From assembly GCA_030445775.1 (NCBI GenBank), contig JASUTC010000001.1, positions 28,914 to 92,913 on the forward strand: a stretch of 64,000 bases of DNA. Reading direction: 5' to 3'. Positions 1 to 64,000 of this stretch are shown here, in pieces. A program made the position numbers and the translations under genes. The notes beneath the pieces were generated by a model. That model saw only the letters and a list, made by a program, of their open reading frames with translations, was not told the DNA's origin and searched no databases. The first letter of the stretch is position 1. The number at the start of each line of letters is the position of its first letter. This DNA is from Thermotogaceae bacterium (GTDB lineage: Bacteria > Thermotogota > Thermotogae > MWEM01).

Positions 1-1974
1 TTATAAAGGAGTAAATGAAGAATTTTTCCGATAAAAGCAACAACTGTTTTTCCCGTTTTTTTTCGCTTGGTACATGGCTTTGTCGGCCATTTTAATGAGT
101 GTTTTTGAATCAGAACCGTTTTCCGGAAATACAGCAACACCAATAGAGGCTTTAATTTTTATTTTATTATGGTTGATTGTTAAAGGTTGATTGAACAAAG
201 ACATGTACTTTTTGGTTAAAGTTCTCAGATCAGAATCATTTGCTACATTAAGTGCCATTAAAATAAATTCATCACCACCAATTCTGGCGAAAGTGTCACT
301 TTTTCTACGATTCTTTTCAAAACGCTGAGCAATTCTTTTGAGTAATTGATCACCCATATCATGTCCATATGTATCGTTTATGCTTTTAAAATTATCCAAA
401 TCAATAAAAAAAAGTGCAAAAGAATCCTCATTCCGTTCTGATCGCCTTGTTTCTTGAATTAATCTATCAATGAGTAATGTGCGATTGGGTAAACCAGTTA
501 ACGGATCAAAATTAGCCCGGTAAGCCAGTTTATCAGTTTCTTCTTTTTGCTTTGAAAAATTATTTATTGTCCCTATCAAATGTTGATCAACAGGATTTCC
601 TTTTTGGCTACGTATAATATTTTTACCCTGGTGCAACACCCAGACCCACTGATCGTCCTTTGTTATTAACCGGTATTGTATCTCAAAGGAAGCGCCAGCA
701 GTTGAACCTGCCTTTCTCAAATTAGAAATAAAGGATTTAAAATCATCTTTATGTATTAAGTCGCACCAAGAGCAAAACGAGCCATCAAATCCATCGATCG
801 CTATGTTGTTGTCTTTAAGCCACCGTTTATCTGTAAAAACCTTACCAATTGTTATATTCCATTCCCACAAACCTTTATCCGATGCCCAAAGAGCCAAATT
901 GAGTTTTTCTTTAACCTCTGATAACTTTTTGTTGCTTTCTATCAACTCTTTTTCTTTTTTTCTTAGCTCTACCGTTTTTTTGTTGACCATTTCTCGCAAT
1001 TCGATTATGTTATTTCTCATCTTTTGTTTTTCATAAGATGAAATTGTTATTTGATTCAGTTCAAAAGCCAGGGCAGCTGCCCCAAGCACATAAGCATTTG
1101 ATTTTAAAGGAGATACGTTTAAAGTAAAACTGTTTTTCAAAGGCGGAATCACTTTGTTGTTTGTATATTCTTTTAGTTTGGAAATATTTGGTTCTAATAA
1201 AGATGATAATTTCCCTCCTAATACCAAAGCATCCGGATTGATGAGGTTTACAGAAACAGCAAGACCTCTTGAGAGTTTCTCCAAGTATCTGTCAAAAATT
1301 TGCCCTTCTTCGGATGAACCAGACGCCACTCGCCTGAAAAAATCTTCTAAAACAAATGGCTTGTTTAAAGTTTGCCTTTCCTCATACAATTGTTTTAAAC
1401 CCTCAATCGATACATAGGTTTCAAGACAGCCCCTGTTACCACAATAGCATCTTCTTCCTTCAGGTTCAACGATTATGTGGCCAATTTCACCGCTAGCGTT
1501 ATCTTTTCCGGTTAATAGTTGATTATTACTAACAATCCCTCCACCAACACCAGTACCAAGGGTAATCAGCATGAAATTTTGCATGTTTTTTCCAAGCCCA
1601 AACCATTTTTCTCCCAGCGTTGCAGCACTGGCATCGTTTTCAATCACAATATTAAAGCCGGTTTTGGATTTGATTGGGGTCTTTAAATCAACATTTTTCC
1701 AGTTAGAAAACTGGGGTATATATTTAATAATACTATTTTCTCTGTCTAATGTCCCAGGAAAACTAATACCGACAACATCAGAAATTTCACTGCCTTCTTT
1801 AAACGCAATCTCTTTATATTCTGAGATCACACTACAAATTTGCTCAATCGCTCTTTTTGGACTATCGGATAGATAGGAAAGTTTCCATATTTCATCAAAA
1901 ATCTCACCATTTTCATCTACCAAAGCCCCTTTTATTTGATTTCTTCCAATACCAATTCCAATTGTCCTCACCAA
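1..1974 (-). CDS. ROK-family sugar kinase fused to a PAS domain and an intact GGDEF diguanylate cyclase domain (657 aa; the stop codon is window nt 1-3)
   Basis: N-terminus IGIGIGRNQIKGALVDENG plus the Zn motif CYCGNRGCLE give the ROK/glucokinase signature. The middle has a coiled coil and a PAS-like block (LWEWNITIGKVFTD...WVWVLHQGKNII). The C-terminus carries FIDLDNFKSINDTYGHDMGD...RIGGDEFILM, an intact GGDEF. Confidence 0.8.
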   Translation of the reverse strand: MVRTIGIGIGRNQIKGALVDENGEIFDEIWKLSYLSDSPKRAIEQICSVISEYKEIAFKEGSEISDVVGISFPGTLDRENSIIKYIPQFSNWKNVDLKTPIKSKTGFNIVIENDASAATLGEKWFGLGKNMQNFMLITLGTGVGGGIVSNNQLLTGKDNASGEIGHIIVEPEGRRCYCGNRGCLETYVSIEGLKQLYEERQTLNKPFVLEDFFRRVASGSSEEGQIFDRYLEKLSRGLAVSVNLINPDALVLGGKLSSLLEPNISKLKEYTNNKVIPPLKNSFTLNVSPLKSNAYVLGAAALAFELNQITISSYEKQKMRNNIIELREMVNKKTVELRKKEKELIESNKKLSEVKEKLNLALWASDKGLWEWNITIGKVFTDKRWLKDNNIAIDGFDGSFCSWCDLIHKDDFKSFISNLRKAGSTAGASFEIQYRLITKDDQWVWVLHQGKNIIRSQKGNPVDQHLIGTINNFSKQKEETDKLAYRANFDPLTGLPNRTLLIDRLIQETRRSERNEDSFALFFIDLDNFKSINDTYGHDMGDQLLKRIAQRFEKNRRKSDTFARIGGDEFILMALNVANDSDLRTLTKKYMSLFNQPLTINHNKIKIKASIGVAVFPENGSDSKTLIKMADKAMYQAKKNGKNSCCFYRKNSSFTPL

Positions 1975-2110
1975 ACCAACACCTTAACCTTTTTTAAATA
2001 AATTATAACATGAATCATTAGCACAGCTAATAAAGAAGCCACAAGTTTTACATTATCTTTGGGCATACTAGTTTGATTTGACTCATGGTTGTATTATCTC
2101 GATAATGATT

Positions 2111-4630
2111 TTAATCTGTTAGAAAATCAAACAATGAACGTACATGTATTGATTGATCACTAATCTCACCATCATATCGAAAATGTACGACTTTTTTTTC
2201 TCCTGAGAAACTAAAATAATTATCACTGAAAATCAAGTCTTCTGTTGATTCAATCAAACAGTATAAGACTGGTTTGTCGGCTTGGATAATGAGTGAATTT
2301 TTGTTTTCTTCTTTTTCTATTTTATATTTGATTGTTGGTTTTAAAAGGGACAGATTCTTGGGTGGGGTAAATAATTTGAAACCTTCTGAAACGCATTTAT
2401 CAGATTGATCAAATGCTTTGAAAAAGAGAATGGTGTTTTTAGAATCTATCCCAATATCTTTAAAATTTACCCTCTCCACTACTGATGAAAAGAGTCCGGA
2501 AGCATAAAGACTCCCTTCTTTTTGATATAGAATTTCACCTGTTAGATCCATCAATTTAAACGCATACCTACCGTTGAACTTCACCGGTAAATCATTACAA
2601 AACCAGATCTCAAAAAACTCCGGTGTTTCATGTGCATTGATATAAAAAGGATTGTAAAATCTTTTAGCAAAGTAATGTAAAGCCTTCCATCGACCATAAT
2701 AATCAATAGAAGACCAACTTGCAACAGGCCAGCAATCGTTAATTTGCCAATAAAGAGCACCCATACAATGACAATTATTCCTATTTCTTCTCCAATGTTC
2801 TACACCATATTCCATAGCTTCAGCTTGTGTTATTTGTGATAGTATGACTTGTTTTTCAAAAGACTGTGGAATCTTAAATCGTTTCTCCATATAATCATAT
2901 ATCTTTTGATTACCTGCCGGATTCTTTTGATGATTTTCCATGATTTTGCTGTCATAATACATTTGATTCGTTTTGCAGAAACTTTTTATGGTTTTAATAT
3001 CTGGAAAAGATTCAAATCCAAATTCCGACATAAACCTTGAATCAAATGTTCTATATGATTCCAGCGGAAAGCCTTCATGCCATACTTTCCAATAATGTGA
3101 ATCTCCGTAATTTGGTGATTGTGGATCTTGAAAACTGCCACCAGAAGATGGAGAACTAGGCCAATAAGGACGAAAAGGATCATAATCTTTAATTAATTGC
3201 GGAAGGGTTTCTTCAAACAATTTTATATAAAATGATTTGTACTGTGGAACGAATTGATCGAATCCCCAATACAACCATCCTTCCTCAATTTCGTTATTAC
3301 CAACCCAAATTGCAAGAGAAGGGTGGTTTCTTAAACGTTTGATGTTGTCAATCGCTTCTTTAATAACAGATTCTTCAAAGCCGCTGTAATCCGGAGTTGG
3401 TCTACATGCAAAAGCAAAGTCCTGCCAAACTAATAACCCTTTCTCGTCACAATAATGATAAAAGGCATCTTCTTCATAAATGCCACCCCCCCAGACTCTT
3501 ATCATGTTCATATTTGCCTGAACACAGGCATCAAGTATTTTTTTATAAGTCTTTTTTCGTGTTCCCCTTGTTAAAAATGAATCTGTTGGCACCCAGTTTC
3601 CACCTTTTGCAAAAACAGGAATTTTATTTAATTCAAAATAAAAGGTTTCGCCCCATCTGTCTTCTTTTCTAATTAAACAAATCTCACGAATGCCAAAATG
3701 AGTTGAATATTCATCCAACAATTGTTCTCCATCAAAAAGTTTGACTATTAGACGGTAAAGGTTTGGTTTTCCAAGATCATGACTCCACCATAATTTAGGG
3801 TTTTTAATCATTAGTTTTTTTTCTGTACCCATTTTCATTGAATCAATTTTCTCTGAATGTAACAGAACTTCTCCATCAAAGATCTGATAAAGAATCGTTT
3901 TATCCCCATTTTCACGAAAATCCTCAAGCTCCGTTTCCAAGGTTATTTCTGCTTCTTTCGCAGTTGGCCTGCCATTACCATCTCCAATAATAAATTCTAT
4001 TTCTGTTTGAACTTGAACTGACCTAATATAAGAGTCATTAAATGCATGGAGCTCAACTGTTCTCCAAATACCCGAATCGGGAAGTTTAGGACCCCAATCC
4101 CAGCCAAATGAATAATAAGCCTTCCTTAACATTTCCACACCGGGTATTGCGAATGGGAGATGATATTTGCTCTTTGAATCAATACTCAATCCGGATTGTT
4201 TGAGCTTTTCTTGAGCCTCTTTAACAGGACTTCTAAATCTAATAGTTAATTTGTTGTCTCCCTCTTCTAAAAAAGAATATTCCTTGGTTTTGATATAAAC
4301 CTCGTAGGTTCGGTGCATATTTTCTCCAAAAAGGATTACCCGATCATTTAAAATCACTTGACAATAAGTATCCAGTCCGTTAAATCTTAACATGCAGTAA
4401 TCTTTTTCCACTATCTCCTTACTAAAACTTATAATTGTAGAATATTCCCAATCAGTCTCATAAACCCATTGACAGTCTTTTTCATTTATCCCGTAAAAAG
4501 GGTCCTTAATAACATTGTTTTCAAGTAGTGTTTCGTACACACTACCCGGAACTTTTGCTTTATATTTTTTGTTTTCTTCAACTTCCTTTAAACTCCAATT
4601 GCGATTTAATTCTTTAACAATATGTTCCAT
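2111..4630 (-). CDS. Glycoside hydrolase family 2 beta-mannosidase-like enzyme (839 aa)
   Basis: The size is typical of GH2 beta-mannosidases, and the protein contains the WVGNNEIEEGW acid/base-type NE motif. Confidence 0.7.
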   Translation of the reverse strand: MEHIVKELNRNWSLKEVEENKKYKAKVPGSVYETLLENNVIKDPFYGINEKDCQWVYETDWEYSTIISFSKEIVEKDYCMLRFNGLDTYCQVILNDRVILFGENMHRTYEVYIKTKEYSFLEEGDNKLTIRFRSPVKEAQEKLKQSGLSIDSKSKYHLPFAIPGVEMLRKAYYSFGWDWGPKLPDSGIWRTVELHAFNDSYIRSVQVQTEIEFIIGDGNGRPTAKEAEITLETELEDFRENGDKTILYQIFDGEVLLHSEKIDSMKMGTEKKLMIKNPKLWWSHDLGKPNLYRLIVKLFDGEQLLDEYSTHFGIREICLIRKEDRWGETFYFELNKIPVFAKGGNWVPTDSFLTRGTRKKTYKKILDACVQANMNMIRVWGGGIYEEDAFYHYCDEKGLLVWQDFAFACRPTPDYSGFEESVIKEAIDNIKRLRNHPSLAIWVGNNEIEEGWLYWGFDQFVPQYKSFYIKLFEETLPQLIKDYDPFRPYWPSSPSSGGSFQDPQSPNYGDSHYWKVWHEGFPLESYRTFDSRFMSEFGFESFPDIKTIKSFCKTNQMYYDSKIMENHQKNPAGNQKIYDYMEKRFKIPQSFEKQVILSQITQAEAMEYGVEHWRRNRNNCHCMGALYWQINDCWPVASWSSIDYYGRWKALHYFAKRFYNPFYINAHETPEFFEIWFCNDLPVKFNGRYAFKLMDLTGEILYQKEGSLYASGLFSSVVERVNFKDIGIDSKNTILFFKAFDQSDKCVSEGFKLFTPPKNLSLLKPTIKYKIEKEENKNSLIIQADKPVLYCLIESTEDLIFSDNYFSFSGEKKVVHFRYDGEISDQSIHVRSLFDFLTD

Positions 4631-4680
4631 AACATTTACTCACCTCAAAAAAGCTCTTCTATAGATCGTTAATAAACTTT

Positions 4681-6408
4681 TTAAAAGATCGCAGGTACAA
4701 ATTCAAAGGTATTGATATCAATCAAACCAAGATTAGTAATCTTTAACTCCGGAATCACTTCCAGTTGAACAAAGGACAGTGCCATAAAAGGGTTGTCAAT
4801 CGTACAACCAAGCTTTTCTTTAACCGCCCTAAGTAACTTATTTTGCTTTTTTAATACATCTTCAAGTGACTCAGTTGACATTAAACCGGCTATCGATAGG
4901 GGTAAGGAGGCAATAACTTTTCCGTTTAAAGCAACGGACATACCGCCTTTGTTTTTTATTACATTGTTCACAGCACATTCCATATCTCTATCATCCTTTC
5001 CGGTAACGGAAATATTATGAGAATCATGTCCTACGGATAACGCTAGTGCTCCTCTTTTCATACCGGTACCGGTTATAAAACCCAAGGCAAATTGCTTTTT
5101 ATCAGTATATCGATTAACAATGCATATCTTGGCAAAATCAATCTGAGAACAATCCGGTTCACCATTAACAACTTTTGTGGTTTCAATGACTTCTTTGGTT
5201 AAAACAGAATCACCAAATACCTTTATTGCCCGGATATTGACTTTGTCTTGTTTAAGTTTGAACAAAAAATCATCAGCTTGATAATAGGGGCAATTCACGG
5301 TGTTGATCACTTCTTTAAAATTCGTTAATGATGGTGGGAACTTTGCAACACATTGGCCTTTTTCAGCTACAATTTTGGCATCTTTGATGACCATCTCAGG
5401 GTAAAAATGATTCAAATCAGATACCACTACCATATCTGCTTTATAACCTGGTGCGATTGCTCCCATACTGCGCAAACCATAATGCCTGGCTGTATTTATG
5501 GATCCGATTCTTAAAGCTGTTATGGGATCAACCCCTTTTTCGATGCTGATTCGAATCATTTCATCTATATCACCATTTACGATATCTTCCGGATGTTTAT
5601 CATCTGTACAATACGAGAGATAGGGTTGGGTTTTTTCATTTACGATGGGAAGAAGATTTTCCAAATCTTTTTCACCGCTTCCATACCTCATCAAAACTTG
5701 CATTCCACAAGATAATTTTTCATATGCTTCATCTGCAGTTGTACTTTCATGATCCGATTTAATAAAAGCTGCCGAATAAGCATTTAAATCTTTACCTGTA
5801 AGACCGGGAGCGTGTCCATCAATTTTTTTATATTTATGTCTGAATAATTCAATCATGGTTAAGAGATTTTCATCTTGATTTAAAATCCCCGGATAATTCA
5901 TAACTTCGCCCAAACCAAGTACACGAGGGTGTTTTTCTATAAAGCCGATCATATCCATTACTTTGACTTTTGCACCGTTTGTTTCCATATTTGTCGCCGG
6001 AACACAGGAAGGCAGCATGAAATAAATATTTAATGGAATCCCTTCAGTGTAATTCAAAAAGAATTCCACTCCCTTCAATCCCATCACATTTGCTATCTCA
6101 TGAGGATCCGCAATGACCGTTGTTGTTCCCCTTGCTAAAACAGCCTTCGCGAATTCCCTTGGTTCCAACATTGTGCTTTCAATATGCAAATGTGCATTAA
6201 TTAGTCCGGGAACCAGAAATTTCCCCTCTAAATCAATGACCTTTTTACCTTTTTTATAATCACCGATACCGGCGATACGTTTCTGAAAAATTGCTACGTT
6301 TGTCTCTTTTATATCTCCTGAAAAAACGTTGACAACTTTTGCGTTCTTGATTAGAAGATCTGCCGTTTGTTCCCCTTTTGCTACAGGAATAATATCAATC
6401 GCCCTCAT
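4681..6408 (-). CDS. Adenine deaminase (amidohydrolase superfamily)
   Basis: 575 aa with the metal-binding block GLINAHLHIEST and the VGHDSHN motif, which together match the adenine deaminase pattern. Confidence 0.75.
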   Translation of the reverse strand: MRAIDIIPVAKGEQTADLLIKNAKVVNVFSGDIKETNVAIFQKRIAGIGDYKKGKKVIDLEGKFLVPGLINAHLHIESTMLEPREFAKAVLARGTTTVIADPHEIANVMGLKGVEFFLNYTEGIPLNIYFMLPSCVPATNMETNGAKVKVMDMIGFIEKHPRVLGLGEVMNYPGILNQDENLLTMIELFRHKYKKIDGHAPGLTGKDLNAYSAAFIKSDHESTTADEAYEKLSCGMQVLMRYGSGEKDLENLLPIVNEKTQPYLSYCTDDKHPEDIVNGDIDEMIRISIEKGVDPITALRIGSINTARHYGLRSMGAIAPGYKADMVVVSDLNHFYPEMVIKDAKIVAEKGQCVAKFPPSLTNFKEVINTVNCPYYQADDFLFKLKQDKVNIRAIKVFGDSVLTKEVIETTKVVNGEPDCSQIDFAKICIVNRYTDKKQFALGFITGTGMKRGALALSVGHDSHNISVTGKDDRDMECAVNNVIKNKGGMSVALNGKVIASLPLSIAGLMSTESLEDVLKKQNKLLRAVKEKLGCTIDNPFMALSFVQLEVIPELKITNLGLIDINTFEFVPAIF

Positions 6409-7339
6409 TTTCGCTCCGCTCCTTTTTTATTGATTTTTTGATAGAAATACCAAATCTTTCTTCCTCAATATTACCCATCGGTTCTATGTGAATTAGAACG
6501 TCATAAATGTTGTCAATTCTTTTTTTAATTGTTTTTTCCACTTCTTTAGCAATCTCATGGCCTTGGTATACACTCAAATTACCGGAAACTTCAATATCAA
6601 GATCCACAATGAAATAGGATCCAATCTTTCTTATTCTTACCCTGTGAGGATTATGTGCATTTTCAATGGATGAAATCACTTCAAACAATTTTGCATAAAT
6701 TATCGTATCATTAATACCTTCCATTAATTCGTTATTCTCTTCCCAAAAAATTTGAATGGCAACTTTTATGATCCAACCACCGATAAATAAGGCAATAAGC
6801 TTATCAAAAAAAGGATACTGAAAGATAGAAGTCAAAACCAATCCAATTAAAACACTAATTGATAAAACGATATCGTTTCTCATGTTTTTTGCATCAGCAA
6901 TGAGCATGGAACTATTTTCTTTTCTTCCGATATTGTATTTGTAATAAGACAAGAATATTTTGATTGCTATTGAGATCAAAGTAACATAAATCGCAATCAA
7001 TCCTGGAATGCCAGACATTTTACCACTAATAATATCTTGAACAGATGTTGTGATTAGTTGTATCCCTGCATAAAAAATGATAAAAGAAAGTATTCGTGTT
7101 GCAATGGTTTCAGCTCTTCCATGACCATAAGGATGATTTTCATCGGGAGGTTTATCGATTATATTTGAAACCCATAATGTTAAAAGAGAAGTCAAAATAT
7201 CAGTAGCGCTATCTACTCCATCACCGATAACAGCTAAGCTTCCGGTTTTAAAACCTGTGAAAATCTTTATAATTGCAAGAAACAGATTCCCGTAAAAGCC
7301 GACCCAAGATGCCTTTTTGATGTTTTTTATTCGACTCAA
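6395..7339 (-). CDS. Cation diffusion facilitator (CDF) family metal efflux transporter
   Basis: About six predicted TM helices with the HPYGHGRAETIA signature and a C-terminal cytoplasmic domain. Its end overlaps the start of the adenine deaminase gene by 14 nt. Confidence 0.75.
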   Translation of the reverse strand: MSRIKNIKKASWVGFYGNLFLAIIKIFTGFKTGSLAVIGDGVDSATDILTSLLTLWVSNIIDKPPDENHPYGHGRAETIATRILSFIIFYAGIQLITTSVQDIISGKMSGIPGLIAIYVTLISIAIKIFLSYYKYNIGRKENSSMLIADAKNMRNDIVLSISVLIGLVLTSIFQYPFFDKLIALFIGGWIIKVAIQIFWEENNELMEGINDTIIYAKLFEVISSIENAHNPHRVRIRKIGSYFIVDLDIEVSGNLSVYQGHEIAKEVEKTIKKRIDNIYDVLIHIEPMGNIEEERFGISIKKSIKKERSENEGD

Positions 7340-7427
7340 TCCATCACCCCGATTTCTATTAACTATTTACTTATTGTACATTAAATCCTCTATTTTTTAC
7401 AACTCTTTTTATCAAATTTTATAAAAA

Positions 7428-7457
7428 TTGCCTCATCTGCCAAGTTAATGGTATAAT
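7428..7457 (+). promoter_or_regulatory. Sigma70-like promoter candidate for the HU gene, with -35 TTGCCT, an 18-bp spacer and an extended -10 TGgTATAAT
   Basis: The sequence reads ttgcct..(18 bp)..tggtataat. The RBS gggaggt lies at 7504-7510 and the ATG at 7517. Confidence 0.45.
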
Positions 7458-7516
7458 CAGCTTGTAAGGGGGAAAGTTTTTCCTGACAACAAAATTAAAC
7501 ATTGGGAGGTCATGTT

Positions 7517-7789
7517 ATGAATAAACTTCAATTGGTTAAAGCACTAGCGGAATCAAACGATACCACACAAAAACAATCCGAACAATTCTTGAACAGTTTA
7601 ATTAAAACAATTGTTGATGAATTATCGGATAGCGGTGAGGTTAAACTGGTAGGTTTTGGAACTTTTAAGACAAAGATTAACGAGGCAAGAAAAGGAATTA
7701 ATCCCCAAACAAAGAAAGAAATAAAGATTCCCAAAAAAAGAGTTCCTAAATTTGTAGCCGGAAAAGACCTAAAAGAAAAAGTAAAATAA
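7517..7789 (+). CDS. hup: HU/IHF-family nucleoid-associated DNA-binding protein
   Basis: The sequence MNKLQLVKALAE...GFGTFKTKINEARKGINPQTKKEIKIPKKRVPKF is the HU fold signature. The track ORF begins at a TTG at 7502, but the ATG at 7517 has the strong RBS. Confidence 0.85.
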   Translation: MNKLQLVKALAESNDTTQKQSEQFLNSLIKTIVDELSDSGEVKLVGFGTFKTKINEARKGINPQTKKEIKIPKKRVPKFVAGKDLKEKVK

Positions 7790-7799
7790 TTGTTTAAAA

Positions 7800-7826
7800 A
7801 AGAGGCGTAGGAGCCTCTTTTTTTTA
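7800..7826 (+). terminator. Rho-independent terminator after the HU gene
   Basis: A hairpin agaggc-gtagga-gcctct is followed by a run of eight T. Confidence 0.7.
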
Positions 7827-7966
7827 ACCCTTTATTGAGATATATGAGTTTTTTCGACTATTTTTTGACCTTTAATAATTTTTCCCCTGAAACGAACCTC
7901 ATGATATTAGTTTTCAATACTTTTCTCATAAAGAATGCTTGATCTCAATTGTATCTTTCTGAATGA

Positions 7967-8063
7967 TTCTAAAAAACCTTCTGTGAAGAGGGTTTTTATT
8001 TACAATATCTTGATCAAAAAACTCGTCGAAAATCCCAAATTATCAACGAGTTTTCTACATGTT
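7967..8063 (-). terminator. Two tandem hairpin/T-run terminators downstream of the ABC operon, read on the minus strand
   Basis: One hairpin is aaaaaccttc..gagggttttt at 7967-7995. The other is aaaactcgt-(19 nt)-acgagtttt at 8020-8057. Each is flanked by A/T runs. Confidence 0.5.
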
Positions 8064-8065
8064 AT

Positions 8066-8725
8066 TTAGAGATGGTCCTTTTTCAACATGTTTTGAACAC
8101 CTTTTTTGGCCACTGGGTAGGCAATCAGGATTCCACTGAAGCAAATAATGAGAAGAATCATCACCATTTGATTTCCTGTTAAATTGTTTCTTAACAAATA
8201 ACCCAGGTATCCCAATATCCCTGCAAAACCAAATACAATAAGGATTGAATACAATCCGTTGATATTCTGCTTCATTGCCTTTTGAGGATTATCCCAGGTT
8301 AGATATGGAAAAGCTGCATCCAGTGTTATTTGAAGAAGATTGAGGAATAAAACCAACAGTTCTGCAACCATAAAGATAATCACAGCTTGCAAAAGAGTAA
8401 CCTGAAAGAGCAAAATCAAAATAATGGCAATCGATAGTGGTCCGACAGTACTCATGATCATAACATGAAGTAGTTTTATCTTAAAAACCGTATTTGCTTC
8501 AACTGGTAAAACCTTTAATTCCGCCAACATTTTCCCTTCACGACTAAAGATTGTTGAAGCAAGCATATTCATCGCTCCAACGATTGTTCCAAGAAGAATA
8601 CCTGCGGGAATTATATATTCTTTGGCGTTGTTAATGAAATCAAATATTTGCTGAAATTCCGGGTTGTTTGTTGCAAACGAAAAGATTACAATCAGTACCG
8701 GAAAAACGATCTGAGGAATGTTCAA
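8066..8725 (-). CDS. ABC-2 type transporter permease; possibly the C-terminal half of a frameshifted longer permease
   Basis: A multi-TM hydrophobic protein. The ORF starts at a TTG that sits directly after an in-frame stop. It overlaps the upstream permease ORF by 86 nt in a different frame. Confidence 0.55.
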   Translation of the reverse strand: MNIPQIVFPVLIVIFSFATNNPEFQQIFDFINNAKEYIIPAGILLGTIVGAMNMLASTIFSREGKMLAELKVLPVEANTVFKIKLLHVMIMSTVGPLSIAIILILLFQVTLLQAVIIFMVAELLVLFLNLLQITLDAAFPYLTWDNPQKAMKQNINGLYSILIVFGFAGILGYLGYLLRNNLTGNQMVMILLIICFSGILIAYPVAKKGVQNMLKKDHL

Positions 8726-9656
8726 ATATTAATTGATTCGCTTTGCCCTCTTTTCCATTGTAATGGTCCTGAAATTTTAAATAAGTTTTATAGTACGTTT
8801 TCTCACCAATAAATAGTGCGAAATAAAAACCGGTGACGTGCATCAAGATGAATAAGAACAGCCATAATACTCTCTGAAATCCTTCACCGATAAGCGCCTT
8901 CACACCAATTGAAGCAGGGGGATAGTCTTTTCCCGCCTGAGAAATCAGACCTTGCGGATTTGAAAGCATTTCAATCATCTTCTCTTCCGATAATTGATAA
9001 CCGGCCAAATCATTAGTGGCATAAAATTGAAATCCGATAACCACAACCACAAGCAAAATACTCATGAAATAGATTAAAAAATCCTTATACTTTCCGAAAT
9101 TGATGTATCTTGAAATGGGCAACAAAACAATCATCTGAATAATAACAGGAAACGCCTGTGAAAATACCAATACGAAAACCATCGTTATCCAGTAGATAAT
9201 GTCTGCTCCTGTTTTTACCCCGAATATCACTAGTGGTGGCAAAAGAAAAAGCAAAGAAATCCACAATAAATCAATCATGACTAAAAAGGACTTAGCACCA
9301 AGTATCTCTTTTGGCTTTAAAGGTAATGACATCAGCAGATTGAGATCTTTTGTGAAAAAAAATTCATTGATAACTAAGTAGATTCCCAAAAAAAAGCCAA
9401 ACATACCCGTTATCAAAATAGCGTTGTTTAAGAATAAACCCTCCAATCCTACCTGCCTGTATTGATCAATCATCATACCCTGGAGTTTGACAAACAGGGG
9501 TCCAATAAAAATAAACAAAAAACCAAACACACCTAACAGCAGAAAAAACTCCCACAATCTTTTTTTTTCTTTGAAATATTGAACCCTTTTTTTAGATAAA
9601 CCGTAATGAGCATTAATAAGCGTCAAGATAAGAGAAATCATCTTGTTCTGCTTCAC
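8640..9656 (-). CDS. ABC-2 type transporter permease
   Basis: Multi-TM protein. Its last ~29 aa (LIFEHSSDRFSGTDCNLFVCNKQPGISANI) look out of frame and non-membrane. Confidence 0.6.
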   Translation of the reverse strand: MKQNKMISLILTLINAHYGLSKKRVQYFKEKKRLWEFFLLLGVFGFLFIFIGPLFVKLQGMMIDQYRQVGLEGLFLNNAILITGMFGFFLGIYLVINEFFFTKDLNLLMSLPLKPKEILGAKSFLVMIDLLWISLLFLLPPLVIFGVKTGADIIYWITMVFVLVFSQAFPVIIQMIVLLPISRYINFGKYKDFLIYFMSILLVVVVIGFQFYATNDLAGYQLSEEKMIEMLSNPQGLISQAGKDYPPASIGVKALIGEGFQRVLWLFLFILMHVTGFYFALFIGEKTYYKTYLKFQDHYNGKEGKANQLIFEHSSDRFSGTDCNLFVCNKQPGISANI

Positions 9657-10377
9657 TTTTCGTCACCTCCAGAAAAACCTCTTCCATCGTCGAATCTCCA
9701 CGGTTTTTCTTTAACTTTTCAACGGTACCGACAAATAATAATTCCCCTTTTGAAATGATGGCAACTCGGTCACAAATCTTTTCAACAATCTCCATCACAT
9801 GAGTTGAAAAAAAGACAGTTTTGCCTTTTTCTGAATGAGATTTCATCATCTTTTTAAGTCTGAAGGCTGATTCAGGATCAAGCCCCACAATCGGTTCATC
9901 TAAAATCCAAACAGCCGGGTTATGCATCAAAGCTGATATTAGTGATAATTTTTGTCTCATGCCATGAGAATACGTATCAATCGTTTTTACCAAGTCCGAA
10001 TTCAACTTAAAAGCTTCGGATAATTTTGTAATTCTCTCTCTCCTTTGCCGGTTACTCACCTGATACATATCAGCAATGAAATTCAAATACTCGATCCCCT
10101 TTAATTTTTCCATTAATACAGCTTCGTCAGGAACATAACCAATTTGATATTTGGCTTGAACTGATGCTTTGGTTATATCATGACCGTTGACTGTGATCGA
10201 ACCGTTTGTGGGATTCAAAAGACCCACAATGGATTTAATCGTCGTTGATTTACCGGCACCATTTGGCCCTAAAAAACCGAAAACCTCACCATCTCTAATC
10301 TCTAAACTAATATTTTTAACTGCAAAAGTTCCTTTTGAATACGATTTTGAAAAATCATGAATCGATATCACTCTCAT
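9613..10377 (-). CDS. ABC transporter ATP-binding protein
   Basis: Walker A GPNGAGKST, the signature LSGGMRQ-like block YSHGMRQKLSL and Walker B ILDEP are present. The likely start is MRVISIHDF at 10377, which has a GGGAGGGG RBS. The track ORF extends to 10422. Confidence 0.8.
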   Translation of the reverse strand: MRVISIHDFSKSYSKGTFAVKNISLEIRDGEVFGFLGPNGAGKSTTIKSIVGLLNPTNGSITVNGHDITKASVQAKYQIGYVPDEAVLMEKLKGIEYLNFIADMYQVSNRQRRERITKLSEAFKLNSDLVKTIDTYSHGMRQKLSLISALMHNPAVWILDEPIVGLDPESAFRLKKMMKSHSEKGKTVFFSTHVMEIVEKICDRVAIISKGELLFVGTVEKLKKNRGDSTMEEVFLEVTKSEAEQDDFSYLDAY

Positions 10378-10420
10378 CCCCTCCCTTCTCACTGTATTAT
10401 AACAAATAGTACAGATATAC

Positions 10421-10455
10421 AAAAAAACAACCGATTACAATTCGGTTGTTTTTTT
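10421..10455. terminator. Bidirectional rho-independent terminator
   Basis: The sequence aaaaaaa-caaccga-ttacaat-tcggttg-ttttttt lies directly after the stop of the 10462-11451 gene. Confidence 0.7.
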
Positions 10456-10461
10456 GTAAAT

Positions 10462-11451
10462 TTATTTGCTCAGTAATTGATCAAATTCAGCTGTAGCTTC
10501 CGGATTCATTTGTTTACCCTTTTGTGCATACTCTTCTGCCTTTTCTCGATTTTCATCTTTCAAATAGGCTTCAACAATGCCAAAATAGGGCTCTAACTGA
10601 TCAGGAGAAGCCTCCATGGCCTGTTTGAATCCATTAATTGAAGCTTTCATATTACCCATGGGACTGTAAAGGTTTAACCACCCCTTGGATAAATTCAGAA
10701 AATAATCATTAGGATCCAATGTTAATCCCTTATTGATAGATGTTTGGGCCTCCATGGCCATTTTCATTTGCTCCAATGGAGAAACTGTATCAATCAATCT
10801 CAATGTGGTATAAGCATAAAGACCTAAAAGCCGAGGGTTTTCCGGCTGCTTTTGAAGAAGACCCTGAATTTCCGGTCTTGACCCCTTTATGGTTTCCAAG
10901 GTGGGGTCATCCATCAACATTCTGGAAAGACTCTCCGCTGATCTTTGGATGATTTGTTGTTCATCTAAGGATTCCTTTTTTTCAATTACCACTTGCTGCT
11001 CTTTCATGGGAGCGGGCTTCATTTCCTTTTCAGTAACACCACTTTGAACTGATCCAGGTGCAAGGGAAAAATATTGCATGACCATTTGAAGTATTTGTGG
11101 AAGTACATTTACAATTTGTTTCAAAACAGGTTCCTTATTGCTGAGAGATCTGATTTCAATGTCATCACCACTGACGATGATGATGCTGTAAGGAATCAAA
11201 TTGACACTTCCTGATGTTCCTGCAGCCATTAGAGGGTCTCCACCACCACCTCCAATAAAGAACGTATTCACTTCAAAAACTGGTATCAGGTACTTGTCTC
11301 CAAGTTCAACAGGATCACCTATGGCCATGTTTGGTGCGATTGACTCGAAACCAGATCCCAAGATCATCCCCGGGACATCAGATACTCCTTGTGCATACAA
11401 AACGCTCGTTAACAAAAACAGCACTGCAATAATCAAACAACACTTTTTCAT
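10462..11451 (-). CDS. Secreted protein with an N-terminal GerW/YtfJ-like glycine-rich domain and a C-terminal TPR-like region
   Basis: A signal peptide MKKCCLIIAVLFLLTSVLYA is followed by IPVFEVNTFFIGGGGGDPLMAAGTSGSVNLIPYSIIIV, which resembles the Spore_YtfJ/GerW motif. The C-terminus is helical and TPR-like. Confidence 0.45.
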   Translation of the reverse strand: MKKCCLIIAVLFLLTSVLYAQGVSDVPGMILGSGFESIAPNMAIGDPVELGDKYLIPVFEVNTFFIGGGGGDPLMAAGTSGSVNLIPYSIIIVSGDDIEIRSLSNKEPVLKQIVNVLPQILQMVMQYFSLAPGSVQSGVTEKEMKPAPMKEQQVVIEKKESLDEQQIIQRSAESLSRMLMDDPTLETIKGSRPEIQGLLQKQPENPRLLGLYAYTTLRLIDTVSPLEQMKMAMEAQTSINKGLTLDPNDYFLNLSKGWLNLYSPMGNMKASINGFKQAMEASPDQLEPYFGIVEAYLKDENREKAEEYAQKGKQMNPEATAEFDQLLSK

Positions 11452-11605
11452 TTTATACCTCCTTTTTTACCATTACCGCTGTAGTCAATTATACAACAAA
11501 TCAAATTCAATTTTTCAAACACATAATCCCAGCAATCAGGTGTTGTGGGTTTAGCTTGTATTTTTTCGAGTTTTGCAAACGATTATATTACTTATTTATT
11601 AAATG

Positions 11606-11640
11606 AAAAAAAGGGGGGCTTTCGCCACCCCTTTATTTTA
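11606..11640. terminator. Hairpin terminator (ggggggc-tttc-gccacccc) flanked by A/T runs
   Basis: The element reads aaaaaggggggctttcgccacccctttatttt, ending 2 nt before the stop of the YjfB-like gene. Confidence 0.55.
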
Positions 11641-11641
11641 T

Positions 11642-11833
11642 TCATACCCGTACATCAAGTACCGCTCCGAGACCATCCTGTTTTGGCAATGTCTGTAACA
11701 GCTGTGTATTTTCCTCAAGAGCCTGGTCCATAACCTGTTTCATGACCGCGGTACCCATTTCAGCCGATATTTGCAGATTTTTCAGCTGCATGGCTGACTG
11801 GGTAATTCCGGATGATATACCATCTACACCCAT
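11642..11833 (-). CDS. YjfB-family putative motility protein (63 aa)
   Basis: The protein ends ...AVMKQVMDQALEENTQLLQTLPKQDGLGAVLDVRV, matching the YjfB_motility pattern. A GGAGCG RBS precedes the ATG. Confidence 0.55.
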   Translation of the reverse strand: MGVDGISSGITQSAMQLKNLQISAEMGTAVMKQVMDQALEENTQLLQTLPKQDGLGAVLDVRV

Positions 11834-11968
11834 TTAACCACGCTCCTTCATTAAAGAATACAAATAATTATCGACGAAATAAAGTCAAACTTAATTACCT
11901 ATGTTCCTCTTTGGCAAATTTCACTGTTAATGGTAAAATATATTAATAACTATAAGTGAGGCTTACTC

Positions 11969-13474
11969 ATGTCCGACAAAATCGTTATAATCGATGGATA
12001 TATAGATGAACCTGCTCAATTTGGCGTCCCTCCTTATATTTCACCAACTTGTCGTTATGCCTTTGGTTGCTATATGTTCTATGGAGTTACTCCTGAATAT
12101 TATACGATTGATCAAATTAGAGAGCATGACCTTTGGAATTATCTAAATGGTTTTGATCATCTTATTTTAATCGGTGGTGTTAGTGTCCCCGGTAAATACA
12201 TCGGGGGTAATCCCGTAAAATACACCGAACTGGAAAAAATTTCTCAATATGCACCACATCCCCTGAAAATCTATAAAGGGCCATATACTTTGGGTTATAC
12301 TAGTAAAGGGGGACGAGATGCTCATGTTATCGAACATCTGAATAATTTATACGATTGCCCTGTAACAGGTAATTTGGAAACCTTTTTATTTTACTTGTTA
12401 AAAGGTGATCTTCCTGCTGAATCTATTGAGAAAGACGAGGCTGTTTTTGAAAAGATCACTCAATATGGCGCACCAATCATTAGACAACACCCGAATTATC
12501 CCGATCTAATCTGTGAAATTGAAGTCTCTACAGGATGTGAAAGAAATAGCCACTGTTCCTTTTGTACAGAACCACTTTTTTACGGTAAATATCACGAAAG
12601 ATTGCCTGAAAAAATTCTCAAAGAAATTGAGGGACTTGTCAAAAATGGGGCTAGATACTTCAGGTTGGGGCGTGCAGCAAATATATTGGCATATGGATAT
12701 ACAAAAAACGATAAAGATGGTTTATTTTTAGATCAATTATATTCCGGTATTAGACAAAAATGCCCAAAATTAGGTATGCTTCACACTGATAATGCAAATC
12801 CTGGATTCATACAAAACAATCCGATGATTTCAGAAAAAGCTATAAAAATAATTTCACAGTACAACACCTCCGGTGACAGTCTATCCTTTGGTGTAGAAAG
12901 TTTTGACGAAACAGTCATTAAACAGAACAATTTGGCTATAGATCCCGATGGCGTTATCTCCGCTTGTGAAACAGTTAATCGCGTCGGTGGTTTTTTAAAA
13001 GATGGTGTACCGGCCTTGCTACCAGGGATTAACCTTTTGTTTGGATTAATAGGGGAAAGCACCAAAACATTTGACATCAATTTTAAGTACTTAAAGAAAC
13101 TAATGGAAAAAGGCATTTTATTGCGTAGAATAAATATAAGAAAAGCTATGGTTTTTCCCGAAACTCCACTTTACCGTTATATTCAAAAACATAAAATTAA
13201 GTCTCATTCACGTGAATTTAGAAAATTCAAAGAAAAAGTCAGAGAAGAAATCGACAGACCAATGCTTAAAAAAGTCTATCCCTCTGGAACAATAATAAAA
13301 GATGTGATTGTGGAATACAATAAAGGAAACATATCCTTCGGGAGAAAACTTGGTACTTATGCAATTTTAATCGGTATTAGAAAAAAAATAAAACCGGGAA
13401 CAAAATTAAATGTCAGAATAACCGAACACGGTTACAGATCAGTTACTGGTGTAATTGAAAATGAGGATGGATAA
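11969..13474 (+). CDS. Large radical-SAM family Fe-S oxidoreductase with an atypical Cx5Cx2C cluster motif (501 aa)
   Basis: The cluster motif reads GCERNSHCSFC, giving Cx5Cx2C spacing, and an aromatic-rich region follows. An N-terminal ~180-aa domain (KIVIIDGYIDEP...) resembles the front domain of class-B/COG1032-type rSAM enzymes. Confidence 0.6.
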   Translation: MSDKIVIIDGYIDEPAQFGVPPYISPTCRYAFGCYMFYGVTPEYYTIDQIREHDLWNYLNGFDHLILIGGVSVPGKYIGGNPVKYTELEKISQYAPHPLKIYKGPYTLGYTSKGGRDAHVIEHLNNLYDCPVTGNLETFLFYLLKGDLPAESIEKDEAVFEKITQYGAPIIRQHPNYPDLICEIEVSTGCERNSHCSFCTEPLFYGKYHERLPEKILKEIEGLVKNGARYFRLGRAANILAYGYTKNDKDGLFLDQLYSGIRQKCPKLGMLHTDNANPGFIQNNPMISEKAIKIISQYNTSGDSLSFGVESFDETVIKQNNLAIDPDGVISACETVNRVGGFLKDGVPALLPGINLLFGLIGESTKTFDINFKYLKKLMEKGILLRRINIRKAMVFPETPLYRYIQKHKIKSHSREFRKFKEKVREEIDRPMLKKVYPSGTIIKDVIVEYNKGNISFGRKLGTYAILIGIRKKIKPGTKLNVRITEHGYRSVTGVIENEDG

Positions 13475-13476
13475 TT

Positions 13477-14541
13477 ATGGCCGAAGAAATTATCAATGAA
13501 TTTGATCTTTTTGCAGTTCACATTAAAATTAACTGTATTTCACTTGATGAAGTGATTGTTGGCTATTTTTTCGGTAAAAAAAACGAAAATTTGGAGTACA
13601 CGTTCTTTAATTTTCCCGCCTCTGTAAGACAAAGATTACCCGATATCAACAATAACCCACACCTTAATTTTAAAGAAGAACTTAATGAAATATCAAATAA
13701 ATTGATTCCCGACCATCCAGAAATCGTTGAGAGAAGCGCTAAATTGATGGATTACATTAATATTCAATTTAGAAAAATCGGAGGATTAGAACGTTTTTCA
13801 AAGAAGGTTTCCTATTTATTCGAATTGGACGAAAAAGACGAAATCAGTATGGAGTTACTGGGATTATTTGATAACTGGGTCGAAAAGAAGGAATTGCAAT
13901 ACACTGCCGAGCTCTTTTCTGCTGAAGATTATACAAAACAAGTAATGGAAAGTGCAGAATTCTATCCCGAGATGGAAAATATCACCAATTATCTTGATTT
14001 AACGAAAATGATTGAATTTTACCCTCTAATAGATCCAATTCAAGGAATCTCTATTGATGCCTTTGAGGTTGGCATGTCTTTAAGAATCACAATCCTTTCA
14101 TTTCCGGATGAGGAAACAGAAAAACTTATCAAAGATCATTATCAAGATCATATCGACCCGAAAGAAGGTTATTTAAAAACCATTGAAGCTGACATTGTAT
14201 CAAAGGAGTTACTTTCAGGAAAAAATGACACTTATGTACTTGTAAAGGTTCACTTATGTGAGGATATCTATGCTTATTCAATCATTCTCAAATCTTTAAA
14301 ACTCAATCGAAACCAGATTCTCAAACGTAATCTATTACCACCCATACAAGAGGAAGATGAAAGTATCCCCTCAGGTGAAGAAAAGATTTTCACGGGGAGA
14401 ATAAAAAAGGAAACCAAAGTATTTTCAACGCTGAAAGAAAAAGCGAAATTTAAAATAACAGATTTGATATTAGTTTTAATAATTGTGGGAGGGAGCATCG
14501 CATTAACCGCGTTATTAATTGACTTAATATCAAAAAGATGA
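13477..14541 (+). CDS. Uncharacterised protein, C-terminally membrane-anchored (paralogue A of a two-member family in this window)
   Basis: 354 aa with a single C-terminal TM helix LILVLIIVGGSIALTALLIDLI. It shares motifs with the 16976-18007 product: GYFFGK/GFFFGK, FxNF, FYP(L/I)(I/V)DP and EGY. Confidence 0.6.
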   Translation: MAEEIINEFDLFAVHIKINCISLDEVIVGYFFGKKNENLEYTFFNFPASVRQRLPDINNNPHLNFKEELNEISNKLIPDHPEIVERSAKLMDYINIQFRKIGGLERFSKKVSYLFELDEKDEISMELLGLFDNWVEKKELQYTAELFSAEDYTKQVMESAEFYPEMENITNYLDLTKMIEFYPLIDPIQGISIDAFEVGMSLRITILSFPDEETEKLIKDHYQDHIDPKEGYLKTIEADIVSKELLSGKNDTYVLVKVHLCEDIYAYSIILKSLKLNRNQILKRNLLPPIQEEDESIPSGEEKIFTGRIKKETKVFSTLKEKAKFKITDLILVLIIVGGSIALTALLIDLISKR

Positions 14542-15488
14542 AACAAATGGGAAGTGTAAGCATGAACAATATCTTTGGAATCGTTCCCTCAAGAAGGTTG
14601 GGAAGATCATTAGGGGTAAGTACCATTCCAATCAGTACATGTAGTTATTCATGCGTTTATTGCCAGCTTGGCAGGACCAGAAACATGACTATCAGACGTC
14701 ATAATTTCTTTAAAATCGATGATCTTGTTATGCAGTTGAAAGGTTATCAGGATAAAAAAGACAAATTTGATGTGATCACCCTTGTAGGAGAAGGTGAACC
14801 AACCTTATACGAACAAACAGGGGAGCTGATAAAAAGAATAAAACAGCTTTTTGATAAACCGATAGCACTCATTACAAATGGTTCCTTATTTTTTCTGGAA
14901 GAAGTTCGACAGGATTGTATGCATGCAGATATTGTCATGCCAACATTGGATGCATGGGATGATGATAGTTTCAAAACTTTAAACAGGCCGTTTAAAACCA
15001 TTACCTTTGAAAAGATGTACAATGGATTAGTGGATTTCAGAGGAGAATATAAAGGTGACTTTTATCTGGAAATCATGTGTGTAAAGGGAATCACTGACCA
15101 AGGTAATAACATGGCGTTGTTAACCGAAAAAATCAACAAATTAAATCCTGACAAGGTATTTGTCAATACACCCGTCAGACCACCTGCGGAAAAATGGGTT
15201 GAAAGATGTACTAAAGAATTTATAGAGAAATTACAAAAACAATTTAAAACAAACACAGATTTAGAAATACCTGATACAAATTTATACAGTCATAATCTTG
15301 ACCTTTACCAGGCGATAATCGAAATCATCAAACGCCATCCACTTGATCAATCCAGTATAGAAAAGTTCTGTAAAAACCGGGAAGAAGATCCTGAACAGAT
15401 GATTAAAAGATTATCAGAAGATAAAAATGTAGAAAGAATTAAGTATGAGAATAAGGTGTTTTATAGAATAAAATCAAAAAAGAGGTAA
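14538..15488 (+). CDS. Radical-SAM enzyme (PflA/QueE-like small class)
   Basis: The canonical cluster motif CSYSCVYC (CxxxCxxC) is present, along with the glycine-rich GEGEPTL and ITNGSL blocks. The start overlaps the previous gene by 4 nt. Confidence 0.7.
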   Translation: MKQMGSVSMNNIFGIVPSRRLGRSLGVSTIPISTCSYSCVYCQLGRTRNMTIRRHNFFKIDDLVMQLKGYQDKKDKFDVITLVGEGEPTLYEQTGELIKRIKQLFDKPIALITNGSLFFLEEVRQDCMHADIVMPTLDAWDDDSFKTLNRPFKTITFEKMYNGLVDFRGEYKGDFYLEIMCVKGITDQGNNMALLTEKINKLNPDKVFVNTPVRPPAEKWVERCTKEFIEKLQKQFKTNTDLEIPDTNLYSHNLDLYQAIIEIIKRHPLDQSSIEKFCKNREEDPEQMIKRLSEDKNVERIKYENKVFYRIKSKKR

Positions 15489-15489
15489 A

Positions 15490-16845
15490 TCAATGAAGGT
15501 TTTCCACCACATTCTTCAACCAAGACCCCTTTTTATACCGTTTGATCAGAACAAAGAATTTTGTCGTTTCTTCAACCATACACAAAGAATAAACGACTGG
15601 AAAAGGCCATTTTAAGACAAGACCTGCAATAGCTGTTACTGGAATACCAATAAGCCAAAGACAACCGGCCTCAACATAAAAGGAAAATTTAGTATCGCCT
15701 CCAGCCCTCAAGATTCCTACTATAAATAAACCGTTGAGGATTTTTATCGGGGAATAAAGCATGGACAACCTTAGTAGAAGGATGGCAAGTTTTTTTACTT
15801 CCTCACTCACTGAAAAAAGATTAACAAATTGAGGGGCAAAAACAATCATAGGAGTTACGAAAAGGACAACTAAAAAAAGATCAAGATAAATGATCTTCTT
15901 TGAAATATCTTTTGCTTTCTTAAAAGAAGATTTGCCCAATTCTTGTCCTATAATTACTGCGGCAGCATTCGACAATGCCATTAATACCGCAAATGAAAAA
16001 CGCTCTATACTGTTCATGATCCTGTTAGCAGCTAAAAGACTTGTTCCCATATAACTGTAGATGATGGTATACATGGAAAAACCTGTAGACCAAAACAATT
16101 CGTTTAATACGGTTGGGGTTGTATATTTCATGAAGCGTTTAAAAAAAGATTTAGATAAACTTTTAAAATGCACAATATGCACTCTTCCTGGATATTTCTT
16201 CCCGTAGATAATGCATAAAATCAACACCATTTCAAATATTCTGGACAATAATGTACCAATACCGGCTCCCTCGATTCCTAATTTCGGAAACCCGAAATTA
16301 CCAAATATCAGTGAGTAATTAAGAAGAACATTTAAACCGATTGCAATCATACTGACCATCATTGGAATAACGGCTTTTTCTGTGTTTCTTAAGACAAAGG
16401 CATAGGTCATGGTAATCCCGAAAGTAATAAAGCTAAAACTGATGGCGGATAAATACTTTGTTCCTTCCCTGATAACGGCTTGGTCTGGAGAAAATATCCT
16501 TAGAGTATTTTCAGGAAAGAAAAAGGCCAGTACAAAAAAAACAACTGAGAAAATCAGGGAACAGGAAATCATTAAAGCGGTCGTTCGAGAAATATTAAAT
16601 TCCTGCTTTGTCCCCCAAAATTGTGCAATAAAGATAGAACCACCGGAAACAAGTCCAAACATGACTACGTTGAATATAAAGAAAAATTGGTTAGATAAAC
16701 CGACTGCGGATATGGAAACTTCCCCAAGTTGCCCGATCATTAACATATCCACAAAGTTCATACTGCTTAAAATGATTTGTTGAATTGCTATCGGTAATGC
16801 CACTTTAAAGAGTCTTCTATAAACATTCATGCTGGATTTTAACAC
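15490..16845 (-). CDS. MATE-family multidrug/oligosaccharide efflux transporter
   Basis: 451 aa with about 12 TM helices. The topology and length fit the MATE fold. The gene is convergent with the rSAM gene and their ends are 2 nt apart. Confidence 0.65.
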   Translation of the reverse strand: MLKSSMNVYRRLFKVALPIAIQQIILSSMNFVDMLMIGQLGEVSISAVGLSNQFFFIFNVVMFGLVSGGSIFIAQFWGTKQEFNISRTTALMISCSLIFSVVFFVLAFFFPENTLRIFSPDQAVIREGTKYLSAISFSFITFGITMTYAFVLRNTEKAVIPMMVSMIAIGLNVLLNYSLIFGNFGFPKLGIEGAGIGTLLSRIFEMVLILCIIYGKKYPGRVHIVHFKSLSKSFFKRFMKYTTPTVLNELFWSTGFSMYTIIYSYMGTSLLAANRIMNSIERFSFAVLMALSNAAAVIIGQELGKSSFKKAKDISKKIIYLDLFLVVLFVTPMIVFAPQFVNLFSVSEEVKKLAILLLRLSMLYSPIKILNGLFIVGILRAGGDTKFSFYVEAGCLWLIGIPVTAIAGLVLKWPFPVVYSLCMVEETTKFFVLIKRYKKGSWLKNVVENLH

Positions 16846-16975
16846 AAAAAAAGGAATATAATAAAAAGGTTATGTTATTTGTTCGTAAACAAAAATAGTT
16901 TCAAACATGTGCATCAATAAAGTTCCTGCTCTTCATGATATAATTATGAATAAGCTGATATTTCGGTGAAAAGGT

Positions 16976-18007
16976 GTGTCAATGGAGTTTGATTTTTTTT
17001 CAGTTAAAGTATATGCGGAAAGTCAGTCATCAGACGAAATCATTTTAGGTTTTTTCTTTGGCAAAGTGGAAGGACGTTTGGAATTCCAATTTATCAATTT
17101 TGCCAGAAGGTTTAAAGATTTGGCAAAAATAAATCTCAAAGAAGATCTTAACGATTTTAAAAAGGACCTTAACCAGATTTATAGAAAACTTATTGCCAGA
17201 AGTGGAGACATCATTTCAAAAACGAATGATTTTTCCAATTATCTAAAATCTTATATCAATAAAAACGGCGGAAGACTCACTTTCAGCAATAAACTCAGTA
17301 CCATTATTGAAAATAAAGATACAGAAGCGGTAAGATCATTACTCAGGGAACTGTTTGATGAATGGACCAGTGATGTAAAAATCAGATTTGACTGGGGTTG
17401 TTCAACCTATAATGAGATGAGTTTGGAAGAGTCTTCGAAAACTGAACAATCTTTAGACATTCAAAGTGCGATTGAAAAGACAAAAGACAGAAAAGATCTT
17501 TTGGATATGGCGGATTTTTATCCAATCGTTGATCCCATGGAGGGTAAACCTGTGGCAAGTCTTAAGGTTGGTGACTCAATCTATCTAACCGTTGTTAATT
17601 TTAACGATGAAGGCGAAGAACAGAGGCTCGTTAACAGCTATCCAGATAAATTTGATGAAAATGGGAAAAACATTAAACCTTTTGAAGGTTATATTACCGC
17701 TATGGAATATTGTTCAGCAGAAAAAGGGACTGTATTATTGAAGGTACAAATTGATGAATGGTTTCTGGCAAAGGCAATTATTATGTCCAATATTCGAATA
17801 ATGCAGACAAACCGACGAAAAAATTTGTTAAAACAGAATGCAATGGACCAAGATAATATAACAGACACTTTAGTCCAAAAATCCGAGAAAAAAAGTGAAC
17901 AAGAAGATGGCGTTTCCAGAGAAACGTTAATTGACCGTCTTATTATCTCATCCTTAATCGCTCTCATTGTCATCACTATTTTAATCATTATATTCATTTT
18001 TCTATGA
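16976..18007 (+). CDS. Uncharacterised protein, C-terminally membrane-anchored (paralogue B)
   Basis: About 30% identity along its full length with the 13477-14541 product. The C-terminal TM helix is LIISSLIALIVITILIIIFIFL. The ATG at 16982 has an aagg RBS. The stop lies 1 nt before the MetH-activation-domain gene. Confidence 0.6.
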   Translation: MSMEFDFFSVKVYAESQSSDEIILGFFFGKVEGRLEFQFINFARRFKDLAKINLKEDLNDFKKDLNQIYRKLIARSGDIISKTNDFSNYLKSYINKNGGRLTFSNKLSTIIENKDTEAVRSLLRELFDEWTSDVKIRFDWGCSTYNEMSLEESSKTEQSLDIQSAIEKTKDRKDLLDMADFYPIVDPMEGKPVASLKVGDSIYLTVVNFNDEGEEQRLVNSYPDKFDENGKNIKPFEGYITAMEYCSAEKGTVLLKVQIDEWFLAKAIIMSNIRIMQTNRRKNLLKQNAMDQDNITDTLVQKSEKKSEQEDGVSRETLIDRLIISSLIALIVITILIIIFIFL

Positions 18008-18008
18008 G

Positions 18009-18578
18009 GTGAGCAAATTGGCGAATATTTTTTATCCTGACAAGGCCGATTATCTGCCTTCGAAAAAGCAATACTTGTTAAGAGCGGGTTTTAAAGGCAT
18101 TCAAACCAAACTTGAACGTTCAATGCTAAACCTTACAAATGAGATCTATCTTGAAGCAATACCCTTGGTTGAAGCTCAAATCGACCATCTAACAATACCT
18201 GTTGAAAACGTTGGTAAAATAACAATACCTGAGAAATTCCAAGGGGTAAGTCAAATAACGTACTTTATTTCTACCATTGGAAGAAGGATTGAAGAACGTA
18301 TTGAAAGATACAGTGATTCGGGGGAAACAACAAAAGCCACTTTATTAGATGCATGGGCTTCAGAATCATTAGAGGAATTAAACGAAAATTTTGATAAACA
18401 ACTTCGAAAAAAGCATCATAAAGGCACTATGCGTTTTTCTCCGGGTTATTCAGATTTAAACCTGAGTGAAAACAAAAAAATCATTGATTTGCTTCAATGT
18501 CGTATTGTTAGCGTACACCCAATTTCAGCTATGCTTTCACCACAAAAAAGCACGGTTTGTATGATAGGATGGTATTAG
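18009..18578 (+). CDS. Stand-alone methionine synthase reactivation (AdoMet-binding) domain protein
   Basis: The RFSPGYSDL motif is typical of the MetH activation domain. Its ~190-aa size fits the split MetH arrangement known in Thermotoga. Confidence 0.6.
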   Translation: MSKLANIFYPDKADYLPSKKQYLLRAGFKGIQTKLERSMLNLTNEIYLEAIPLVEAQIDHLTIPVENVGKITIPEKFQGVSQITYFISTIGRRIEERIERYSDSGETTKATLLDAWASESLEELNENFDKQLRKKHHKGTMRFSPGYSDLNLSENKKIIDLLQCRIVSVHPISAMLSPQKSTVCMIGWY

Positions 18579-18609
18579 CAAATACCACTATTAACATAAA
18601 GGGGTTTAT

Positions 18610-19509
18610 ATGAAAGTAATCAAAAAAGAAAACCAAACAGAATTTATCAGTGATCTTTTAGATTCCTGTGAAAATACCGTTTCTTTTGAAGTTTATCCGC
18701 CTAAGAAAGGACAAAAAAAGCAATTTGAAATTATCAAAAACACAATCAATCGTTTAAAGGACCTCCATCCTGATTTTATTAGCGTCACTTACGGTCCGGG
18801 TGGAACAAATAAGGGCAAAGCGGTGGATATTTCAGAATACATTAAACAACACGATGTCAAGCCATTGGCACACCTAACATCTGTGGGTTACACAAAGGAA
18901 GATATTCCACCCCTTTTAGAGAAATTGCATTCAATAGGAGTTAAAAACATATTAGCTTTAAGAGGTGATGTCCCTCAAAATGTAAACTTTCCTCACGGCG
19001 CTTGGTGTGACTTTCGATATGCCAAAGACTTGATCAGTATGATAAAAAAGGACGGTAGATTTTGTATAGGAGCTGCTGCCTATCCTGAGGGACATCCTGA
19101 TTGTAAAGAATTAAGAATTAGCATCAATCATATGAAAGAAAAAATCGAAGCCGGAGCAGATTTTTTTATTTCACAGATGTTTTTCGACAATCAAATCTAT
19201 TTTGACTTTCTTGACCGGGTTAGAGGTGCAGGCATCCATAAACCTATAATACCCGGTATTATGCCTGTTTTAAGGGCAAAGCAAATCAATAAAATTCTCA
19301 GTTTATCTGATGCCTATGTTCCTAAAAAACTGGCTGAGGCCATCAATCTTTACAGTGATAACCCACAATCCATGGAAGCTTACGGAATTGAGTATGCATT
19401 GAGACAAATTGACGGATTAAAGCGCCAGGGCATCCGAAGATTTCATATTTATTCAATGAATCGTTGGGAGCAAGTTACAAAAATTGTCAAATTGGCTCAG
19501 TTAAAATAG
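18610..19509 (+). CDS. metF: 5,10-methylenetetrahydrofolate reductase
   Basis: 299 aa MTHFR TIM-barrel fold with the motifs ISVTYGPGG and ALRGD. Confidence 0.8.
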   Translation: MKVIKKENQTEFISDLLDSCENTVSFEVYPPKKGQKKQFEIIKNTINRLKDLHPDFISVTYGPGGTNKGKAVDISEYIKQHDVKPLAHLTSVGYTKEDIPPLLEKLHSIGVKNILALRGDVPQNVNFPHGAWCDFRYAKDLISMIKKDGRFCIGAAAYPEGHPDCKELRISINHMKEKIEAGADFFISQMFFDNQIYFDFLDRVRGAGIHKPIIPGIMPVLRAKQINKILSLSDAYVPKKLAEAINLYSDNPQSMEAYGIEYALRQIDGLKRQGIRRFHIYSMNRWEQVTKIVKLAQLK

Positions 19510-19520
19510 GGGGAATTTCA

Positions 19521-21902
19521 ATGACGAGAATTGAATTTTTAAAACGATTGGAGGATGGTCCTTTATACTTGGATGGATCATACGGCACTCAGTTTTTCAA
19601 AGCCGGTTATACTGACATTCCCGGAGAAATGCTGAATTTAAAAGCTCCTGAAGTAGTATTTGAATTGCAAAAAAAATACATTCAAGCAGGTAGCAATATT
19701 TTACTTACCAATACTTTTAGTGCTAATCGTATTAAACTTGCCTCATTAAAAATTGAAGAATACATTGATGAAATTAATAAACAAGGGGTTTTATTGGCCA
19801 AAAAGGCAGCTGGTAACAAGGCTTTTGTTTTTGGTGATATTTCCTCGACCGGGGAATTTCCACAACCGGTTGGGGATTTATCTTCAAGAAAGATCTATGA
19901 TGCCTTTTACGAGCAAGCTAAAATATTGGATCAATTTGGTGTTGACGGATTTATTGTTGAAACGATATCTGACTTAAAGGAATTAAAATTGGCAATTCTT
20001 GCGATTCGTGAGATTAACAACGAAAAGCCTTTAATCGCTCAAATGACCTTTGAAAAATCCGATCACCACCTGCAATCTCCAAGAAGTGTTACAGGAACTC
20101 CCGTTGAAGTCTTTGGAAATCTTATGAATGATTTGGACGTAGATGTGGTAGGAATTAACTGTACTTTAGGTCCAAAGGAAATCTACTCTGTCTTCGAAAA
20201 ACTTTCGCAATACACCGAAAAACCACTGAGTGTTGAACCAAATGCCGGTGATCCTGATCTCGTTAATGGTCGCCTGATGTATCGTATGACCCCTGATGAA
20301 TTTAGTGTTTACGCTGCAGATATGGTTTTTCAAGGTGCTTCCGTCATTGGGGGTTGTTGCGGAACAGGCCCCGAGCACATTGAAGCATTAAAAATTCTTG
20401 TGGATAAAAATCCTGATTTCGTTTATCACGAAGGTAAAAATAGAGCACGAGGCACCTATCAATTGAAGGATTGCATCAGTTTTCTCTCATCAAGGACTCA
20501 ATTGATTCCAGTTGAACCCTTTGCCCCGATAGGAGAAAGAATTAATCCAGCTTCAAAGAAGAGGTTTCAAGATGAAATAGAAAATTATGATTTTAAACGG
20601 ATATTAGATTTGGCAAAAGAACAAGAACTGGAAGGGGCAAAATTATTAGATATTAATTTTGGCATAGAAAAAATTTTGTCTCCCAAGCACTTTAAACAAG
20701 TTGTTATTGAATTGGATAAAATTTCCTCACTTCCATTATCATTCGATATTCAAACAAATAAATATTTAGAAGAGGCGCTTTTTGAATACCCGGCAAGGCC
20801 TCTCATAAATTCTGCCAGGGTAACGGAAAAAAGTCTCAACCGCAAAGCATCACTTTTAAAAAGACATGGGGGCATGTTGATCCTCCTTGCCATGGGAAAA
20901 GGAATACCTGAAACAGCTGAAGGTCGTTTTCATCAGATCATGGAAGGTATCAAAGAACTTGAACACCTTTCCATTTCCAGATTGAGAATTCTGGCTGATC
21001 CTTTGGTACTTTCCCTTGGCGCCGATAATGATCCAGCAGTTACTCTAAAAACCGTTGAAATGCTTCACAAAGAGGGCATAAAAACAACGATGGGCTTATC
21101 GAATCTTAGTTTTGGAATGCCAGAGCGTAAAGCAATTAACGCGGCTTTTCTTGCACAATCAATTAACAGGGGACTTGATAGTGCCATAATGAACACAGGT
21201 GACAGACAACTATTCTCAATTATGAAAGGATCATTAAAATTAAGAGGGCAAGATTTGATAGAGCCGCAACAGGTCGATACAAAAAATCCATTTGTCCGTT
21301 CTCTTTTAAATGGCGAAATTGAAAACCTTCATCATTTAATTGATGAAGAACTGAAATCAAAAAGTCCCTTAGAAATAAGTCAGCAAGTATTGGCAAAAGC
21401 CATGAATGAAATTGGTGAATTATATGCTGAAAAAATAATTTATCTTCCCCATTTAATACTGGCAGCTGATACCTCAAAACCAATATTCGAGCGCTTGAAT
21501 GAACTTTCTGATACAGCCATTCAATTTGTAGGAAGGGTTGTTTTAGCAACTGTTGAAGGGGATGTACACGATATTGGTAAAAAGATAGTAGGAACTGTGT
21601 TATCCGGTGGGGGTTTTGAAGTAATAGACATTGGAAAAGATAAAATTTCTAAAGAAATATTGGATGCCGTGAAGACTTACCAACCGGATATAGTGGGTTT
21701 ATCTGCTATGATGACAACGACGGTGGGGAAGGTAAAAGAGGTATCTGATCTTTTAAAACAAGAGGGAATTGATGTAAAGATAATTTCCGGTGGCGCTTCT
21801 ATGAATAAACGACTGGCTAAAGAATTTGGTTGCCAAGGGTATTCTGATGATGCTTCAGGAGCTTTAAAACTATGTAGAGAATTATTGAAAATCGAATCAT
21901 AA
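19521..21902 (+). CDS. metH: Cobalamin-dependent methionine synthase (Hcy-binding, pterin-binding and B12-binding domains; no activation domain)
   Basis: GGCCGTGPEH marks the Zn/Hcy site and GDVHDIGK is the DxHxxG B12 motif. The likely start is MTRIEFL at 19521, which has a ggggga RBS. The track ORF starts at 19464. Confidence 0.8.
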   Translation: MTRIEFLKRLEDGPLYLDGSYGTQFFKAGYTDIPGEMLNLKAPEVVFELQKKYIQAGSNILLTNTFSANRIKLASLKIEEYIDEINKQGVLLAKKAAGNKAFVFGDISSTGEFPQPVGDLSSRKIYDAFYEQAKILDQFGVDGFIVETISDLKELKLAILAIREINNEKPLIAQMTFEKSDHHLQSPRSVTGTPVEVFGNLMNDLDVDVVGINCTLGPKEIYSVFEKLSQYTEKPLSVEPNAGDPDLVNGRLMYRMTPDEFSVYAADMVFQGASVIGGCCGTGPEHIEALKILVDKNPDFVYHEGKNRARGTYQLKDCISFLSSRTQLIPVEPFAPIGERINPASKKRFQDEIENYDFKRILDLAKEQELEGAKLLDINFGIEKILSPKHFKQVVIELDKISSLPLSFDIQTNKYLEEALFEYPARPLINSARVTEKSLNRKASLLKRHGGMLILLAMGKGIPETAEGRFHQIMEGIKELEHLSISRLRILADPLVLSLGADNDPAVTLKTVEMLHKEGIKTTMGLSNLSFGMPERKAINAAFLAQSINRGLDSAIMNTGDRQLFSIMKGSLKLRGQDLIEPQQVDTKNPFVRSLLNGEIENLHHLIDEELKSKSPLEISQQVLAKAMNEIGELYAEKIIYLPHLILAADTSKPIFERLNELSDTAIQFVGRVVLATVEGDVHDIGKKIVGTVLSGGGFEVIDIGKDKISKEILDAVKTYQPDIVGLSAMMTTTVGKVKEVSDLLKQEGIDVKIISGGASMNKRLAKEFGCQGYSDDASGALKLCRELLKIES

Positions 21903-22023
21903 GTCGATAATATTGTAGAAACTCATGCGTTTCCTGATGATGTTATAATGATGAGGTGTGGAATAACAAAAAAATTATTTTGATTCTTGGTTATTCCGTA
22001 TAGATTGAATATGAGGCGATTTA

Positions 22024-22497
22024 ATGAGGGTCAATCCTCCAAATAGTTCTATCGACAAAGATAAAAAAGCTGAAAAAGCAAAGAAGAAAAGATTAAAAGG
22101 GTCCTCTTCAAAAACAGAAAACACAGATACTTGGTCAGGCTTTATTGATATGTTAGGAGAGGTAAAACTCGATCAGATTGAGGAGGAGGCAAAAAAATAT
22201 CTTCAATACGTATTAACTGCAGGAAATAGATTTTCCAGATCTCCTACACACAAGCATTTTCAAGGTTATCGTGATGCGTTAAAAAATTTTTTGCGGTTTA
22301 TAGAAAAAGGGCTTTATAAAGTAAAAGAAGATATGGGAATGGATGTTGATTATCCCAAATTGTACATGGTGGCAGAAAAAGTGGATGAGAAGATACACCA
22401 TCTTGCCGGTCTTTTGATGGAGAATGAAAAAAACACCATAAATTTTGCAGGGAAGGTTGAAGAGATTAACGGTCTCGTTTTAGATTTATACAGATGA
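22024..22497 (+). CDS. YaaR/DUF327-family protein
   Basis: The C-terminus ...EEINGLVLDLYR is YaaR-like and the gene keeps its position upstream of holB, as in Firmicutes. Confidence 0.6.
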   Translation: MRVNPPNSSIDKDKKAEKAKKKRLKGSSSKTENTDTWSGFIDMLGEVKLDQIEEEAKKYLQYVLTAGNRFSRSPTHKHFQGYRDALKNFLRFIEKGLYKVKEDMGMDVDYPKLYMVAEKVDEKIHHLAGLLMENEKNTINFAGKVEEINGLVLDLYR

Positions 22498-23630
22498 TAA
22501 ACTCAAAGATTATTGTAGATAGTGTAAAAGAAATATACAAACCGGAGTTAAAAAAGCTCTTTTCATTGGCTAATTCCAATCTGATCCCCGCAATTTGCTT
22601 AAGTGGAACCGATGAAAAACTATTAAGATTTATAATGGAGTTGTTTTTAATTGAATATGAGAAAAAGACTTATAATGAGATTTTTAACAGTAATGATTTC
22701 TATGAAATCGAAGTGAATTCCGAAATTATAAAAATTGATGACATCCGAAAACTGATTAAGTTTTCCACACTGAAAAAAGAAACCCTTAAGCATAAATATA
22801 CCGTTATCAAAAATATAGAAAAAGCCAATATATATGCACAAAATTCTCTTTTAAAGGTCATTGAAGAACCCGGAAATGATACGTTGTTTCTTTGCTCCAC
22901 TTGTTTTTATACCACTTTGTTAAACACGATAAGAAGCCGTTTGTTTCGGATTAATATTCCAAATAAACCTTTAAAGGATTTAGAACCGTATTTTTGTGAT
23001 GAAATCAGGTGGTTGGCGAATATTTCTTTTGATGTTTTACTTGAGTTTTCCCAATTAACAAAAGCGGAGCAAAAACAATTAATTGCCTCTCTCAGAAATA
23101 AAAGTTTAAATGAAATGACTGAGGATTTCATCAGAAGTTGTGGTGAATATGAATTGGAATTTGAAAACGGCATTTGTTTAAAAAACAAGGCATTGAAAAG
23201 ATTATACGCATTAATATTCTTTGAAAGATTGTTAAAGGATATCTTGTTTCACTCATCAGAAGAAGTCCAGCAGCTCTTGCTTTCTTTTAAATCAATTATC
23301 AATAAAAAAAGTCTGTATAAGGGGAGCAACGAAAATAATTCAACTACCGGTTTTAATAATGCCTTTTTCAAAGAGCTTTTCTCATTAACCGAAAAAATCC
23401 TATACATCATGCTGAACTTTCAAGAGGGGGCTTTATTAGGCTCTTTGAGTTATACCCAACTGACAACTCTTTGTCTAAAAAAAAACTTGGTGATGGAAAA
23501 AAATAAGATGCAAAGGTATATTGCTTTTTTAGAGAAAATTAAAAACTCTACACAAATATCGTTAAACAGTGAACTGCTGATGCTTAATTACCTCATATTG
23601 ACACAGAAAATATTTAAAGAAAGCGAGTGA
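22494..23630 (+). CDS. holB: DNA polymerase III delta-prime subunit-like clamp-loader protein with a degenerate P-loop
   Basis: The block NIYAQNSLLKVIEEPGNDTLFLCST...LNTIRSRL matches the delta-prime box. No intact GxxGxGK motif is present. Confidence 0.6.
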   Translation: MINSKIIVDSVKEIYKPELKKLFSLANSNLIPAICLSGTDEKLLRFIMELFLIEYEKKTYNEIFNSNDFYEIEVNSEIIKIDDIRKLIKFSTLKKETLKHKYTVIKNIEKANIYAQNSLLKVIEEPGNDTLFLCSTCFYTTLLNTIRSRLFRINIPNKPLKDLEPYFCDEIRWLANISFDVLLEFSQLTKAEQKQLIASLRNKSLNEMTEDFIRSCGEYELEFENGICLKNKALKRLYALIFFERLLKDILFHSSEEVQQLLLSFKSIINKKSLYKGSNENNSTTGFNNAFFKELFSLTEKILYIMLNFQEGALLGSLSYTQLTTLCLKKNLVMEKNKMQRYIAFLEKIKNSTQISLNSELLMLNYLILTQKIFKESE

Positions 23631-23634
23631 AAAA

Positions 23635-24510
23635 ATGGGAATGATTGCAAAGATTTACGAGGTGGAATTCCTTGAATTTGGAAAAAAATATTATTTCTCT
23701 TATGAAGGGCAATTAGAAAGAGGAGCAAAGGTTTTAGGTATGAGTTTTTTTGGACTTGATGTGGGAAAAGTTATAAAAGGGCCTGAAGAAGTCGATATAG
23801 AAAAGATTAATTTCGAAGTCAAGCCTCTCCTAAGACCTTTAACAAAAGAAGATCTCGAAACGGAACAAAAAAACAAAATAGATTCGGACGAAGCTTTTGA
23901 TATCTGCCAAGATAAAATTCATACCCTCGAATTGCCCATGAAATTGTTAAAGGCTCAGTATATGTTTGATCGTTCTAAACTCCTTTTCTACTTTAGTGCA
24001 GAAGGGAGGGTTGATTTTAGAGAATTGGTAAAAGAACTAGCACATTGTTTTAAAACACGTATAGAACTTAGACAAGTTGGGGTGCGAGATGAATTAAAGT
24101 TTATCGGAAGCATCGGCATGTGTGGACAACCCGTTTGTTGCAGAAGATTCAAACGAGAATTCGATAAAATAACCCTTAGAGATGCAAAAAGGCAGCAAAT
24201 GATGATTAATCCTGCAAAGATATCCGGACAATGTAAACGCCTACTATGTTGTTTAAAATATGAATTAGATAACTATGAAGAGATATTGGCTGATATTCCA
24301 GACCCGGGAAGTGTTATTCAATACAACGAAGAGGTTTGTAAAGTCAATGGATGCAATATATTCAAGGAAATTGTTTCCGCTTCAACAGATGATGGTAACA
24401 AGCGAGAGATTCTCTTTGACTATTTTAGGGAAAGAAAGGATTCAATTATTTCAAAACCGATATCATCTGATGATGACCTCGAAGAATTGCCTGATGAAGA
24501 AGAGGAATGA
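23635..24510 (+). CDS. PSP1 C-terminal domain protein (YaaT-like)
   Basis: The PSP1 core is RVDFRELVKELA...TRIELRQVGVRDE. The protein has an acidic tail. Confidence 0.75.
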   Translation: MGMIAKIYEVEFLEFGKKYYFSYEGQLERGAKVLGMSFFGLDVGKVIKGPEEVDIEKINFEVKPLLRPLTKEDLETEQKNKIDSDEAFDICQDKIHTLELPMKLLKAQYMFDRSKLLFYFSAEGRVDFRELVKELAHCFKTRIELRQVGVRDELKFIGSIGMCGQPVCCRRFKREFDKITLRDAKRQQMMINPAKISGQCKRLLCCLKYELDNYEEILADIPDPGSVIQYNEEVCKVNGCNIFKEIVSASTDDGNKREILFDYFRERKDSIISKPISSDDDLEELPDEEEE

Positions 24511-24513
24511 TAG

Positions 24514-25128
24514 ATGCCTGAAATAAAAAACGATCATTATTATTCTAAATCACCTAAATCAAAATTAAACGTCAAACAAACAACCATTCAGTTGAAAAAT
24601 GGTCACATTTACAAATTTAAAAGCCCTTCGGGAGTTTTTGCATACGGGAAAGCAAACAGAGCTACAGAATGCTTTTTAAATAACGTTAAAATTACGGGAA
24701 AGGATTTACTGGATCTGGGGTGTGGGTATGGAACAGTGGGGATAGTCACATTAAAAGAAAATCCATTCATTCGGTTATTTATGAGCGATATTAACGAAAG
24801 GGCTGTCAGGTTTGCTAAAGAAAATGCTTTAAATTACAACCTTGAAGTTGAAATCAAATCTGGCCATTTATTTGAACCCTGGAAGGATTATATGTTTGAT
24901 ATGATTTTTTTTAACCCACCACTGGCAGCCGGAAAAGAGGTATGGATGGATGCAGTTAAATGTTCCTACAGTCATATTAGAGAAAACGGAACCATTCAAA
25001 TTGTGGCTTACCATAATAAGGGCGGTAAGAGAATCATGACGTATATGAAAGAAGTTTTTTCAAATGTAAAAACACTTGTTAAAAGTGGTGGCATAAGGGT
25101 CTATTTATCCGAAAGGCTAAAACAATGA
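24514..25128 (+). CDS. Class I SAM-dependent methyltransferase (MTS small domain, RsmC/TrmN6-like)
   Basis: DLGCGYGTVG is methyltransferase motif I and FNPPLAAGKE is the N-methyltransferase (D/N)PPF-type motif. Confidence 0.65.
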   Translation: MPEIKNDHYYSKSPKSKLNVKQTTIQLKNGHIYKFKSPSGVFAYGKANRATECFLNNVKITGKDLLDLGCGYGTVGIVTLKENPFIRLFMSDINERAVRFAKENALNYNLEVEIKSGHLFEPWKDYMFDMIFFNPPLAAGKEVWMDAVKCSYSHIRENGTIQIVAYHNKGGKRIMTYMKEVFSNVKTLVKSGGIRVYLSERLKQ

Positions 25129-26171
25129 AAAAAACGGTTGTCTTCTTTTACGTTTTATTGGGAATCATTATCTTGGGAACTTTGTCTTTCCTTCTTTTGG
25201 AAAGAGGTGAAAGGCTAAAAATAATCTATTCAATTCAAAATACAAATATCATTCACGACCTTGAAGACAATGGGAGCATTTACCAAGGGATTTTAAACAA
25301 CACACAGTTGCCAGCGGATCGTTTAGATTATGAGGTTAATTACTTTGAGACTTATACAGATTTTGAAAACCTATTAAGTAAGACAATAAAACCACGGGCA
25401 TCAAATGTAGTATTATGCGATTTTGACAAACAAGAGACCTATGAGACTTTTTTAAAGGAAAATAAGTATACTTCTCCGCTATATATCACATCTTATGTTG
25501 GTGATAAAATTACAAATAATCAGCAGAAGGATATACTTTATCTTTTTCCTTCTACAGAAATAATAGCCAATGCTATTAATCAACTGTTTGGCTTAAATGA
25601 CAATCACACAATTCTGTTAATCAACAATCAGGTAAATACACATAGAAATGCCATTTTTCAAGAAAAATTAAAGGGTCAAAAAACAATTGTAAAAGTTGTA
25701 GAAGAAAATGAATTTCAAGATTCCATCAACTCAATTGGTGATATTCTTTCAAAAGAAAATCCTGATTATATTTTAATTGACTTGAATGAAAAATCAACCA
25801 TCGCATTATTAGAAAAGATTGTTGGGTTTCCAAGGGATAAAATCATCTTAATGTTTGAAAATACAAGTCAACGGTTAGCATATTATGCCGGATCAAATTC
25901 TTACGGTGTAAACGGCATCGCTTTTAAAAATCCCGCAGAAATAATGGGGTTTGGTAACAAAACGAGTCTTTTAAAAATGGTAACTCAAACACTTGCTCAA
26001 TGTTTTGTGAAATACAAAAAAGCCGATATAAACTCCTTGAAACAATATTTGTATGAGAACCCAAACACACCGTTTCATCTAAAGGATCAGTCAATAAGTA
26101 CACCAATCTATAAAGTAACTTTTACGGAGCGAGGTTTGAGGGTTATAGATAAAATAGATACTTTGAAATGA
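25125..26171 (+). CDS. Membrane-anchored extracytoplasmic protein of unknown function
   Basis: An N-terminal signal anchor VVFFYVLLGIIILGTLSFLLL is followed by about 310 aa with periplasmic-binding-protein-like character. Each end shows a 4-nt translational-coupling overlap with its neighbour. Confidence 0.5.
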   Translation: MKKTVVFFYVLLGIIILGTLSFLLLERGERLKIIYSIQNTNIIHDLEDNGSIYQGILNNTQLPADRLDYEVNYFETYTDFENLLSKTIKPRASNVVLCDFDKQETYETFLKENKYTSPLYITSYVGDKITNNQQKDILYLFPSTEIIANAINQLFGLNDNHTILLINNQVNTHRNAIFQEKLKGQKTIVKVVEENEFQDSINSIGDILSKENPDYILIDLNEKSTIALLEKIVGFPRDKIILMFENTSQRLAYYAGSNSYGVNGIAFKNPAEIMGFGNKTSLLKMVTQTLAQCFVKYKKADINSLKQYLYENPNTPFHLKDQSISTPIYKVTFTERGLRVIDKIDTLK

Positions 26172-27964
26172 CGAGGGAGAAAATGAAAGACAAAAAAGAA
26201 TTTGTGAAAATAACGTATAATAATGTAAGAATCATTTGGATTTTAATTTATTTAGTTTATATGTTTTTCTACGGTTTTACGAGTTATGAAGCCATCAATC
26301 AAAAACTTGACGGTCGAACTACTTATCTTGTTAATCTTTTCAACACACTTTACAATCAAAACGCTATTCAAATGATTTCAAATCCCGAAAATTTTAAAAG
26401 GGTCTTGGTTTCAGATATTGAAGGTGAAGTGCTGCTTCAATATGGGGAACTCATTCCGGCATTAACAAACCTGGAATACAATGTTCTATTTAGTCAATTG
26501 CAAACTGATAAGATTGCGCTTTCAGAGTTTTATTATGATCCTGTCATTGACGAGATTTGTTTTGATATGGGGATTATTGAAAAAAACAGAGTATACATTG
26601 GAACCCTTTCTGCTGAAAAGTTTTTACGTGATAACCTTGAAAACTTAGAAATGGATCATTTTTTAATTTTTGATCCACATTTCAACGGATATATTTACAA
26701 AAACGGAAATATTGCATCTGTTAATTACTTTAATAAAGATCAAATTAGCTGGATAAATGAATCTCTTTTCTTATCCGATAAAACCCTTTATTTATGTCAT
26801 TGGGACAAGCTGAATAATTATCAATACATCACCTATATTCCTTTCATGAAAACCGTATTCCCATTATTTATTTATTCTGTTATTCCGTTTATCTTAGGTC
26901 TCCTGACAATATTTTGGATAGAAAATATGGAAAAAAGAAAAAGCGAACGGAACCGATATGAAATGGAAAGACAACTCTCTCTGATTATTAAAAACAACAA
27001 AGTTCCCAATATGCTACAAAAAAGCCATGATGACTTTAACAGTGATTTATTCAGAAAGCTGAATGATAAATTCGTCAATGCTGAAAAACAAAGAAAGGAT
27101 ATGAAAAGATATGTAGAGAGACTTTCTTTTAACTCTGAACAGTTATTGGAAGTAAAAAATGATTTGGAGTATCTGGAAAAATTCTTTTGTAATCTAATGG
27201 ATCAAGATGAATTTGATTTTTCAGAAGCAATAAAAATGCTTTTTAGAATCGTATTTGAAAAAACAGGATCCTTTAGCTCTTTAAAATTGAGGGTCAACAA
27301 TCAAACTATCTTTAATCAAGAAAGAGAAAATGATATAACTCAAACTGCTGGACCTGATGAAAGTGCCTTTAACAGCTTGGAATTGGGAAGACATACCATC
27401 AAGTATTATCTTGATTTAGATCCCATAAAAACAGGCGAATTTTCAAATATTCGAATGCGTTTGTTTGAAATTCTCTCCAGATATATTGCCTTGATCTATT
27501 CTGTAAAAAGAGGATTAAATCCGGCTGAATTAAGCTTAACTAAAAATTTTTCAATTTTCAGTGAAATGGTGAATCGAGAGATCGAAAAAGTCAAACGTTA
27601 TCATGAAAAGGGAATGTTGTTTTATTTAGATATACTCAATTATTCTCGGATCAAAGAAAAATATGGGATATCGGTTGCAAAGATTCTGTTAAAAAGAATC
27701 TCAGAGATTATTATATCAAAAGTCAGAACAAGTGATATCGTTGGTATATACAGAGAAGGTACATTTTTGGTCTACTTTTGCAATTTGGATATAAGTGACG
27801 CAAAGATAAAAATAGAAAAAATCTGTAATAACATCTACAATGATGAGAAAATTAAACAAATCGGAATCAATATAGAGCTTAAAAATTCAATCGTGTCAGT
27901 TGAAAAAGACATCCAAGATTTTGATGATTTACTCTTAAAATGTTTAAAATCAGACAAAAAATGA
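26168..27964 (+). CDS. Two-TM membrane sensor protein with a degenerate (likely inactive) GGDEF domain
   Basis: TM1 IIWILIYLVYMFFYGF, an extracytoplasmic domain of about 190 aa, and TM2 FPLFIYSVIPFILGLLTIFWI. The C-terminus reads YLDILNYSRIKEKYG...RTSDIVGIYREGTFLVYF. This preserves the GGDEF fold pattern but carries REGTF in place of GGDEF. Confidence 0.6.
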   Translation: MTREKMKDKKEFVKITYNNVRIIWILIYLVYMFFYGFTSYEAINQKLDGRTTYLVNLFNTLYNQNAIQMISNPENFKRVLVSDIEGEVLLQYGELIPALTNLEYNVLFSQLQTDKIALSEFYYDPVIDEICFDMGIIEKNRVYIGTLSAEKFLRDNLENLEMDHFLIFDPHFNGYIYKNGNIASVNYFNKDQISWINESLFLSDKTLYLCHWDKLNNYQYITYIPFMKTVFPLFIYSVIPFILGLLTIFWIENMEKRKSERNRYEMERQLSLIIKNNKVPNMLQKSHDDFNSDLFRKLNDKFVNAEKQRKDMKRYVERLSFNSEQLLEVKNDLEYLEKFFCNLMDQDEFDFSEAIKMLFRIVFEKTGSFSSLKLRVNNQTIFNQERENDITQTAGPDESAFNSLELGRHTIKYYLDLDPIKTGEFSNIRMRLFEILSRYIALIYSVKRGLNPAELSLTKNFSIFSEMVNREIEKVKRYHEKGMLFYLDILNYSRIKEKYGISVAKILLKRISEIIISKVRTSDIVGIYREGTFLVYFCNLDISDAKIKIEKICNNIYNDEKIKQIGINIELKNSIVSVEKDIQDFDDLLLKCLKSDKK

Positions 27965-27987
27965 TAAAGGAGCACGCTCCTTTATCA

Positions 27988-28239
27988 TTAAACATTCAGC
28001 ATACTATCTATTCTACCTCTGTTAAAGCCTACTATAACTTGATTACCAATTTCAATAACGGGTACACCCATTTGTCCTGTTTTTTTGACCATTTTTTCAG
28101 CCGCAGACTTGTCTTTGGAAACATCGTAATTTTTAAAGGGAATACCCAGTTCCTTAAAATATCTTTTTGCCGATGTACAATGAGGACAACTGGGAGTTGA
28201 GTAAATAACAATCTTTTTGTGCATAAAAAACACCTCCAT
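27988..28239 (-). CDS. Glutaredoxin-like small redox protein (YruB/NrdH-like)
   Basis: 83 aa with a CPHC active site and the GVPVIEIG..VIVGF block of the thioredoxin fold. Confidence 0.7.
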   Translation of the reverse strand: MEVFFMHKKIVIYSTPSCPHCTSAKRYFKELGIPFKNYDVSKDKSAAEKMVKKTGQMGVPVIEIGNQVIVGFNRGRIDSMLNV

Positions 28240-28309
28240 ATTTATACCCCATTAGGGTATAATAAATGACGAAGTTTATTATAAAATATTTCAACATCAA
28301 GGAGAAAAA

Positions 28310-29572
28310 ATGTCTTATTCTGTTACAGAAATCCTTCAAAAAGCCAGAGCAATAATCGAAACAAATGACGAAATCGGTGGATATATTCAAATAAAAGGAG
28401 AAGTCGGAACATTTAAAGTCTACGGAAAACACGCCTATTTAAGCTTGAAAGAAGAAAATGCCCTCTTAAAATGCGTTTATTTTATGGTCCCTAAAGAAAT
28501 TTCAACGACAATCAATGAAGGAAGTATTGTTGAGGCTTATGGTTATCTTTCCATATATGAAATAAGGGGCGAATTACAGTTTTATATCAAATCCATGCGT
28601 GAAATATCCAAAGCAGGTCTTTTGATGCTTGAATATGAAAGGATTAAAACTCAATTAATATCCGAAAAAGTCATTCCTAAATCTCCCGAAGAAAAAAAGT
28701 CATTACCAAAATTCCCCGGTACAATTGCAGTGATCACTTCAAGAAACGGAGCAGCTATTCAAGATGTGATAAAAACCATCGAACGTCGATATCCAGAATG
28801 TTTGATTCAAATCTTTCATACAGGAGTGCAGGGACATGTTGAAGAAGAAATAGTGACTTCCATAAACAATGCAAATCGATCAAAAGCTGATGTATTATTA
28901 TTGGTAAGGGGAGGCGGTTCTATTGAAGACCTTTGGTGTTTCAACCATCCGTCTGTGGTCCGTACAGTTCGTAATAGTTCTAAACCAATCATTGTAGGTG
29001 TAGGCCACGAAACAGATCACACCCTTTGTGAATACGCCGCAGATTATATTGGTTCAACCCCTACTTCAGCAGCGATGATTGCAACGCCAGATATGGAATC
29101 CATCATCATATCTCAAAAAAGTGAACTGGAAAAGATTTCACTCTTGATTAAAAGAAAAAAAGCAGAAAGGGAATCTGAACTGAAGCAAATCATGAAATTA
29201 GTATATCGATTGGACCCCGCAAAAGTCATTTCAGACGGACTAAGCAATATAAATACACAACTAGATCGAATTTCAAAAGTCATTCATAATAAAATGAACG
29301 ATAAAACCAACCAATTAATACTCTTAAAAAAAAGCCTTCTACAACCTACAACCTCATTGAAATTCAAAAAAATGGAAACAGAGTTGATTGTCAATTTGGA
29401 GAAAATAAGATCGAACGATCCAAAAAGATATCTAAAAAAAGGCTATTCCAGAATCGAAAAGGACGGATTTGTTGTAAATAGTGTGGTACAATTGAAAACA
29501 GGAGATTCAGTACAAATCTTTTTAAAAGACGGAAAGGCCCGTTCTGAAATACAGGAACTGATAAAAAATTGA
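28310..29572 (+). CDS. xseA: Exodeoxyribonuclease VII large subunit
   Basis: An N-terminal OB fold is followed by the RGGGSIEDLWCFN motif. Confidence 0.85.
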   Translation: MSYSVTEILQKARAIIETNDEIGGYIQIKGEVGTFKVYGKHAYLSLKEENALLKCVYFMVPKEISTTINEGSIVEAYGYLSIYEIRGELQFYIKSMREISKAGLLMLEYERIKTQLISEKVIPKSPEEKKSLPKFPGTIAVITSRNGAAIQDVIKTIERRYPECLIQIFHTGVQGHVEEEIVTSINNANRSKADVLLLVRGGGSIEDLWCFNHPSVVRTVRNSSKPIIVGVGHETDHTLCEYAADYIGSTPTSAAMIATPDMESIIISQKSELEKISLLIKRKKAERESELKQIMKLVYRLDPAKVISDGLSNINTQLDRISKVIHNKMNDKTNQLILLKKSLLQPTTSLKFKKMETELIVNLEKIRSNDPKRYLKKGYSRIEKDGFVVNSVVQLKTGDSVQIFLKDGKARSEIQELIKN

Positions 29573-29585
29573 TAGAGGGGATAAA

Positions 29586-29786
29586 GTGGCAACGAAAAAA
29601 AAGATTGAAGAACTACTAGAAGAGCTTACAAATATAACAAAAGAACTTGAACAGGATGATATCTCTTTGGAGGATTCAATAAAAAAGTATCAATACGCTG
29701 TTGAATTGTACAAAAAAGCACAAAAGCAACTAAAAGAATCAGAAATTAAAATAGAAGAAATCAGGGGAAGTCTTGAAGATGTATGA
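29586..29786 (+). CDS. xseB: Exodeoxyribonuclease VII small subunit
   Basis: A 66-aa helical protein with the [39 protein letters not shown] pattern. Confidence 0.8.
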   Translation: MATKKKIEELLEELTNITKELEQDDISLEDSIKKYQYAVELYKKAQKQLKESEIKIEEIRGSLEDV

Positions 29787-31731
29787 AAAAAAGTCCGATC
29801 TATTGCTTAGAAAGAACTTGGTGGATGAAATTAAGGGTATGGATATATCTGAATTACAAGACTTTGCTTCGATAATTCGAAATGTTATTGTAGATACGGT
29901 TAATCAAAATGGGGGACATCTTTCCTCAAATTTAGGAACTGTAGAACTGACTTTGGCATTGTATCGTGTATTTGATTTTCCCGGGAAAGACATGTTGGTA
30001 TGGGATACCGGACATCAAACGTATACACACAAAATTCTCACAGGAAGAGCACCGTTATTTCAGACCATTAGAAAAAAAGGTGGGCTCAGTGGATTTACAA
30101 ATATTTTTGAAAGTCCATATGATTCTTTTGGAGCAGGGCATGTTGGTACTTCGATAGCCGCTGCTTTGGGATTTGAAAAAGCCAAAAGACTCTCTGGAGA
30201 ACCCGGTGAAGTAATTGCGGTCATCGGTGACGGAGCACTAACTTCAGGTAATGCATTGGAGTCGTTAAATCAAGTGGCAGGACAGAAAAGCAATCTAAAG
30301 ATCATCATCAATGACAACGGCATGTCCATTTCAGATAATGTTGGTTCCTTTGCAAATAATTTTTCCCTTATCAGAACGGGTAAAGGGTACAATAGCTTTA
30401 AAAAGCAATTAAAAACTTTTTTGCATGAAACACATTTGACTGGTTTAGAATCCACCCTGGAATGGATTCGAGACAACATGAAACACAATCTTTTACCGGA
30501 ATCGATTTTTGAAACCATGGGCTTTAAATACCTTGGTCCAATCGATGGTCATGACCTTGAAACATTAATCAAAGTCTTAAGTAATATCAATGAGGGGTAT
30601 AAAAAACCGGTCGTTTTACACATCCACACCAAAAAAGGGTGTGGAATAGAATATGCTGAAAAAAAACCTAATATCTTTCATGGTGTCAGTCCTAGGGAAA
30701 AAGGTATTGACGGCGAAAAAAATACTGCCCAACAACTTTCATTCAGCGATGCCTTTGGATACACACTGGCTAAATTTGCAGATTATGATGAAAAATTAGT
30801 TGCCATTACTTCAGCAATGGATATTGGTACAGGACTTTATCATTTTAAAGAAAGTTGTGAAGAAAGATTTTTTGATTTGGGAATCACTGAGCAAAGTTCT
30901 TTGGTTTTTGCTGCAGCTCTTGCATTAAAGGGATTTCATCCGGTATATGCCGTGTATTCTACTTTTCTTCAAAGGGCCTACGACCAAATTATCCATGATA
31001 TCGCCTTGCAAAAAATCCCGATGATAATTGGTGTTGACAGAGCAGGACTTGTGGGAAGTGACGGACCTACTCATCATGGAACATTTGATATCGTTATGCT
31101 GAACCCCATACCAAACATCAAACTCTACTCTCCTGATTCTATACAAAGTTTAATCAAAATGATGAATTATATTTCTCGTGAAAAGTGGAATGTTCAATCA
31201 CCTGTGTTTATACGCTACCCTCGTGAAAAGGAAACAATCACATACGAAGATCTCAACCGCTTGATTACTCAGAATGTAAAAATGAATCCCGAAAGGTGGG
31301 AACTTGTTCATGCAGGAGAAGAAGAAAATGACACGGAAGTCATCATTTTTGCTGTCGGAACAACTTTTAAATACTGTCAAAAGATAATCGATCAGGTGGA
31401 TTTTTCGGTAAATTTGGTGAAGGTCACGTCCGTTAAACCAATGGATTATCAACTAATTCACAAACTATTTGACATAAAAAAACAAAAGTTTGTGGTAACG
31501 ATAGAAGAGGGAATACGGACAGGAGGCTTTGGACAAAATCTTGTTAATTATCTTAGAAATAGATATAATCATCAAATCGAAGGGGTTAAAATCCTTGGGA
31601 TGGATGATTTTATTCCACATGGGAAAAGATCAGAATTACTGAATAATGTAGGTTTGAGCGCTAAAGAAATTTTAAATACAATTAACAGTGAAATCGAACA
31701 AATTAAGTGCAAGCACAAGTACATTATATAA
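29773..31731 (+). CDS. dxs: 1-deoxy-D-xylulose-5-phosphate synthase
   Basis: GHVGTSIAAALG plus the TPP-binding GDGALTSGNALE motif. The 652-aa size fits Dxs. Confidence 0.85.
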   Translation: MKMYEKKSDLLLRKNLVDEIKGMDISELQDFASIIRNVIVDTVNQNGGHLSSNLGTVELTLALYRVFDFPGKDMLVWDTGHQTYTHKILTGRAPLFQTIRKKGGLSGFTNIFESPYDSFGAGHVGTSIAAALGFEKAKRLSGEPGEVIAVIGDGALTSGNALESLNQVAGQKSNLKIIINDNGMSISDNVGSFANNFSLIRTGKGYNSFKKQLKTFLHETHLTGLESTLEWIRDNMKHNLLPESIFETMGFKYLGPIDGHDLETLIKVLSNINEGYKKPVVLHIHTKKGCGIEYAEKKPNIFHGVSPREKGIDGEKNTAQQLSFSDAFGYTLAKFADYDEKLVAITSAMDIGTGLYHFKESCEERFFDLGITEQSSLVFAAALALKGFHPVYAVYSTFLQRAYDQIIHDIALQKIPMIIGVDRAGLVGSDGPTHHGTFDIVMLNPIPNIKLYSPDSIQSLIKMMNYISREKWNVQSPVFIRYPREKETITYEDLNRLITQNVKMNPERWELVHAGEEENDTEVIIFAVGTTFKYCQKIIDQVDFSVNLVKVTSVKPMDYQLIHKLFDIKKQKFVVTIEEGIRTGGFGQNLVNYLRNRYNHQIEGVKILGMDDFIPHGKRSELLNNVGLSAKEILNTINSEIEQIKCKHKYII

Positions 31732-31776
31732 ATCATACTGAAAATATTCTTTTTACAATCAGAAAGGAGAAATGTA

Positions 31777-32598
31777 TTGAAATACGAAACAGTGGTTCTG
31801 GATATTGACGGTACTCTCTTAGATGACAAATTGAAAATTTCCAACAAAACAGTCAATCTGTTGAGAAGAATCAACAAAAAGGGAATATCTATCATTTTTT
31901 GCACAGGAAGAATGCTAGGGTCTGCTAAGCATATCATTGAGAAATATTTTGAAAGTGATAAATTCCCAATAGTAAGTTATAACGGCAGTTTAATAACGCT
32001 TCCCAATCATGAAACCCCCATCTTTCATCATTTTATTGAGGGAAACACTGCAATTAACATCATAGAATACCTCAGAAGAAAGGAATGTCACCGTCAAGTT
32101 TATATCAACAATCAATTGATTGTTGAAGAAGAGAATGATCAAATTAAGGATTATGCAGTACATGCAGGTATGGATTATCACGTAGTTGATAATCTTACAG
32201 ATCTAATCAAAAGCGGTGAAAAGGTTGATAAAATACTGGCTATCGGAAAGCCTGAATTCCTCGCTGATATTGAAAAAGAAAGTCAGTCACTCTTTTCTGA
32301 TAAAGCGAATATTTTCAAATCTTTTTCCATCTATCTTGATTACATCCCCAAAACTACAAACAAAGGCATTGCGGTTTTGGAACTTCTAAATTATCTTCAT
32401 TTAGATCCGAAAAAGACTATTATGATAGGAGACGGTGATAATGATATTTTTGCATTTGAAGTGGTGGGGTATTCCATTGCTATGGCCAATGCAACAGAAA
32501 AACTTAAACAAGCTGCGGATCTTTGCCTTGAAAAAACCAACAATGAAGAAGGTGTTTATCACATTCTCGATCATATTTTTTCTGATTTGCTCAATTAG
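31777..32598 (+). CDS. Cof-type HAD-IIB phosphatase
   Basis: The HAD motifs VVLDIDGTLLDD and MIGDGDNDI are present. Confidence 0.75.
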   Translation: MKYETVVLDIDGTLLDDKLKISNKTVNLLRRINKKGISIIFCTGRMLGSAKHIIEKYFESDKFPIVSYNGSLITLPNHETPIFHHFIEGNTAINIIEYLRRKECHRQVYINNQLIVEEENDQIKDYAVHAGMDYHVVDNLTDLIKSGEKVDKILAIGKPEFLADIEKESQSLFSDKANIFKSFSIYLDYIPKTTNKGIAVLELLNYLHLDPKKTIMIGDGDNDIFAFEVVGYSIAMANATEKLKQAADLCLEKTNNEEGVYHILDHIFSDLLN

Positions 32599-33415
32599 TT
32601 TCTCAGAAAACACCATAATAACCGATACCGGTTATTCAATCTATTACCCTGATTCACCTTACTTTTTAGAGAATGTTTCTTCCTTTTCTCTGGGAAGTGT
32701 TACCGATCCAGAACTCTTGTTTGAATTTGGTTTATTACTGGCAGAAAAGGCGAAGAAAGCAAATGCTCATGCATGCGTAATTGGCTATTCCCAATTGCTT
32801 CCCAAAGAAATCGATTTGATAAACGGACATTTTGATGAGACGATAGCTCCTTTCTTTTCAATAAACCCTTTTAAAGCCTCACAAGCTATCGAATGGATAA
32901 TCAACGGTTTAACCGCAGGGGGTATTTTCCCCGTTTTAAGTGCAAAATACGGATTAAACGATTCTCTCATTCAAAATTTAAAATATCGGATGATCTTTCC
33001 CGCCATCCTGCTCGAATCATTTAGTGGTAACGAACAAACACTAAAAGAATTAGAACTGGCTATTATAGAAGATTCCGGTCATATTTCTTATTATCCGAAT
33101 TTATTAAAAAAACTTGATTGGGCATGGCATAAACAACTGCAAGACGAGGAAAGGTTGAGAAGAGAACTATTGATAGCCTCAATTATCAGATTAAAAAAAA
33201 GATTTACTTTGAAGGATTTTGAAGTCTTTCATACACACTTAAGTTCCCCAATAACCGATCGATCTGTCATTTTTGTCAAGGACCCAAGAATCATTAATAT
33301 GAACAAATTTTCCACTGGTTATCTGATTCATTCTACGGAAGATTTTATGTTGGAAAGAATCCGGTTAATTTGCTCAGAAATCTATTACGCCAGGGGGAGC
33401 ATAAATTGGCGATGA
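32543..33415 (+). CDS. Secreted or lipid-anchored protein of unknown function
   Basis: A signal peptide MKKVFITFSIIFFLICSISFS begins at an internal Met. With this start the gene still overlaps the Cof gene by 56 nt in another frame. The track ORF begins at 32435. Confidence 0.4.
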   Translation: MKKVFITFSIIFFLICSISFSENTIITDTGYSIYYPDSPYFLENVSSFSLGSVTDPELLFEFGLLLAEKAKKANAHACVIGYSQLLPKEIDLINGHFDETIAPFFSINPFKASQAIEWIINGLTAGGIFPVLSAKYGLNDSLIQNLKYRMIFPAILLESFSGNEQTLKELELAIIEDSGHISYYPNLLKKLDWAWHKQLQDEERLRRELLIASIIRLKKRFTLKDFEVFHTHLSSPITDRSVIFVKDPRIINMNKFSTGYLIHSTEDFMLERIRLICSEIYYARGSINWR

Positions 33416-34128
33416 GACTTGATAAACACCTTTCCAATTCAGGTTATGGTACAAGAAGTGAAATTAAAAGACTGATAAAAAAAGGTGTTGTATCTGTGAA
33501 TGGGGAGGTTTGCAAGAACCCTGCACATAAAGTATTGTTAACTACATCTATTACCCTCGGTTCAAAACAAATAAATTCCAAGCCAATGAGTACCATTATG
33601 CTCAATAAACCAAAAGATTATGTCTCTTCAAATGAAAATGAAGCCGGTTATCCATCCGTTTTGGAATTAATACAGCCGCCACATCCTAAATACGCTATTG
33701 CAGGAAGGTTGGATGTTGACACCACCGGTTTATTGATTCTTAGTACCCAAGGAGATTTGATACATTCCATCATCTCGCCGACGAAAGACATTACAAAAAC
33801 CTACATAGCTAAGGTTATTCATTTCAAGGCTGAATCTATTCAATCTTTTTTTGAAGGTATGACTATTGCAGAAGAATTTATAACCAAGCCGGTCACACAT
33901 CTTCGGGTTTTAGAAGAAAATAAAGAGATAACAACACTTAGTATTGGTATAACCGAGGGCAAATTTCATCAGGTGAAAAGGATGTTCCAATTTGTCCAGG
34001 CGAAAGTGATTGATCTAAAAAGAGTTGCTATTGGTTCTCTTCAGTTAGATCCTTCTCTTGAGCAAGGAGATTACAGAGAACTGACTCCAAAAGAAATCCG
34101 GCTTATCTTTCAACCATCAAAAAGGTGA
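33412..34128 (+). CDS. S4-domain pseudouridine synthase (RsuA/RluB family)
   Basis: The S4 domain reads RLDKHLSNSGYGTRSEIKRLIKKGVVSVNGE and the catalytic Asp motif is GRLDVDTTGLLILS. Confidence 0.8.
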   Translation: MRLDKHLSNSGYGTRSEIKRLIKKGVVSVNGEVCKNPAHKVLLTTSITLGSKQINSKPMSTIMLNKPKDYVSSNENEAGYPSVLELIQPPHPKYAIAGRLDVDTTGLLILSTQGDLIHSIISPTKDITKTYIAKVIHFKAESIQSFFEGMTIAEEFITKPVTHLRVLEENKEITTLSIGITEGKFHQVKRMFQFVQAKVIDLKRVAIGSLQLDPSLEQGDYRELTPKEIRLIFQPSKR

Positions 34129-34170
34129 AATGCTTTCATATGTTAAAATAGTAAAAATGATTCTAAATAC

Positions 34171-34476
34171 ATGCGTCGGAGGTCAAGATGGCTAACGAAC
34201 AATTACTTGGCGATGAAAAAAATGCATAACGATTATTTAAAGCTAAACAAACAACAAACGCATTTTCTTTCCACAAGACTTAAGACCAGAATAAAACTCC
34301 GTTTTAAAAAGGACCTTTTAAATAAAATCAACGATAAAAAAAAGCTTGAAAAAACGGTGCACAGAAATATTAACACGACCTATCAAGGTTCTTGGTTGAG
34401 AATAAGCAATTTGCCATACGATCAAGAATACATACCTAAAACTATCCAACCAACAGATTGGGAGAATTACAATTGA
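34171..34476 (+). CDS. Small, very basic hypothetical protein with an uncertain start
   Basis: 101 aa, rich in Lys and Arg. A 13-codon ORF with a GGAGG RBS (ATGGCTAACGAACAATTACTTGGCGATGAAAAAAATGCATAA) overlaps the 5' end in another frame. Confidence 0.3.
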   Translation: MRRRSRWLTNNYLAMKKMHNDYLKLNKQQTHFLSTRLKTRIKLRFKKDLLNKINDKKKLEKTVHRNINTTYQGSWLRISNLPYDQEYIPKTIQPTDWENYN

Positions 34477-34563
34477 AAGTTTTTTTCGGAAAAGACCCTC
34501 TAAAAAACATTAGGATCTTTATACAACATTTAACATTGATTCAGTCGTTCATGGTGAAAAAAA

Positions 34564-36909
34564 TTGATTAAAGAACATTCAATTTCTGTAAGAGACCTGA
34601 TTGGATTTCTCTACAGATCCGGTAATCTTGATAATAGATTCAACGCTCCGGATCTCTCAGAAAGAGGAAAGATCGGAGTAAAAGCACATAAAAAAATACA
34701 ACAACAATACGAAGAACAGTTCCCCGGACAATTTGAAAGTGAAGTCTATCTCAGTTGCTCTTTTCAAGAAAAGGACTTATTATTATCCATTTTTGGAAGA
34801 GCTGATGGTATACACAGAAATGATAATGAAGTAACCGTTGATGAGATAAAAACCACGCGTGTTTCTTTAGAAGATATCTCGGAACTTTTAGACCAAAATC
34901 ATCTCAGGCAATGTATGTGCTACGGTTACATGGTTTTAAAAAAGGAAAAATTAAAAAAAATAAACTTGAGAATTACATATTACAATATTGACAACGATAA
35001 AATGAAACACCTTTCTTTCAGCTATTCAAAAGAACAACTTACACAGTTTATCCTCGAAATTAAAGAAGAATACAGTCAGTGGCTGACAATAAAAGATGAG
35101 TGGGTTAACGAAAGAAATCAATCTATCAAAGCGCTTCATTTTCCATTTGAACGATTCAGAGATGGTCAAAGAAAATTTTCCGTTATGGTATACCACGCCA
35201 TTAAAGACCAAAAAAAACTTTTCGCTCAAGCTCCAACAGGAACAGGTAAAACTTTGGCAACATTGTTTCCGGCTTTAAAAGCTATGGGAAAAGAACTTGC
35301 CGGACCTATCTTTTACCTCACATCCAAAACAATTACCAGACAAGCTGTTGAAAACACCTTAAATCTTTTGAGATCAAAGGGTTTGAAGCTTAAGTCTATT
35401 ATTATAACCGCTAAAGAAAAGATGTGCATTAACAATGTGTTTAAATGCAATCCTTACAACTGTCCGTTTGCAAAGGGGCATTTTGACCGAATAAATGATG
35501 CTTTAAAAGATATTTGTGCCTTAGATGGGCACTTCAATGTTGAAAGAATTCAAGAGCATGCACAACTTTACCAAGTTTGTCCCTATGAACTTGCTCTGGA
35601 TTTGTCGGAATTTACAGATTGTATCATCTGTGATTATAATTATCTTTTTGATCCAAGAGCATATTTCAGAAGGTATTTTGAAGTAAAGGGAAAATACATA
35701 TTCCTTGTAGATGAAGCTCATAATCTTCCGGATAGGGCCAGAGATATGTATTCCTCTCAATTATCCCTAAAAACTCTAAGAGAATTAAAAGATTTTGTAA
35801 AAAACAGTGATTCAAAAATTGCCAAGTGCACCGGAAAATTGGAAACAGAAGCTTCCTATTATTTTCTTAATGAAGAACTGAAAGAAAAATGGACTGTAAA
35901 AGATTCTCCACAAGATCTCAAAGAAGCTTTGGAAGATCTGTTAAGGGAAATAGCCGCATTTCTGATGACACCGGGTTATGATTCTTCGAAGGAACAATTG
36001 ACTAATTATTTTTTTGACTTAAACAGCTTTAACAGCACCATGGAAAGATATAGCGATCATTATATTTCTATCTTGGATGCAAAAAACGAATTAATGACTT
36101 TATATTGTGTTGATCCATCCAATCATATCAAAGATATGTTGGAAAAAGGCAATTCTTGTGTACTTTTCTCTGCAACATTGTCTCCTTTAGATTATTATAA
36201 GCAACTCTTTGGAGCCGTAAAAGATGATTATTCACTCGTTTTAAAATCTCCATTTAATCAACAAAACCTGTGTATGCTTGTAAATCCAAAGATTTCAACC
36301 AAATACAATGCAAGACAATACTCTGCTGAGGCAATTGTTCAGAATATCCATTTAATTACAATGCATCGTGGCAATTACATGGTCTTTTTCCCATCTTATC
36401 AGTATTTGGAATTGATCTATAATGCTTTTGTTAAAAAATATCCTACTATTCATACCAGCAAACAAACCCCCTATATGAGTGAAAGACAACGTGAATCCTT
36501 TTTAGAATCCTTCAAACATTCTCCTGAAAAAACATTTGTGGGATTTGTGCTGATGGGGGGAATTTTCGGAGAGGGGATTGATTTAATCGGCAGTCGTTTA
36601 AGCGGAGCTGTCATTGTGGGTGTGGGATTACCGCAAATTGGTTTTGATAGAGATATTATCAAAGACTATTATCAGAAAAAAATCGGAAAAGGCTGGGAAT
36701 ATGCTTACATTATTCCAGGAGCCAACAAAGTAATGCAGGCTGTGGGGCGAGTCATCCGTTCCCATGAAGATAAAGGAGTAGTTATGCTCATTGATGAAAG
36801 GTTTATTCATAAACCTTATCCTTCTATATTTCCTGCAGACTGGTCACATGCAATAAGTGTAAGAAATGAACGGGAGATGAAAAAGATTCTAAAGGAATTT
36901 TGGAATTAG
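34564..36909 (+). CDS. DinG/XPD (Rad3)-family ATP-dependent DNA helicase with a 4-Cys Fe-S domain and an N-terminal ~190-aa extension
   Basis: Walker A APTGTGKT, the DEAH box FLVDEAHNLPD, and an Fe-S Cys cluster CINNVFKCNPYNCPF...VCPYE are present. The N-terminal extension carries GRADGIH...VDEIKT, a possible PD-(D/E)xK-like motif. Confidence 0.75.
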   Translation: MIKEHSISVRDLIGFLYRSGNLDNRFNAPDLSERGKIGVKAHKKIQQQYEEQFPGQFESEVYLSCSFQEKDLLLSIFGRADGIHRNDNEVTVDEIKTTRVSLEDISELLDQNHLRQCMCYGYMVLKKEKLKKINLRITYYNIDNDKMKHLSFSYSKEQLTQFILEIKEEYSQWLTIKDEWVNERNQSIKALHFPFERFRDGQRKFSVMVYHAIKDQKKLFAQAPTGTGKTLATLFPALKAMGKELAGPIFYLTSKTITRQAVENTLNLLRSKGLKLKSIIITAKEKMCINNVFKCNPYNCPFAKGHFDRINDALKDICALDGHFNVERIQEHAQLYQVCPYELALDLSEFTDCIICDYNYLFDPRAYFRRYFEVKGKYIFLVDEAHNLPDRARDMYSSQLSLKTLRELKDFVKNSDSKIAKCTGKLETEASYYFLNEELKEKWTVKDSPQDLKEALEDLLREIAAFLMTPGYDSSKEQLTNYFFDLNSFNSTMERYSDHYISILDAKNELMTLYCVDPSNHIKDMLEKGNSCVLFSATLSPLDYYKQLFGAVKDDYSLVLKSPFNQQNLCMLVNPKISTKYNARQYSAEAIVQNIHLITMHRGNYMVFFPSYQYLELIYNAFVKKYPTIHTSKQTPYMSERQRESFLESFKHSPEKTFVGFVLMGGIFGEGIDLIGSRLSGAVIVGVGLPQIGFDRDIIKDYYQKKIGKGWEYAYIIPGANKVMQAVGRVIRSHEDKGVVMLIDERFIHKPYPSIFPADWSHAISVRNEREMKKILKEFWN

Positions 36910-36989
36910 GACTATTAGTAATTTATCTCTACTTTGATATTTGGAAATAAAATTTTGTTAAATAACCAAATCACCAGAAAGGAGTCAGA

Positions 36990-37772
36990 ATGAAAATTTT
37001 CATATTAGGTGCTGGAAAAATGGGGAAATGGTTTGCCGAGGAATTAAACCACGATCATGAAGTGGCTATTTTTGATTGGGATTCAAAGCAGATGAAACAT
37101 CTTTTTAATGTGAAACGCTTTAAAGAAATTCAAGAGATAAAAGATTACAACCCTGAACTTGTCGTCAATTGTGTAAGTCTCAACAATACGGTTAAAGCTT
37201 TTCAAGAAATTGAGGCCTTTATCTCCGATTCAACAATTCTTTCTGACATTACCTCCGTTAAATACGGTTTGGAAGATTATTATAAAAAAAACAGCCGACA
37301 CCCTTTCGTATCGACACACCCAATGTTTGGTCCCACATTTGCAAATATCAATGATTTAACCTCAGAAAATGCGGTTATTATAAAGGAATCGGATGAGTTT
37401 GGGAAAAAGTTTTTCAGAGAGTTTTTCTCCTCTCTGAAATTGAATATCTATGAGTACTCATTTGAAGAACATGACAAAACCATGGCTTATTCTCTGGCAA
37501 CACCTTTCATCTCATCACTGGTTTTTGGTGGGTGTTTAGAAGAAAAGGCAGTTCCGGGAACAACGTTTAAAAAACAAATGCATATCACCCGGAAACTTAT
37601 GTGTGAAGACGACTATTTACTTTCTGAAATTCTCTTCAATCCATATACTGTAAAACAAATTGAACGCATTTATTCTCAACTGGCATCCCTAACAGAAATT
37701 ATAGAAAAAAGAGACTTTAAAGCCATGAAAAATTACCTGGACACAGTTCGTAGAAACATTAGTAATACTTAA
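36990..37772 (+). CDS. Prephenate/arogenate dehydrogenase-like NAD(P)-binding protein
   Basis: An N-terminal Rossmann motif ILGAGKMG and the TyrA-type HPMFGP motif are present. Confidence 0.55.
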   Translation: MKIFILGAGKMGKWFAEELNHDHEVAIFDWDSKQMKHLFNVKRFKEIQEIKDYNPELVVNCVSLNNTVKAFQEIEAFISDSTILSDITSVKYGLEDYYKKNSRHPFVSTHPMFGPTFANINDLTSENAVIIKESDEFGKKFFREFFSSLKLNIYEYSFEEHDKTMAYSLATPFISSLVFGGCLEEKAVPGTTFKKQMHITRKLMCEDDYLLSEILFNPYTVKQIERIYSQLASLTEIIEKRDFKAMKNYLDTVRRNISNT

Positions 37773-37800
37773 AATAGCACATTTTAAGGAGGAAAAATCC

Positions 37801-38784
37801 ATGAAAATTACTGTACTGGGATTTGGAAGTTGGGGAACTTCTATATCTAAACTTTTGGCACAAAAAGGATACGACCTCATCGTATGGACCAAGGATGAAC
37901 GGGTGATTGAAAGTATGCGTTGGTCTGAAAACCCTTATTATTTTCCAAATGTAAAGCTTCCTAAAAATATATATGTAACAAACGATTTGAAAAAGGCCGT
38001 ATCATCAGCTGAAATTGTTGTAATTGCCATACCTACCCAGGTCATAAGAATGGTATTAACAGAAATAGACCTATCCGGAAAAACCATCATCAACTTATCA
38101 AAAGGAATAGAAATCAACACGGGTAAATTCATCCATCAAATATTCCAAGACCTCTTTAGAAAAAATATAAACTACTGTTCCCTCTCCGGTCCCACTCATG
38201 CTGAAGAAGTGATGCGTGAAATACCTACCAACATTGTTGCAGCAAGTAAAGACGATAAAACATTAAAAACCGTACAGAATATTTTCAACACCAATTATTT
38301 CAGAGTCTATACCAATCAGGACATCTTGGGTGTTGAACTTTCCGCTGCCCTTAAAAACATATATGCCATTGCAGCAGGTATTATTGATGGGTTGGGCCCA
38401 TGGGATAATACCAAAGCGGCATTGATCACAAGGGCTTTAATGGAAATGAGACGATTTGGAGAGGAGATCGGAGCGAAAAGAGAAACTTTTATGGGGCTTT
38501 CCGGAATAGGTGATATGATCGTGACTTGTACAAGTCAACACAGTAGAAACCGATTTGTAGGCGAAGAAATCGGGAAGGGAAAGAATATACAAGAAATCTT
38601 GGCGAACATGTATATGGTGGCTGAAGGGGTCTATACAGTCAAAGCATTAATGCAAAATGTAAATGTAAAACAAACTGAAATGCCAATTGCGGAAAAGATT
38701 TATCAGGTGATTTACGAGGATAATGACCCCTTAAAATGTATTGAAGAACTAATGGAGAGGGAACTTAAACCAGAATTCTGGTAA
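37801..38784 (+). CDS. gpsA: NAD(P)H-dependent glycerol-3-phosphate dehydrogenase
   Basis: The GFGSWGT Rossmann motif and a 327-aa GpsA-sized fold. Confidence 0.85.
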   Translation: MKITVLGFGSWGTSISKLLAQKGYDLIVWTKDERVIESMRWSENPYYFPNVKLPKNIYVTNDLKKAVSSAEIVVIAIPTQVIRMVLTEIDLSGKTIINLSKGIEINTGKFIHQIFQDLFRKNINYCSLSGPTHAEEVMREIPTNIVAASKDDKTLKTVQNIFNTNYFRVYTNQDILGVELSAALKNIYAIAAGIIDGLGPWDNTKAALITRALMEMRRFGEEIGAKRETFMGLSGIGDMIVTCTSQHSRNRFVGEEIGKGKNIQEILANMYMVAEGVYTVKALMQNVNVKQTEMPIAEKIYQVIYEDNDPLKCIEELMERELKPEFW

Positions 38785-38814
38785 AAGGAGCAGAAATAAA
38801 AGGATAATGAATTT

Positions 38815-39630
38815 TTAATTCTTTCTTACCTGATCTAATGTCATCTGCATCCTTTGATGAATTTCTGATTCAAACAATTCATAAGTCTCAAAGTCCTCAG
38901 GGTGAATCGGATTCAGAATTACTGCATCTACCTTGGCCGGGCGAACAATCCAACTTTTTCTGGGCATGGCCTTACCCGTTCCGTCCACAACAACCGGAAT
39001 AAGCTGTTTTTTACTTTTATAGGCGATTTTTAGACTTCCGGGGGCAAAAGGCGCAATTAATCCATCTTTTGTTCTCGTTCCCTCAGGAAAAATACCAATA
39101 CATTCTCCTTTTTTCAAGTACTCCAAAATCTTTCTTAATGCTTTAACGGCATTTTTCGGGTCTTCTCGATCGATAGTGATACAAAACAACTGCATAGCCT
39201 CTTTGAAAAATGGTGCACGATTCAATTCTTCTTTTGCAAGAAAAAAGATCTTTTCGGAAATATAACCTAAAACCAACATGGGATCGAGATAGCTCTGATG
39301 ATTCATACAAATGATGTAATTATCTTCCGAGGGTATGTTTTCAATGTTTTCTATTTGTGGATGAATACCACACCAGGTGAATAATTTTCTGGAAAAAGCC
39401 GGAGATCTCTTTCGGATATATCTCTGAGCGGCTTCTCCACCTTCTTTTTCTTTAATTTTAAGTGCTTTTTTCAATTGTATGTAACCGTACAAAAGAATTA
39501 TAACGGCTGCCACAAAATAATAAATAGTATAGAAAAAAAAGGCGATTTTTTTCATTTTCCTATCTTCTCCTCTAATTGAAATCAAAATAATAAAAAGGGG
39601 CAACGAAATCATTACCCCCCGATTTTCCAA
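38815..39630 (-). CDS. plsC: 1-acyl-sn-glycerol-3-phosphate acyltransferase
   Basis: NHQSYLDP is the HX4D motif and FPEGTRT is also present. The probable start is the internal MKKIAFFF at 39555. Confidence 0.8.
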   Translation of the reverse strand: MENRGVMISLPLFIILISIRGEDRKMKKIAFFFYTIYYFVAAVIILLYGYIQLKKALKIKEKEGGEAAQRYIRKRSPAFSRKLFTWCGIHPQIENIENIPSEDNYIICMNHQSYLDPMLVLGYISEKIFFLAKEELNRAPFFKEAMQLFCITIDREDPKNAVKALRKILEYLKKGECIGIFPEGTRTKDGLIAPFAPGSLKIAYKSKKQLIPVVVDGTGKAMPRKSWIVRPAKVDAVILNPIHPEDFETYELFESEIHQRMQMTLDQVRKN

Positions 39631-39640
39631 ATAAAAAGTT

Positions 39641-40582
39641 TTACGGTGTTACTAATGCTAAGATTGCTTTGATTGAATGCATTCTGTTTGCAGCCTCATC
39701 GAAGATGACACTTCTCGGACTGTGAGCAACCTCATGTGTACATTCTTCACCATAATGAGCGGGCAAACAGTGCATAAAAATAGCCGTTGGTTTCGCTTTA
39801 TTAAACTTCTCCATATCAACCTGATAGGCTAGGAATTTCTTTTTCTTTTCTTCTGCTTCAGCTTCCTGTCCCATGCTTGCCCATACATCCGTATAGACTA
39901 TATCGGCATCTATGATTCCTTCGTTGACATCATTTGTAACGTTTATTTCAGATCCCGTATCATATCGCTTAACAATTTGTTTTGCATCGTTGATGACATC
40001 TTCAGTGGGTTCAAATCCCGGAGCTGTAATAGCAGTTATGTGTGTCCCCATAAGTGCTGCAGAGAATATCGTGGAGTTGCATACGTTGTTTCCGTCACCG
40101 ATATAAGCTATTTTTAAATCCTCAAAGCGCCTGAATTTTTCATAAATCGTCAAAAAATCCCCCAAGGCCTGTGTTGGATGTTCGTAATCACATAGCCCGT
40201 TTATTACCGGTACAGTTGCATATTCTGCAAGCTCTTTAACCGTCTTGTTTTCAAACACACGCGCCATAATCACATCCACCATTCCTGAAAGAACTTTAGC
40301 GATGTCTTCCGTTGTTTCTCTCTGGCCTAATTTGATGTCGTCCGGACCCAAATAAATCCCATGGCCACCCAAATGGGTCATAGATGATTCAAAGGATACC
40401 CTTGTTCTGAGTGAAGGTTTCTGAAAAATCTCAGCAAGCGTTTTGTTCTTTAAAATTTCCTGTCTTTGGCTCATATTTAAGCCTGTTTTCAATGAAATAG
40501 CCGTTTCAATAAACTGGAAAAATTCCTCAGGTGTTAAATCTTTGATACTAATCAGATCTCTTCCTTTAAGGTTTACTGACAT
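39641..40582 (-). CDS. argF: Ornithine carbamoyltransferase
   Basis: The STRTR and HCLP motifs are present and the 313-aa size fits. Confidence 0.85.
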   Translation of the reverse strand: MSVNLKGRDLISIKDLTPEEFFQFIETAISLKTGLNMSQRQEILKNKTLAEIFQKPSLRTRVSFESSMTHLGGHGIYLGPDDIKLGQRETTEDIAKVLSGMVDVIMARVFENKTVKELAEYATVPVINGLCDYEHPTQALGDFLTIYEKFRRFEDLKIAYIGDGNNVCNSTIFSAALMGTHITAITAPGFEPTEDVINDAKQIVKRYDTGSEINVTNDVNEGIIDADIVYTDVWASMGQEAEAEEKKKKFLAYQVDMEKFNKAKPTAIFMHCLPAHYGEECTHEVAHSPRSVIFDEAANRMHSIKAILALVTP

Positions 40583-40607
40583 ACCACACCTCCGTAGTTA
40601 AATTAAA

Positions 40608-41543
40608 TTATTTAGTTCTCTCTAAGGCAACTGAGGCAGCTCCGAGGATAGCCCCCTTTTCCTTCAATTCGCTGATGATTATATCATAAGAATGAGATAA
40701 AGATGGATAGGTATGCTCATGAGCAACTTGTTTAACCTCTTCAAGAAATATATCACTGGCTCTTGATATGCCTCCAGATAGAATAATCAAATCCGGATTA
40801 AATATATTAACCAAGGAACCGATACCTATTCCCAGGCCCCAGTTAAATTTTCTAACTACCAGGGTTGCCAATCGGTCTCCTTCTTTAAAAGCATCGAAAA
40901 TCGCCTTTGCGTCTACCGGTCCATTTCCTGAGTATTTGAACACAAGTGAATCGGGATAACGTTCTTGAAATATTTTGACCCATTTACGCATACCTGTGAC
41001 AGACGAAAAAGTTTCGAGACAGCCTTTACTGCCACAACTGCAAACAGGGCCACTGGGATCTACAATCATATGACCGATTTCACCACCATATCCATGTCCC
41101 CCAACTATGAGATGCCCTTCTGTATACGCTCCCCCTCCTACACCCGTTCCAAGGGTAAGTACGATGAAATTATCAATGTTTCTTGCAGATCCAAACCACC
41201 TTTCACCTAAAGCCGCTGCCTTTGCATCATTTTCAAGATAAGCATCATATCCGGTACTCTCCTTAATCATTCTCACCAGTTCAACACCATTCAAGGCTGT
41301 AATATTGTTTGCGTACATTATTACACCATTTTCTCTGTCTATTGAACCCGGAGATCCTATTCCAACCTTTACAGGCTCATCCAGGGCAATTTCTTTGATT
41401 AAACCGATAATTCTATTACAAATCATTTCCGTTCCTTCATTGACAAGCGTTTTAGTTGTTTTTTGTCTGGTGATTTCACCATTCTCATCAACGAGAGCGG
41501 CCTTTATATTTGTTCCTCCCAGATCCACGCCCACTATCTTCAT
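40608..41543 (-). CDS. glcK: ROK-family glucokinase (stand-alone)
   Basis: VGVDLGGTNIKAALVDENG plus the CSCGSKGCLE motif. At 311 aa it is the stand-alone counterpart of the kinase domain of the fused protein at 1-1974. Confidence 0.8.
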   Translation of the reverse strand: MKIVGVDLGGTNIKAALVDENGEITRQKTTKTLVNEGTEMICNRIIGLIKEIALDEPVKVGIGSPGSIDRENGVIMYANNITALNGVELVRMIKESTGYDAYLENDAKAAALGERWFGSARNIDNFIVLTLGTGVGGGAYTEGHLIVGGHGYGGEIGHMIVDPSGPVCSCGSKGCLETFSSVTGMRKWVKIFQERYPDSLVFKYSGNGPVDAKAIFDAFKEGDRLATLVVRKFNWGLGIGIGSLVNIFNPDLIILSGGISRASDIFLEEVKQVAHEHTYPSLSHSYDIIISELKEKGAILGAASVALERTK

Positions 41544-41547
41544 CTGC

Positions 41548-42108
41548 TTACCCCTTTCTCTTCAATATCTCAATTTTAACTGATGAATAGAAATATTTAT
41601 CTTCTATACTGTAATGTTCATTTTTTTCAATCTTGTAATCTTTGAAGGACTCCAAAATGATTCTTCCTCCGGGTTTAACAAGTTCTGTTGTATTAAAAAG
41701 TCGCTTAGTCATTCGATGGAACAACACTTCATTAAATGGCGGATCGATGAAAATGATATCATATGTATCAGGTGGTTTCTTTAAAAATCTTATCACATCT
41801 TTCTTGTAAATTCTAACATAATCTGAAACACTTAATCGTTGCACATTATTTTTCAACGTTTTAATGGATTTATCCGAAATATCCACAAAAGTAACAAAAG
41901 AAGCTCCTCGACTTAAGGCCTCTAAACCAATCTGTCCGCTACCGGCACATAAGTCCAAAAATGTAGTGTTTTTAACAGGTTGCTTTGATTCAAGAATTGA
42001 AAAAATGGCATTCTTTACCTTAGAAGGTGTATATTTTGTTCGATTATCTTCAACCTGTTGAATCTTTTGATTTTTGAATTTTCCTGTAATAACAGACAAC
42101 GACTCCAT
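41548..42108 (-). CDS. rsmD: 16S rRNA m2G966 methyltransferase
   Basis: DLCAGSGQIGLEALSRGA and DPPF motifs, 186 aa. Confidence 0.8.
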   Translation of the reverse strand: MESLSVITGKFKNQKIQQVEDNRTKYTPSKVKNAIFSILESKQPVKNTTFLDLCAGSGQIGLEALSRGASFVTFVDISDKSIKTLKNNVQRLSVSDYVRIYKKDVIRFLKKPPDTYDIIFIDPPFNEVLFHRMTKRLFNTTELVKPGGRIILESFKDYKIEKNEHYSIEDKYFYSSVKIEILKRKG

Positions 42109-42135
42109 TTTATTTCACCTTATCTTTTGTGACTC

Positions 42136-42996
42136 TCATTTTAAAAAATTCATCTTTGGAACTAAAATTTCTTCAAGAATCCTGTCAATTTCTCCACATG
42201 ATTTATAAAATCTATTGATAAACGGTGTTAAATTAGATAGAAATTTAGATAATCTTTCGAATTTAATAAAAAAGGTTGTCAGAACATTTGGAACACCTGA
42301 AAGAGTCTCTCCTTCAGAAGGGAGAAAGATATTGGGATAAGTTTTAGAAACAATGTGATTGATCATTGCCGCAATGGCTCTGTTTTCATTTTGAGTGTTT
42401 TTTGAACTTTTAGGCATTCTCAACGAAAAAAGGACTTGTTCATCTTGAAAATCGAAACGATATCCCTCTTCTTGCCACATTTCATAAGACAATAAAAGTT
42501 TTATGAACTTTTCTTCTGAAAATAAACCAGCTGCAGAAAGTAAATTCCTGCCATAAACACCTTCTCGATTAAGGAGTTCTACAGTTTCCGGCTTTTTGCC
42601 GACTATCGAAAAAGAAGGAATGGGAACCGGATCTGAAAACATTCCCAAAAACATCTTCAGGCTTGATTCCTCAGGCTGGGGGATCTGTAATCTTCTGAAC
42701 AGCTCTCGGTATTCTTCAATAAATTCTTGGGGAATGGGAATCTTTTTTTTCGCGATTGCCTTTTTGGAGGTGTCTTTTGTACTCGTCAAACCAATGATAA
42801 AAGGACCGGTTTTGGAAACATAGATGAACAACGACGGGAATCCTTTTGTGTAGATAAACAACCCGAGAATTCTTTTTCCGCTTTTCTGAGGAGTAAAAAA
42901 ACCTTTAAATGAATATTCACTGATTGTGTTTTTAAATATTCTTTCAAGATCTGCCGTTACGGTTTTTGGACCAAGTTTAATAAATTCCTCGCTCAT
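42136..42996 (-). CDS. Hypothetical protein (286 aa)
   Basis: An intact ORF in an operon-like position between recQ and rsmD. I recognise no motifs. Confidence 0.4.
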   Translation of the reverse strand: MSEEFIKLGPKTVTADLERIFKNTISEYSFKGFFTPQKSGKRILGLFIYTKGFPSLFIYVSKTGPFIIGLTSTKDTSKKAIAKKKIPIPQEFIEEYRELFRRLQIPQPEESSLKMFLGMFSDPVPIPSFSIVGKKPETVELLNREGVYGRNLLSAAGLFSEEKFIKLLLSYEMWQEEGYRFDFQDEQVLFSLRMPKSSKNTQNENRAIAAMINHIVSKTYPNIFLPSEGETLSGVPNVLTTFFIKFERLSKFLSNLTPFINRFYKSCGEIDRILEEILVPKMNFLK

Positions 42997-43014
42997 TTTG
43001 ATAGCCCTTCTTCA

Positions 43015-44793
43015 TCATTTGTGTTTTTTGATCAACTGTAGAAATCTTTCTCCATATTTTTTCAGCTTTTTTTCCCCGATACCTTTTATTCTCAATAATT
43101 CTTCATCTGTAAGGGGTTTTATCAAACTCATTTCCCTTAGGGTATAATCGTGAAATACGATGTATGGAGGAACATTTTCTTCAAGGGATATTGTCTTTCT
43201 CAAAGCCTTTAATTCATCGTATAATTTTGGGTTTGGTTTATGATCAGCCTTTATTAAAGAAGTTTTTTTCATAACCTTTTTTCCGCTTTTTAGAACTTCC
43301 CATGATTTCTTATTGAGTTTTAAGATTGGGTATAAGCCATTACTAACATCCAAATACCCTTCCGCGGATAAAAAGTTAATCAGTTCTCTGATATCCTTTT
43401 CTCTGAGTTGTTTCATTATGCCATAAGTAGACAACCGCTCAAAACCATTGAGTAAAATCTTGGAGCTTTTCGAGCCTTTAAGGACCTTTGCAACAGTTGA
43501 AGCACCATACGATTGCTGCATTCTGTAAACACAAGAGAGGATTTTTTGTGTCTCAATGGTGATATCTTTTTCGATTAGATTTTCATCAAGACAATTACGG
43601 CAATTCTGACAATCCTTTTCACCCGTTTCTCCAAAATACAATGAAATTGATTTCCACAAACATTCGTGAGTATGGCAAAAATTGACCATATCTTGCAATT
43701 TGGAATTGGCAATCGTTAACCTTTCATCGTTCAACTCGGATTTCTCAATCAAAAACCTCTGTATGCTCTTATCCACATCACTATATAACAAATAGGCCTG
43801 TGAAGGCTCTCCATCCCGACCGGCTCTTCCGATTTCCTGATAATAGGATTCCAGGGTTTTTGGCATATTATAATGAACAATGTATCGAATATTGGGTTTA
43901 TCAATTCCCATACCAAAGGCATTTGTCGCAACCATCAGCTCTATGTCCTCAAGAATGAACGCTTCCTGCATTTCTTTTCTGCGTTCTGCGCCCATTCCAG
44001 CATGATATTTACCGATTCTGATCTTCTTTTTCTTCAAATAAAGAAACAATTCATCCACTGTTTTCCTTGTGGAGCAATAGATAATACCGGATTCTCCGGT
44101 TCTTTTATCAATAAGACCTTCCAGGAATTGTCGTTTGTTTTTCCCCTTTATGACTTCTATATAAATATTAGAGCGCTTTAACCCCATATCAAACGTCTGA
44201 GGTTGATTCAATCCCAATAATTGCTTAATATCCTGTCTGACCGCTTGGGTTGCCGTAGCTGTAAAAGCACTAATAACCGGATTTCCCTTCAAATTAGAGA
44301 CAAAGTTCTTTATTAATTTATAACTGGGGCGGAAATCATGCCCCCACTGTGAAACACAATGTGCTTCATCAACTGCTACTTGTTCAATCCCAACCGTTGA
44401 AAGTCCTTCCAGAAAATAAAATGTATTCAATCTTTCCGGTGCAATATACAAGATTTTGCAATCACCCGAAATGAATGCATTCGTTCTCTCTTGAATCTCT
44501 TCAGTGGTTAAACTACTGTTAATATATGTCGCATTGATATCCATTGATTTCAGATTATCAACCTGATCTTTCATCAATGAAATCAAGGGCGATATTACGA
44601 TACTCTTCCCTTCAAAAAGTAATGCGGGTATCTGAAAACAAAGGGATTTTCCTGATCCTGTAGGCATGATGGCTAATGTATCATTTTTTTTCAAAAGGGA
44701 TTCAATGATTTCTCTTTGTCCCTTTCTAAACTGATCATATCCGTAATAATGTTTTAGAATCTGTTGTGGGTTCCATTTTTTGGTATTTATCAA
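43015..44793 (-). CDS. recQ: ATP-dependent DNA helicase RecQ
   Basis: Walker A PTGSGKS and the DEAHCVSQWGHDFR motif. The size implies C-terminal RQC and HRDC domains. Confidence 0.85.
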   Translation of the reverse strand: MINTKKWNPQQILKHYYGYDQFRKGQREIIESLLKKNDTLAIMPTGSGKSLCFQIPALLFEGKSIVISPLISLMKDQVDNLKSMDINATYINSSLTTEEIQERTNAFISGDCKILYIAPERLNTFYFLEGLSTVGIEQVAVDEAHCVSQWGHDFRPSYKLIKNFVSNLKGNPVISAFTATATQAVRQDIKQLLGLNQPQTFDMGLKRSNIYIEVIKGKNKRQFLEGLIDKRTGESGIIYCSTRKTVDELFLYLKKKKIRIGKYHAGMGAERRKEMQEAFILEDIELMVATNAFGMGIDKPNIRYIVHYNMPKTLESYYQEIGRAGRDGEPSQAYLLYSDVDKSIQRFLIEKSELNDERLTIANSKLQDMVNFCHTHECLWKSISLYFGETGEKDCQNCRNCLDENLIEKDITIETQKILSCVYRMQQSYGASTVAKVLKGSKSSKILLNGFERLSTYGIMKQLREKDIRELINFLSAEGYLDVSNGLYPILKLNKKSWEVLKSGKKVMKKTSLIKADHKPNPKLYDELKALRKTISLEENVPPYIVFHDYTLREMSLIKPLTDEELLRIKGIGEKKLKKYGERFLQLIKKHK

Positions 44794-44856
44794 CGATGGA
44801 CAGAACTCCTTAGTTTTAATAAATCTGTGTCTTCTTATCTCTTTCTTTGAAAGAGA

Positions 44857-46143
44857 TCACTTACAGACCATAATGTTTAATATGTATTCATCGGTTATTT
44901 TCATTGCTTTAGACCCGATGTTCGCAAGGTTTTTGATGGTGTTTTCAATATCGTTTTCAATAATCCCATCATTCTCAGTTGCACCATTCCCTTCAATGGC
45001 CAGTTTGGCTGCGAGATAAGCTGCATTAACTCCTGAAGCCACTTTTAATGCGCAGCCTGGTTTGGCCCCATCACAAATCATGCCGGTCAAATTTGCTATT
45101 AAGTTTTTTATTGACAGAATTATCTCTGCTTTGCTGCCACCCATTAAATAAGTCAACCCTGCTGCAACACCTGTTGAAGCGGCAACCACTCCACAAAGCG
45201 CCGATAGCCTTCCCAAATATGATTTGATGTGTATCGCCAACAGATGACTCATAGCCAAAGCTCTTAGCATTCTTTCTTCGGGGATGTTCATTTTTGCAGC
45301 ATACGAATAAATTGGTATTGTTGCGTTAATCCCCTGATTCCCACTTCCACTGTTACTCATGGCCGGGAGAACGCAACCTGCCATCCTGGCATCAGCTGCT
45401 GCTGCCGTCATTGCTACAATATATGAAGATAAACAATTACCGAAATCAGCATTGTTTGTTCTCAACATCATTGTTTTTCCTGTTCGTATCCCATAATCCC
45501 CTATTAATCCTTCTTCAGAAATAGCCATGTTTAACTGAACGGCCTTTTTAAGAAAAAAAAGATTTTCTATGGCTACTTTTTTTGAAAATTCTACAATGGT
45601 TTCAACATTAAGATCTGAGTCAAATTGATCATTCCCATTTTTTAGATCACCAGGTTCTTTTTTAAATAAAGTTTTATTATCCCGTTCAATGAGCGAAATA
45701 TTTGAATGCTCCTCTTGGATGACAACTTTGGCTTCATGCGTTATATCTTTGTTATAACATATGCATTCTACAAACAAGGGGTTTGAGTGCTTTTTTATTT
45801 CTATTTCGATTTCTTCTCTTTCAAGCTTTTCTTTTGCCCGCCGGATATGTTCAGTGGTTACATGTTTTAAAACTTCCAAGCCAAATTTCGATTCTCCTCC
45901 ACAAGCTCCCAATGCCGCTGCAATATACAAGCCCACCATTCCAGTACCCGGTATACCAACGCCCATACCATTTTTAAAAAGGTTGGGGCTCACAAAAACA
46001 TGAACCTTTCCTGTTTCTTCACCAAGCGTTTCTTTGGCTTTTGCAGCTGCAAGTGCTACCGCTATAGGTTCAGTACACCCCAGAGCAGGAACTACTTCTT
46101 TTTGTAATATTTTTAATATATGATCCATGGTCTCTTTTTTCAT
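44857..46143 (-). CDS. UPF0597-family protein (serine-dehydratase-like; L-cysteine desulfidase type)
   Basis: The N-terminal family signature ALGCTEPIAVALAAA is present and the 428-aa size fits. Confidence 0.7.
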   Translation of the reverse strand: MKKETMDHILKILQKEVVPALGCTEPIAVALAAAKAKETLGEETGKVHVFVSPNLFKNGMGVGIPGTGMVGLYIAAALGACGGESKFGLEVLKHVTTEHIRRAKEKLEREEIEIEIKKHSNPLFVECICYNKDITHEAKVVIQEEHSNISLIERDNKTLFKKEPGDLKNGNDQFDSDLNVETIVEFSKKVAIENLFFLKKAVQLNMAISEEGLIGDYGIRTGKTMMLRTNNADFGNCLSSYIVAMTAAAADARMAGCVLPAMSNSGSGNQGINATIPIYSYAAKMNIPEERMLRALAMSHLLAIHIKSYLGRLSALCGVVAASTGVAAGLTYLMGGSKAEIILSIKNLIANLTGMICDGAKPGCALKVASGVNAAYLAAKLAIEGNGATENDGIIENDIENTIKNLANIGSKAMKITDEYILNIMVCK

Positions 46144-46280
46144 CTTTTTCTCCTTTCAGTTTGAATAAATTTTTGGCTATTTTTTTATTAGCAAACCTTA
46201 ATAATAATCGTCAAGCAAATGAATGCATTATTTAAAAGCATGAAATTACTATTTTTAAGGAGATTGTTCAAAGGCTTATA

Positions 46281-46318
46281 ACCATCACAAAAGCGGACTT
46301 GGGGGATTGTCCGCTTTT
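46281..46318. terminator. Hairpin (aaaagcggac-ttgggggatt-gtccgctttt) downstream of serS
   Basis: A perfect 10-bp stem sits in the 270-bp spacer at 46144-46413. Confidence 0.45.
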
Positions 46319-46413
46319 AAATGTGAGGGGTTTTTATATATTTTTCTTTTTGAGGGGTTTATTGCTTTTTAGTCTTACACATTTTAGACTCTCAAAAAAG
46401 AAAAAGGTTCAAA

Positions 46414-47694
46414 TTAACCAAATATCCTTTCGGCCCCTCCCATGTATCCCCTTAGCACTTCAGGAACAGTAACTGTCCCATCTTTGTTCTGATAATTCTC
46501 TAAAATCGCCACAAGCGTTCTACCAACAGCAAGGCCTGAACCATTCAACGTATGTAAATATTCTAATTTGTTTTCTTTGTTACGATATCGTATATTTGCC
46601 CGTCTTGCCTGAAAATCTGTATCATTAGAACAGGATGATATTTCTTTGTAACTTTTATATGAGGGTAACCAAACTTCAAGGTCATATGTTTTAGCTGCTC
46701 CAAAGCCCATATCACCTGTACACAGTAGGATTTTTCTGTATGGAAGATCCAATTCACGTAAGATACTTTCCGCATCATTTGTCAGTTTCTCAAGCTCATT
46801 AAAAGAATCCTCAGGTTTTGTATATTTTACTAATTCAACTTTATCAAATTGATGAACTCTAATCATTCCTCGTACGTCTTTTCCATAACTTCCAGCTTCT
46901 CTCCTAAAACACGCTGAATACGCGCAATATTTTTTGGGGAGTTCGCTTTCCTCTAAAATTTCATCTTTGTGCATTCCCGCTAAAAAAACTTCTGCGGTGG
47001 GAATTAAAAACATGTCATCGGGTGTTGTCTTATAAGCCTCTTCTTCAAATTTAGGAAGCTGACCTGTTGCAAACATAGTGTCTCGTTTCACAAGATACGG
47101 TATGTTAATTTCACTATAACCGTTTTTTTCAGTTTGATAATCAAGCATAAAATTGATTAACGCTCGTTCTAAACGGGCAATTCGATCGGAAAGAACTACA
47201 AATCTTGCACCACTCATTTTTGATGCCCGTTCGAAATCCATCATTCCCAGTTCTGGTCCAATTTCCCAATGGGGCTTAGGTTCATATTGAAAAGTACCGG
47301 GCTCTCCCCATTTCATGATTTCTTTATTTGACTTTTCGTCTTTACCAACCGGAACATTTTCTAATGGAATATTTGGCAATTGTGAGATTAATGCTTCTTG
47401 TTTTTCTTCTGTTTCTCTTAATCGATCATCAAACTCCTTTATCTTGTTCCCAATATCTTTACTTTCTTCAATATTCTTAGCCGCTTCCTCTTTTTTACCT
47501 GCTGATTTTAGCTTTGCAACGGCCTTTGACAATTGATTTCTTTTTGCCTTAAGTTCATCAGCTTTTTGTATAAACTCCCTTCTTTTCTCATCCAAGGCTA
47601 TTATTTTATCAATTTGTCTTGGATCTTCATTCCTGGATTCCATCGCCTTTTTTATCTCTTCAGTATTTTGTCTCAATATCTTCACATCTAACAT
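46414..47694 (-). CDS. serS: Seryl-tRNA synthetase
   Basis: An N-terminal coiled-coil arm is followed by a class II core (motifs FRRE and [10 protein letters not shown]). Confidence 0.85.
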
Positions 47695-47715
47695 TCAACT
47701 TTCACCTCTGTTATT

Positions 47716-48882
47716 TTATTTCCATTCTCCATAAGTAATCAATTTTGTTTTTTTGTGCTTTACCTCATGCCATTTGTATTTTGCGCCAAATTCTTTACAA
47801 TACTTTTCAAAATATGGAAAAAATCTCTCAATCAACAAAGGAAGATCAATTTTTCCGGTTTCTGAGAAAAGAATCAATAAAACCCTGTTTATATAAGAAA
47901 ACCTGTCTCCTTTTCTAATTTTACTGAACAATTCTTGAGAAAATTTTGGGATATTGATCATTTCCTCAAATCCCCTTTTAAAATGAACAGAAAGTAGTAA
48001 GGATTTTCGGTTTCGAGCGTTTAATTCATAGGCAATAATTTTTTGAAATTCACCTATTTCCAAAAAATTCTCATGTTTTTTAAAATCAACCGGTACTCTA
48101 ATGATCTGATTATTTTTAATAATATCGGACATCATATATTGAATCTTTGCGGGAACAGCAATGGATAATTCATTTTCCAATCTGTTTTTAAATTCCTCAT
48201 AAACTTTCATTGATTCTATTGTCTTATCTTTTTTATTTAAATACTGTAATTTACTCATCACAAGTTCTTCGTTCAAAGGAGCTATGCTTAAACCCTTTTC
48301 ATATAATTCTTCTATCTTGTCTTCAGATTGGAAATTATCGATATCAATAAGTTCTAAAATGATACGGACCGCTTTTTCCTGGTATTCTTTTCTCTTTCTT
48401 TTGGCCCAAGTATAATTGCAAAAGGGTAAATAATCCCCTGTGTAAATGTCAATTGCATCTAACAGAAGACGTTTTTTTATCTCTTGATTGTTTTGTTTTT
48501 CAGCCTGATTAATACTATTTTCAAAAATCTCGAAATCAAAGCCAACCTCCGGAGGTTTGTTTAACCAGCATACATGAGAATTTGATCGGATGAAGAATTT
48601 CCCAAAAGAATCCTTTTCGAATATTTTATCCAACCCTTTTCTTAAATAGTATAAGTTTGATGATAAATTCTGCTTCGCCTTTTCCTCGTTCATTTCCGGC
48701 CAAAAAATATCACATAACTCCTTTTTTTGGACCTTTTTTTCATAATTCGTTAGTAGATACTTAAAAATATCCAGCGATTTCTTTGCTCCCGGAAAATCTG
48801 TTTCGGTCTCTTTTGAATTTTTAAAAAAAATAAATTGTGAAAATGTTTTTATATAAGCATTGTACGATTGTTTACTGAACAT
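47716..48882 (-). CDS. SARP/AfsR-like regulator (OmpR-type winged helix plus BTAD domain) with extra N- and C-terminal regions and no receiver domain
   Basis: The wHTH is LDIFKYLLTNYEKKVQKKELCDIFWPE...LSSNLYYLRKGL. The BTAD is RLLLDAIDIYTGDYLP...YTWAKRKRKEYQEKAV...LYEKGLSIAPLNEELVMSKLQYL. Confidence 0.5.
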   Translation of the reverse strand: MFSKQSYNAYIKTFSQFIFFKNSKETETDFPGAKKSLDIFKYLLTNYEKKVQKKELCDIFWPEMNEEKAKQNLSSNLYYLRKGLDKIFEKDSFGKFFIRSNSHVCWLNKPPEVGFDFEIFENSINQAEKQNNQEIKKRLLLDAIDIYTGDYLPFCNYTWAKRKRKEYQEKAVRIILELIDIDNFQSEDKIEELYEKGLSIAPLNEELVMSKLQYLNKKDKTIESMKVYEEFKNRLENELSIAVPAKIQYMMSDIIKNNQIIRVPVDFKKHENFLEIGEFQKIIAYELNARNRKSLLLSVHFKRGFEEMINIPKFSQELFSKIRKGDRFSYINRVLLILFSETGKIDLPLLIERFFPYFEKYCKEFGAKYKWHEVKHKKTKLITYGEWK

Positions 48883-48906
48883 TTTTGCCTCCGAAATTTC
48901 TTTTTT

Positions 48907-49641
48907 TCACTTTGTGTGTTTTTGCAGGTATGTTTTCAGAACTTCTAATTGTTCCTCTAATTTAATTAAAGACTTTTCGATAGATACTTGATCTTCATTT
49001 TTGGCATATGTTTCAATTCTTTTTAAAGTATCTAAAACTTGTTCAGCATCAAAATTAGTCACACTTCCCTTCAATTTATGCACTGAATTCGCCAATTCTT
49101 CGTATTCTTTGCTATTTGCTATTTCTTTAATTTGCAGTAATTGATGCGGGTAATAATCCAAAAAATCAGAGACAATCTCGCCAACATCTGTACAGTTCTC
49201 CAGCAATTCGTGAAGTTTTTCAATATTGGCAATTTTCATTTCATTTGATGTGTTTATTCTGTGTTTGTTGATTTTATTCAATAAAACCTTTTCTTCAATC
49301 GGCTTTGTTATGTAATCATCTATTCCTGCATTTAAACATTTTTCTTTATCACCTTTCATAGCATGAGCAGTAACTGCAATAACTGTTACTTTAGACAGAT
49401 TTTTTTCTTTTTCATACTCACGTATCTTTCGTGTACATTCTAAACCGTCCATTACTGGCATTTGTATATCCATTAAAATGATATCGTAATGATTTTTTTT
49501 AAAAGCCTCAAAGGCTTTTTCCCCATTGTCAACGACATTAACTTTATGGCCAAGTTTCTCAATAAGTATTCTTATTAGTCTGCGACTAATTAAATCATCC
49601 TCAGCAAGCAATAAAGATAACTGCTTGTCCATGATAATCAC
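48907..49641 (-). CDS. Receiver (REC) domain fused to an HPt phosphotransfer domain
   Basis: The REC domain carries LLAEDD and the phospho-acceptor ILMDIQMP, and T/K sit at the expected positions. The C-terminal HPt motif is SVHKLKGSVTNF. Confidence 0.65.
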   Translation of the reverse strand: MIIMDKQLSLLLAEDDLISRRLIRILIEKLGHKVNVVDNGEKAFEAFKKNHYDIILMDIQMPVMDGLECTRKIREYEKEKNLSKVTVIAVTAHAMKGDKEKCLNAGIDDYITKPIEEKVLLNKINKHRINTSNEMKIANIEKLHELLENCTDVGEIVSDFLDYYPHQLLQIKEIANSKEYEELANSVHKLKGSVTNFDAEQVLDTLKRIETYAKNEDQVSIEKSLIKLEEQLEVLKTYLQKHTK

Positions 49642-49739
49642 ATCCCTTCATGAATCATGAAAATTTCTTAAGCACATTGTTCGGAATAAAAAAAGCAATT
49701 TTAGTTTATTAACCTATTTTACCACATCGTTTTGATTAC

Positions 49740-51017
49740 TTATTGTAATAAAGAAAAATAATTTCGATAATCTTTTTCAAAGTCTAACAGTTTGAGATAA
49801 TCTGTAATGGAAAAACTTATTTCTTTGGATATAATCTTTTCAAAGTTCTCCTTCTCAAATGCATTGTATGTTCTGCAGACTTTTGGTATGAGATACGAAA
49901 TGTATAAAGGCTCTTTGAATGGATTTGAAAAATAATCACCCGAACTTAAAGGCGACTCGCCGATAAAAACACCTGTGTTTGTCCTATTGCAAAAAGAAAT
50001 CAACGCTTTTATATAAGGATAGATAGAGTACCTTGAAATGAGAAAATACAATTCACCTTGAAAGGAATTGTTTTGAGGAATAATGGCAAATACACCTGTT
50101 TGTTCATGATATCTTGTGACTTGTTTTGGGATCAAATAGCCTTCTTCTTTAGTAAGAAATGACAAAAATATTTGCAGATTATAATAATTCTCACCGTGAC
50201 CTTTTGCATCTGTTAGATCAATCAGCAATTTTGAAGGGTTTGAGTTAATAAGTTCATTCATCACTTTTCTTATGTCATAGATATTTTGCTCTGAATATGA
50301 TAAATCAAGTATCTTCAATACTGTAAATTCTTCGTATGTCTTCAACTCGTACCAAGTTGATTCTATACGATCCTTCCATGATGAAAATTCATTCCACGGA
50401 ACCTGTTTTACCGTTTCTTCAAATTGGTTATCCTCATATGAATATTGAACACTGTATTCATTTGCTTTAAAAAATTCAGGATAAAAATTTAACAGATACC
50501 TTTCACATGCCCAGAATCCTTTTTCTTCTTCCGTTTCTGCATAGATAAATTTCTTGAAATATTCCATAATTTCGTCAACGGATTCCTCGTTTATTGATTT
50601 GATAACAGAACCAGAAGGTATAATATTTCCGAGTGATGATTTGATGATCAATTGACCATCTCTATATTTGAATAAAAGAGGAAAGACATAAGCTGAATGT
50701 AGCGCACCTTCCCAAAAATCCAAATAAGTGAACGTATCCTCAAAATTTGTAAAAGCAGGTGCTAATTTTTCATAATATTCAAAATGACTGACAAATAACT
50801 TTAACTCATCCGATATATTTTCAACATTCCGGGAAAATTCTTTTACCTGATTCTCAGTAACTAAAGGATGTTGTCTGGGTATTTCCGAGAGAATGATCTC
50901 GATTTCTTTATTCAAATTTGGCCTAAAAAGAAAGTTCATCCATGACATAGAAAGGAAATATAATAGAATTGCCAATACCGTAAAGATGATTGTATAAGCG
51001 ATTAAGGTTTTTTTCAT
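49740..51017 (-). CDS. Membrane-anchored hypothetical protein (~425 aa)
   Basis: The start MKKTLIAY at 51017 has an AAGGAGG RBS, followed by a signal anchor. It shows ATGA-type coupling with the upstream MFS gene. Confidence 0.5.
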   Translation of the reverse strand: MKKTLIAYTIIFTVLAILLYFLSMSWMNFLFRPNLNKEIEIILSEIPRQHPLVTENQVKEFSRNVENISDELKLFVSHFEYYEKLAPAFTNFEDTFTYLDFWEGALHSAYVFPLLFKYRDGQLIIKSSLGNIIPSGSVIKSINEESVDEIMEYFKKFIYAETEEEKGFWACERYLLNFYPEFFKANEYSVQYSYEDNQFEETVKQVPWNEFSSWKDRIESTWYELKTYEEFTVLKILDLSYSEQNIYDIRKVMNELINSNPSKLLIDLTDAKGHGENYYNLQIFLSFLTKEEGYLIPKQVTRYHEQTGVFAIIPQNNSFQGELYFLISRYSIYPYIKALISFCNRTNTGVFIGESPLSSGDYFSNPFKEPLYISYLIPKVCRTYNAFEKENFEKIISKEISFSITDYLKLLDFEKDYRNYFSLLQ

Positions 51018-52138
51018 TTTAATCCTCCTTTTAAACTGAAAAAATACCAAATAAAAAGCGGAGCAGAAATAATAAACATGATAATAGACAAGATGTTATA
51101 CGTGTTGATTAATCCTATCAGTTCAACTAATATTCCTCCACCCAGGTAACCAACCAGAAAACCAACGCCTTGGATAATCATCCAAAAAGCAGCTTGTGCT
51201 TTATTTGCTTGTTTCTTAGGGATTTTGAAGTGAATATAATTAAAAATCGAATAATAAATAACGATATAATTCCATCCGTGTAGTATATGTGTTAATATCA
51301 ACTGAGATGGAGTTTGTGCAAGTGGCGTAATAAACAAACGAATACCGATAGCAAAAATACCGGTTGCAACAAGGAACAGAGAACCTGTTTTTTTTATGAT
51401 TGATTTCGCAAATAAAAGAAAAGGTACTTCACAAATTGACAGGACCGCAAAACTAATCCCAACAGTGCTTTCAGGAAAACCTTTTTGAGAGACAAGAACG
51501 GGTAAAAATGAACCACAAAAAGAAACACCCATAATACCTACTGTGGCAGTTATTAACAGAAAAATAAACGTTCTTGAATTTCCGGAACTGTCTGTAGTGT
51601 ATTTTCTTTCACTGACTATTTCGTAAGTCTTAAGTTTTCTTGAAAAAGTAAAAGCTAATATTAGAGCTGTGGTAGAGATAATAAACATAAAGATAAAGCT
51701 AATCTCAAAGAGAAATCCTGAAAGGAGTGAAATAGTTGAAAATCCCACCGTACCCATTAACCTGGCCTTATCCAAATGCATACCTTTTGTCATGAGAGAT
51801 TCCATAACGCCGGCTTCTCCTATAGGAACAATCGATGTGGCGAAAAAGCCGAAAAGAATTAACGCAAACAACTTTGGTAAAAAACCAGGCAATAGATAAA
51901 CGGCCCATACTAATATTGCGGGGGCTAAAATGAGGTATTTCAAAGTTTTTTTCTCTCCGATCCTGTTCCTGAGACTAAACCAAAAAGGATTTGCAATTAA
52001 AGCCATACCAGGTATCACAGCCATTAAAGCCCCGATTTGAACTGGAGAAAAACCCGAATTTTCAAAATATTGTGCCATTATATTGATCATAGCAAGGTTA
52101 GAATAGATAAACCACTCCACCAATGATTCAAATAACAT
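51014..52138 (-). CDS. MFS transporter
   Basis: About 12 TM helices in an MFS-like layout. The start may be an internal Met. Confidence 0.65.
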   Translation of the reverse strand: MLFESLVEWFIYSNLAMINIMAQYFENSGFSPVQIGALMAVIPGMALIANPFWFSLRNRIGEKKTLKYLILAPAILVWAVYLLPGFLPKLFALILFGFFATSIVPIGEAGVMESLMTKGMHLDKARLMGTVGFSTISLLSGFLFEISFIFMFIISTTALILAFTFSRKLKTYEIVSERKYTTDSSGNSRTFIFLLITATVGIMGVSFCGSFLPVLVSQKGFPESTVGISFAVLSICEVPFLLFAKSIIKKTGSLFLVATGIFAIGIRLFITPLAQTPSQLILTHILHGWNYIVIYYSIFNYIHFKIPKKQANKAQAAFWMIIQGVGFLVGYLGGGILVELIGLINTYNILSIIMFIISAPLFIWYFFSLKGGLK

Positions 52139-52139
52139 G

Positions 52140-52748
52140 TTATCTTACCCTCTTTAAATGATTATTATAAAAAGTACGTAATTCTCGCGGTGTAGGTGTG
52201 TGAACGCCAACGATATTTAAATCAAGCGCCGTTTTGACATTCTCTTCAGAATCATCAAAAAAAACTGTTTCGGCGGGATTAAGCTTATATTCATTGAGGA
52301 TGTAGCAATAAATCTCCTTTTCAGGTTTTATCATTTTTACATGGGATGAAATGATCAAACCCTCAAACATTTTGAAAAAATCGTATTTATTATAGGCTTT
52401 GTGAAAAGATTCCGAATGAAAATTGGATAGAACAAACAATCTGTAATTATCTTCAAAAAGCTTATAAATAATCTCAACGTTTTCTTCTATAACAGGCAGA
52501 TAATCAATAAAACCTTTGAGTGCAAATTTAATTTCTTTTTTTAATTCAGGGATATTTTTGGAAAATAACTCAACAGCTTGATCAAGAGAAAGGCTTCCTC
52601 TGTCCAACTCAGCCCAGTACTCTGTATCCATCATGTTTTTTTTTAACAAAACAGCTTTTTTTTCATCAAACATGGCTGTTAACAACTTCATAGGTTTCCA
52701 ATCCAGAAGAACCCCACCAACATCAAAAATAACATTTTTATAACACAT
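52140..52748 (-). CDS. HAD-superfamily hydrolase (subfamily IA-like)
   Basis: Motif I is IFDVGGVL and the protein is 202 aa. Confidence 0.6.
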   Translation of the reverse strand: MCYKNVIFDVGGVLLDWKPMKLLTAMFDEKKAVLLKKNMMDTEYWAELDRGSLSLDQAVELFSKNIPELKKEIKFALKGFIDYLPVIEENVEIIYKLFEDNYRLFVLSNFHSESFHKAYNKYDFFKMFEGLIISSHVKMIKPEKEIYCYILNEYKLNPAETVFFDDSEENVKTALDLNIVGVHTPTPRELRTFYNNHLKRVR

Positions 52749-52830
52749 AAAGCCCCCCCTCGGTTTATTCTATTTATGCTATCATAAAGTGTATTAAAAT
52801 GCAATTTTAATATTGATTGATGATCATTAA

Positions 52831-52860
52831 AAAAGGGTGTGATTTCTCACACCCTTTTTT
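52831..52860. terminator. Bidirectional rho-independent terminator
   Basis: aaaagggtgtga-tttc-tcacaccctttttt forms a perfect 12-bp stem with A/T runs on both sides. Confidence 0.75.
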
Positions 52861-52864
52861 ACTC

Positions 52865-53005
52865 TCACTGTGTAACCTTTACTCCTACTATCTTATCTTT
52901 TCCCAATTTCTTTTTGATCTTTATCTTTGCTTCTTTCTGATTAACTGCATCAACACTAACGGATTTAATGATATCTCCGTTCAAATAATCCACGGTGAAC
53001 CTCAT
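52865..53005 (-). CDS. Small protein, 46 aa (MRFTVDYLNGDIIKSVSVDAVNQKEAKIKIKKKLGKDKIVGVKVTQ), missing from the supplied ORF track
   Basis: My own translation. A GGGGGT RBS lies about 8 nt upstream of the ATG at 53005. The stop is at 52865-52867 and the perfect terminator follows 4 nt later. Confidence 0.45.
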   Translation of the reverse strand: MRFTVDYLNGDIIKSVSVDAVNQKEAKIKIKKKLGKDKIVGVKVTQ

Positions 53006-53104
53006 AATACCGACCCCCTATATGATGATATGGATAATAATCGACCTACTAATAAAAGACGCAAAGAATCAACAACTTACTTCAAAAGTTATGAAATAAT
53101 GTAA

Positions 53105-53533
53105 TTAAACAATCTCAACAAGTTCTAAATCAAAAACCAATGTTCGTCCCACCAACGGATGATTCCCATCAAGAATCACTTCATCACCAAGGATATCAAC
53201 TACCGTGAAAACAGCAACTTTGTCTCCTTCTCCCTGCATGTTCAGTCTCAAACCAGGCTTTAACTCTAAATCCTTTGGAAATTGAGATTTATCAAAGACA
53301 AAGCGAAGTTTATCGTCATATTCACCATATCCTTCGGCAGGTGGTATTTTTATAGTCTTTTTTTCACCCTCTTCAAGTCCAATTACAGCATTTTCAAATC
53401 CAGGTATAACTTGCTTCCCACCAATTGTAAATTCCAAAGGGTCCCTTTCTCTTGATGAATCAAATTCCGTACCATCTTCCAGTGTTCCCGTGTAATGTAC
53501 TTTTACCGTGTCACCGTTCTTTGCTTTAGACAT
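53105..53533 (-). CDS. FKBP-type peptidyl-prolyl cis-trans isomerase (SlyD-like, with an insert-in-flap)
   Basis: VKVHYTGTLEDGTEFDSS...FTIGGKQVIPGFENAVIGL is the FKBP core. Confidence 0.8.
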   Translation of the reverse strand: MSKAKNGDTVKVHYTGTLEDGTEFDSSRERDPLEFTIGGKQVIPGFENAVIGLEEGEKKTIKIPPAEGYGEYDDKLRFVFDKSQFPKDLELKPGLRLNMQGEGDKVAVFTVVDILGDEVILDGNHPLVGRTLVFDLELVEIV

Positions 53534-53629
53534 ATACTACTCCTTTCATTTTTGTTGAAACTCAGGTAATAATAATCCAAATTCTTTTTGAATTTTATGA
53601 TTAATCCTTTATCAATGATTCAATTATGA

Positions 53630-54748
53630 TCAATTAGCCGATTTTATTATACCATAAACTTCATCAGATGATTTTCCTATAGCCGTTGGAACTTGAATCT
53701 CACCTGTTAAAATCTTCTTCTGGATTTCTGATAATTGATTTTCGATTTCGGGATTTTCTTTAAGAAAACGTGTAAAATAGTCATTGTATGCAAGTCCAAT
53801 GACCCCTTCTTTTATACCCATAACGACATTTTTCCCGAATTCTAATTCCCCTTTATCATAAAGCTCTATAGCTTTCACAAGGGATTGACCTATATCTTTC
53901 AACATGCTGGTTAAAATGTGATCATTATATTCCGGGTGAGAGGATTCAAAAACAAGATGCGCATCTGAATCAACACCAATTGCCCAAGCATTATTTTCTA
54001 CTGCTGCAGGATAAATACCGTTTCCGGTATTTGCTGCAACGTTAAATATTACATCCGCTCCATTTTGAAACATGACATTAGCCAATTCACGCCCTTTAGC
54101 GGGATCATTCCATATTCCCGCATAGGAAACAAGCACTTTGATTTTTTGATTAATATATTGTGCGCCTTTTACATATCCAACGATGAAATCGTTGACGATA
54201 GGTGAATCAACTCCACCTAAAACCCCTATGGTCTGTAAATCATTGGAAAAGTTCAAATTTTCCGATTGTGAAACTAACGCTGCAAGAGCTCCCGCTAAAA
54301 AGGCTCCCTCATTTTGCTTATAGGAAATCGCAAAGATATTTGACAAATCTCCTTGTGAAAAGTCTATTTTTGCATCATACAATATATATCTGTTATCGGG
54401 ATAAAAACTGGTAATTCTAGTTAATGGATCAACCATTGGCCATGTCCCTACCACGATAATATCGTAATTTCCAAATGCCGAAAGTTCATCAATGGTAGGT
54501 TCCCAAATTGCAGGATTGTACTCCATCTCCACAATCTTCGTTTCAGCACCCATCTCTTCTTCTAAAACACTTAATCCCTTAGCTGCTGAGTCGAAAAAGG
54601 ATTTATCCCCCAGTTCTCCATTAATCAAACAAGCAATCCTTAAAGGATCGGCAAGTACGTTTGATATAAAGATAAAAAAGATAACGAAAATCATTATCAG
54701 GCTATTTTTCATTTTCACACCTCCAATTAGTTGATGATATTTTATCAT
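53630..54748 (-). CDS. BMP-family (basic membrane protein / PnrA-like) ABC substrate-binding lipoprotein
   Basis: A signal peptide MKNSLIMIFVIFFIFISNVLA precedes a BMP-fold sequence pattern. Confidence 0.7.
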   Translation of the reverse strand: MIKYHQLIGGVKMKNSLIMIFVIFFIFISNVLADPLRIACLINGELGDKSFFDSAAKGLSVLEEEMGAETKIVEMEYNPAIWEPTIDELSAFGNYDIIVVGTWPMVDPLTRITSFYPDNRYILYDAKIDFSQGDLSNIFAISYKQNEGAFLAGALAALVSQSENLNFSNDLQTIGVLGGVDSPIVNDFIVGYVKGAQYINQKIKVLVSYAGIWNDPAKGRELANVMFQNGADVIFNVAANTGNGIYPAAVENNAWAIGVDSDAHLVFESSHPEYNDHILTSMLKDIGQSLVKAIELYDKGELEFGKNVVMGIKEGVIGLAYNDYFTRFLKENPEIENQLSEIQKKILTGEIQVPTAIGKSSDEVYGIIKSAN

Positions 54749-54822
54749 ATGAAAACAATCTCATTCTTTCTAACCATTAAATGTTATAATACACGAAAGT
54801 GCTTTTTGGGGGTTGATGTTAT

Positions 54823-55170
54823 TTGAAAAATGCTTTTGATATATTGGTGCAGATTGAGGAGTGTTCAAAAGAAGCGCTGGAAATCATTAAAAACGGCAAA
54901 TTTGAAGAACTGCCAATTGTTCTTGATCAAAGGAGTGAGTTTATTACCTCATTAGATAAAGCGGAAAGTACTGATCTGGGAGCTGAAAAAACAGTGCTAC
55001 ACCGAATTGAAAAATTGGAGTCAAAAATGCTGGAAATACTCAAGAACAGCACAAGCGAGACAAAAGACTCTATTAACACTATTTCAGTTGGAAAAAAGGC
55101 CGTTAAAAATGGATATTTTAAATCAAAATTAGAATATGAAAGACACAATCGTTTCTTAAAGAGAGGGTAA
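54823..55170 (+). CDS. Small helical hypothetical protein (115 aa)
   Basis: The ORF is coupled to the downstream mtaD-like gene with a 3-nt gap. Confidence 0.4.
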   Translation: MKNAFDILVQIEECSKEALEIIKNGKFEELPIVLDQRSEFITSLDKAESTDLGAEKTVLHRIEKLESKMLEILKNSTSETKDSINTISVGKKAVKNGYFKSKLEYERHNRFLKRG

Positions 55171-55173
55171 ATA

Positions 55174-56433
55174 GTGAAAAAATTCATTGATAACATACAT
55201 ATTTTAAAAGATGAAACAATCATAGAAAACGGGTTTATAGAAATTGAAGACGGGATTATTTCAAACATTGGAGAAAGTTCAAACAACAAAGCTAATACAT
55301 TGGCACTTGATCTAAAAGGGAAACGCATATTGGCTATTCCTGGAATGATCAATTCCCACACCCATTCAGGAATGGCTGCATTAAAAGGAGCTGGTGATGA
55401 CTTACCTTTTGAGCAATGGTTGTTTCAAACGATCATTCCCCTTGAAGAACAATTAGATGACGAGATGATTTATCTTTCTACAATGATATCTCAAATGGAA
55501 ATGGCAAGAAACGGAATTACAACATTTGTAGATATGTACATGATGCTTGATTCCATCATCAAGGCAGTTGATGAATTTGGAATGAGGGCTTATATTTGTA
55601 GAGGTCTGCAGGATGATTCTTTAGAAGACGGACAGCGGTTGCAAAAAAATATTAAAGCATATGAAAAATATCATGGGACAGCAAACGGAAGAATTTCTGT
55701 GGGCTTTGGTCCACATTCTCCCTACCTCTGCTCAAAAGAATATCTAAAAAAGATTGCAGATGTTGCCCAAGAATTGAATGCCTTGATTCACATTCATCTA
55801 AAAGAAAGCCAAAAGGAAAGTCATCAATATACTTTTAGAGAATTGGCAAATATCGGTTTGTTTAACACACAAACCATAGCTGCCCATTGTGTTTACGCAG
55901 ATTCAGATGACATTCAAGTTTTGAAAGAATTCAACGTTTCCGTTGCTCATAACCCTTCCTCAAATTTGAAACTGGCAAACGGAATAGCACCAATTGAAAA
56001 AATGCATCAAGAGGGCGTTAATGTATGCCTTGGAACTGATAGCGTATCCAGTAACAATTCTTTGGATTTATTTAAGGAAATGTTATTGGCATCACTAATT
56101 CATAAAGGGGAAACAAAAGATCCTCAAGCAATTCCCGCAATTGTTTCATTTAAAATGGCAACTTCAAATGGTGCAAATGCAGTTGGCCAAAAAAACATTG
56201 GACTTTTAGAAAAAGGTATGCGTGCGGATATTGCCTTTTTAGATATGGATAATATCAATCTTTTCCCTCTAATAAAGCCAATTTCGAATATTGTTTATTC
56301 CGGGAGAGGTTCTGATGTCATCGCCACAATGGTGGATGGTGATTTCATATACTATTTTGGCACTTATCCTAAAATCAATGAAGAAGCCATCAAGAAACAA
56401 TTCATGGAAAAATACGTCAAATTGTATAAATGA
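55174..56433 (+). CDS. Amidohydrolase of the MtaD/TRZ-ATZ class (5-methylthioadenosine/S-adenosylhomocysteine deaminase-like)
   Basis: Metal-ligand motifs INSHTHSGM and IHIHLKESQKE are present, and the 419-aa size fits. Confidence 0.65.
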   Translation: MKKFIDNIHILKDETIIENGFIEIEDGIISNIGESSNNKANTLALDLKGKRILAIPGMINSHTHSGMAALKGAGDDLPFEQWLFQTIIPLEEQLDDEMIYLSTMISQMEMARNGITTFVDMYMMLDSIIKAVDEFGMRAYICRGLQDDSLEDGQRLQKNIKAYEKYHGTANGRISVGFGPHSPYLCSKEYLKKIADVAQELNALIHIHLKESQKESHQYTFRELANIGLFNTQTIAAHCVYADSDDIQVLKEFNVSVAHNPSSNLKLANGIAPIEKMHQEGVNVCLGTDSVSSNNSLDLFKEMLLASLIHKGETKDPQAIPAIVSFKMATSNGANAVGQKNIGLLEKGMRADIAFLDMDNINLFPLIKPISNIVYSGRGSDVIATMVDGDFIYYFGTYPKINEEAIKKQFMEKYVKLYK

Positions 56434-56442
56434 AGGTTTTTT

Positions 56443-57126
56443 ATGTCATTTTTCGACAATTTTAATTTAACTGTTTTTTTAAGGCAAATTTTGGTACGTT
56501 CTCCTGCTGTTTTATTTGCTTTAGGTTTACATGAATATGCCCACGCTTTTATGGCGGTTAAACTTGGTGATGATACCCCGATTTTGTTAAAAAGAAATAC
56601 CGTCAACCCTTTAAAGCATATTGATCCTATAGGGTTAGCTTGTTTTATTATTTTAAATTTTGGTTGGTCAAGGAGAATACCCGTTAACAACTTATGGTTA
56701 AAAAACAAAAACAAAGACACGTTTATCATCGCATTTTCAGGTCCGGCCTTTAGTTTAGTATTAGCCATATTGGCGGCTTTTGTTTTTTATGGTTTTGGTA
56801 TACATAAATACAGCTGGTTCTTTAATCCAAATCCAAAAAACACCTTTTTTATTCTTAATTATTTATCCGATGTATTAGGATCATTTATGGTTGTCAATTT
56901 AATCATTGCCATTTTTAATCTAATTCCCATTATGCCTTTAGATGCTTCAGCATTATGGTCTGTATTTATGACCACAAAGCATATGAAAACAGTGATGAAA
57001 TATCAAGTATACGGCATTCTTCTTTTGTTGATTTTGATTATTATGGGGATTATACAAGCAATAATGTATCCAGTCATTTCGGGCTTTAACACCATGTTTA
57101 TTAATTTATCCGGAATATTTGGATAA
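56443..57126 (+). CDS. Site-2 protease (M50) family membrane metalloprotease
   Basis: HEYAHAF is the HExxH motif. The protein is multi-TM. Confidence 0.7.
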   Translation: MSFFDNFNLTVFLRQILVRSPAVLFALGLHEYAHAFMAVKLGDDTPILLKRNTVNPLKHIDPIGLACFIILNFGWSRRIPVNNLWLKNKNKDTFIIAFSGPAFSLVLAILAAFVFYGFGIHKYSWFFNPNPKNTFFILNYLSDVLGSFMVVNLIIAIFNLIPIMPLDASALWSVFMTTKHMKTVMKYQVYGILLLLILIIMGIIQAIMYPVISGFNTMFINLSGIFG

Positions 57127-57141
57127 AGTTGGAGGGGTTTT

Positions 57142-58038
57142 ATGAGAAGCGAAAAAAAGATTTATAACTTTTTACAAATTGAAAATGATATTTACAAAAA
57201 GATAGTAGAAGAACTTTTGGATGTTTATTTGGAATACATACCCTATCCGGTTAATGCCGTGATTAGTGATCAAAAAGAGGTTGTTCAGGAAGGCACTCAT
57301 TTGCAAATCTTAGATGGAAAAGGGTTGTTTGGATTCGTAGATGGTGATCAAAAATTCTTTTTGGAAGATTCCATTAATAACAAAAACATTTTTTTGGGGG
57401 TTAATTGGTTTTTAGAACACAATTTGAACGCTAACTTTGATTTTTGTTCGCCATATTCAATGCGAAGGAGAATTATATCCGTATTGGAGCCAATGATGGT
57501 TTTAATGGAGGTTGAAGATTCAAAAGGATACAGTCATTCTCAGCGAGTGGCTTCTCTCTTCACTTCATTTGCAAAAGATTTGGGATTGGAGCCAAACGAA
57601 GGCGCCCTATTCATCCACTATGCCATGCTACATGATGTTGGTAGAATTGGGGTTGAACAATTAATACTCTACTCCCCAACTCGTTTGAGAAATTTTGAGG
57701 AAACCGGTCAAGATCATACAATAACTGGATCAGTTTATATATCAACCTTAGAAGTGTTAAACGATTTCGTCCCCTATGTCAGAAGTCATCATGAAAGATT
57801 TGATGGTAAAGGATTTCCGGATGGACTTAAAGGAGAAGAAATTCCCTATTGGGTGAGGGTTTTGACCATTGTTAATTGGTATGATAACGCACTAAATACC
57901 GTTGATTCTGAATTTTCCATTGGTGTGATGAGTGAAAGAGAAGCTTTGGAAGTCATTGAAAAAGATAATGGAAAACTCTTTGACCCCGAGATTGGCAAGC
58001 GATTTATTTCTTTCATCAAGAAAGGACAAAATGAATGA
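57142..58038 (+). CDS. HD-GYP-like phosphohydrolase domain protein carrying a GFP variant (candidate c-di-GMP phosphodiesterase)
   Basis: The HD motif is HYAMLHDVGRIG and the HD-GYP-like block reads HHERFDGKGFPDGLKGEEIPYWVRVLTIVNWYD. The N-terminal 130 aa are uncharacterised. Confidence 0.6.
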   Translation: MRSEKKIYNFLQIENDIYKKIVEELLDVYLEYIPYPVNAVISDQKEVVQEGTHLQILDGKGLFGFVDGDQKFFLEDSINNKNIFLGVNWFLEHNLNANFDFCSPYSMRRRIISVLEPMMVLMEVEDSKGYSHSQRVASLFTSFAKDLGLEPNEGALFIHYAMLHDVGRIGVEQLILYSPTRLRNFEETGQDHTITGSVYISTLEVLNDFVPYVRSHHERFDGKGFPDGLKGEEIPYWVRVLTIVNWYDNALNTVDSEFSIGVMSEREALEVIEKDNGKLFDPEIGKRFISFIKKGQNE

Positions 58039-58589
58039 AATCATATAACATTTCGAGTATCATAGCGGCTGTGTGGAATCCAAAAGAAGAACTCGAATAC
58101 TTAGACGCTTACAGCGGCAATACCGTATTTCTTCTTAGTTCAGATTTGGTGAATCTTGGAAATCATATCAAAAAAATCAAAAAAAAGGGGTTTAAGGTTT
58201 TTTTGGATATTGATTTTTGCGATGGTTTAGGAAACGGAGAATACGCCTTCAGATATTCCACTTTACAAGGAGCGGATGGAATTATTACCGTCAAACCTAA
58301 GATGATAGATATCGCCAACAGTTATGGTGTACCAAATGTTTTAAGAAGCTTTGCACTTGACAGCAATTCCCTGCTAAGAATCAACGAAATGATCACAAAT
58401 ATTAATCCGATGTTTTTGGAAATACTCCCAGGTAGTGCATTCCCCAATGTTTTTTATTATCTTAAATCAAATGGATTAAAAACGGACAACATGATTGCAG
58501 CTGGGTTAATCGAAACAAAAAAAGAAACGGAAGAACTTTTTAAATGTGGTGCTAAGGCTATTTCTACCAGTAAAACACAATTATGGTAA
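58035..58589 (+). CDS. GlpP-family (glycerol-3-phosphate-responsive antiterminator-like) protein
   Basis: VFLDIDFCDGLGNGEYA, EILPGSAFP and the ...AAGLIETKKETEELFKCGAKAISTSKTQLW tail match the GlpP pattern (PF04309-like). The gene overlaps the previous one by 4 nt. Confidence 0.6.
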   Translation: MKSYNISSIIAAVWNPKEELEYLDAYSGNTVFLLSSDLVNLGNHIKKIKKKGFKVFLDIDFCDGLGNGEYAFRYSTLQGADGIITVKPKMIDIANSYGVPNVLRSFALDSNSLLRINEMITNINPMFLEILPGSAFPNVFYYLKSNGLKTDNMIAAGLIETKKETEELFKCGAKAISTSKTQLW

Positions 58590-58604
58590 CAGGAGGATAA
58601 GAAC

Positions 58605-59873
58605 ATGAAAAAAATAATGATACTGATAATGAGTTTGATCTTTTTGTCGGTTTTTAGCCGTGAGTTTTTGATAATTTATCCAAATGGGTTATCCATCAAG
58701 GGGGATAGCGTTGTTGTAAATTCTGATAGTTTTCAATTAGATCTTCCTGACAGCTGGATTGCAGACTCCTTTACATCTGACCCATATCCACAAAGTTATC
58801 AATATGTGGTTCAGAAAACTTTTGATTATTCAAACACACTAAAAGAATCGATAGGAAAAAAGATAAAATGGCGTTTTGAGGATGGCACAATCAAGGAGTA
58901 TAAGCTTCTTCTGGATGATCCTCTATTATTATCTGATGAAAACGGTGTTTTTTCACCACAAAGTGGTACCGCTGTTTTTGAAGATGTTCAGATAAAGGAG
59001 GCAAAACAATTCCTTGATTTGCTTTTTACCGATGAAATTAAGCATTTGAGTTTTTCCTACATGTTTAACAACCTTTCCTATTCAACTGTTTATATTATGA
59101 ACCTGGAAGATGAAAAAGACCAGGCTGAAATTATTGGAACAATCATCATTAATAACGCAACAAAACAACAAATTCAAACTGACCATTTGTATATTTTTTC
59201 GGGAGAAATTAACACAGTTTCAACTGATTATGCCGTTAAAGCCATGAGAAGTTTTAATTATGAAACAGATTCTTATAGTGGTGGTTCTACAATGGAAAGC
59301 TTCAGCGATTATAAGATTTATTCTATACCGGGCAACTATTCTTTTAATCGTTTTTCAAGAGACTATATTCAATTCTTGCATGCCAAAGAATCTTATGACA
59401 TGATTTATACTTTTAATGCCTACTATTCCAATCGGAGTTCAGAATTTCAGACTTTCGATCAAACTATTAAATTCTCTAAGCTTTCCCAACCATTAATGGC
59501 TGGGAAAGTAAGAATTCAGAAAAACGATCAAGAAAAAACTGTCTTTTTGGGTGAAAACACCATCAACAATACCAGTAAAGGTCAACCCTTGGAAATTAGT
59601 TTTGGAAAAGCCTATGATGTGCAAGGAAAGGTGGAGTTAATTCAATCAACCCGGAGTGGAAATACCTATTTTGAAGCATACAAATTCACCGCGAAAAATT
59701 ATACAACTGAGAGTAAAAACATACAATTAAACTTTACAATTCCCAGAGATTCTGATGTAGAAGTAGACGTATACGATTTTTCCCGACCAACAGCAACATT
59801 ACTTCAAATCCCCTTGACGCTACACGGGAAAATGGAAGTTGGGGTTACTTTTGAAATCAGATATGATCGTTGA
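58605..59873 (+). CDS. Secreted hypothetical protein (422 aa)
   Basis: A signal peptide MKKIMILIMSLIFLSVFS. I see no recognisable motifs. Confidence 0.5.
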   Translation: MKKIMILIMSLIFLSVFSREFLIIYPNGLSIKGDSVVVNSDSFQLDLPDSWIADSFTSDPYPQSYQYVVQKTFDYSNTLKESIGKKIKWRFEDGTIKEYKLLLDDPLLLSDENGVFSPQSGTAVFEDVQIKEAKQFLDLLFTDEIKHLSFSYMFNNLSYSTVYIMNLEDEKDQAEIIGTIIINNATKQQIQTDHLYIFSGEINTVSTDYAVKAMRSFNYETDSYSGGSTMESFSDYKIYSIPGNYSFNRFSRDYIQFLHAKESYDMIYTFNAYYSNRSSEFQTFDQTIKFSKLSQPLMAGKVRIQKNDQEKTVFLGENTINNTSKGQPLEISFGKAYDVQGKVELIQSTRSGNTYFEAYKFTAKNYTTESKNIQLNFTIPRDSDVEVDVYDFSRPTATLLQIPLTLHGKMEVGVTFEIRYDR

Positions 59874-60456
59874 AGAAATCATAGAAAGAATCAAAAAGAA
59901 TCTTAATCCAAAACGCCTGGAACATACGATGGGGGTTTTGGATTATTCAATTTTACTGGCTGAAAAGCATGATGAAGAGATCTTACCTGTTAAGATTGGC
60001 GCCCTTTATCATGATGCATACAGGAATCATAAAAAGAGTGAAATGATCCAAATGGCAAAAAAACATCAGCTTCATATAACAAAGGAAGAAGCGTTTAATC
60101 CGGTTCTTTTACATGGAAAATTGGCGGCCAATGACTTAAAAAATAGATACCCAAACCTATTGAGAATTGAGGAAATAGCCCAAGCCGTTGAGTATCATAC
60201 CACTGGATATGTTTTTAGTTCAAAAATAGGTAAAATCATTTTTATTGCGGATTCTTTGGAAAAAAACAGAATCTATCCCGGTGTAGATGAACTGAGAAAA
60301 CTTTCAATAGAAGATTTGAATACAGCTTTTTTCCTTATTCTTAAGGGAAAAGTCAGATTGGCATTAGAAAAAAATCATTTGATACTAAAAGAAACCTTAA
60401 AGGCTTATAATAGAGCGTTAATAAACAGGGAGAGTATAAATGATCAACATTCTTGA
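59839..60456 (+). CDS. HD-domain phosphohydrolase of the YqeK type (Ap4A hydrolase-like)
   Basis: RLEHTMGV...IGALYHDAYR is an HD motif. The likely start is MIVEEII at 59863. Confidence 0.65.
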   Translation: MGLLLKSDMIVEEIIERIKKNLNPKRLEHTMGVLDYSILLAEKHDEEILPVKIGALYHDAYRNHKKSEMIQMAKKHQLHITKEEAFNPVLLHGKLAANDLKNRYPNLLRIEEIAQAVEYHTTGYVFSSKIGKIIFIADSLEKNRIYPGVDELRKLSIEDLNTAFFLILKGKVRLALEKNHLILKETLKAYNRALINRESINDQHS

Positions 60457-61474
60457 ATTCAATTTGAATGAACTAAAACAACATTTCATAAAAAGAGGTG
60501 TCAAACCCTTTCGAGCAGAGCAGATTTTCGATTGGATCTTTAAAAAGCATGTTTTTGATTTTTCAAAAATGCTCAATCTCCCAAAGGACTTCCGGGATGT
60601 GCTTAAAATGGAATATGTCATTGGCTTCCCCGAGTTATCCAATAAACAGATTTCATCTGTAGATGGTACCCATAAATACCTTTGGAATCTGGATGATGGA
60701 GAGAAGATCGAATCTGTGTTACTTATCCATAAGGACAGAAATACAGCATGTATTTCAACTCAAGTGGGTTGCAGCCTCAAATGCGGTTTTTGTGCAACCG
60801 GAAAATCCGGCTTTTCACGAAATCTGAAGGTATCGGAAATTGTCGGACAAGTGTTGGCAATGACTGTAGAGTATGGAGAAAGAATAGGAAATATTGTTTA
60901 TATGGGAATGGGAGAACCTTTTCTTAATTACGATAACCTGAAGAAATCCATTCAAATACTTCATTCCAAAGAGGCGTTTGATATTTCAAAACGAAGGATT
61001 TCAGTATCTACAGCCGGAATCATACCCGGTATCTTGAAAATGGCAGAAGATTTCCCTGAAGTAGTACTGTCTATCTCGTTACATGCACCCAACAACCGGA
61101 TCAGAGAAAGATTAATGCCAATTAGTCAAACTTACCCATTCCAACAGTTGATTCATACAGTTAGGCAATACAATGAAATTACAGGTAAACGTGTGACTAT
61201 TGAATATTTGTTAATCAAGGAAGTAAACGATTCTTTGGAACAAGCCGTTTTATTGGCAAAAACACTGAAAGAATTAAAAGTAAATCTTAATTTAATTCCC
61301 GTTAATCCGGTTAATCCTGACTTTGAAAGACCCAGTTTCAAACAAATCTCAGCTTTTAAGCAAATAATGGAAAAAAGTGGAATAGACACTGTTATTAGAC
61401 AAGAAAAAGGAACCGATATCGCCGGTGCTTGCGGGCAGCTGAAAACTCAAAGTATCAAGGGGGAAGTGTTTTGA
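60440..61474 (+). CDS. rlmN: 23S rRNA/tRNA adenine-C2 methyltransferase (radical SAM)
   Basis: The radical-SAM cluster motif GCSLKCGFC together with the MGMGEP block, 344 aa. Confidence 0.85.
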   Translation: MINILEFNLNELKQHFIKRGVKPFRAEQIFDWIFKKHVFDFSKMLNLPKDFRDVLKMEYVIGFPELSNKQISSVDGTHKYLWNLDDGEKIESVLLIHKDRNTACISTQVGCSLKCGFCATGKSGFSRNLKVSEIVGQVLAMTVEYGERIGNIVYMGMGEPFLNYDNLKKSIQILHSKEAFDISKRRISVSTAGIIPGILKMAEDFPEVVLSISLHAPNNRIRERLMPISQTYPFQQLIHTVRQYNEITGKRVTIEYLLIKEVNDSLEQAVLLAKTLKELKVNLNLIPVNPVNPDFERPSFKQISAFKQIMEKSGIDTVIRQEKGTDIAGACGQLKTQSIKGEVF

Positions 61475-62364
61475 AAAAGATTGCTGTAGGAATTTTAATC
61501 GTTGTCGTTTTTATTGGGATGTTTTTCTTCTTAAAGGCAAGTTTCGCCAATGAAATCTTTATTGATCCTGTGATTTTCACCGTTGGACCCCTTGAGATCC
61601 GTTGGTACGGGGTCATCATCGCCACGGGTATCATCATTTGTTATCTTATCGGCAGAAGACTTGCGATGAAAGAGGGGATTGACGACGAGCATGTTGCAGA
61701 AGCATTAATAGTTGGTGTGATTAGCGGAATTGTTGGGGCCCGATTGTACTATGTTTTCTCCAGATGGGATATCTATTCCCAGGTACCGGGAGAAATCTTT
61801 AAGACTTGGCATGGTGGGATGGCCATTCATGGTGGAGTTATTGGTGCCATGATTGGTGTTTTTATTTATACAAAACTCAGAAAAAAATGTACCTTCACGT
61901 TTTTACAAGGTTTTGATATTGCCGCTTTGATGCTTCCTTTGGGACAGGCTGTCGGAAGATGGGGGAATTTTTGTAATCACGAGGCATATGGCAAACCCAC
62001 CGATTTACCTTGGAAAATGTACATTCCGCCAAGGTTCAGAATGCCGGGGTATGAATCATTTGAGTTCTTCCATCCCACCTTTTTATACGAATCCCTTTGG
62101 AATATCGGTGTTTTTATCTTTTTGTTCTGGTTTTATAAAAACAAACGGAAGAATTTCGGTGAAATTCTTGCACTGTATATGATTTTATATTCCATTGCAA
62201 GGTTCTTTATCGAAGGATTAAGATTGGACAGCTTATATTGGGGAGAATACCGAGCTGCACAAATCACAAGTATTCTTTTAATCACCTTTGGAATCATTCT
62301 GTTTGTTTTGGTGAGAAAGTTTGGAAAGGGTAATCATTCTGAAAAAACACCTTCAAAGAAATAG
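61429..62364 (+). CDS. lgt: Prolipoprotein diacylglyceryl transferase
   Basis: The signature GRWGNFCNHEAYG is present. A TTG at 61471 has a GGGGGAA RBS and is a plausible alternative start. Confidence 0.8.
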   Translation: MRAAENSKYQGGSVLKKIAVGILIVVVFIGMFFFLKASFANEIFIDPVIFTVGPLEIRWYGVIIATGIIICYLIGRRLAMKEGIDDEHVAEALIVGVISGIVGARLYYVFSRWDIYSQVPGEIFKTWHGGMAIHGGVIGAMIGVFIYTKLRKKCTFTFLQGFDIAALMLPLGQAVGRWGNFCNHEAYGKPTDLPWKMYIPPRFRMPGYESFEFFHPTFLYESLWNIGVFIFLFWFYKNKRKNFGEILALYMILYSIARFFIEGLRLDSLYWGEYRAAQITSILLITFGIILFVLVRKFGKGNHSEKTPSKK

Positions 62365-62381
62365 AAAGGAAGCAATTTCAT

Positions 62382-63776
62382 ATGCAAGAAATTAGAAGAA
62401 TCCCACCGAATGATTTAGAGGCTGAAAGAGCCGTTCTTGGCTCAATTCTTTTGGACCCGGAAGTCGCCGGTGATGTATTCGAAATTCTCAGACATGAAGA
62501 TTTCTACAATCATTCCCATCAATTGATCTATAATTGCATGGAATTGTTATACGATGATGCTGAAGCCATCGATCCTTTGACCGTTTCCGATCTGTTGAGG
62601 AAACAAAAACAATTGGAGACGGTGGGTGGGGAACTGGCTATCGCACAATTGGCAGATAGCGTTCCCACCTCTGCTCATGCCACCCATTATGCAAAAGTGG
62701 TCAGAGAAAAATCCATATTGAGAAATTTGATAAACTCAGGCAGCAAAATTGTGGAGAGTGCGTTTAGTCAGGATGACGTTGACAATATTCTGGACCAGGC
62801 TGAAAGAAGTATTTTAAGTATAGGCGAAAGATACATCGAGAAATCCTACGCACCGATCGGAAAGATTGTTCACGATGCCTTTGATAAACTGGATCAAATA
62901 AAAGTACGTCATGACTCTCCTGAAGGTTCACTACTGGTGACGGGTCTTGCCACCGGTTTTAAATCTTTGGATGAAATGACAACTGGTTTTCATCGTTCTG
63001 ATTTGGTCATCGTTGCAGCCCGACCTTCAATGGGTAAATCTGCTTTAGCCTTACAACTGGCCAGAAACATGGCCGTCGATTACGGATATAAAGTGGGCAT
63101 ATTTAGCCTTGAAATGTCATCGGAACAGATCGCTTTAAGATTGCTTAGCCTTGAATCAAAGGTCAATTTTGAAAAGCTCAGAAAAGCGGACATTTCAGCC
63201 GATGAGTGGAACCGTTTGACTGCCGCCGCAAGTAAATTCATGAAAGCCTCTATCATTATCGATGACGACTCTATGCTGGATCCCAGAGGATTAAGAACAA
63301 AAGTCAGAAGGATAAAAAAGGAATATGGATTAGACGCTATCGTGATCGATTATCTTCAATTGATGAACAGCGGGAGAAATCGTGAAAACCGACAACAAGA
63401 AATCTCAGAAATTTCCAGAAGCCTTAAAGTACTTGGCAGGGAAATGGATATTGCCGTCATCTCTGCCTCTCAGCTTTCTCGTTCTGTGGAACAACGAGAA
63501 GATAAAAGACCGAGATTATCCGATTTAAGAGAATCAGGTGCCATTGAGCAGGATGCAGACACAGTCATTTTTATTCATAGAGAAACTTATTATAAACGGG
63601 CAAAGTTTGAAGAGGATGAAGATGTGGGAGAAATACAAATGCTCAATCACCCACATCCAGCAGAGATTATTATTGGTAAACAACGAAACGGACCTGTTGG
63701 AAGTATTAACCTCATCTTTGACCCAACCGTAGTGGGGTTCTTCTCTATGGAAAAATCCTTTATCTCAAAAGAATAG
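62382..63776 (+). CDS. dnaB: Replicative DNA helicase
   Basis: The N-terminal domain, Walker A ARPSMGKSA and the DnaB C-terminal RecA fold are recognisable; 464 aa. Confidence 0.85.
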   Translation: MQEIRRIPPNDLEAERAVLGSILLDPEVAGDVFEILRHEDFYNHSHQLIYNCMELLYDDAEAIDPLTVSDLLRKQKQLETVGGELAIAQLADSVPTSAHATHYAKVVREKSILRNLINSGSKIVESAFSQDDVDNILDQAERSILSIGERYIEKSYAPIGKIVHDAFDKLDQIKVRHDSPEGSLLVTGLATGFKSLDEMTTGFHRSDLVIVAARPSMGKSALALQLARNMAVDYGYKVGIFSLEMSSEQIALRLLSLESKVNFEKLRKADISADEWNRLTAAASKFMKASIIIDDDSMLDPRGLRTKVRRIKKEYGLDAIVIDYLQLMNSGRNRENRQQEISEISRSLKVLGREMDIAVISASQLSRSVEQREDKRPRLSDLRESGAIEQDADTVIFIHRETYYKRAKFEEDEDVGEIQMLNHPHPAEIIIGKQRNGPVGSINLIFDPTVVGFFSMEKSFISKE

Positions 63777-63789
63777 GAAAATCAGATCT

Positions 63790-64000
63790 ATGAAAATTCT
63801 TCTCATCAATCCTTGGATTTACGATGTAGCTTCTTTTGATTACTGGTTAAAGCCCTTAGGACTATTGATTTTGGCCAGAAAACTCCATGAAAGCGGCCAT
63901 GAATTACAATTGATCGACTGTTTAGATAGATACGATCCAGATCTGATTCAATACATAGGAAAACCAATTAAAAGTAAATGGAATGGTACGGGAAAATTTT
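63790..64000 (+). CDS. N-terminus of a B12-binding-domain radical-SAM (class B, COG1032-type) protein, truncated by the window edge
   Basis: My translation MKILLINPWIYDVASFDYWLKPLGLLILARKLHESGHELQLIDCLDRYDP... fits the Rossmann-like start of cobalamin-binding rSAM enzymes. An aggaaaa RBS is present. Confidence 0.5.
   Translation, partial: MKILLINPWIYDVASFDYWLKPLGLLILARKLHESGHELQLIDCLDRYDPDLIQYIGKPIKSKWNGTGKF

Follow-up and report, generated by a model that had tools for sequence, protein, structure and literature searches.

Organisation of the locus

The window, that is the whole stretch of 64,000 nucleotides from a Thermotogaceae bacterium that was analysed, begins with a minus-strand gene in which a ROK domain is fused to a long helix, a PAS domain and a GGDEF domain. 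The features of this gene, of its upstream neighbour and of a second ROK gene are:

1-1974, minus strand: complete coding sequence of the ROK-coiled coil-PAS-GGDEF protein (open reading frame list and translation)
1051-1974, minus strand: ROK (ASKHA-fold) domain, residues 1-308 (Pfam PF00480, AF2, Foldseek)
1936-1959, minus strand: degenerate phosphate-1 (ATP) loop, residues 6-13, with GIGIGRNQ in place of G-x-D-x-G-G-T-x
1420-1489, minus strand: ExGH motif (G162-E-I-G-H166) and zinc motif C176-x-C178-G-x-x-G-C183-x-E185 (alignments)
1210-1218, minus strand: adenosine motif position G253-G254-K255, which is G-G-G in kinases (alignments)
883-1038, minus strand: continuous 52-residue helix, residues 313-364, with a leucine-zipper-like heptad (AF2 secondary structure)
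559-873, minus strand: PAS domain of the PAS_3 type, residues 368-472 (Pfam PF08447, AF2)
34-555, minus strand: PAS-to-GGDEF linker helix (474-488) and GGDEF domain (to 647) (PF00990, TIGR00254)
265-306, minus strand: I-site R557-K-S-D560, five-residue spacer (T-F-A-R-I) and G566-G-D-E-F570 (translation, alignment)
1980-2010, minus strand: putative own promoter and RBS of the fused gene, TGTTATAAT (2010-2002, extended -10) and AAGGTG (1985-1980)
2111-4630, minus strand: upstream GH2 beta-mannosidase, 839 aa (Pfam Glyco_hydro_2_N2, Mannosidase_ig, Ig_mannosidase)
40608-41543, minus strand: stand-alone canonical ROK glucokinase, used as a comparator and not part of the system (DLGGT, TLGTGVGGG, SGG)

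The reading frame of the fused gene starts at a TTG at 1974 (657 aa) or at a GTG at 1971 (656 aa), the latter, 3 nt downstream, being the choice of the gene callers, and stops at the TAA at nt 3-1. The open reading frame list and the translation thus agree with the initial annotation, which had described a single 657-codon frame ending in this TAA. Only 9 nt before the TTG there is another in-frame TAA, which leaves no room for a hidden N-terminal domain. The protein is identical to the database protein P0001, it is called as one gene on at least ten contigs from six metagenomes, and orthologs are present in seven other MAG species. A pair of genes split by a stop and an assembly chimera are both rejected because the identical single frame recurs in the six metagenomes, orthologs occur in other MAGs and dN/dS is low across the junction. 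The dN/dS values of the ROK, helix, PAS and GGDEF segments are about 0.06-0.19 overall (0.06-0.16 for the ROK segment versus 0.08-0.17 for the GGDEF segment, with 0.04-0.15 for the helix), which corresponds to equal purifying selection on all four and identifies the ROK domain as a maintained module. For the window copy, with a dN/dS of about 0.1, a decaying pseudogene is rejected as well.

The protein comprises the ROK domain (residues 1-308), the 52-residue helix (313-364), the PAS domain (368-472) and the GGDEF domain (498-647). The corresponding Pfam matches, ROK at 4-303 (3e-61), PAS_3 at 394-462 (2e-10) and GGDEF at 487-643 (8.5e-49), all lie above the curated cut-offs, with 207.9 bits for PF00480 (cut-off 22.9, profile positions 1-291 of 294), 41.1 bits for PF08447 (threshold 25.6) and 165.9 bits for PF00990 (cut-off 23.8); TIGR00254 scores 163.4 bits (cut-off 37.4). 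The AF2 model, a monomer built from 60 sequences with a pTM of 0.55, shows the ROK residues 1-308 as a two-lobed ASKHA fold at a pLDDT of about 95, and the PAS domain as a sheet of five strands flanked by helices at a pLDDT above 90. Domain search and model together confirm the layout first proposed, i.e., a ROK domain followed by a coiled coil of ~50 aa, a PAS-like domain and a GGDEF domain. In a Foldseek search the ROK domain superimposes on ROK kinases and repressors, including NanK, glucokinases and Lmo0178, with target-normalised TM scores of 0.83-0.91, and the PAS domain resembles the sensory-box PAS domain 3mr0 (E = 2e-6). None of the solved structures found by Foldseek spans more than one half of the protein.

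Among 1.84 billion proteins the fused family forms about nine clusters at 90% identity and two representatives at 50%, with all members originating from uncultured Thermotogota. In a distance tree (NJ/Kimura), the two Thermotogota clades share one origin with only moderate bootstrap support (67%). In the close relative L008 the gene is largely missing, by a real or apparent deletion, and would thus be dispensable there.

The neighbours of the fused gene are the beta-mannosidase gene and fliS, the latter in convergent orientation. The adjacent position of the mannosidase gene is kept in L001, L002, L003 and L005, and the terminator scan detected no terminator between the two genes. The putative promoter/RBS block is conserved in the window, L002 and L005 inside an otherwise variable spacer; the consensus scan for promoters and terminators performed no better than on shuffled sequences, and it missed the putative promoter because of its weak -35. 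An Rfam search over positions 1-8200 gave no matches, hence no riboswitch, for c-di-GMP or any other ligand, near the fused gene. The conserved gene order within the close clade is put down to shared ancestry, given that the fused gene is less conserved than its neighbours. The distant clade has other neighbours, GH13, a MalEFG-like ABC transporter and LacI, and a carbohydrate gene context is therefore present in both clades. Further c-di-GMP components lie in the window, and the genome codes for a receptor-like protein with a degenerate GGDEF as well as for one of the HD-GYP type.

Nucleotide and sugar sites of the ROK domain

Alignments of the ATP loop took in the solved glucokinases 2qm1 and 3vgk, Mlc, NagC and the window's own glucokinase, for which the canonical DLGGT bears out its first assignment as a normal stand-alone ROK enzyme. 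In the fused ROK domain the position of the DxGGT motif is occupied by G8-I9-G10-R11-N12, in which the Asp, the second Gly and the Thr are replaced by G, R and N, whereas the stand-alone protein and the solved glucokinases read D-L-G-G-T. The stretch G10-R11-N12-Q13 is invariant within the close clade. At the adenosine motif the third Gly is replaced by K255, invariant in the close clade; the same position is H in the distant clade and K in P0023, a separate ROK-containing fusion discussed below. The complete set of motifs is GIGIGRNQ, ENDA, TLGTGVGGG, GEIGH, CYCGNRGCLE and GGK in the fused protein, and GVDLGGTN, ENDA, TLGTGVGGG, GEIGH, CSCGSKGCLE and SGG in the window glucokinase. The ATP-binding N-terminus had been reported as intact; with G-I-G-R-N for DxGGT and GGK for GGG this assignment does not hold.

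In the window's clade the ENDA motif and the phosphate-2 loop TLGTGVGGG are identical to those of the kinases, and with the intact loop the domain may still bind a nucleotide there. With TIGR00744, the model for ROK glucokinases, the fused ROK domain scores 166 bits and the stand-alone protein 222 bits, both below the cut-off of 260.35, which does not discriminate between them.

DxGxT is described as catalytically important (PMC3553997), and all retrieved enzyme-type ROK relatives contain both DxGGT and GGG. Both motifs are lost in every member of the fused family. The distant orthologs are more eroded, reading YIYGS, TLTSGVGSG and SGH (the phosphate-2 loop of that clade being TLT[SF]GVG[SA]G), with retention of ENDA, EIGH and the Cys motif. 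That the loss is universal, and has gone further in the distant clade, speaks most strongly for a non-catalytic sensor, and judging from the sequences the fused ROK domain is almost certainly a non-catalytic ligand-sensor module. The initial annotation had likewise favoured a sensor over a metabolic kinase, given the stand-alone glucokinase, while taking the ATP motif as intact; a sensor on an active-looking cyclase stands, the intact motif does not, and the loss of DxGGT and GGG is now the stronger evidence. As to whether the domain is catalytic or only binds sugar, the question raised there, the lost ATP motifs point to a non-catalytic domain, and sugar binding may be its remaining function.

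A bifunctional enzyme, in which the ROK domain remains a working sugar kinase and controls the cyclase through its turnover or its occupancy by substrate, would explain why the catalytic base D114, which is kept in ENDA according to the alignment with characterised glucokinases proposed earlier, is intact in the window's clade together with the phosphate-2 loop, ExGH and the zinc motif. It would also fit the position of the fused ROK domain, by distance, among the kinase-type ROK proteins, including the genome's own glucokinase, and one ortholog is annotated by NCBI as 'glucokinase'. However, the replacements in DxGGT and in the third adenosine-motif Gly throughout the family, the erosion of the phosphate-2 loop in the distant clade and the presence of a canonical glucokinase in the genome make such an enzyme very improbable.

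In contrast to the drifting ATP-site residues, the pocket residues are invariant across the two clades of the fused family, which are only 34-37% identical. The invariant sugar and zinc ligands are G74, N113, D114, E163, H166, C176/C178/C183 and E185; ExGH and the zinc motif, noted from the start as CYCGNRGCLE, are found throughout the fused proteins and also in the kinase and in NagC. The equivalent of D114 contacts the sugar 6-OH (PMC3553997), and in the cited source on ROK regulators positions 116/117 of the ATP loop are counted with those that line the effector site. In our own register, the equivalents of the cited effector-site residues are G74, N113, E163, H166, E185 and G10/R11. From these sugar-contact residues, the precedent of the ROK regulators (PMC3553997) and the neighbouring glycoside hydrolase genes, we infer that the fused ROK domain senses a sugar. 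The residues H166 and E185 may be retained for the zinc site alone. The beta6-beta7 specificity loop reads YIPQ instead of the glucose-type A-x-N/S-P-N, in a register that is ambiguous due to a one-residue insertion, and differs again in the distant clade; the ligand may therefore be something other than glucose, and possibly not a sugar at all. Mannose, as suggested by the GH2 neighbour and the Pro in the loop, is too weak a candidate to claim.

The Gly-Arg loop of the fused ROK domain is matched by NagC (LGRH), Mlc (SRGE) and the HTH-ROK regulators (D[IV]GRS). In the distance tree, however, the domain is closest to the kinase-type ROK proteins (glucokinases) and not to the HTH regulators, its closest non-fused relative being the stand-alone ROK protein of the window (37% identity), and the regulator-like loop is therefore probably convergent. 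The ligand might be a phosphorylated sugar such as the product of the kinase reaction (glucose-6-P, mannose-6-P or GlcNAc-6-P) rather than the free sugar, with the newly acquired basic residues R11 and K255, located in the former ATP gamma-phosphate/adenosine pocket, binding the phosphate of that sugar; we consider this unlikely. Consistent with it, these two residues take the place of glycines lining the nucleotide site, D114 with its sugar 6-OH contact is kept beside the pocket, and NagC, the inducer of which is GlcNAc-6-phosphate, has the same G-R loop and resembles the fused domain in its Y-x-P-H/Q specificity loop. The literature searched on the GlcNAc6P site of NagC gave nothing relevant. 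On the other hand, Mlc shares the Arg and is not known to bind a sugar-phosphate, and in the distant clade G-R-N and K give way to Y-G-S and H.

Mlc is not known to bind a sugar. It keeps most of the 'sugar' residues and answers to a protein partner, and conservation of these residues is thus not in itself proof of sugar binding. The fused ROK domain could similarly bind no small molecule, and serve as a dimerisation scaffold or as a dock for a protein partner, as Mlc does for the EIIB domain of the glucose transporter (Mlc/EIIB complex, PDB entry 3bp8, among the structures matched), with the PAS domain or the partner as the real input. The phosphate-1 loop resembles that of Mlc and NagC down to the position of the Arg; ExGH, the zinc motif and the Asp are all present in Mlc; and a bona fide PAS domain is situated between the ROK and GGDEF domains. 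Nevertheless, such a role appears rather unlikely: the fused ROK domain keeps the kinase-type N113-D114, where Mlc and NagC have H-D and a scrambled phosphate-2 loop, and in the window's clade the full TLGTGVGGG loop as well; the pocket is preserved between strongly diverged clades in which the ATP site drifts; and in the window no PTS or transporter gene is adjacent to the fused gene.

Cyclase output and proposed mechanism

The GGDEF domain matches solved diguanylate cyclases with E-values of 1e-39 to 1e-33, including the Thermotoga maritima structure 4urs. The I-site and the GGDEF signature align with RxxD and GGDEF of the solved cyclases and are invariant in the family as RKSD-x5-GGDEF, in agreement with the intact GGDEF and preserved I-site noted initially. 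The metal- and GTP-binding residues D525-L-D527, N533 and D542, within FFIDLDNFKSINDTYGHDMGD, as well as K638 and K642, within YQAKKNGKN, complete the site; its metal/GTP residues match the solved active cyclases column for column and are invariant in the family. By these residues the domain is an active-looking diguanylate cyclase. The helix 313-364 contains an invariant heptad, I323-V330-L337-L344-L351-L358, and in view of the model is presumed to be a dimeric coiled-coil signal transmitter.

We consider it somewhat probable that the protein is a cytoplasmic ligand-regulated diguanylate cyclase, the input of which is a ROK sugar-kinase fold turned into a non-catalytic sensor. A hexose-type sugar or sugar-phosphate would enter the cleft between the two ROK lobes, upon which the lobes would close. 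The last ASKHA helix, predicted to pack on the small lobe, runs straight into the 52-residue helix, and lobe closure in a ROK dimer would as a consequence shift or rotate a parallel coiled coil. This movement could be passed on through the PAS domain and the linker helix and decide whether the two GGDEF domains meet productively. The paired domains would convert two GTP to c-di-GMP, and product bound at RxxD would limit the output; the likely physiological effect is a switch between a motile state and an attached or polysaccharide-degrading one. The dimeric coiled-coil step is an inference, the AF2 model being that of a monomer.

A more specific proposal, possible but on balance doubtful, is that the protein is a pseudokinase receptor derived from a glucokinase paralog, in which the former ATP pocket, lined by the invariant R11 and K255, reads the intracellular pool of a sugar or sugar-phosphate and sets c-di-GMP via the coiled coil. 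Such a receptor would have evolved at least twice independently, and its output through the C-terminal helix would be unlike that of all known ROK regulators. If true, a single protein would link central carbohydrate status to the decision between motile and sessile states.

Comparison with known systems

Diguanylate cyclases are wired to many sensor domains, and direct cytoplasmic sugar sensors that feed into c-di-GMP are poorly documented. The fused protein is a member of the sensor-diguanylate-cyclase class with a new input domain, ROK. The searchable literature gave no description of a ROK + GGDEF architecture, of a link between ROK and c-di-GMP, of a sugar kinase serving a diguanylate cyclase as sensor domain, of a glucokinase fused to GGDEF or of a ROK pseudokinase, and the Galperin survey of HD-GYP architectures does not mention ROK. 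If sugar sensing holds, an enzyme-derived pseudokinase module would join the input repertoire of the second messenger, and the ROK sensor logic of NagC, Mlc and XylR would be re-pluggable onto an enzymatic output via a C-terminal helix. A single soluble protein with sugar in and c-di-GMP out would also be a simple system in which to study in vitro how ASKHA lobe closure is passed through a coiled coil. The database labels of the orthologs ('glucokinase', 'ROK family protein' or 'hypothetical protein') mislead metabolic reconstruction of these Thermotogota MAGs.

The ROK regulators NagC, Mlc and XylR, those of the Thermotogae (TreR, ManR, GluR, BglR and ChiR) and Lmo0178 of Listeria use ROK as a non-catalytic effector sensor, as is proposed here. 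By the criterion of PMC3553997 they resemble the fused ROK domain in an altered DxGxT and a retained zinc motif and core sugar contacts, the likeness to NagC extending to the Gly-Arg at the phosphate-1 loop and the Y-x-P-x specificity loop. Their output is an N-terminal winged-helix DNA-binding domain, whereas the fused protein carries the C-terminal coiled coil, PAS and GGDEF instead; Pfam detects no HTH in it, and its sequence begins at ROK strand 1.

The ROK glucokinases (E. faecalis 2qm1, S. griseus GlkA 3vgk and the enzyme at 40608-41543) are the best matches, at 30-37% identity and TM scores of 0.83-0.87, and share identical ENDA, TLGTGVGGG, ExGH and zinc motifs. Unlike these enzymes, the fused protein lacks DxGGT and GGG, has one extra residue in its beta6-beta7 loop, from which the glucose-type A-x-N is missing, and carries a 350-residue signalling extension.

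The PAS-GGDEF part is up to 40-45% identical to many database proteins. With the PAS-GGDEF cyclases, for example the PAS-GGDEF-EAL protein PA0861/RbdA of P. aeruginosa (5xgb), 5m3c, T. maritima tDGC (4urs), PleD, WspR and DgcZ, it has in common the PAS-linker helix-GGDEF order, the DxLTGLxNR start, GGDEF, RxxD and a dimerising helical linker. None of these compared cyclases has a ROK/ASKHA input.

A parallel in architecture is P0023 (Logan assemblies L011-L013), a ROK-PAS-GGDEF-HD-GYP protein in which ROK is likewise N-terminal to PAS and GGDEF, and which also lacks DxGGT (GISLSVTS) and has G-K at the adenosine position. Unlike the Thermotogota fusion, it lacks a long coiled coil, carries an HD-GYP domain in addition and has GntR and ABC transporter genes as neighbours. 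Its ROK domain groups with ROK-PMI enzymes and is monophyletic with the Thermotogota clades in 2% of the bootstraps, which indicates that this fusion arose independently of the Thermotogota one.

Architecture of the fused protein

The ROK-PAS-GGDEF gene at 1..1974 (-) of the window is a single unbroken ORF of 657 codons counted from TTG, with its stop codon, TAA, at nt 3-1, and translation confirms the initial annotation in this respect. Gene callers choose the GTG one codon after the TTG, giving 656 aa. A further TAA lies in frame 9 nt 5' of the TTG and AAGGTG is found 5-8 nt ahead of the start codon, and the protein therefore has no concealed N-terminal extension. The domain order that had been read from the sequence, ROK, PAS-like and GGDEF, is recovered by Pfam, with consistent NCBIfam calls, and by a confident AlphaFold2 model (60-sequence alignment, mean pLDDT 93.8).

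Domains of the fused protein (all Pfam matches far over the curated cut-off)
ROK: residues 4-303 (Pfam, 3e-61); residues 1-308 (AlphaFold2 model)
Single continuous helix: residues 313-364 (AlphaFold2 model)
PAS: residues 394-462 (Pfam PAS_3, 2e-10); residues 368-472 (AlphaFold2 model)
Linker helix: residues 474-488 (AlphaFold2 model)
GGDEF: residues 487-643 (Pfam, 8.5e-49); residues 498-647 (AlphaFold2 model)

A Foldseek search matches the N-terminal half to ROK kinases and ROK repressors (target-normalised TM 0.83-0.91) and the C-terminal part to PAS-GGDEF proteins, and reveals no solved structure covering both halves. The long helix contains an invariant heptad, I323-V330-L337-L344-L351-L358. 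The GGDEF domain is canonical, starting with DPLTGLPNR and containing D525-L-D527, N533, D542, G566-G-D-E-F570 and K638/K642, and the RxxD I-site R557-K-S-D560 lies exactly five residues ahead of the GGDEF signature. The initial annotation was correct in describing both motifs as preserved, and the domain aligns with solved active cyclases, including Thermotoga maritima tDGC (E = 1e-39 to 1e-33). An assembly artefact as the source of the fusion is ruled out by the occurrence of the identical protein as one gene on at least ten contigs from six different JGI metagenomes, and of orthologs in other MAGs.

Nucleotide and sugar/zinc sites of the ROK domain

In the ROK domain a kinase-type fold and an intact sugar/zinc site go together with the destruction of two out of three nucleotide motifs. 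DxGGT, which is the phosphate-1 motif in ROK kinases, is changed to G8-I-G10-R11-N12 (IGIGIGRNQIKGALVD); the equivalent region is VGVDLGGTNIKAALVD in the stand-alone glucokinase-type ROK of the window (40608-41543 (-)), and GIDLGGT or GVDIGGT in solved glucokinases. In the adenosine motif the third glycine is replaced by lysine (LGGKLS, versus SGGIS in the stand-alone ROK), and the phosphate-2 loop TLGTGVGGG is kept. The sugar/zinc contacts G74 (PG), N113-D114 (ENDA), E163 and H166 (GEIGH), and the zinc motif CYCGNRGCLE (C176/C178/C183, E185), are kept and invariant in the fused family. The initial annotation was thus correct about the zinc motif, and mostly so in regarding the domain as a sensor and not a kinase, but its argument is reversed, as the ATP-binding motif that it took to be intact has been lost. 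A bifunctional protein in which the ROK domain is still an active kinase would have the retained phosphate-2 loop on its side and the two destroyed motifs against it, and is very improbable.

All members of the close clade (fused orthologs, 60-90% identity) contain G-[IA]-[IV]-G-R-N-Q and G-K. The same architecture, with a homologous coiled-coil junction, recurs at 37% identity in two distant full-length orthologs, which come from MAGs of Petrotogaceae and Kosmotogales. In these, erosion of the nucleotide site has gone further (ISIYIYGSEIK, TLTSGVGSG, SGH), with ENDA, EIGH and CxCGxxGCxE still present. Comparison of the clades therefore shows a drifting ATP site beside an unchanging sugar/zinc site. 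Sensing of a sugar phosphate through R11 and K255, which would refine the explanation of the ROK domain as a sugar sensor, is a fairly faint possibility. For three unsaturated ortholog pairs, dN/dS (Nei-Gojobori) is 0.06-0.16 for ROK, 0.04-0.15 for the coil, 0.07-0.19 for PAS and 0.08-0.17 for GGDEF. Purifying selection is uniform over ROK, the heptad-bearing helix, PAS and the I-site-bearing GGDEF, and the altered ROK is under as much constraint as the cyclase domain. The ROK motif substitutions are thus fixed and selected, and not a sign of decay.

At the phosphate-1 position E. coli NagC (GVRLGRHD) shares the Gly-Arg of the fused protein, Mlc has LRISRGE, and HTH-bearing ROK regulators among the database matches show D[IV]GRS or K[IV][GS]RR. 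In contrast, DxGGT, TLGTGVGGG and GGG are present in every enzyme-type relative retrieved, whether a stand-alone ROK, a ROK-PMI fusion or domain 1 of a ROK tandem. The β6-β7 specificity loop is also regulator-like, being YIPQ in the fused protein and YMPH in NagC, whereas kinases show YANN (the window's glucokinase) or SPN (other kinase-type relatives). Thermotogae ROK regulators have been demonstrated experimentally to be sugar-responsive by Kazanov et al. (PMC3553997), with ATP-loop positions 116/117 among the specificity-determining residues that line the effector site (PMC3553997). In our own register the effector-site residues would map to G74, N113, E163, H166, E185 and G10/R11. With regulator-like loops and retained effector-site residues, the fused ROK therefore bears a sensor-type signature. 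Tandem ROK-ROK proteins of about 650 aa in the database (P0008, P0009, P0011, P0177, P0188, P0217) have a canonical kinase as domain 1 (DxGGT, GGG), and a domain 2 with a degenerate phosphate-1 loop (HVGRTG, HVGASG) and S-G-[RP] at the adenosine motif; they are a further example of a ROK pseudokinase module joined to an enzyme.

The ROK domain might also serve as a Mlc-like scaffold or sense a protein partner, with PAS as the true input; this alternative is rather unlikely. PAS itself is of the ordinary PAS_3 'sensory box' kind and offers no clue to a cofactor.

Distribution, origin and gene neighbourhood

A word-indexed search of 5.8 billion proteins yields only seven 90%-identity clusters with the ROK-PAS-GGDEF architecture. 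The distant clade amounts to just two 90% clusters. Among 1.84 billion representatives at 50% identity, an exhaustive profile search yields just two of full length, P0004 and P0150, and no further ROK+GGDEF protein among all 150 best matches, which were screened for both domains. The lowest score in this list is 238 bits. Any protein combining a canonical GGDEF (at least 150 bits) with a generic ROK (at least 120 bits) would score higher, so that other canonical-GGDEF fusions must be very rare; divergent fusions such as P0023 (about 187 bits) score below this floor. Every genome-derived member belongs to an uncultured Thermotogota MAG, under the label Thermotogaceae, Thermotogota, Petrotogaceae or Kosmotogales. 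The labels 'Bacteroidales' and 'Bacteroidota' on a few NCBI MAGs disagree with the placement of all species-representative genomes in Thermotogota, and probably stem from mis-binned contigs. Annotations vary (orthologs P0297, P0128, P0138 and P0121), from 'glucokinase' (Kosmotogales MAG) and 'ROK family protein' (MAGs called Bacteroidota/Bacteroidales) to 'hypothetical protein' (Thermotogaceae) and 'diguanylate cyclase (GGDEF)-like' (JGI). A literature search found no paper on a ROK-GGDEF protein, nor on a ROK pseudokinase sensor outside transcription factors.

A distance-based NJ tree of ROK domains (Kimura distances, 500 bootstrap replicates) joins the two fused Thermotogota clades as sisters in 67% of replicates. 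Closest to them among non-fused ROKs is the glucokinase of the window itself; other kinase-type ROKs, and not the HTH regulators, come next. The most economical reading would be that a Thermotogota glucokinase paralog became linked to a standard PAS-GGDEF cassette and afterwards, on losing its ATP site, converged on a regulator-type loop. P0023, a ROK-PAS-GGDEF-HD-GYP protein of 793 aa (8001-10382 of locus L011, also in L012 and L013; Logan ERR14026134 and others), is likewise without DxGGT, reading GISLSVTS instead, and its adenosine position is also occupied by Lys. Its ROK groups with ROK-PMI enzymes, being monophyletic with the Thermotogota family in 2% of replicates, and its gene neighbours differ (GntR regulator, ABC transporter). 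Fusion and ATP-loop loss have therefore arisen at least twice.

In the window and related loci L001, L002, L003 and L005, the fused gene is preceded on the same strand by genes for a CDF transporter, adenine deaminase and GH2 beta-mannosidase, with a mannosidase-to-fused-gene spacer of about 125-147 nt in which no terminator was detected. A conserved element in the spacer suggests that the gene probably has its own promoter:

2002-2010 (-): TGTTATAAT, extended -10, about 25 nt 5' of the start, conserved in the three closest loci (window, L002, L005)

The 136-nt spacer is otherwise poorly conserved, and the element has no recognisable form in L001 and L003. Convergent genes on the 3' side are fliS, DUF8042 and NUDIX. 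The fliS 3' end overlaps the last 6 nt of the fused coding sequence (L014 7966-8475 (-), equivalents in L001-L005); fliS is not visible in the window because this begins right at the fused gene's stop codon. In the distant clade the fused gene is convergent with a GH13/MalEFG-like ABC transporter/LacI cluster, so that glycoside-hydrolase genes adjoin it in both clades. However, synteny within a clade reflects common ancestry, the neighbours being 78-94% identical versus 61-90% for the fused gene. In a close relative, L008 (6238-6840; Thermotogota MAG242, JAYEGQ010000121.1), the neighbours are the same (GH2 92% identical, FliS 92%) and the fused gene has shrunk to about 600 nt: all that is left is an 85-aa ORF matching C-terminal residues 573-657, plus scrambled pieces. 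Either the gene was deleted or became a pseudogene in nature, or the assembly collapsed here.

Other genes in the window
26168-27964 (+): membrane-anchored protein of 598 aa whose GGDEF domain (Pfam 43 bits) is degenerate, with REGTF replacing GGDEF, but has an RxxD I-site (RTSD) with the canonical spacing of five residues; could act as a c-di-GMP receptor and not as a cyclase
57142-58038 (+): 298-aa HD_5/HD protein with HD and a GYP-like motif spelt GFP (HHERFDGKGFPDGL) after 120 N-terminal aa without domain assignment; candidate HD-GYP c-di-GMP phosphodiesterase
58035-58589: G3P-antiterminator-like gene, directly after the HD gene
11969-15488 (+) and 16976-18007 (+): DUF4899 paralogs of 354 and 343 aa respectively; two radical-SAM genes flank the former
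15490-16845 (-): MatE exporter gene, between the DUF4899 loci
48907-49641 (-): 244-aa protein with fused receiver (REC) and Hpt phosphotransfer domains, an unusual small phosphorelay component; a BTAD-domain protein adjoins at 47716-48882 (-)

The degenerate-GGDEF and HD-GYP-type proteins indicate that the genome has other c-di-GMP signalling parts.

Proposed mechanism and relation to known systems

ROK proteins form dimers via their large lobes and close up on the sugar, and activity of GGDEF requires the meeting of two domains that are each loaded with GTP. The explanation that we favour, with restrained confidence, is that an active cyclase is under the control of a kinase-dead ROK domain sensing a sugar-type ligand; its likelihood and those of the alternatives partly overlap and are not meant to add up to a whole. 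The ROK C-terminal helix, which returns to the small lobe, would here run on into the 52-residue helix, and closure on a ligand should therefore displace a parallel coiled coil. Coiled coil, PAS and linker helix would then set the geometry of GGDEF pairing, and the RxxD site would give product inhibition.

The fused protein is a rare, lineage-restricted new input-domain variant among sensor diguanylate cyclases; as a kind of system it is not new, and biochemically it is no surprise. It offers a clean, testable candidate for a direct cytoplasmic link from sugar to c-di-GMP. Conceptually it is a ROK regulator in which the DNA-binding output is replaced by a c-di-GMP synthase.

Follow-up and report, generated by a model that had tools for sequence, protein, structure and literature searches.

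Two DUF4899 genes at the locus

The window, by which we mean the whole 64,000-nucleotide stretch analyzed from a Thermotogaceae bacterium, carries two related genes, here called paralogues A and B, whose products each end in a hydrophobic segment (Table 1). A lies between two genes for radical-SAM proteins, and B precedes genes for a stand-alone MetH reactivation protein, MetF, and MetH.

Table 1. Features of the two loci, in window coordinates
Feature	Coordinates	Strand	Size or residues	Description and basis
rSAM1	11969..13474	+	501 aa	MiaB/RimO-like radical-SAM protein, N-terminal domain distinctive; Pfam Radical_SAM, weak MiaB/RimO/TIGR04013 matches
Paralogue A	13477..14541	+	354 aa	DUF4899 protein; ORF and Pfam match
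TM anchor of A	14464..14520	+	residues 330-348, LILVLIIVGGSIALTALLI	Predicted from hydropathy; clade conservation 0.63
rSAM2	14538..15488	+	316 aa	Radical-SAM protein; CxxxCxxC motif at residues 35-42
Putative extended -10 promoter-like element	16936..16944	+		TGATATAAT; 37 nt 5' of the B start
Paralogue B	16982..18007	+	341 aa from ATG 16982	DUF4899 protein; longest ORF opens at GTG 16976
TM anchor of B	17939..18004	+	residues 320-341, LIISSLIALIVITILIIIFIFL	Predicted generic hydrophobic helix ending the protein; AF2, hydropathy
MetH reactivation (activation-domain) protein, stand-alone, TM0269 type	18018..18578	+		PDB 1j6r_A, E = 1.8e-17; weak Pfam Met_synt_B12
MetF, methylenetetrahydrofolate reductase	18610..19509	+		NCBIfam TIGR00676, E = 5e-85
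MetH, cobalamin-dependent methionine synthase without activation domain	19521..21902	+	793 aa	TIGR02082, E = 1e-111, positions 42-616 of 1182; corrinoid-domain matches

The products of A and B align with 31% identity and 51% positives over 306 aa (BLASTP, E = 1e-40), far beyond chance and in agreement with the figure of about 30% given in the preliminary description. Two of the block pairs quoted there, EFDLF..GYFFGK with EFDFF..GFFFGK and EFYPLIDPIQG with DFYPIVDPMEG, are truly aligned and are the most conserved motifs of the family. The third, PKEGYLKTIEAD with PFEGYITAMEY, is about 6 residues out of register, the homologous pairing being KTIEADIVSKE with KPFEGYITAME. For paralogue B, the true start is most likely ATG 16982 (341 aa) and not GTG 16976, because nearly all full-length orthologues are 341 aa long and open with M[ED]FDF.

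Orthologues of A and B were located at 14 genome loci and 4 metagenome loci. Measured against the orthologous locus L009, dN/dS was 0.095 for A and 0.138 for B; both genes are under strong purifying selection (dN/dS about 0.1). The alternative raised in the preliminary description, that these are spurious ORFs or a truly undescribed family devoid of homologues, is refuted by the Pfam matches described below, by dozens of orthologues, by the dN/dS values, and by confident AF2 models of both proteins. Nothing was found in its favor, and we give it virtually no chance. A and B are real genes and true paralogues, and it is close to certain that they are two functional paralogous DUF4899 genes.

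A small family restricted to Thermotogota

Against Pfam PF16240 (DUF4899), A scored 140.2 bits (E = 1e-40, profile positions 2-272 of 283) and B scored 197.8 bits (E = 2.7e-58, positions 2-276 of 283), so that both exceed the curated gathering threshold of 25 bits with near full-length coverage. Relatives already carry the NCBI name "DUF4899 domain-containing protein." The two proteins are thus clear members of a catalogued family, and the idea of a novel family with no known domain gives way to that of a clade-specific duplication within a known one. A match to a well-known domain in HHpred was what the preliminary description took to speak against novelty; the domain found is catalogued but has no literature, and so speaks against novelty only by half. 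A search on DUF4899, PF16240, TM0241, or CTN_0445 returned no paper, and one on the locus tags TM0239, TM0240, TM0243, and TM0244 returned Rnf locus tags alone. Neither A nor B matched NCBIfam, PADLOC, or PHROGs, and sequence searches of the PDB came up empty both with B alone and with the family profile, whose best match, to a designed helical protein, had E = 0.063.

Searching 1.84 billion representative proteins with the DUF4899 profile yielded only 24 clusters, whose named members all belong to Thermotogota (Thermotoga, Thermosipho, Marinitoga, Tepiditoga, Geotoga, Petrotoga, and Thermotogota MAGs). The closest genome loci are all labelled as Thermotogota or Thermotogaceae MAGs. DUF4899 is a small family restricted to Thermotogota.

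Members are about 320-356 aa long and carry a C-terminal hydrophobic helix behind a variable linker (alignment A2, 23 diverse members, all 23 of which match DUF4899 alone). Family-wide motifs, all present in A and B, are an N-terminal GYFFGK hairpin, a Trp, FYPxxDPxxG, and a Glu and a Lys of the beta domain; an alignment of 45 sequences shows W, P, D, P, G, E, and K as its invariant columns. One DUF4899 protein is labelled as coming from a "Bacteroidales" MAG, and the same protein occurs on a Thermotogota contig (L006).

Tail-anchored architecture and fold

Hydropathy analysis identified one hydrophobic segment at the extreme C terminus of each protein (residues 323-353 in A and 314-341 in B, KD19 > 1.6). 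The N termini are polar, and no further hydrophobic segment or signal peptide was detected by hydropathy in either. AlphaFold places a helix at this segment in both models, and a C-terminal TM segment is present in every aligned DUF4899 member. The tail-anchored architecture previously proposed, in which the only TM segment lies no more than ~30 residues from the end, therefore stands. Since both proteins lack a signal peptide and have a large acidic N-terminal body (pI 4.9 for A and 5.0 for B, as had been claimed), an N-in/C-out orientation and post-translational insertion are predicted, and we infer that A and B are tail-anchored inner-membrane proteins whose body faces the cytoplasm.

The body, described earlier as helical, is instead mixed alpha/beta in the AlphaFold models: a sheet and helices form its N-terminal part, and a beta domain follows on the C-terminal side. 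The two independent AF2 models (pLDDT 78.8 for A and 79.3 for B) show the same order of secondary structure elements and a disordered linker, which in A is charged and spans about residues 281-320. In these models, a DUF4899 protein has an acidic, presumably cytoplasmic body of ~280 aa, with an N-terminal domain in which an antiparallel sheet packs with four or five helices and a second, small beta-barrel-like domain at the C-terminal side bearing the invariant FYPxxDPxxG together with the invariant Glu and Lys. The body is followed by a charged, disordered stretch of 30-45 residues and the single C-terminal TM helix, which would hold it on the cytoplasmic side of the membrane.

The anchors of the two copies differ in conservation within the clade: in A the TM and juxtamembrane region matches the globular domains in conservation (0.63), versus only 0.44 for the TM region of B. 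Of the two anchors, only that of A contains a conserved GG, which is invariant within the clade; a conserved juxtamembrane segment, LKEKAKFKFxD, precedes this anchor. In the beta domain, invariant D184, E242, and K254 cluster with F/Y at positions 179-180 (B numbering). Among the invariant residues there are neither Cys or His motifs nor motifs for a cofactor or nucleotide. Reading GYFFGK as a Walker A motif was rejected: GxxxGK, with K/V next, is one residue short of GxxxxGK[ST], and both models place it in a beta-hairpin and not between a strand and a helix; A and B matched no P-loop NTPase family.

Foldseek searches with both models against the PDB, and a search of BFVD, returned nothing at E ≤ 0.001. 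The best PDB match of model B was 5zr6_A (E = 7.8e-3, probability 0.95, TMt 0.21, 97 columns), which was absent with model A, and small barrels in BFVD, including phage barrel proteins, reached TMt 0.5-0.72 at E ≥ 0.028. The C-terminal beta domain weakly resembles SH3/Tudor-like small barrels, a resemblance short of established membership. Local matches of ~90-100 columns at B residues ~177-280 include MntR/DtxR (5zr6, C-terminal domain) and UHRF2 (4tvr, Tudor domain); TM-scores to the PDB matches are 0.18-0.21, none reaches E ≤ 0.001, and they are not reproduced with model A. An MHC class I-like fold, which recurred among the Foldseek matches, was discarded (TM 0.09-0.15, well below the 0.5 expected of global similarity, rmsd 14-20 Å, probability ≤ 0.12 with both models).

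Copy A lies between radical-SAM genes and copy B before met genes

A follows rSAM1 with a 2-nt gap and overlaps rSAM2 by 4 nt (ATGA), so its placement between two radical-SAM genes was described correctly; radical-SAM genes flank A at all 14 A loci. rSAM2 is not LipS2: it does not match NF053743 (cutoff 270 bits), and its E values against Thermotoga or Marinitoga LipS2 are 0.002-0.008. Nor does rSAM1 always travel with DUF4899, since >25 homologues (38-48% identity) occur without DUF4899, rSAM2, or a conserved downstream gene.

Directly 3' of B, a TM0269-type MetH reactivation gene is found at 11/11 B loci, the window included. The "1-nt spacer" reported between the two relied on a GTG start at 18009, which we do not retain; the spacing is nonetheless tight, with a 10-nt gap to TTG 18018. 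This TTG is the likely start, as the orthologous ATG aligns with it, which would make GAGGTGA (18006-18012) a Shine-Dalgarno sequence overlapping the B stop codon. The possibility that B and the MetH-activation gene are joined by a programmed frameshift was rejected: their relative frame is +1 in the window, as against +2 in L007. Upstream of B, the putative extended -10 element is invariant in 8/8 aligned orthologous upstream regions. A consensus promoter and terminator scan of 11400-22600 gave sites no more frequent than in shuffled sequence, and Rfam detected no riboswitch or leader upstream of B (none window-wide at gathering thresholds, none in 16700-17100 at E ≤ 1).

Duplication in one clade and the ancestral position

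In one clade of uncultured Thermotogota, every genome or MAG (10/10) carries both A and B. Among the named clusters, of which there is one per genus, no second DUF4899 copy was seen in other Thermotogota. The lineage-specific duplication proposed earlier is borne out by this co-occurrence and by the single clusters elsewhere. Within the clade, the orders rSAM1-A-rSAM2 and B-MetHact are invariant, with gaps of -23 to +20 nt at all loci. Such operon-like spacing, also noted earlier, suggests that A and B are each cotranscribed with their neighbors. The spacing of the A and B loci is conserved even where the loci lie about 3 Mb apart on one chromosome.

Single-copy genomes mostly show a different arrangement, glgD-glgC-DUF4899-small membrane protein-LipS2-Rnf. 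The glgD-glgC pair, identified by NCBIfam, is directly 5' of DUF4899 in 8 of 12 single-copy lineages (Thermotoga, Thermosipho, Marinitoga, Tepiditoga, Geotoga, Petrotoga, and two MAG lineages), with gaps of 3-31 nt except in Petrotoga. LipS2, scoring 324-364 bits against NF053743, is near DUF4899 in 6 of the 12 contexts; in 5 lineages RnfCDGEAB comes directly after it, and in Petrotoga other genes do. DUF4899 has no rSAM or Rnf neighbor in Thermosipho and three MAG lineages, and none of glgC/glgD, LipS2, and Rnf was found within the window. The arrangement with glgD-glgC, a small TM protein, LipS2, and Rnf is the conserved ancestral position of DUF4899; from gene order, the T. maritima orthologue is probably TM0241. 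The functional tie to met and radical-SAM genes implied in the preliminary description is not borne out for the family as a whole, as this adjacency is specific to the clade and single-copy genomes differ.

The gene was duplicated in one uncultured clade. In the most plausible history, copy B stayed nearest to the single-copy forms, keeping a generic anchor, and now heads a putative B-metH-activation-metF-metH operon. Copy A, which lies in rSAM1-A-rSAM2, would have diverged and gained a TM and juxtamembrane segment that contains the GG and is strongly conserved.

Possible functions of the DUF4899 proteins

Taken as a whole, the best explanation is that A and B are tail-anchored DUF4899 paralogues with a tether role (probability about 0.55). 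In this explanation, a conserved patch of the beta domain would bind a partner, which the anchor would fix at the membrane; the conserved GG-containing TM and juxtamembrane segment of A suggest a specific intramembrane partner. A non-enzymatic role is favored by the lack of Cys/His, cofactor, or nucleotide motifs, by the lack of Pfam (beyond DUF4899), NCBIfam, or PDB relatives, and by the weak likeness to SH3/Tudor-like barrels. The mechanistic part, that DUF4899 proteins are non-enzymatic membrane tethers or adaptors, is tentative, and we place it somewhat below even odds. The invariant D/E/K trio could instead be a catalytic or ligand site. The family might then be an enzyme, a transporter accessory, or an envelope factor of a wholly new kind, with the trio and its neighboring aromatics as the active or ligand site and with incidental neighborhoods. 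The clustering of these residues in the beta domain, the strong purifying selection, and the heterogeneous gene contexts would fit; the proteins, however, resemble no enzyme family in sequence or fold, and the invariant positions are mostly Gly, Pro, or Trp, typical of structural constraints, which leaves this reading unlikely.

Two further readings start from the neighborhoods. The main or ancestral partner could be the GlgC/GlgD ADP-glucose pyrophosphorylase, for example if DUF4899 served to tether or regulate the synthesis of glycogen at the membrane. A and B would then have been relocated secondarily, and where they lie in this clade would carry no functional meaning. The glgD-glgC linkage is the most widely conserved one that we found, but the same block also carries LipS2 and Rnf and may therefore have been inherited whole, as a super-operon, without forming a functional unit. 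Moreover, four lineages and both paralogues have lost the linkage with the protein still under purifying selection, and no carbohydrate-binding or GlgC-interacting domain was found in Pfam and family-member domain searches; we consider a glycogen role improbable. Alternatively, DUF4899 may be a membrane adaptor that docks SAM-dependent enzymes using low-potential electrons beside Rnf, a source of reduced ferredoxin, for reductive activation. For copy A the candidate clients would be rSAM1/rSAM2, and for copy B the MetH reactivation protein; in classical Thermotogota the client would be LipS2. It would form a Thermotogota-specific class with a fold unseen in the PDB, the duplication having produced two client-specific adaptors, with the GG TM of A binding a membrane partner. 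The family does recur beside three unrelated SAM- or reductant-dependent systems: LipS2 (LipS1/LipS2 are radical-SAM lipoyl synthases; PMC9585515) with Rnf, the radical-SAM genes around every A, and the MetH reactivation gene after every B. T. maritima MetH depends on TM0269 for its reductive reactivation, according to Huang 2007 as cited by PMC10293825. Against this, the pattern is post hoc, the rSAM families involved are unrelated to one another, rSAM1 homologues elsewhere stand alone, and the four lineages noted above keep DUF4899 without an rSAM or Rnf neighbor. The Thermotoga DUF4899 gene is also ~27 genes from metH (a distance inferred from locus tags), and the family has no redox or Fe-S motif. 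We regard such docking as quite unlikely. Neighbors differ by lineage (glgDC, LipS2, and Rnf; rSAM1/2 or met; none) and point to no single partner, so the operon links may be incidental; this also weighs against the tether explanation that we prefer.

The family itself was already catalogued as Pfam DUF4899 and so named by NCBI, which corrects the claim of novelty. New, at a descriptive level, are its very small size, confinement to one phylum, and tail-anchored form without a PDB sequence relative or significant Foldseek match; its ancestral position in the glgD-glgC to Rnf block; and the duplication in one uncultured clade, with one copy in a radical-SAM operon and the other at the head of a split metH operon. 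For researchers working on Thermotogota, the DUF4899 gene is a concrete candidate for knockout and interaction studies. If the circumstantial proximity to SAM- or reductant-dependent enzymes and Rnf were functional, it would represent a new way to organize reductive activation at the membrane.

Comparison with known systems

E. coli ElaB, YqjD, and YgaM are bacterial C-tail-anchored inner-membrane proteins. A and B likewise combine a soluble domain with a single C-terminal TM helix and have no signal peptide. No sequence or domain similarity to these proteins was found (DUF883 gave no match), the body of A and B is three times larger with another, alpha/beta fold, and nothing suggests that A and B bind ribosomes. 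The B locus recalls the split MetH of Thermotoga maritima (TM0268 plus TM0269), as the ORF after B matches 1j6r and MetH here also lacks the activation domain. The order differs, with the reactivation gene upstream of metF-metH and a DUF4899 gene before it; at the Thermotoga loci (L015-L017), DUF4899 lies beside glgDC/LipS2/Rnf with no met gene within 8 kb. Compared with DUF4899 members of cultured genera, such as ACM22621 (Thermotoga neapolitana), WP_205100399 (Marinitoga litoralis), and BBE31650 (Tepiditoga spiralis), A and B share the length, motifs, and TM anchor but are only 20-25% identical. Whereas one cluster each was seen in cultured genera, usually in the glgD-glgC ... LipS2-Rnf block, the clade studied here carries two copies that have diverged to 31% identity and lie in an rSAM and a met operon, respectively.

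DUF4899 proteins are restricted to the Thermotogota

The two paralogous genes A and B had been presented, from the sequence alone, as an undescribed family without a known domain. Judged by profile match, both products are clearly members of a known but uncharacterized family, PF16240, "Domain of unknown function (DUF4899)": they score 140 (A) and 198 bits (B), the gathering cutoff being 25, and the matches span nearly all 283 profile positions. Since, moreover, NCBI already names the relatives "DUF4899 domain-containing protein," the claim of an undescribed family was wrong. DUF4899 was the sole Pfam match in all 23 diverse members scanned. A and B had no match in NCBIfam, PADLOC, or PHROGs, no PDB chain was matched by a single sequence or by the family profile, and a literature search for DUF4899, PF16240, and likely Thermotoga locus tags found no mention of them.

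With a profile built from 19 sequences of the A and B types, all 1.84 billion representative proteins were scored, which yielded only 24 clusters, 16 of these below 1e-30. All named members are Thermotogota (Thermotoga neapolitana, Thermosipho, Marinitoga litoralis, Tepiditoga spiralis, Geotoga petraea, Petrotoga, and many MAGs), and the protein of the sole MAG labeled "Bacteroidales" is also found on a Thermotogota contig. The tail-anchored architecture of the family is phylum restricted. Among genomes, the nearest relatives of the window are without exception uncultured Thermotogota/Thermotogaceae MAGs, at 90% identity or less. A highly divergent member of 304 aa (P0058; profile E = 4.9e-4) may represent the outer edge of the family. 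It retains both the ILDPxxG motif and a C-terminal TM helix, and its gene adjoins carB on a short metagenome contig.

Features of the window and of related loci
Feature	Sequence	Positions	Strand	Remarks
329-aa protein	window	10462-11451	-	signal-like hydrophobic N-terminus, YtfJ-like domain, C-terminal TPR repeats
rSAM1	window	11969-13474		MiaB/RimO-like radical-SAM protein: rSAM core and TRAM-like C-terminus
A	window	13477-14541	+	ORF, 354 aa
rSAM2	window	14538-15488		radical-SAM gene
Palindrome TTTGTTCGTAAACAAA	window	16878-16893		perfect; divergent MatE/B intergenic region
Extended -10 element of B, TGATATAAT	window	16936-16944		invariant in 8 loci
B	window	16976-18007	+	longest ORF; probable start ATG 16982, 341 aa
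Split methionine synthase	window	18018-21902		activation gene-metF-metH
DUF327-holB-PSP1	window	22024-24510		after metH; conserved with metH in all orthologous loci reaching there
P0058	L067	3522-4436		divergent DUF4899 member
Block with LipS2-rnfCDGEAB	L015 (Thermotoga)	5602-14563		equivalents in L019, L020, L063, L065
Start region of MetH-activation gene	window	18005-18020		most likely start TTG 18018
Start region of MetH-activation gene	L007, L008	9024-9040 (both)		likely ATT start

A and B are genuine paralogues with an alpha/beta body

The paralogy is real, as BLASTP aligns 306 residues of A and B (E = 1e-40) at 31% identity, close to the roughly 30% first estimated. Two of the three shared blocks quoted at that time, EFD.F...GYFFGK and FYP.(I/V)DP..G, do align and are the most conserved motifs family-wide, but the third was a chance "EGY" about six residues off register. 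GYFFGK was considered as a Walker A motif and rejected, its spacing being wrong and its site lying in a beta-hairpin. B probably starts at ATG 16982, because nearly all full-length orthologues have 341 aa and begin with M[ED]FDF. Compared with their nearest unsaturated orthologues (locus L009), A and B have dN/dS values of 0.095 and 0.138; both are under purifying selection, which rules out spurious ORFs. The proteins are acidic (pI 4.9 and 5.0), and the only hydrophobic segment of each lies at the extreme C-terminus, in agreement with the single TM helix proposed earlier.

The body had also been called helical, which the AlphaFold2 models of A (pLDDT 78.8; 45 input sequences) and B (pLDDT 79.3; 19 input sequences) contradict. 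In these two independent runs, the order of secondary-structure elements is identical and alpha/beta: a meander of three strands comes first, then four or five helices and a fourth, long strand, and these are followed by a helical connector that is poorly predicted, a ∼100-residue beta-rich domain, a linker, and the TM helix. The linker, predicted to be disordered, is charged and 30 to 45 residues long, a flexible tether. Seven residues (W, P, D, P, G, E, and K) are invariant in an alignment of 45 sequences, and most of them appear to be structural. The polar invariants D184, E242, and K254 (B numbering) and the FY of FYPxxDPxxG all lie within the beta domain as a conserved patch, a pattern that suggests a site of binding more readily than one of catalysis.

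Gene contexts of A, B, and single-copy DUF4899

A was correctly placed between two radical-SAM genes: the order rSAM1-A-rSAM2 occurs in 14/14 loci with an A orthologue (identity down to 43%). By homology, rSAM1 belongs to a widespread, stand-alone, uncharacterized MiaB-like rSAM family. Its full-length homologues, 38 to 48% identical, lie on metagenome contigs of 25 to 58% GC, and neither DUF4899, rSAM2, nor any conserved downstream gene was found near them. The N-terminus of rSAM1 carries a distinctive, very conserved domain (IIDGYIDEPAQFGVPPYISP) where the UPF0004 domain would be. rSAM2 was considered as a lipoyl synthase (LipS2), an assignment rejected by a family scan and by comparison with the LipS2 beside single-copy DUF4899. 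The gene for the YtfJ-like/TPR protein is transcribed away from rSAM1 and precedes an ABC ATPase/permease pair; in several MAGs, synteny with the rSAM1-A-rSAM2 locus extends to these three genes.

The order B, MetH-activation gene (a stand-alone reactivation-domain gene), metF is found in all 11 B loci, the window included (down to 43%). Wherever the contig is long enough, metH-DUF327-holB-PSP1 follows, so that B heads a long co-directional gene string; holB (DNA polymerase III delta') and PSP1 were named by reading the sequences, without a family-library scan. Gaps in the A and B loci range from -23 to +20 nt throughout. The activation gene most likely starts at TTG 18018, because this codon aligns with the ATG of orthologues and a Shine-Dalgarno sequence, GAGGTGA, overlaps the B stop codon. 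The spacing, first given as 1 nt, is probably 10 nt, but tight all the same. In two more distant loci (L007 and L008), ATG, GTG, and TTG are all absent before the conserved N-terminal peptide of the activation gene; translation there likely starts at an ATT, 7 to 8 nt after an AGGAG that overlaps the TAG stop of B. This arrangement hints at tight termination-reinitiation coupling.

No riboswitch or leader was found upstream of B, and no SAM or B12 riboswitch or any other Rfam family was detected in the whole 64-kb window. The core of the palindrome TTTGTTCGTAAACAAA is exact in the window and in five orthologous loci adjacent to MatE; L005 and L006 carry variants of it. It is missing where MatE is not the upstream neighbor (L007 and L008) and also from L010 despite MatE upstream. 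It may be an operator of the MatE efflux gene or of the shared promoter region.

On the complete 3.98-Mb chromosome OY763325.1, the loci of the two genes (L007 and L014) lie ∼3 Mb apart, and in two further MAGs they occupy separate contigs, with a different gene upstream of B as well. Both adjacencies have thus outlived rearrangements.

We sampled twelve single-copy DUF4899 lineages. In eight of them (Thermotoga, Thermosipho, Marinitoga, Tepiditoga, Geotoga, Petrotoga, and two MAG lineages), glgD-glgC, the ADP-glucose pyrophosphorylase genes, lie directly upstream. In six, the downstream neighbor encodes a small protein of low conservation (87 to 103 aa, N-terminal TM helix), and next comes a LipS2-family gene (324 to 364 bits; cutoff, 270), followed in 5/6 by RnfCDGEAB; four lineages have none of these neighbors. 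Given these contexts and the stand-alone rSAM1 homologues, the met and rSAM1/2 linkages are innovations of the clade of the window, not properties of the family. LipS2-family genes stand immediately 5' of rnf in Thermotoga, Marinitoga, Tepiditoga, Geotoga, and one MAG lineage. The arrangement glgD-glgC-DUF4899-small N-terminally anchored membrane protein-LipS2-rnf, its genes only a few nucleotides apart, forms a conserved "super-operon" of glycogen, lipoate, and Rnf genes.

Evolution and possible function of the pair

Each of the ten genomes of the clade has both an A and a B orthologue, in line with the lineage-specific duplication first proposed. A neighbor-joining tree places B with single-copy MAG forms, of which one is still glgDC linked, and A in a separate long-branched clade. 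Co-occurrence and tree together indicate that the duplication is older than the radiation of the clade, and the topology marks B as the more ancestral-like copy. In the A clade, conservation of the TM and juxtamembrane segment, LKEKAKFKFxD-LxLxLIIxGGSIAL...DLxSK[KR], equals that of the globular domains (0.63), and its GG is invariant, whereas the TM helix of the B clade is generically hydrophobic (0.44), which suggests that A gained a specific intramembrane contact.

We tentatively favor, with a probability of about 0.35 to 0.4, a non-enzymatic role, in which DUF4899 proteins would be cytoplasm-facing membrane tethers or adaptors. An enzymatic or ligand-binding role, with the gene neighborhoods incidental, seems unlikely. 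We consider an ancestral role linked to GlgCD equally improbable. Slightly more doubtful still is a client-specific adaptor that would recruit SAM-dependent, ferredoxin-requiring enzymes (LipS2, rSAM1/2, and the MetH reactivation protein) to the vicinity of Rnf at the membrane. It is attractive in that three unrelated systems of this kind recur beside the family, but the pattern is post hoc and counterexamples exist. For work on the cell biology of Thermotogota, DUF4899 is a sensible choice, but nothing found here would strongly surprise a specialist.

Comparison with the methionine synthase of Thermotoga maritima

The ORF after B matches the structure of T. maritima TM0269 (1j6r) with E = 1.8e-17, and the MetH of the window lacks an activation domain. 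TM0269 is reported (Huang et al., 2007) to be a separate protein needed for reactivation of the MetH TM0268. Methionine synthase is split in the window as in T. maritima, but metF-metH come after the activation-domain gene in the window, whereas in T. maritima this gene stands downstream of metH.
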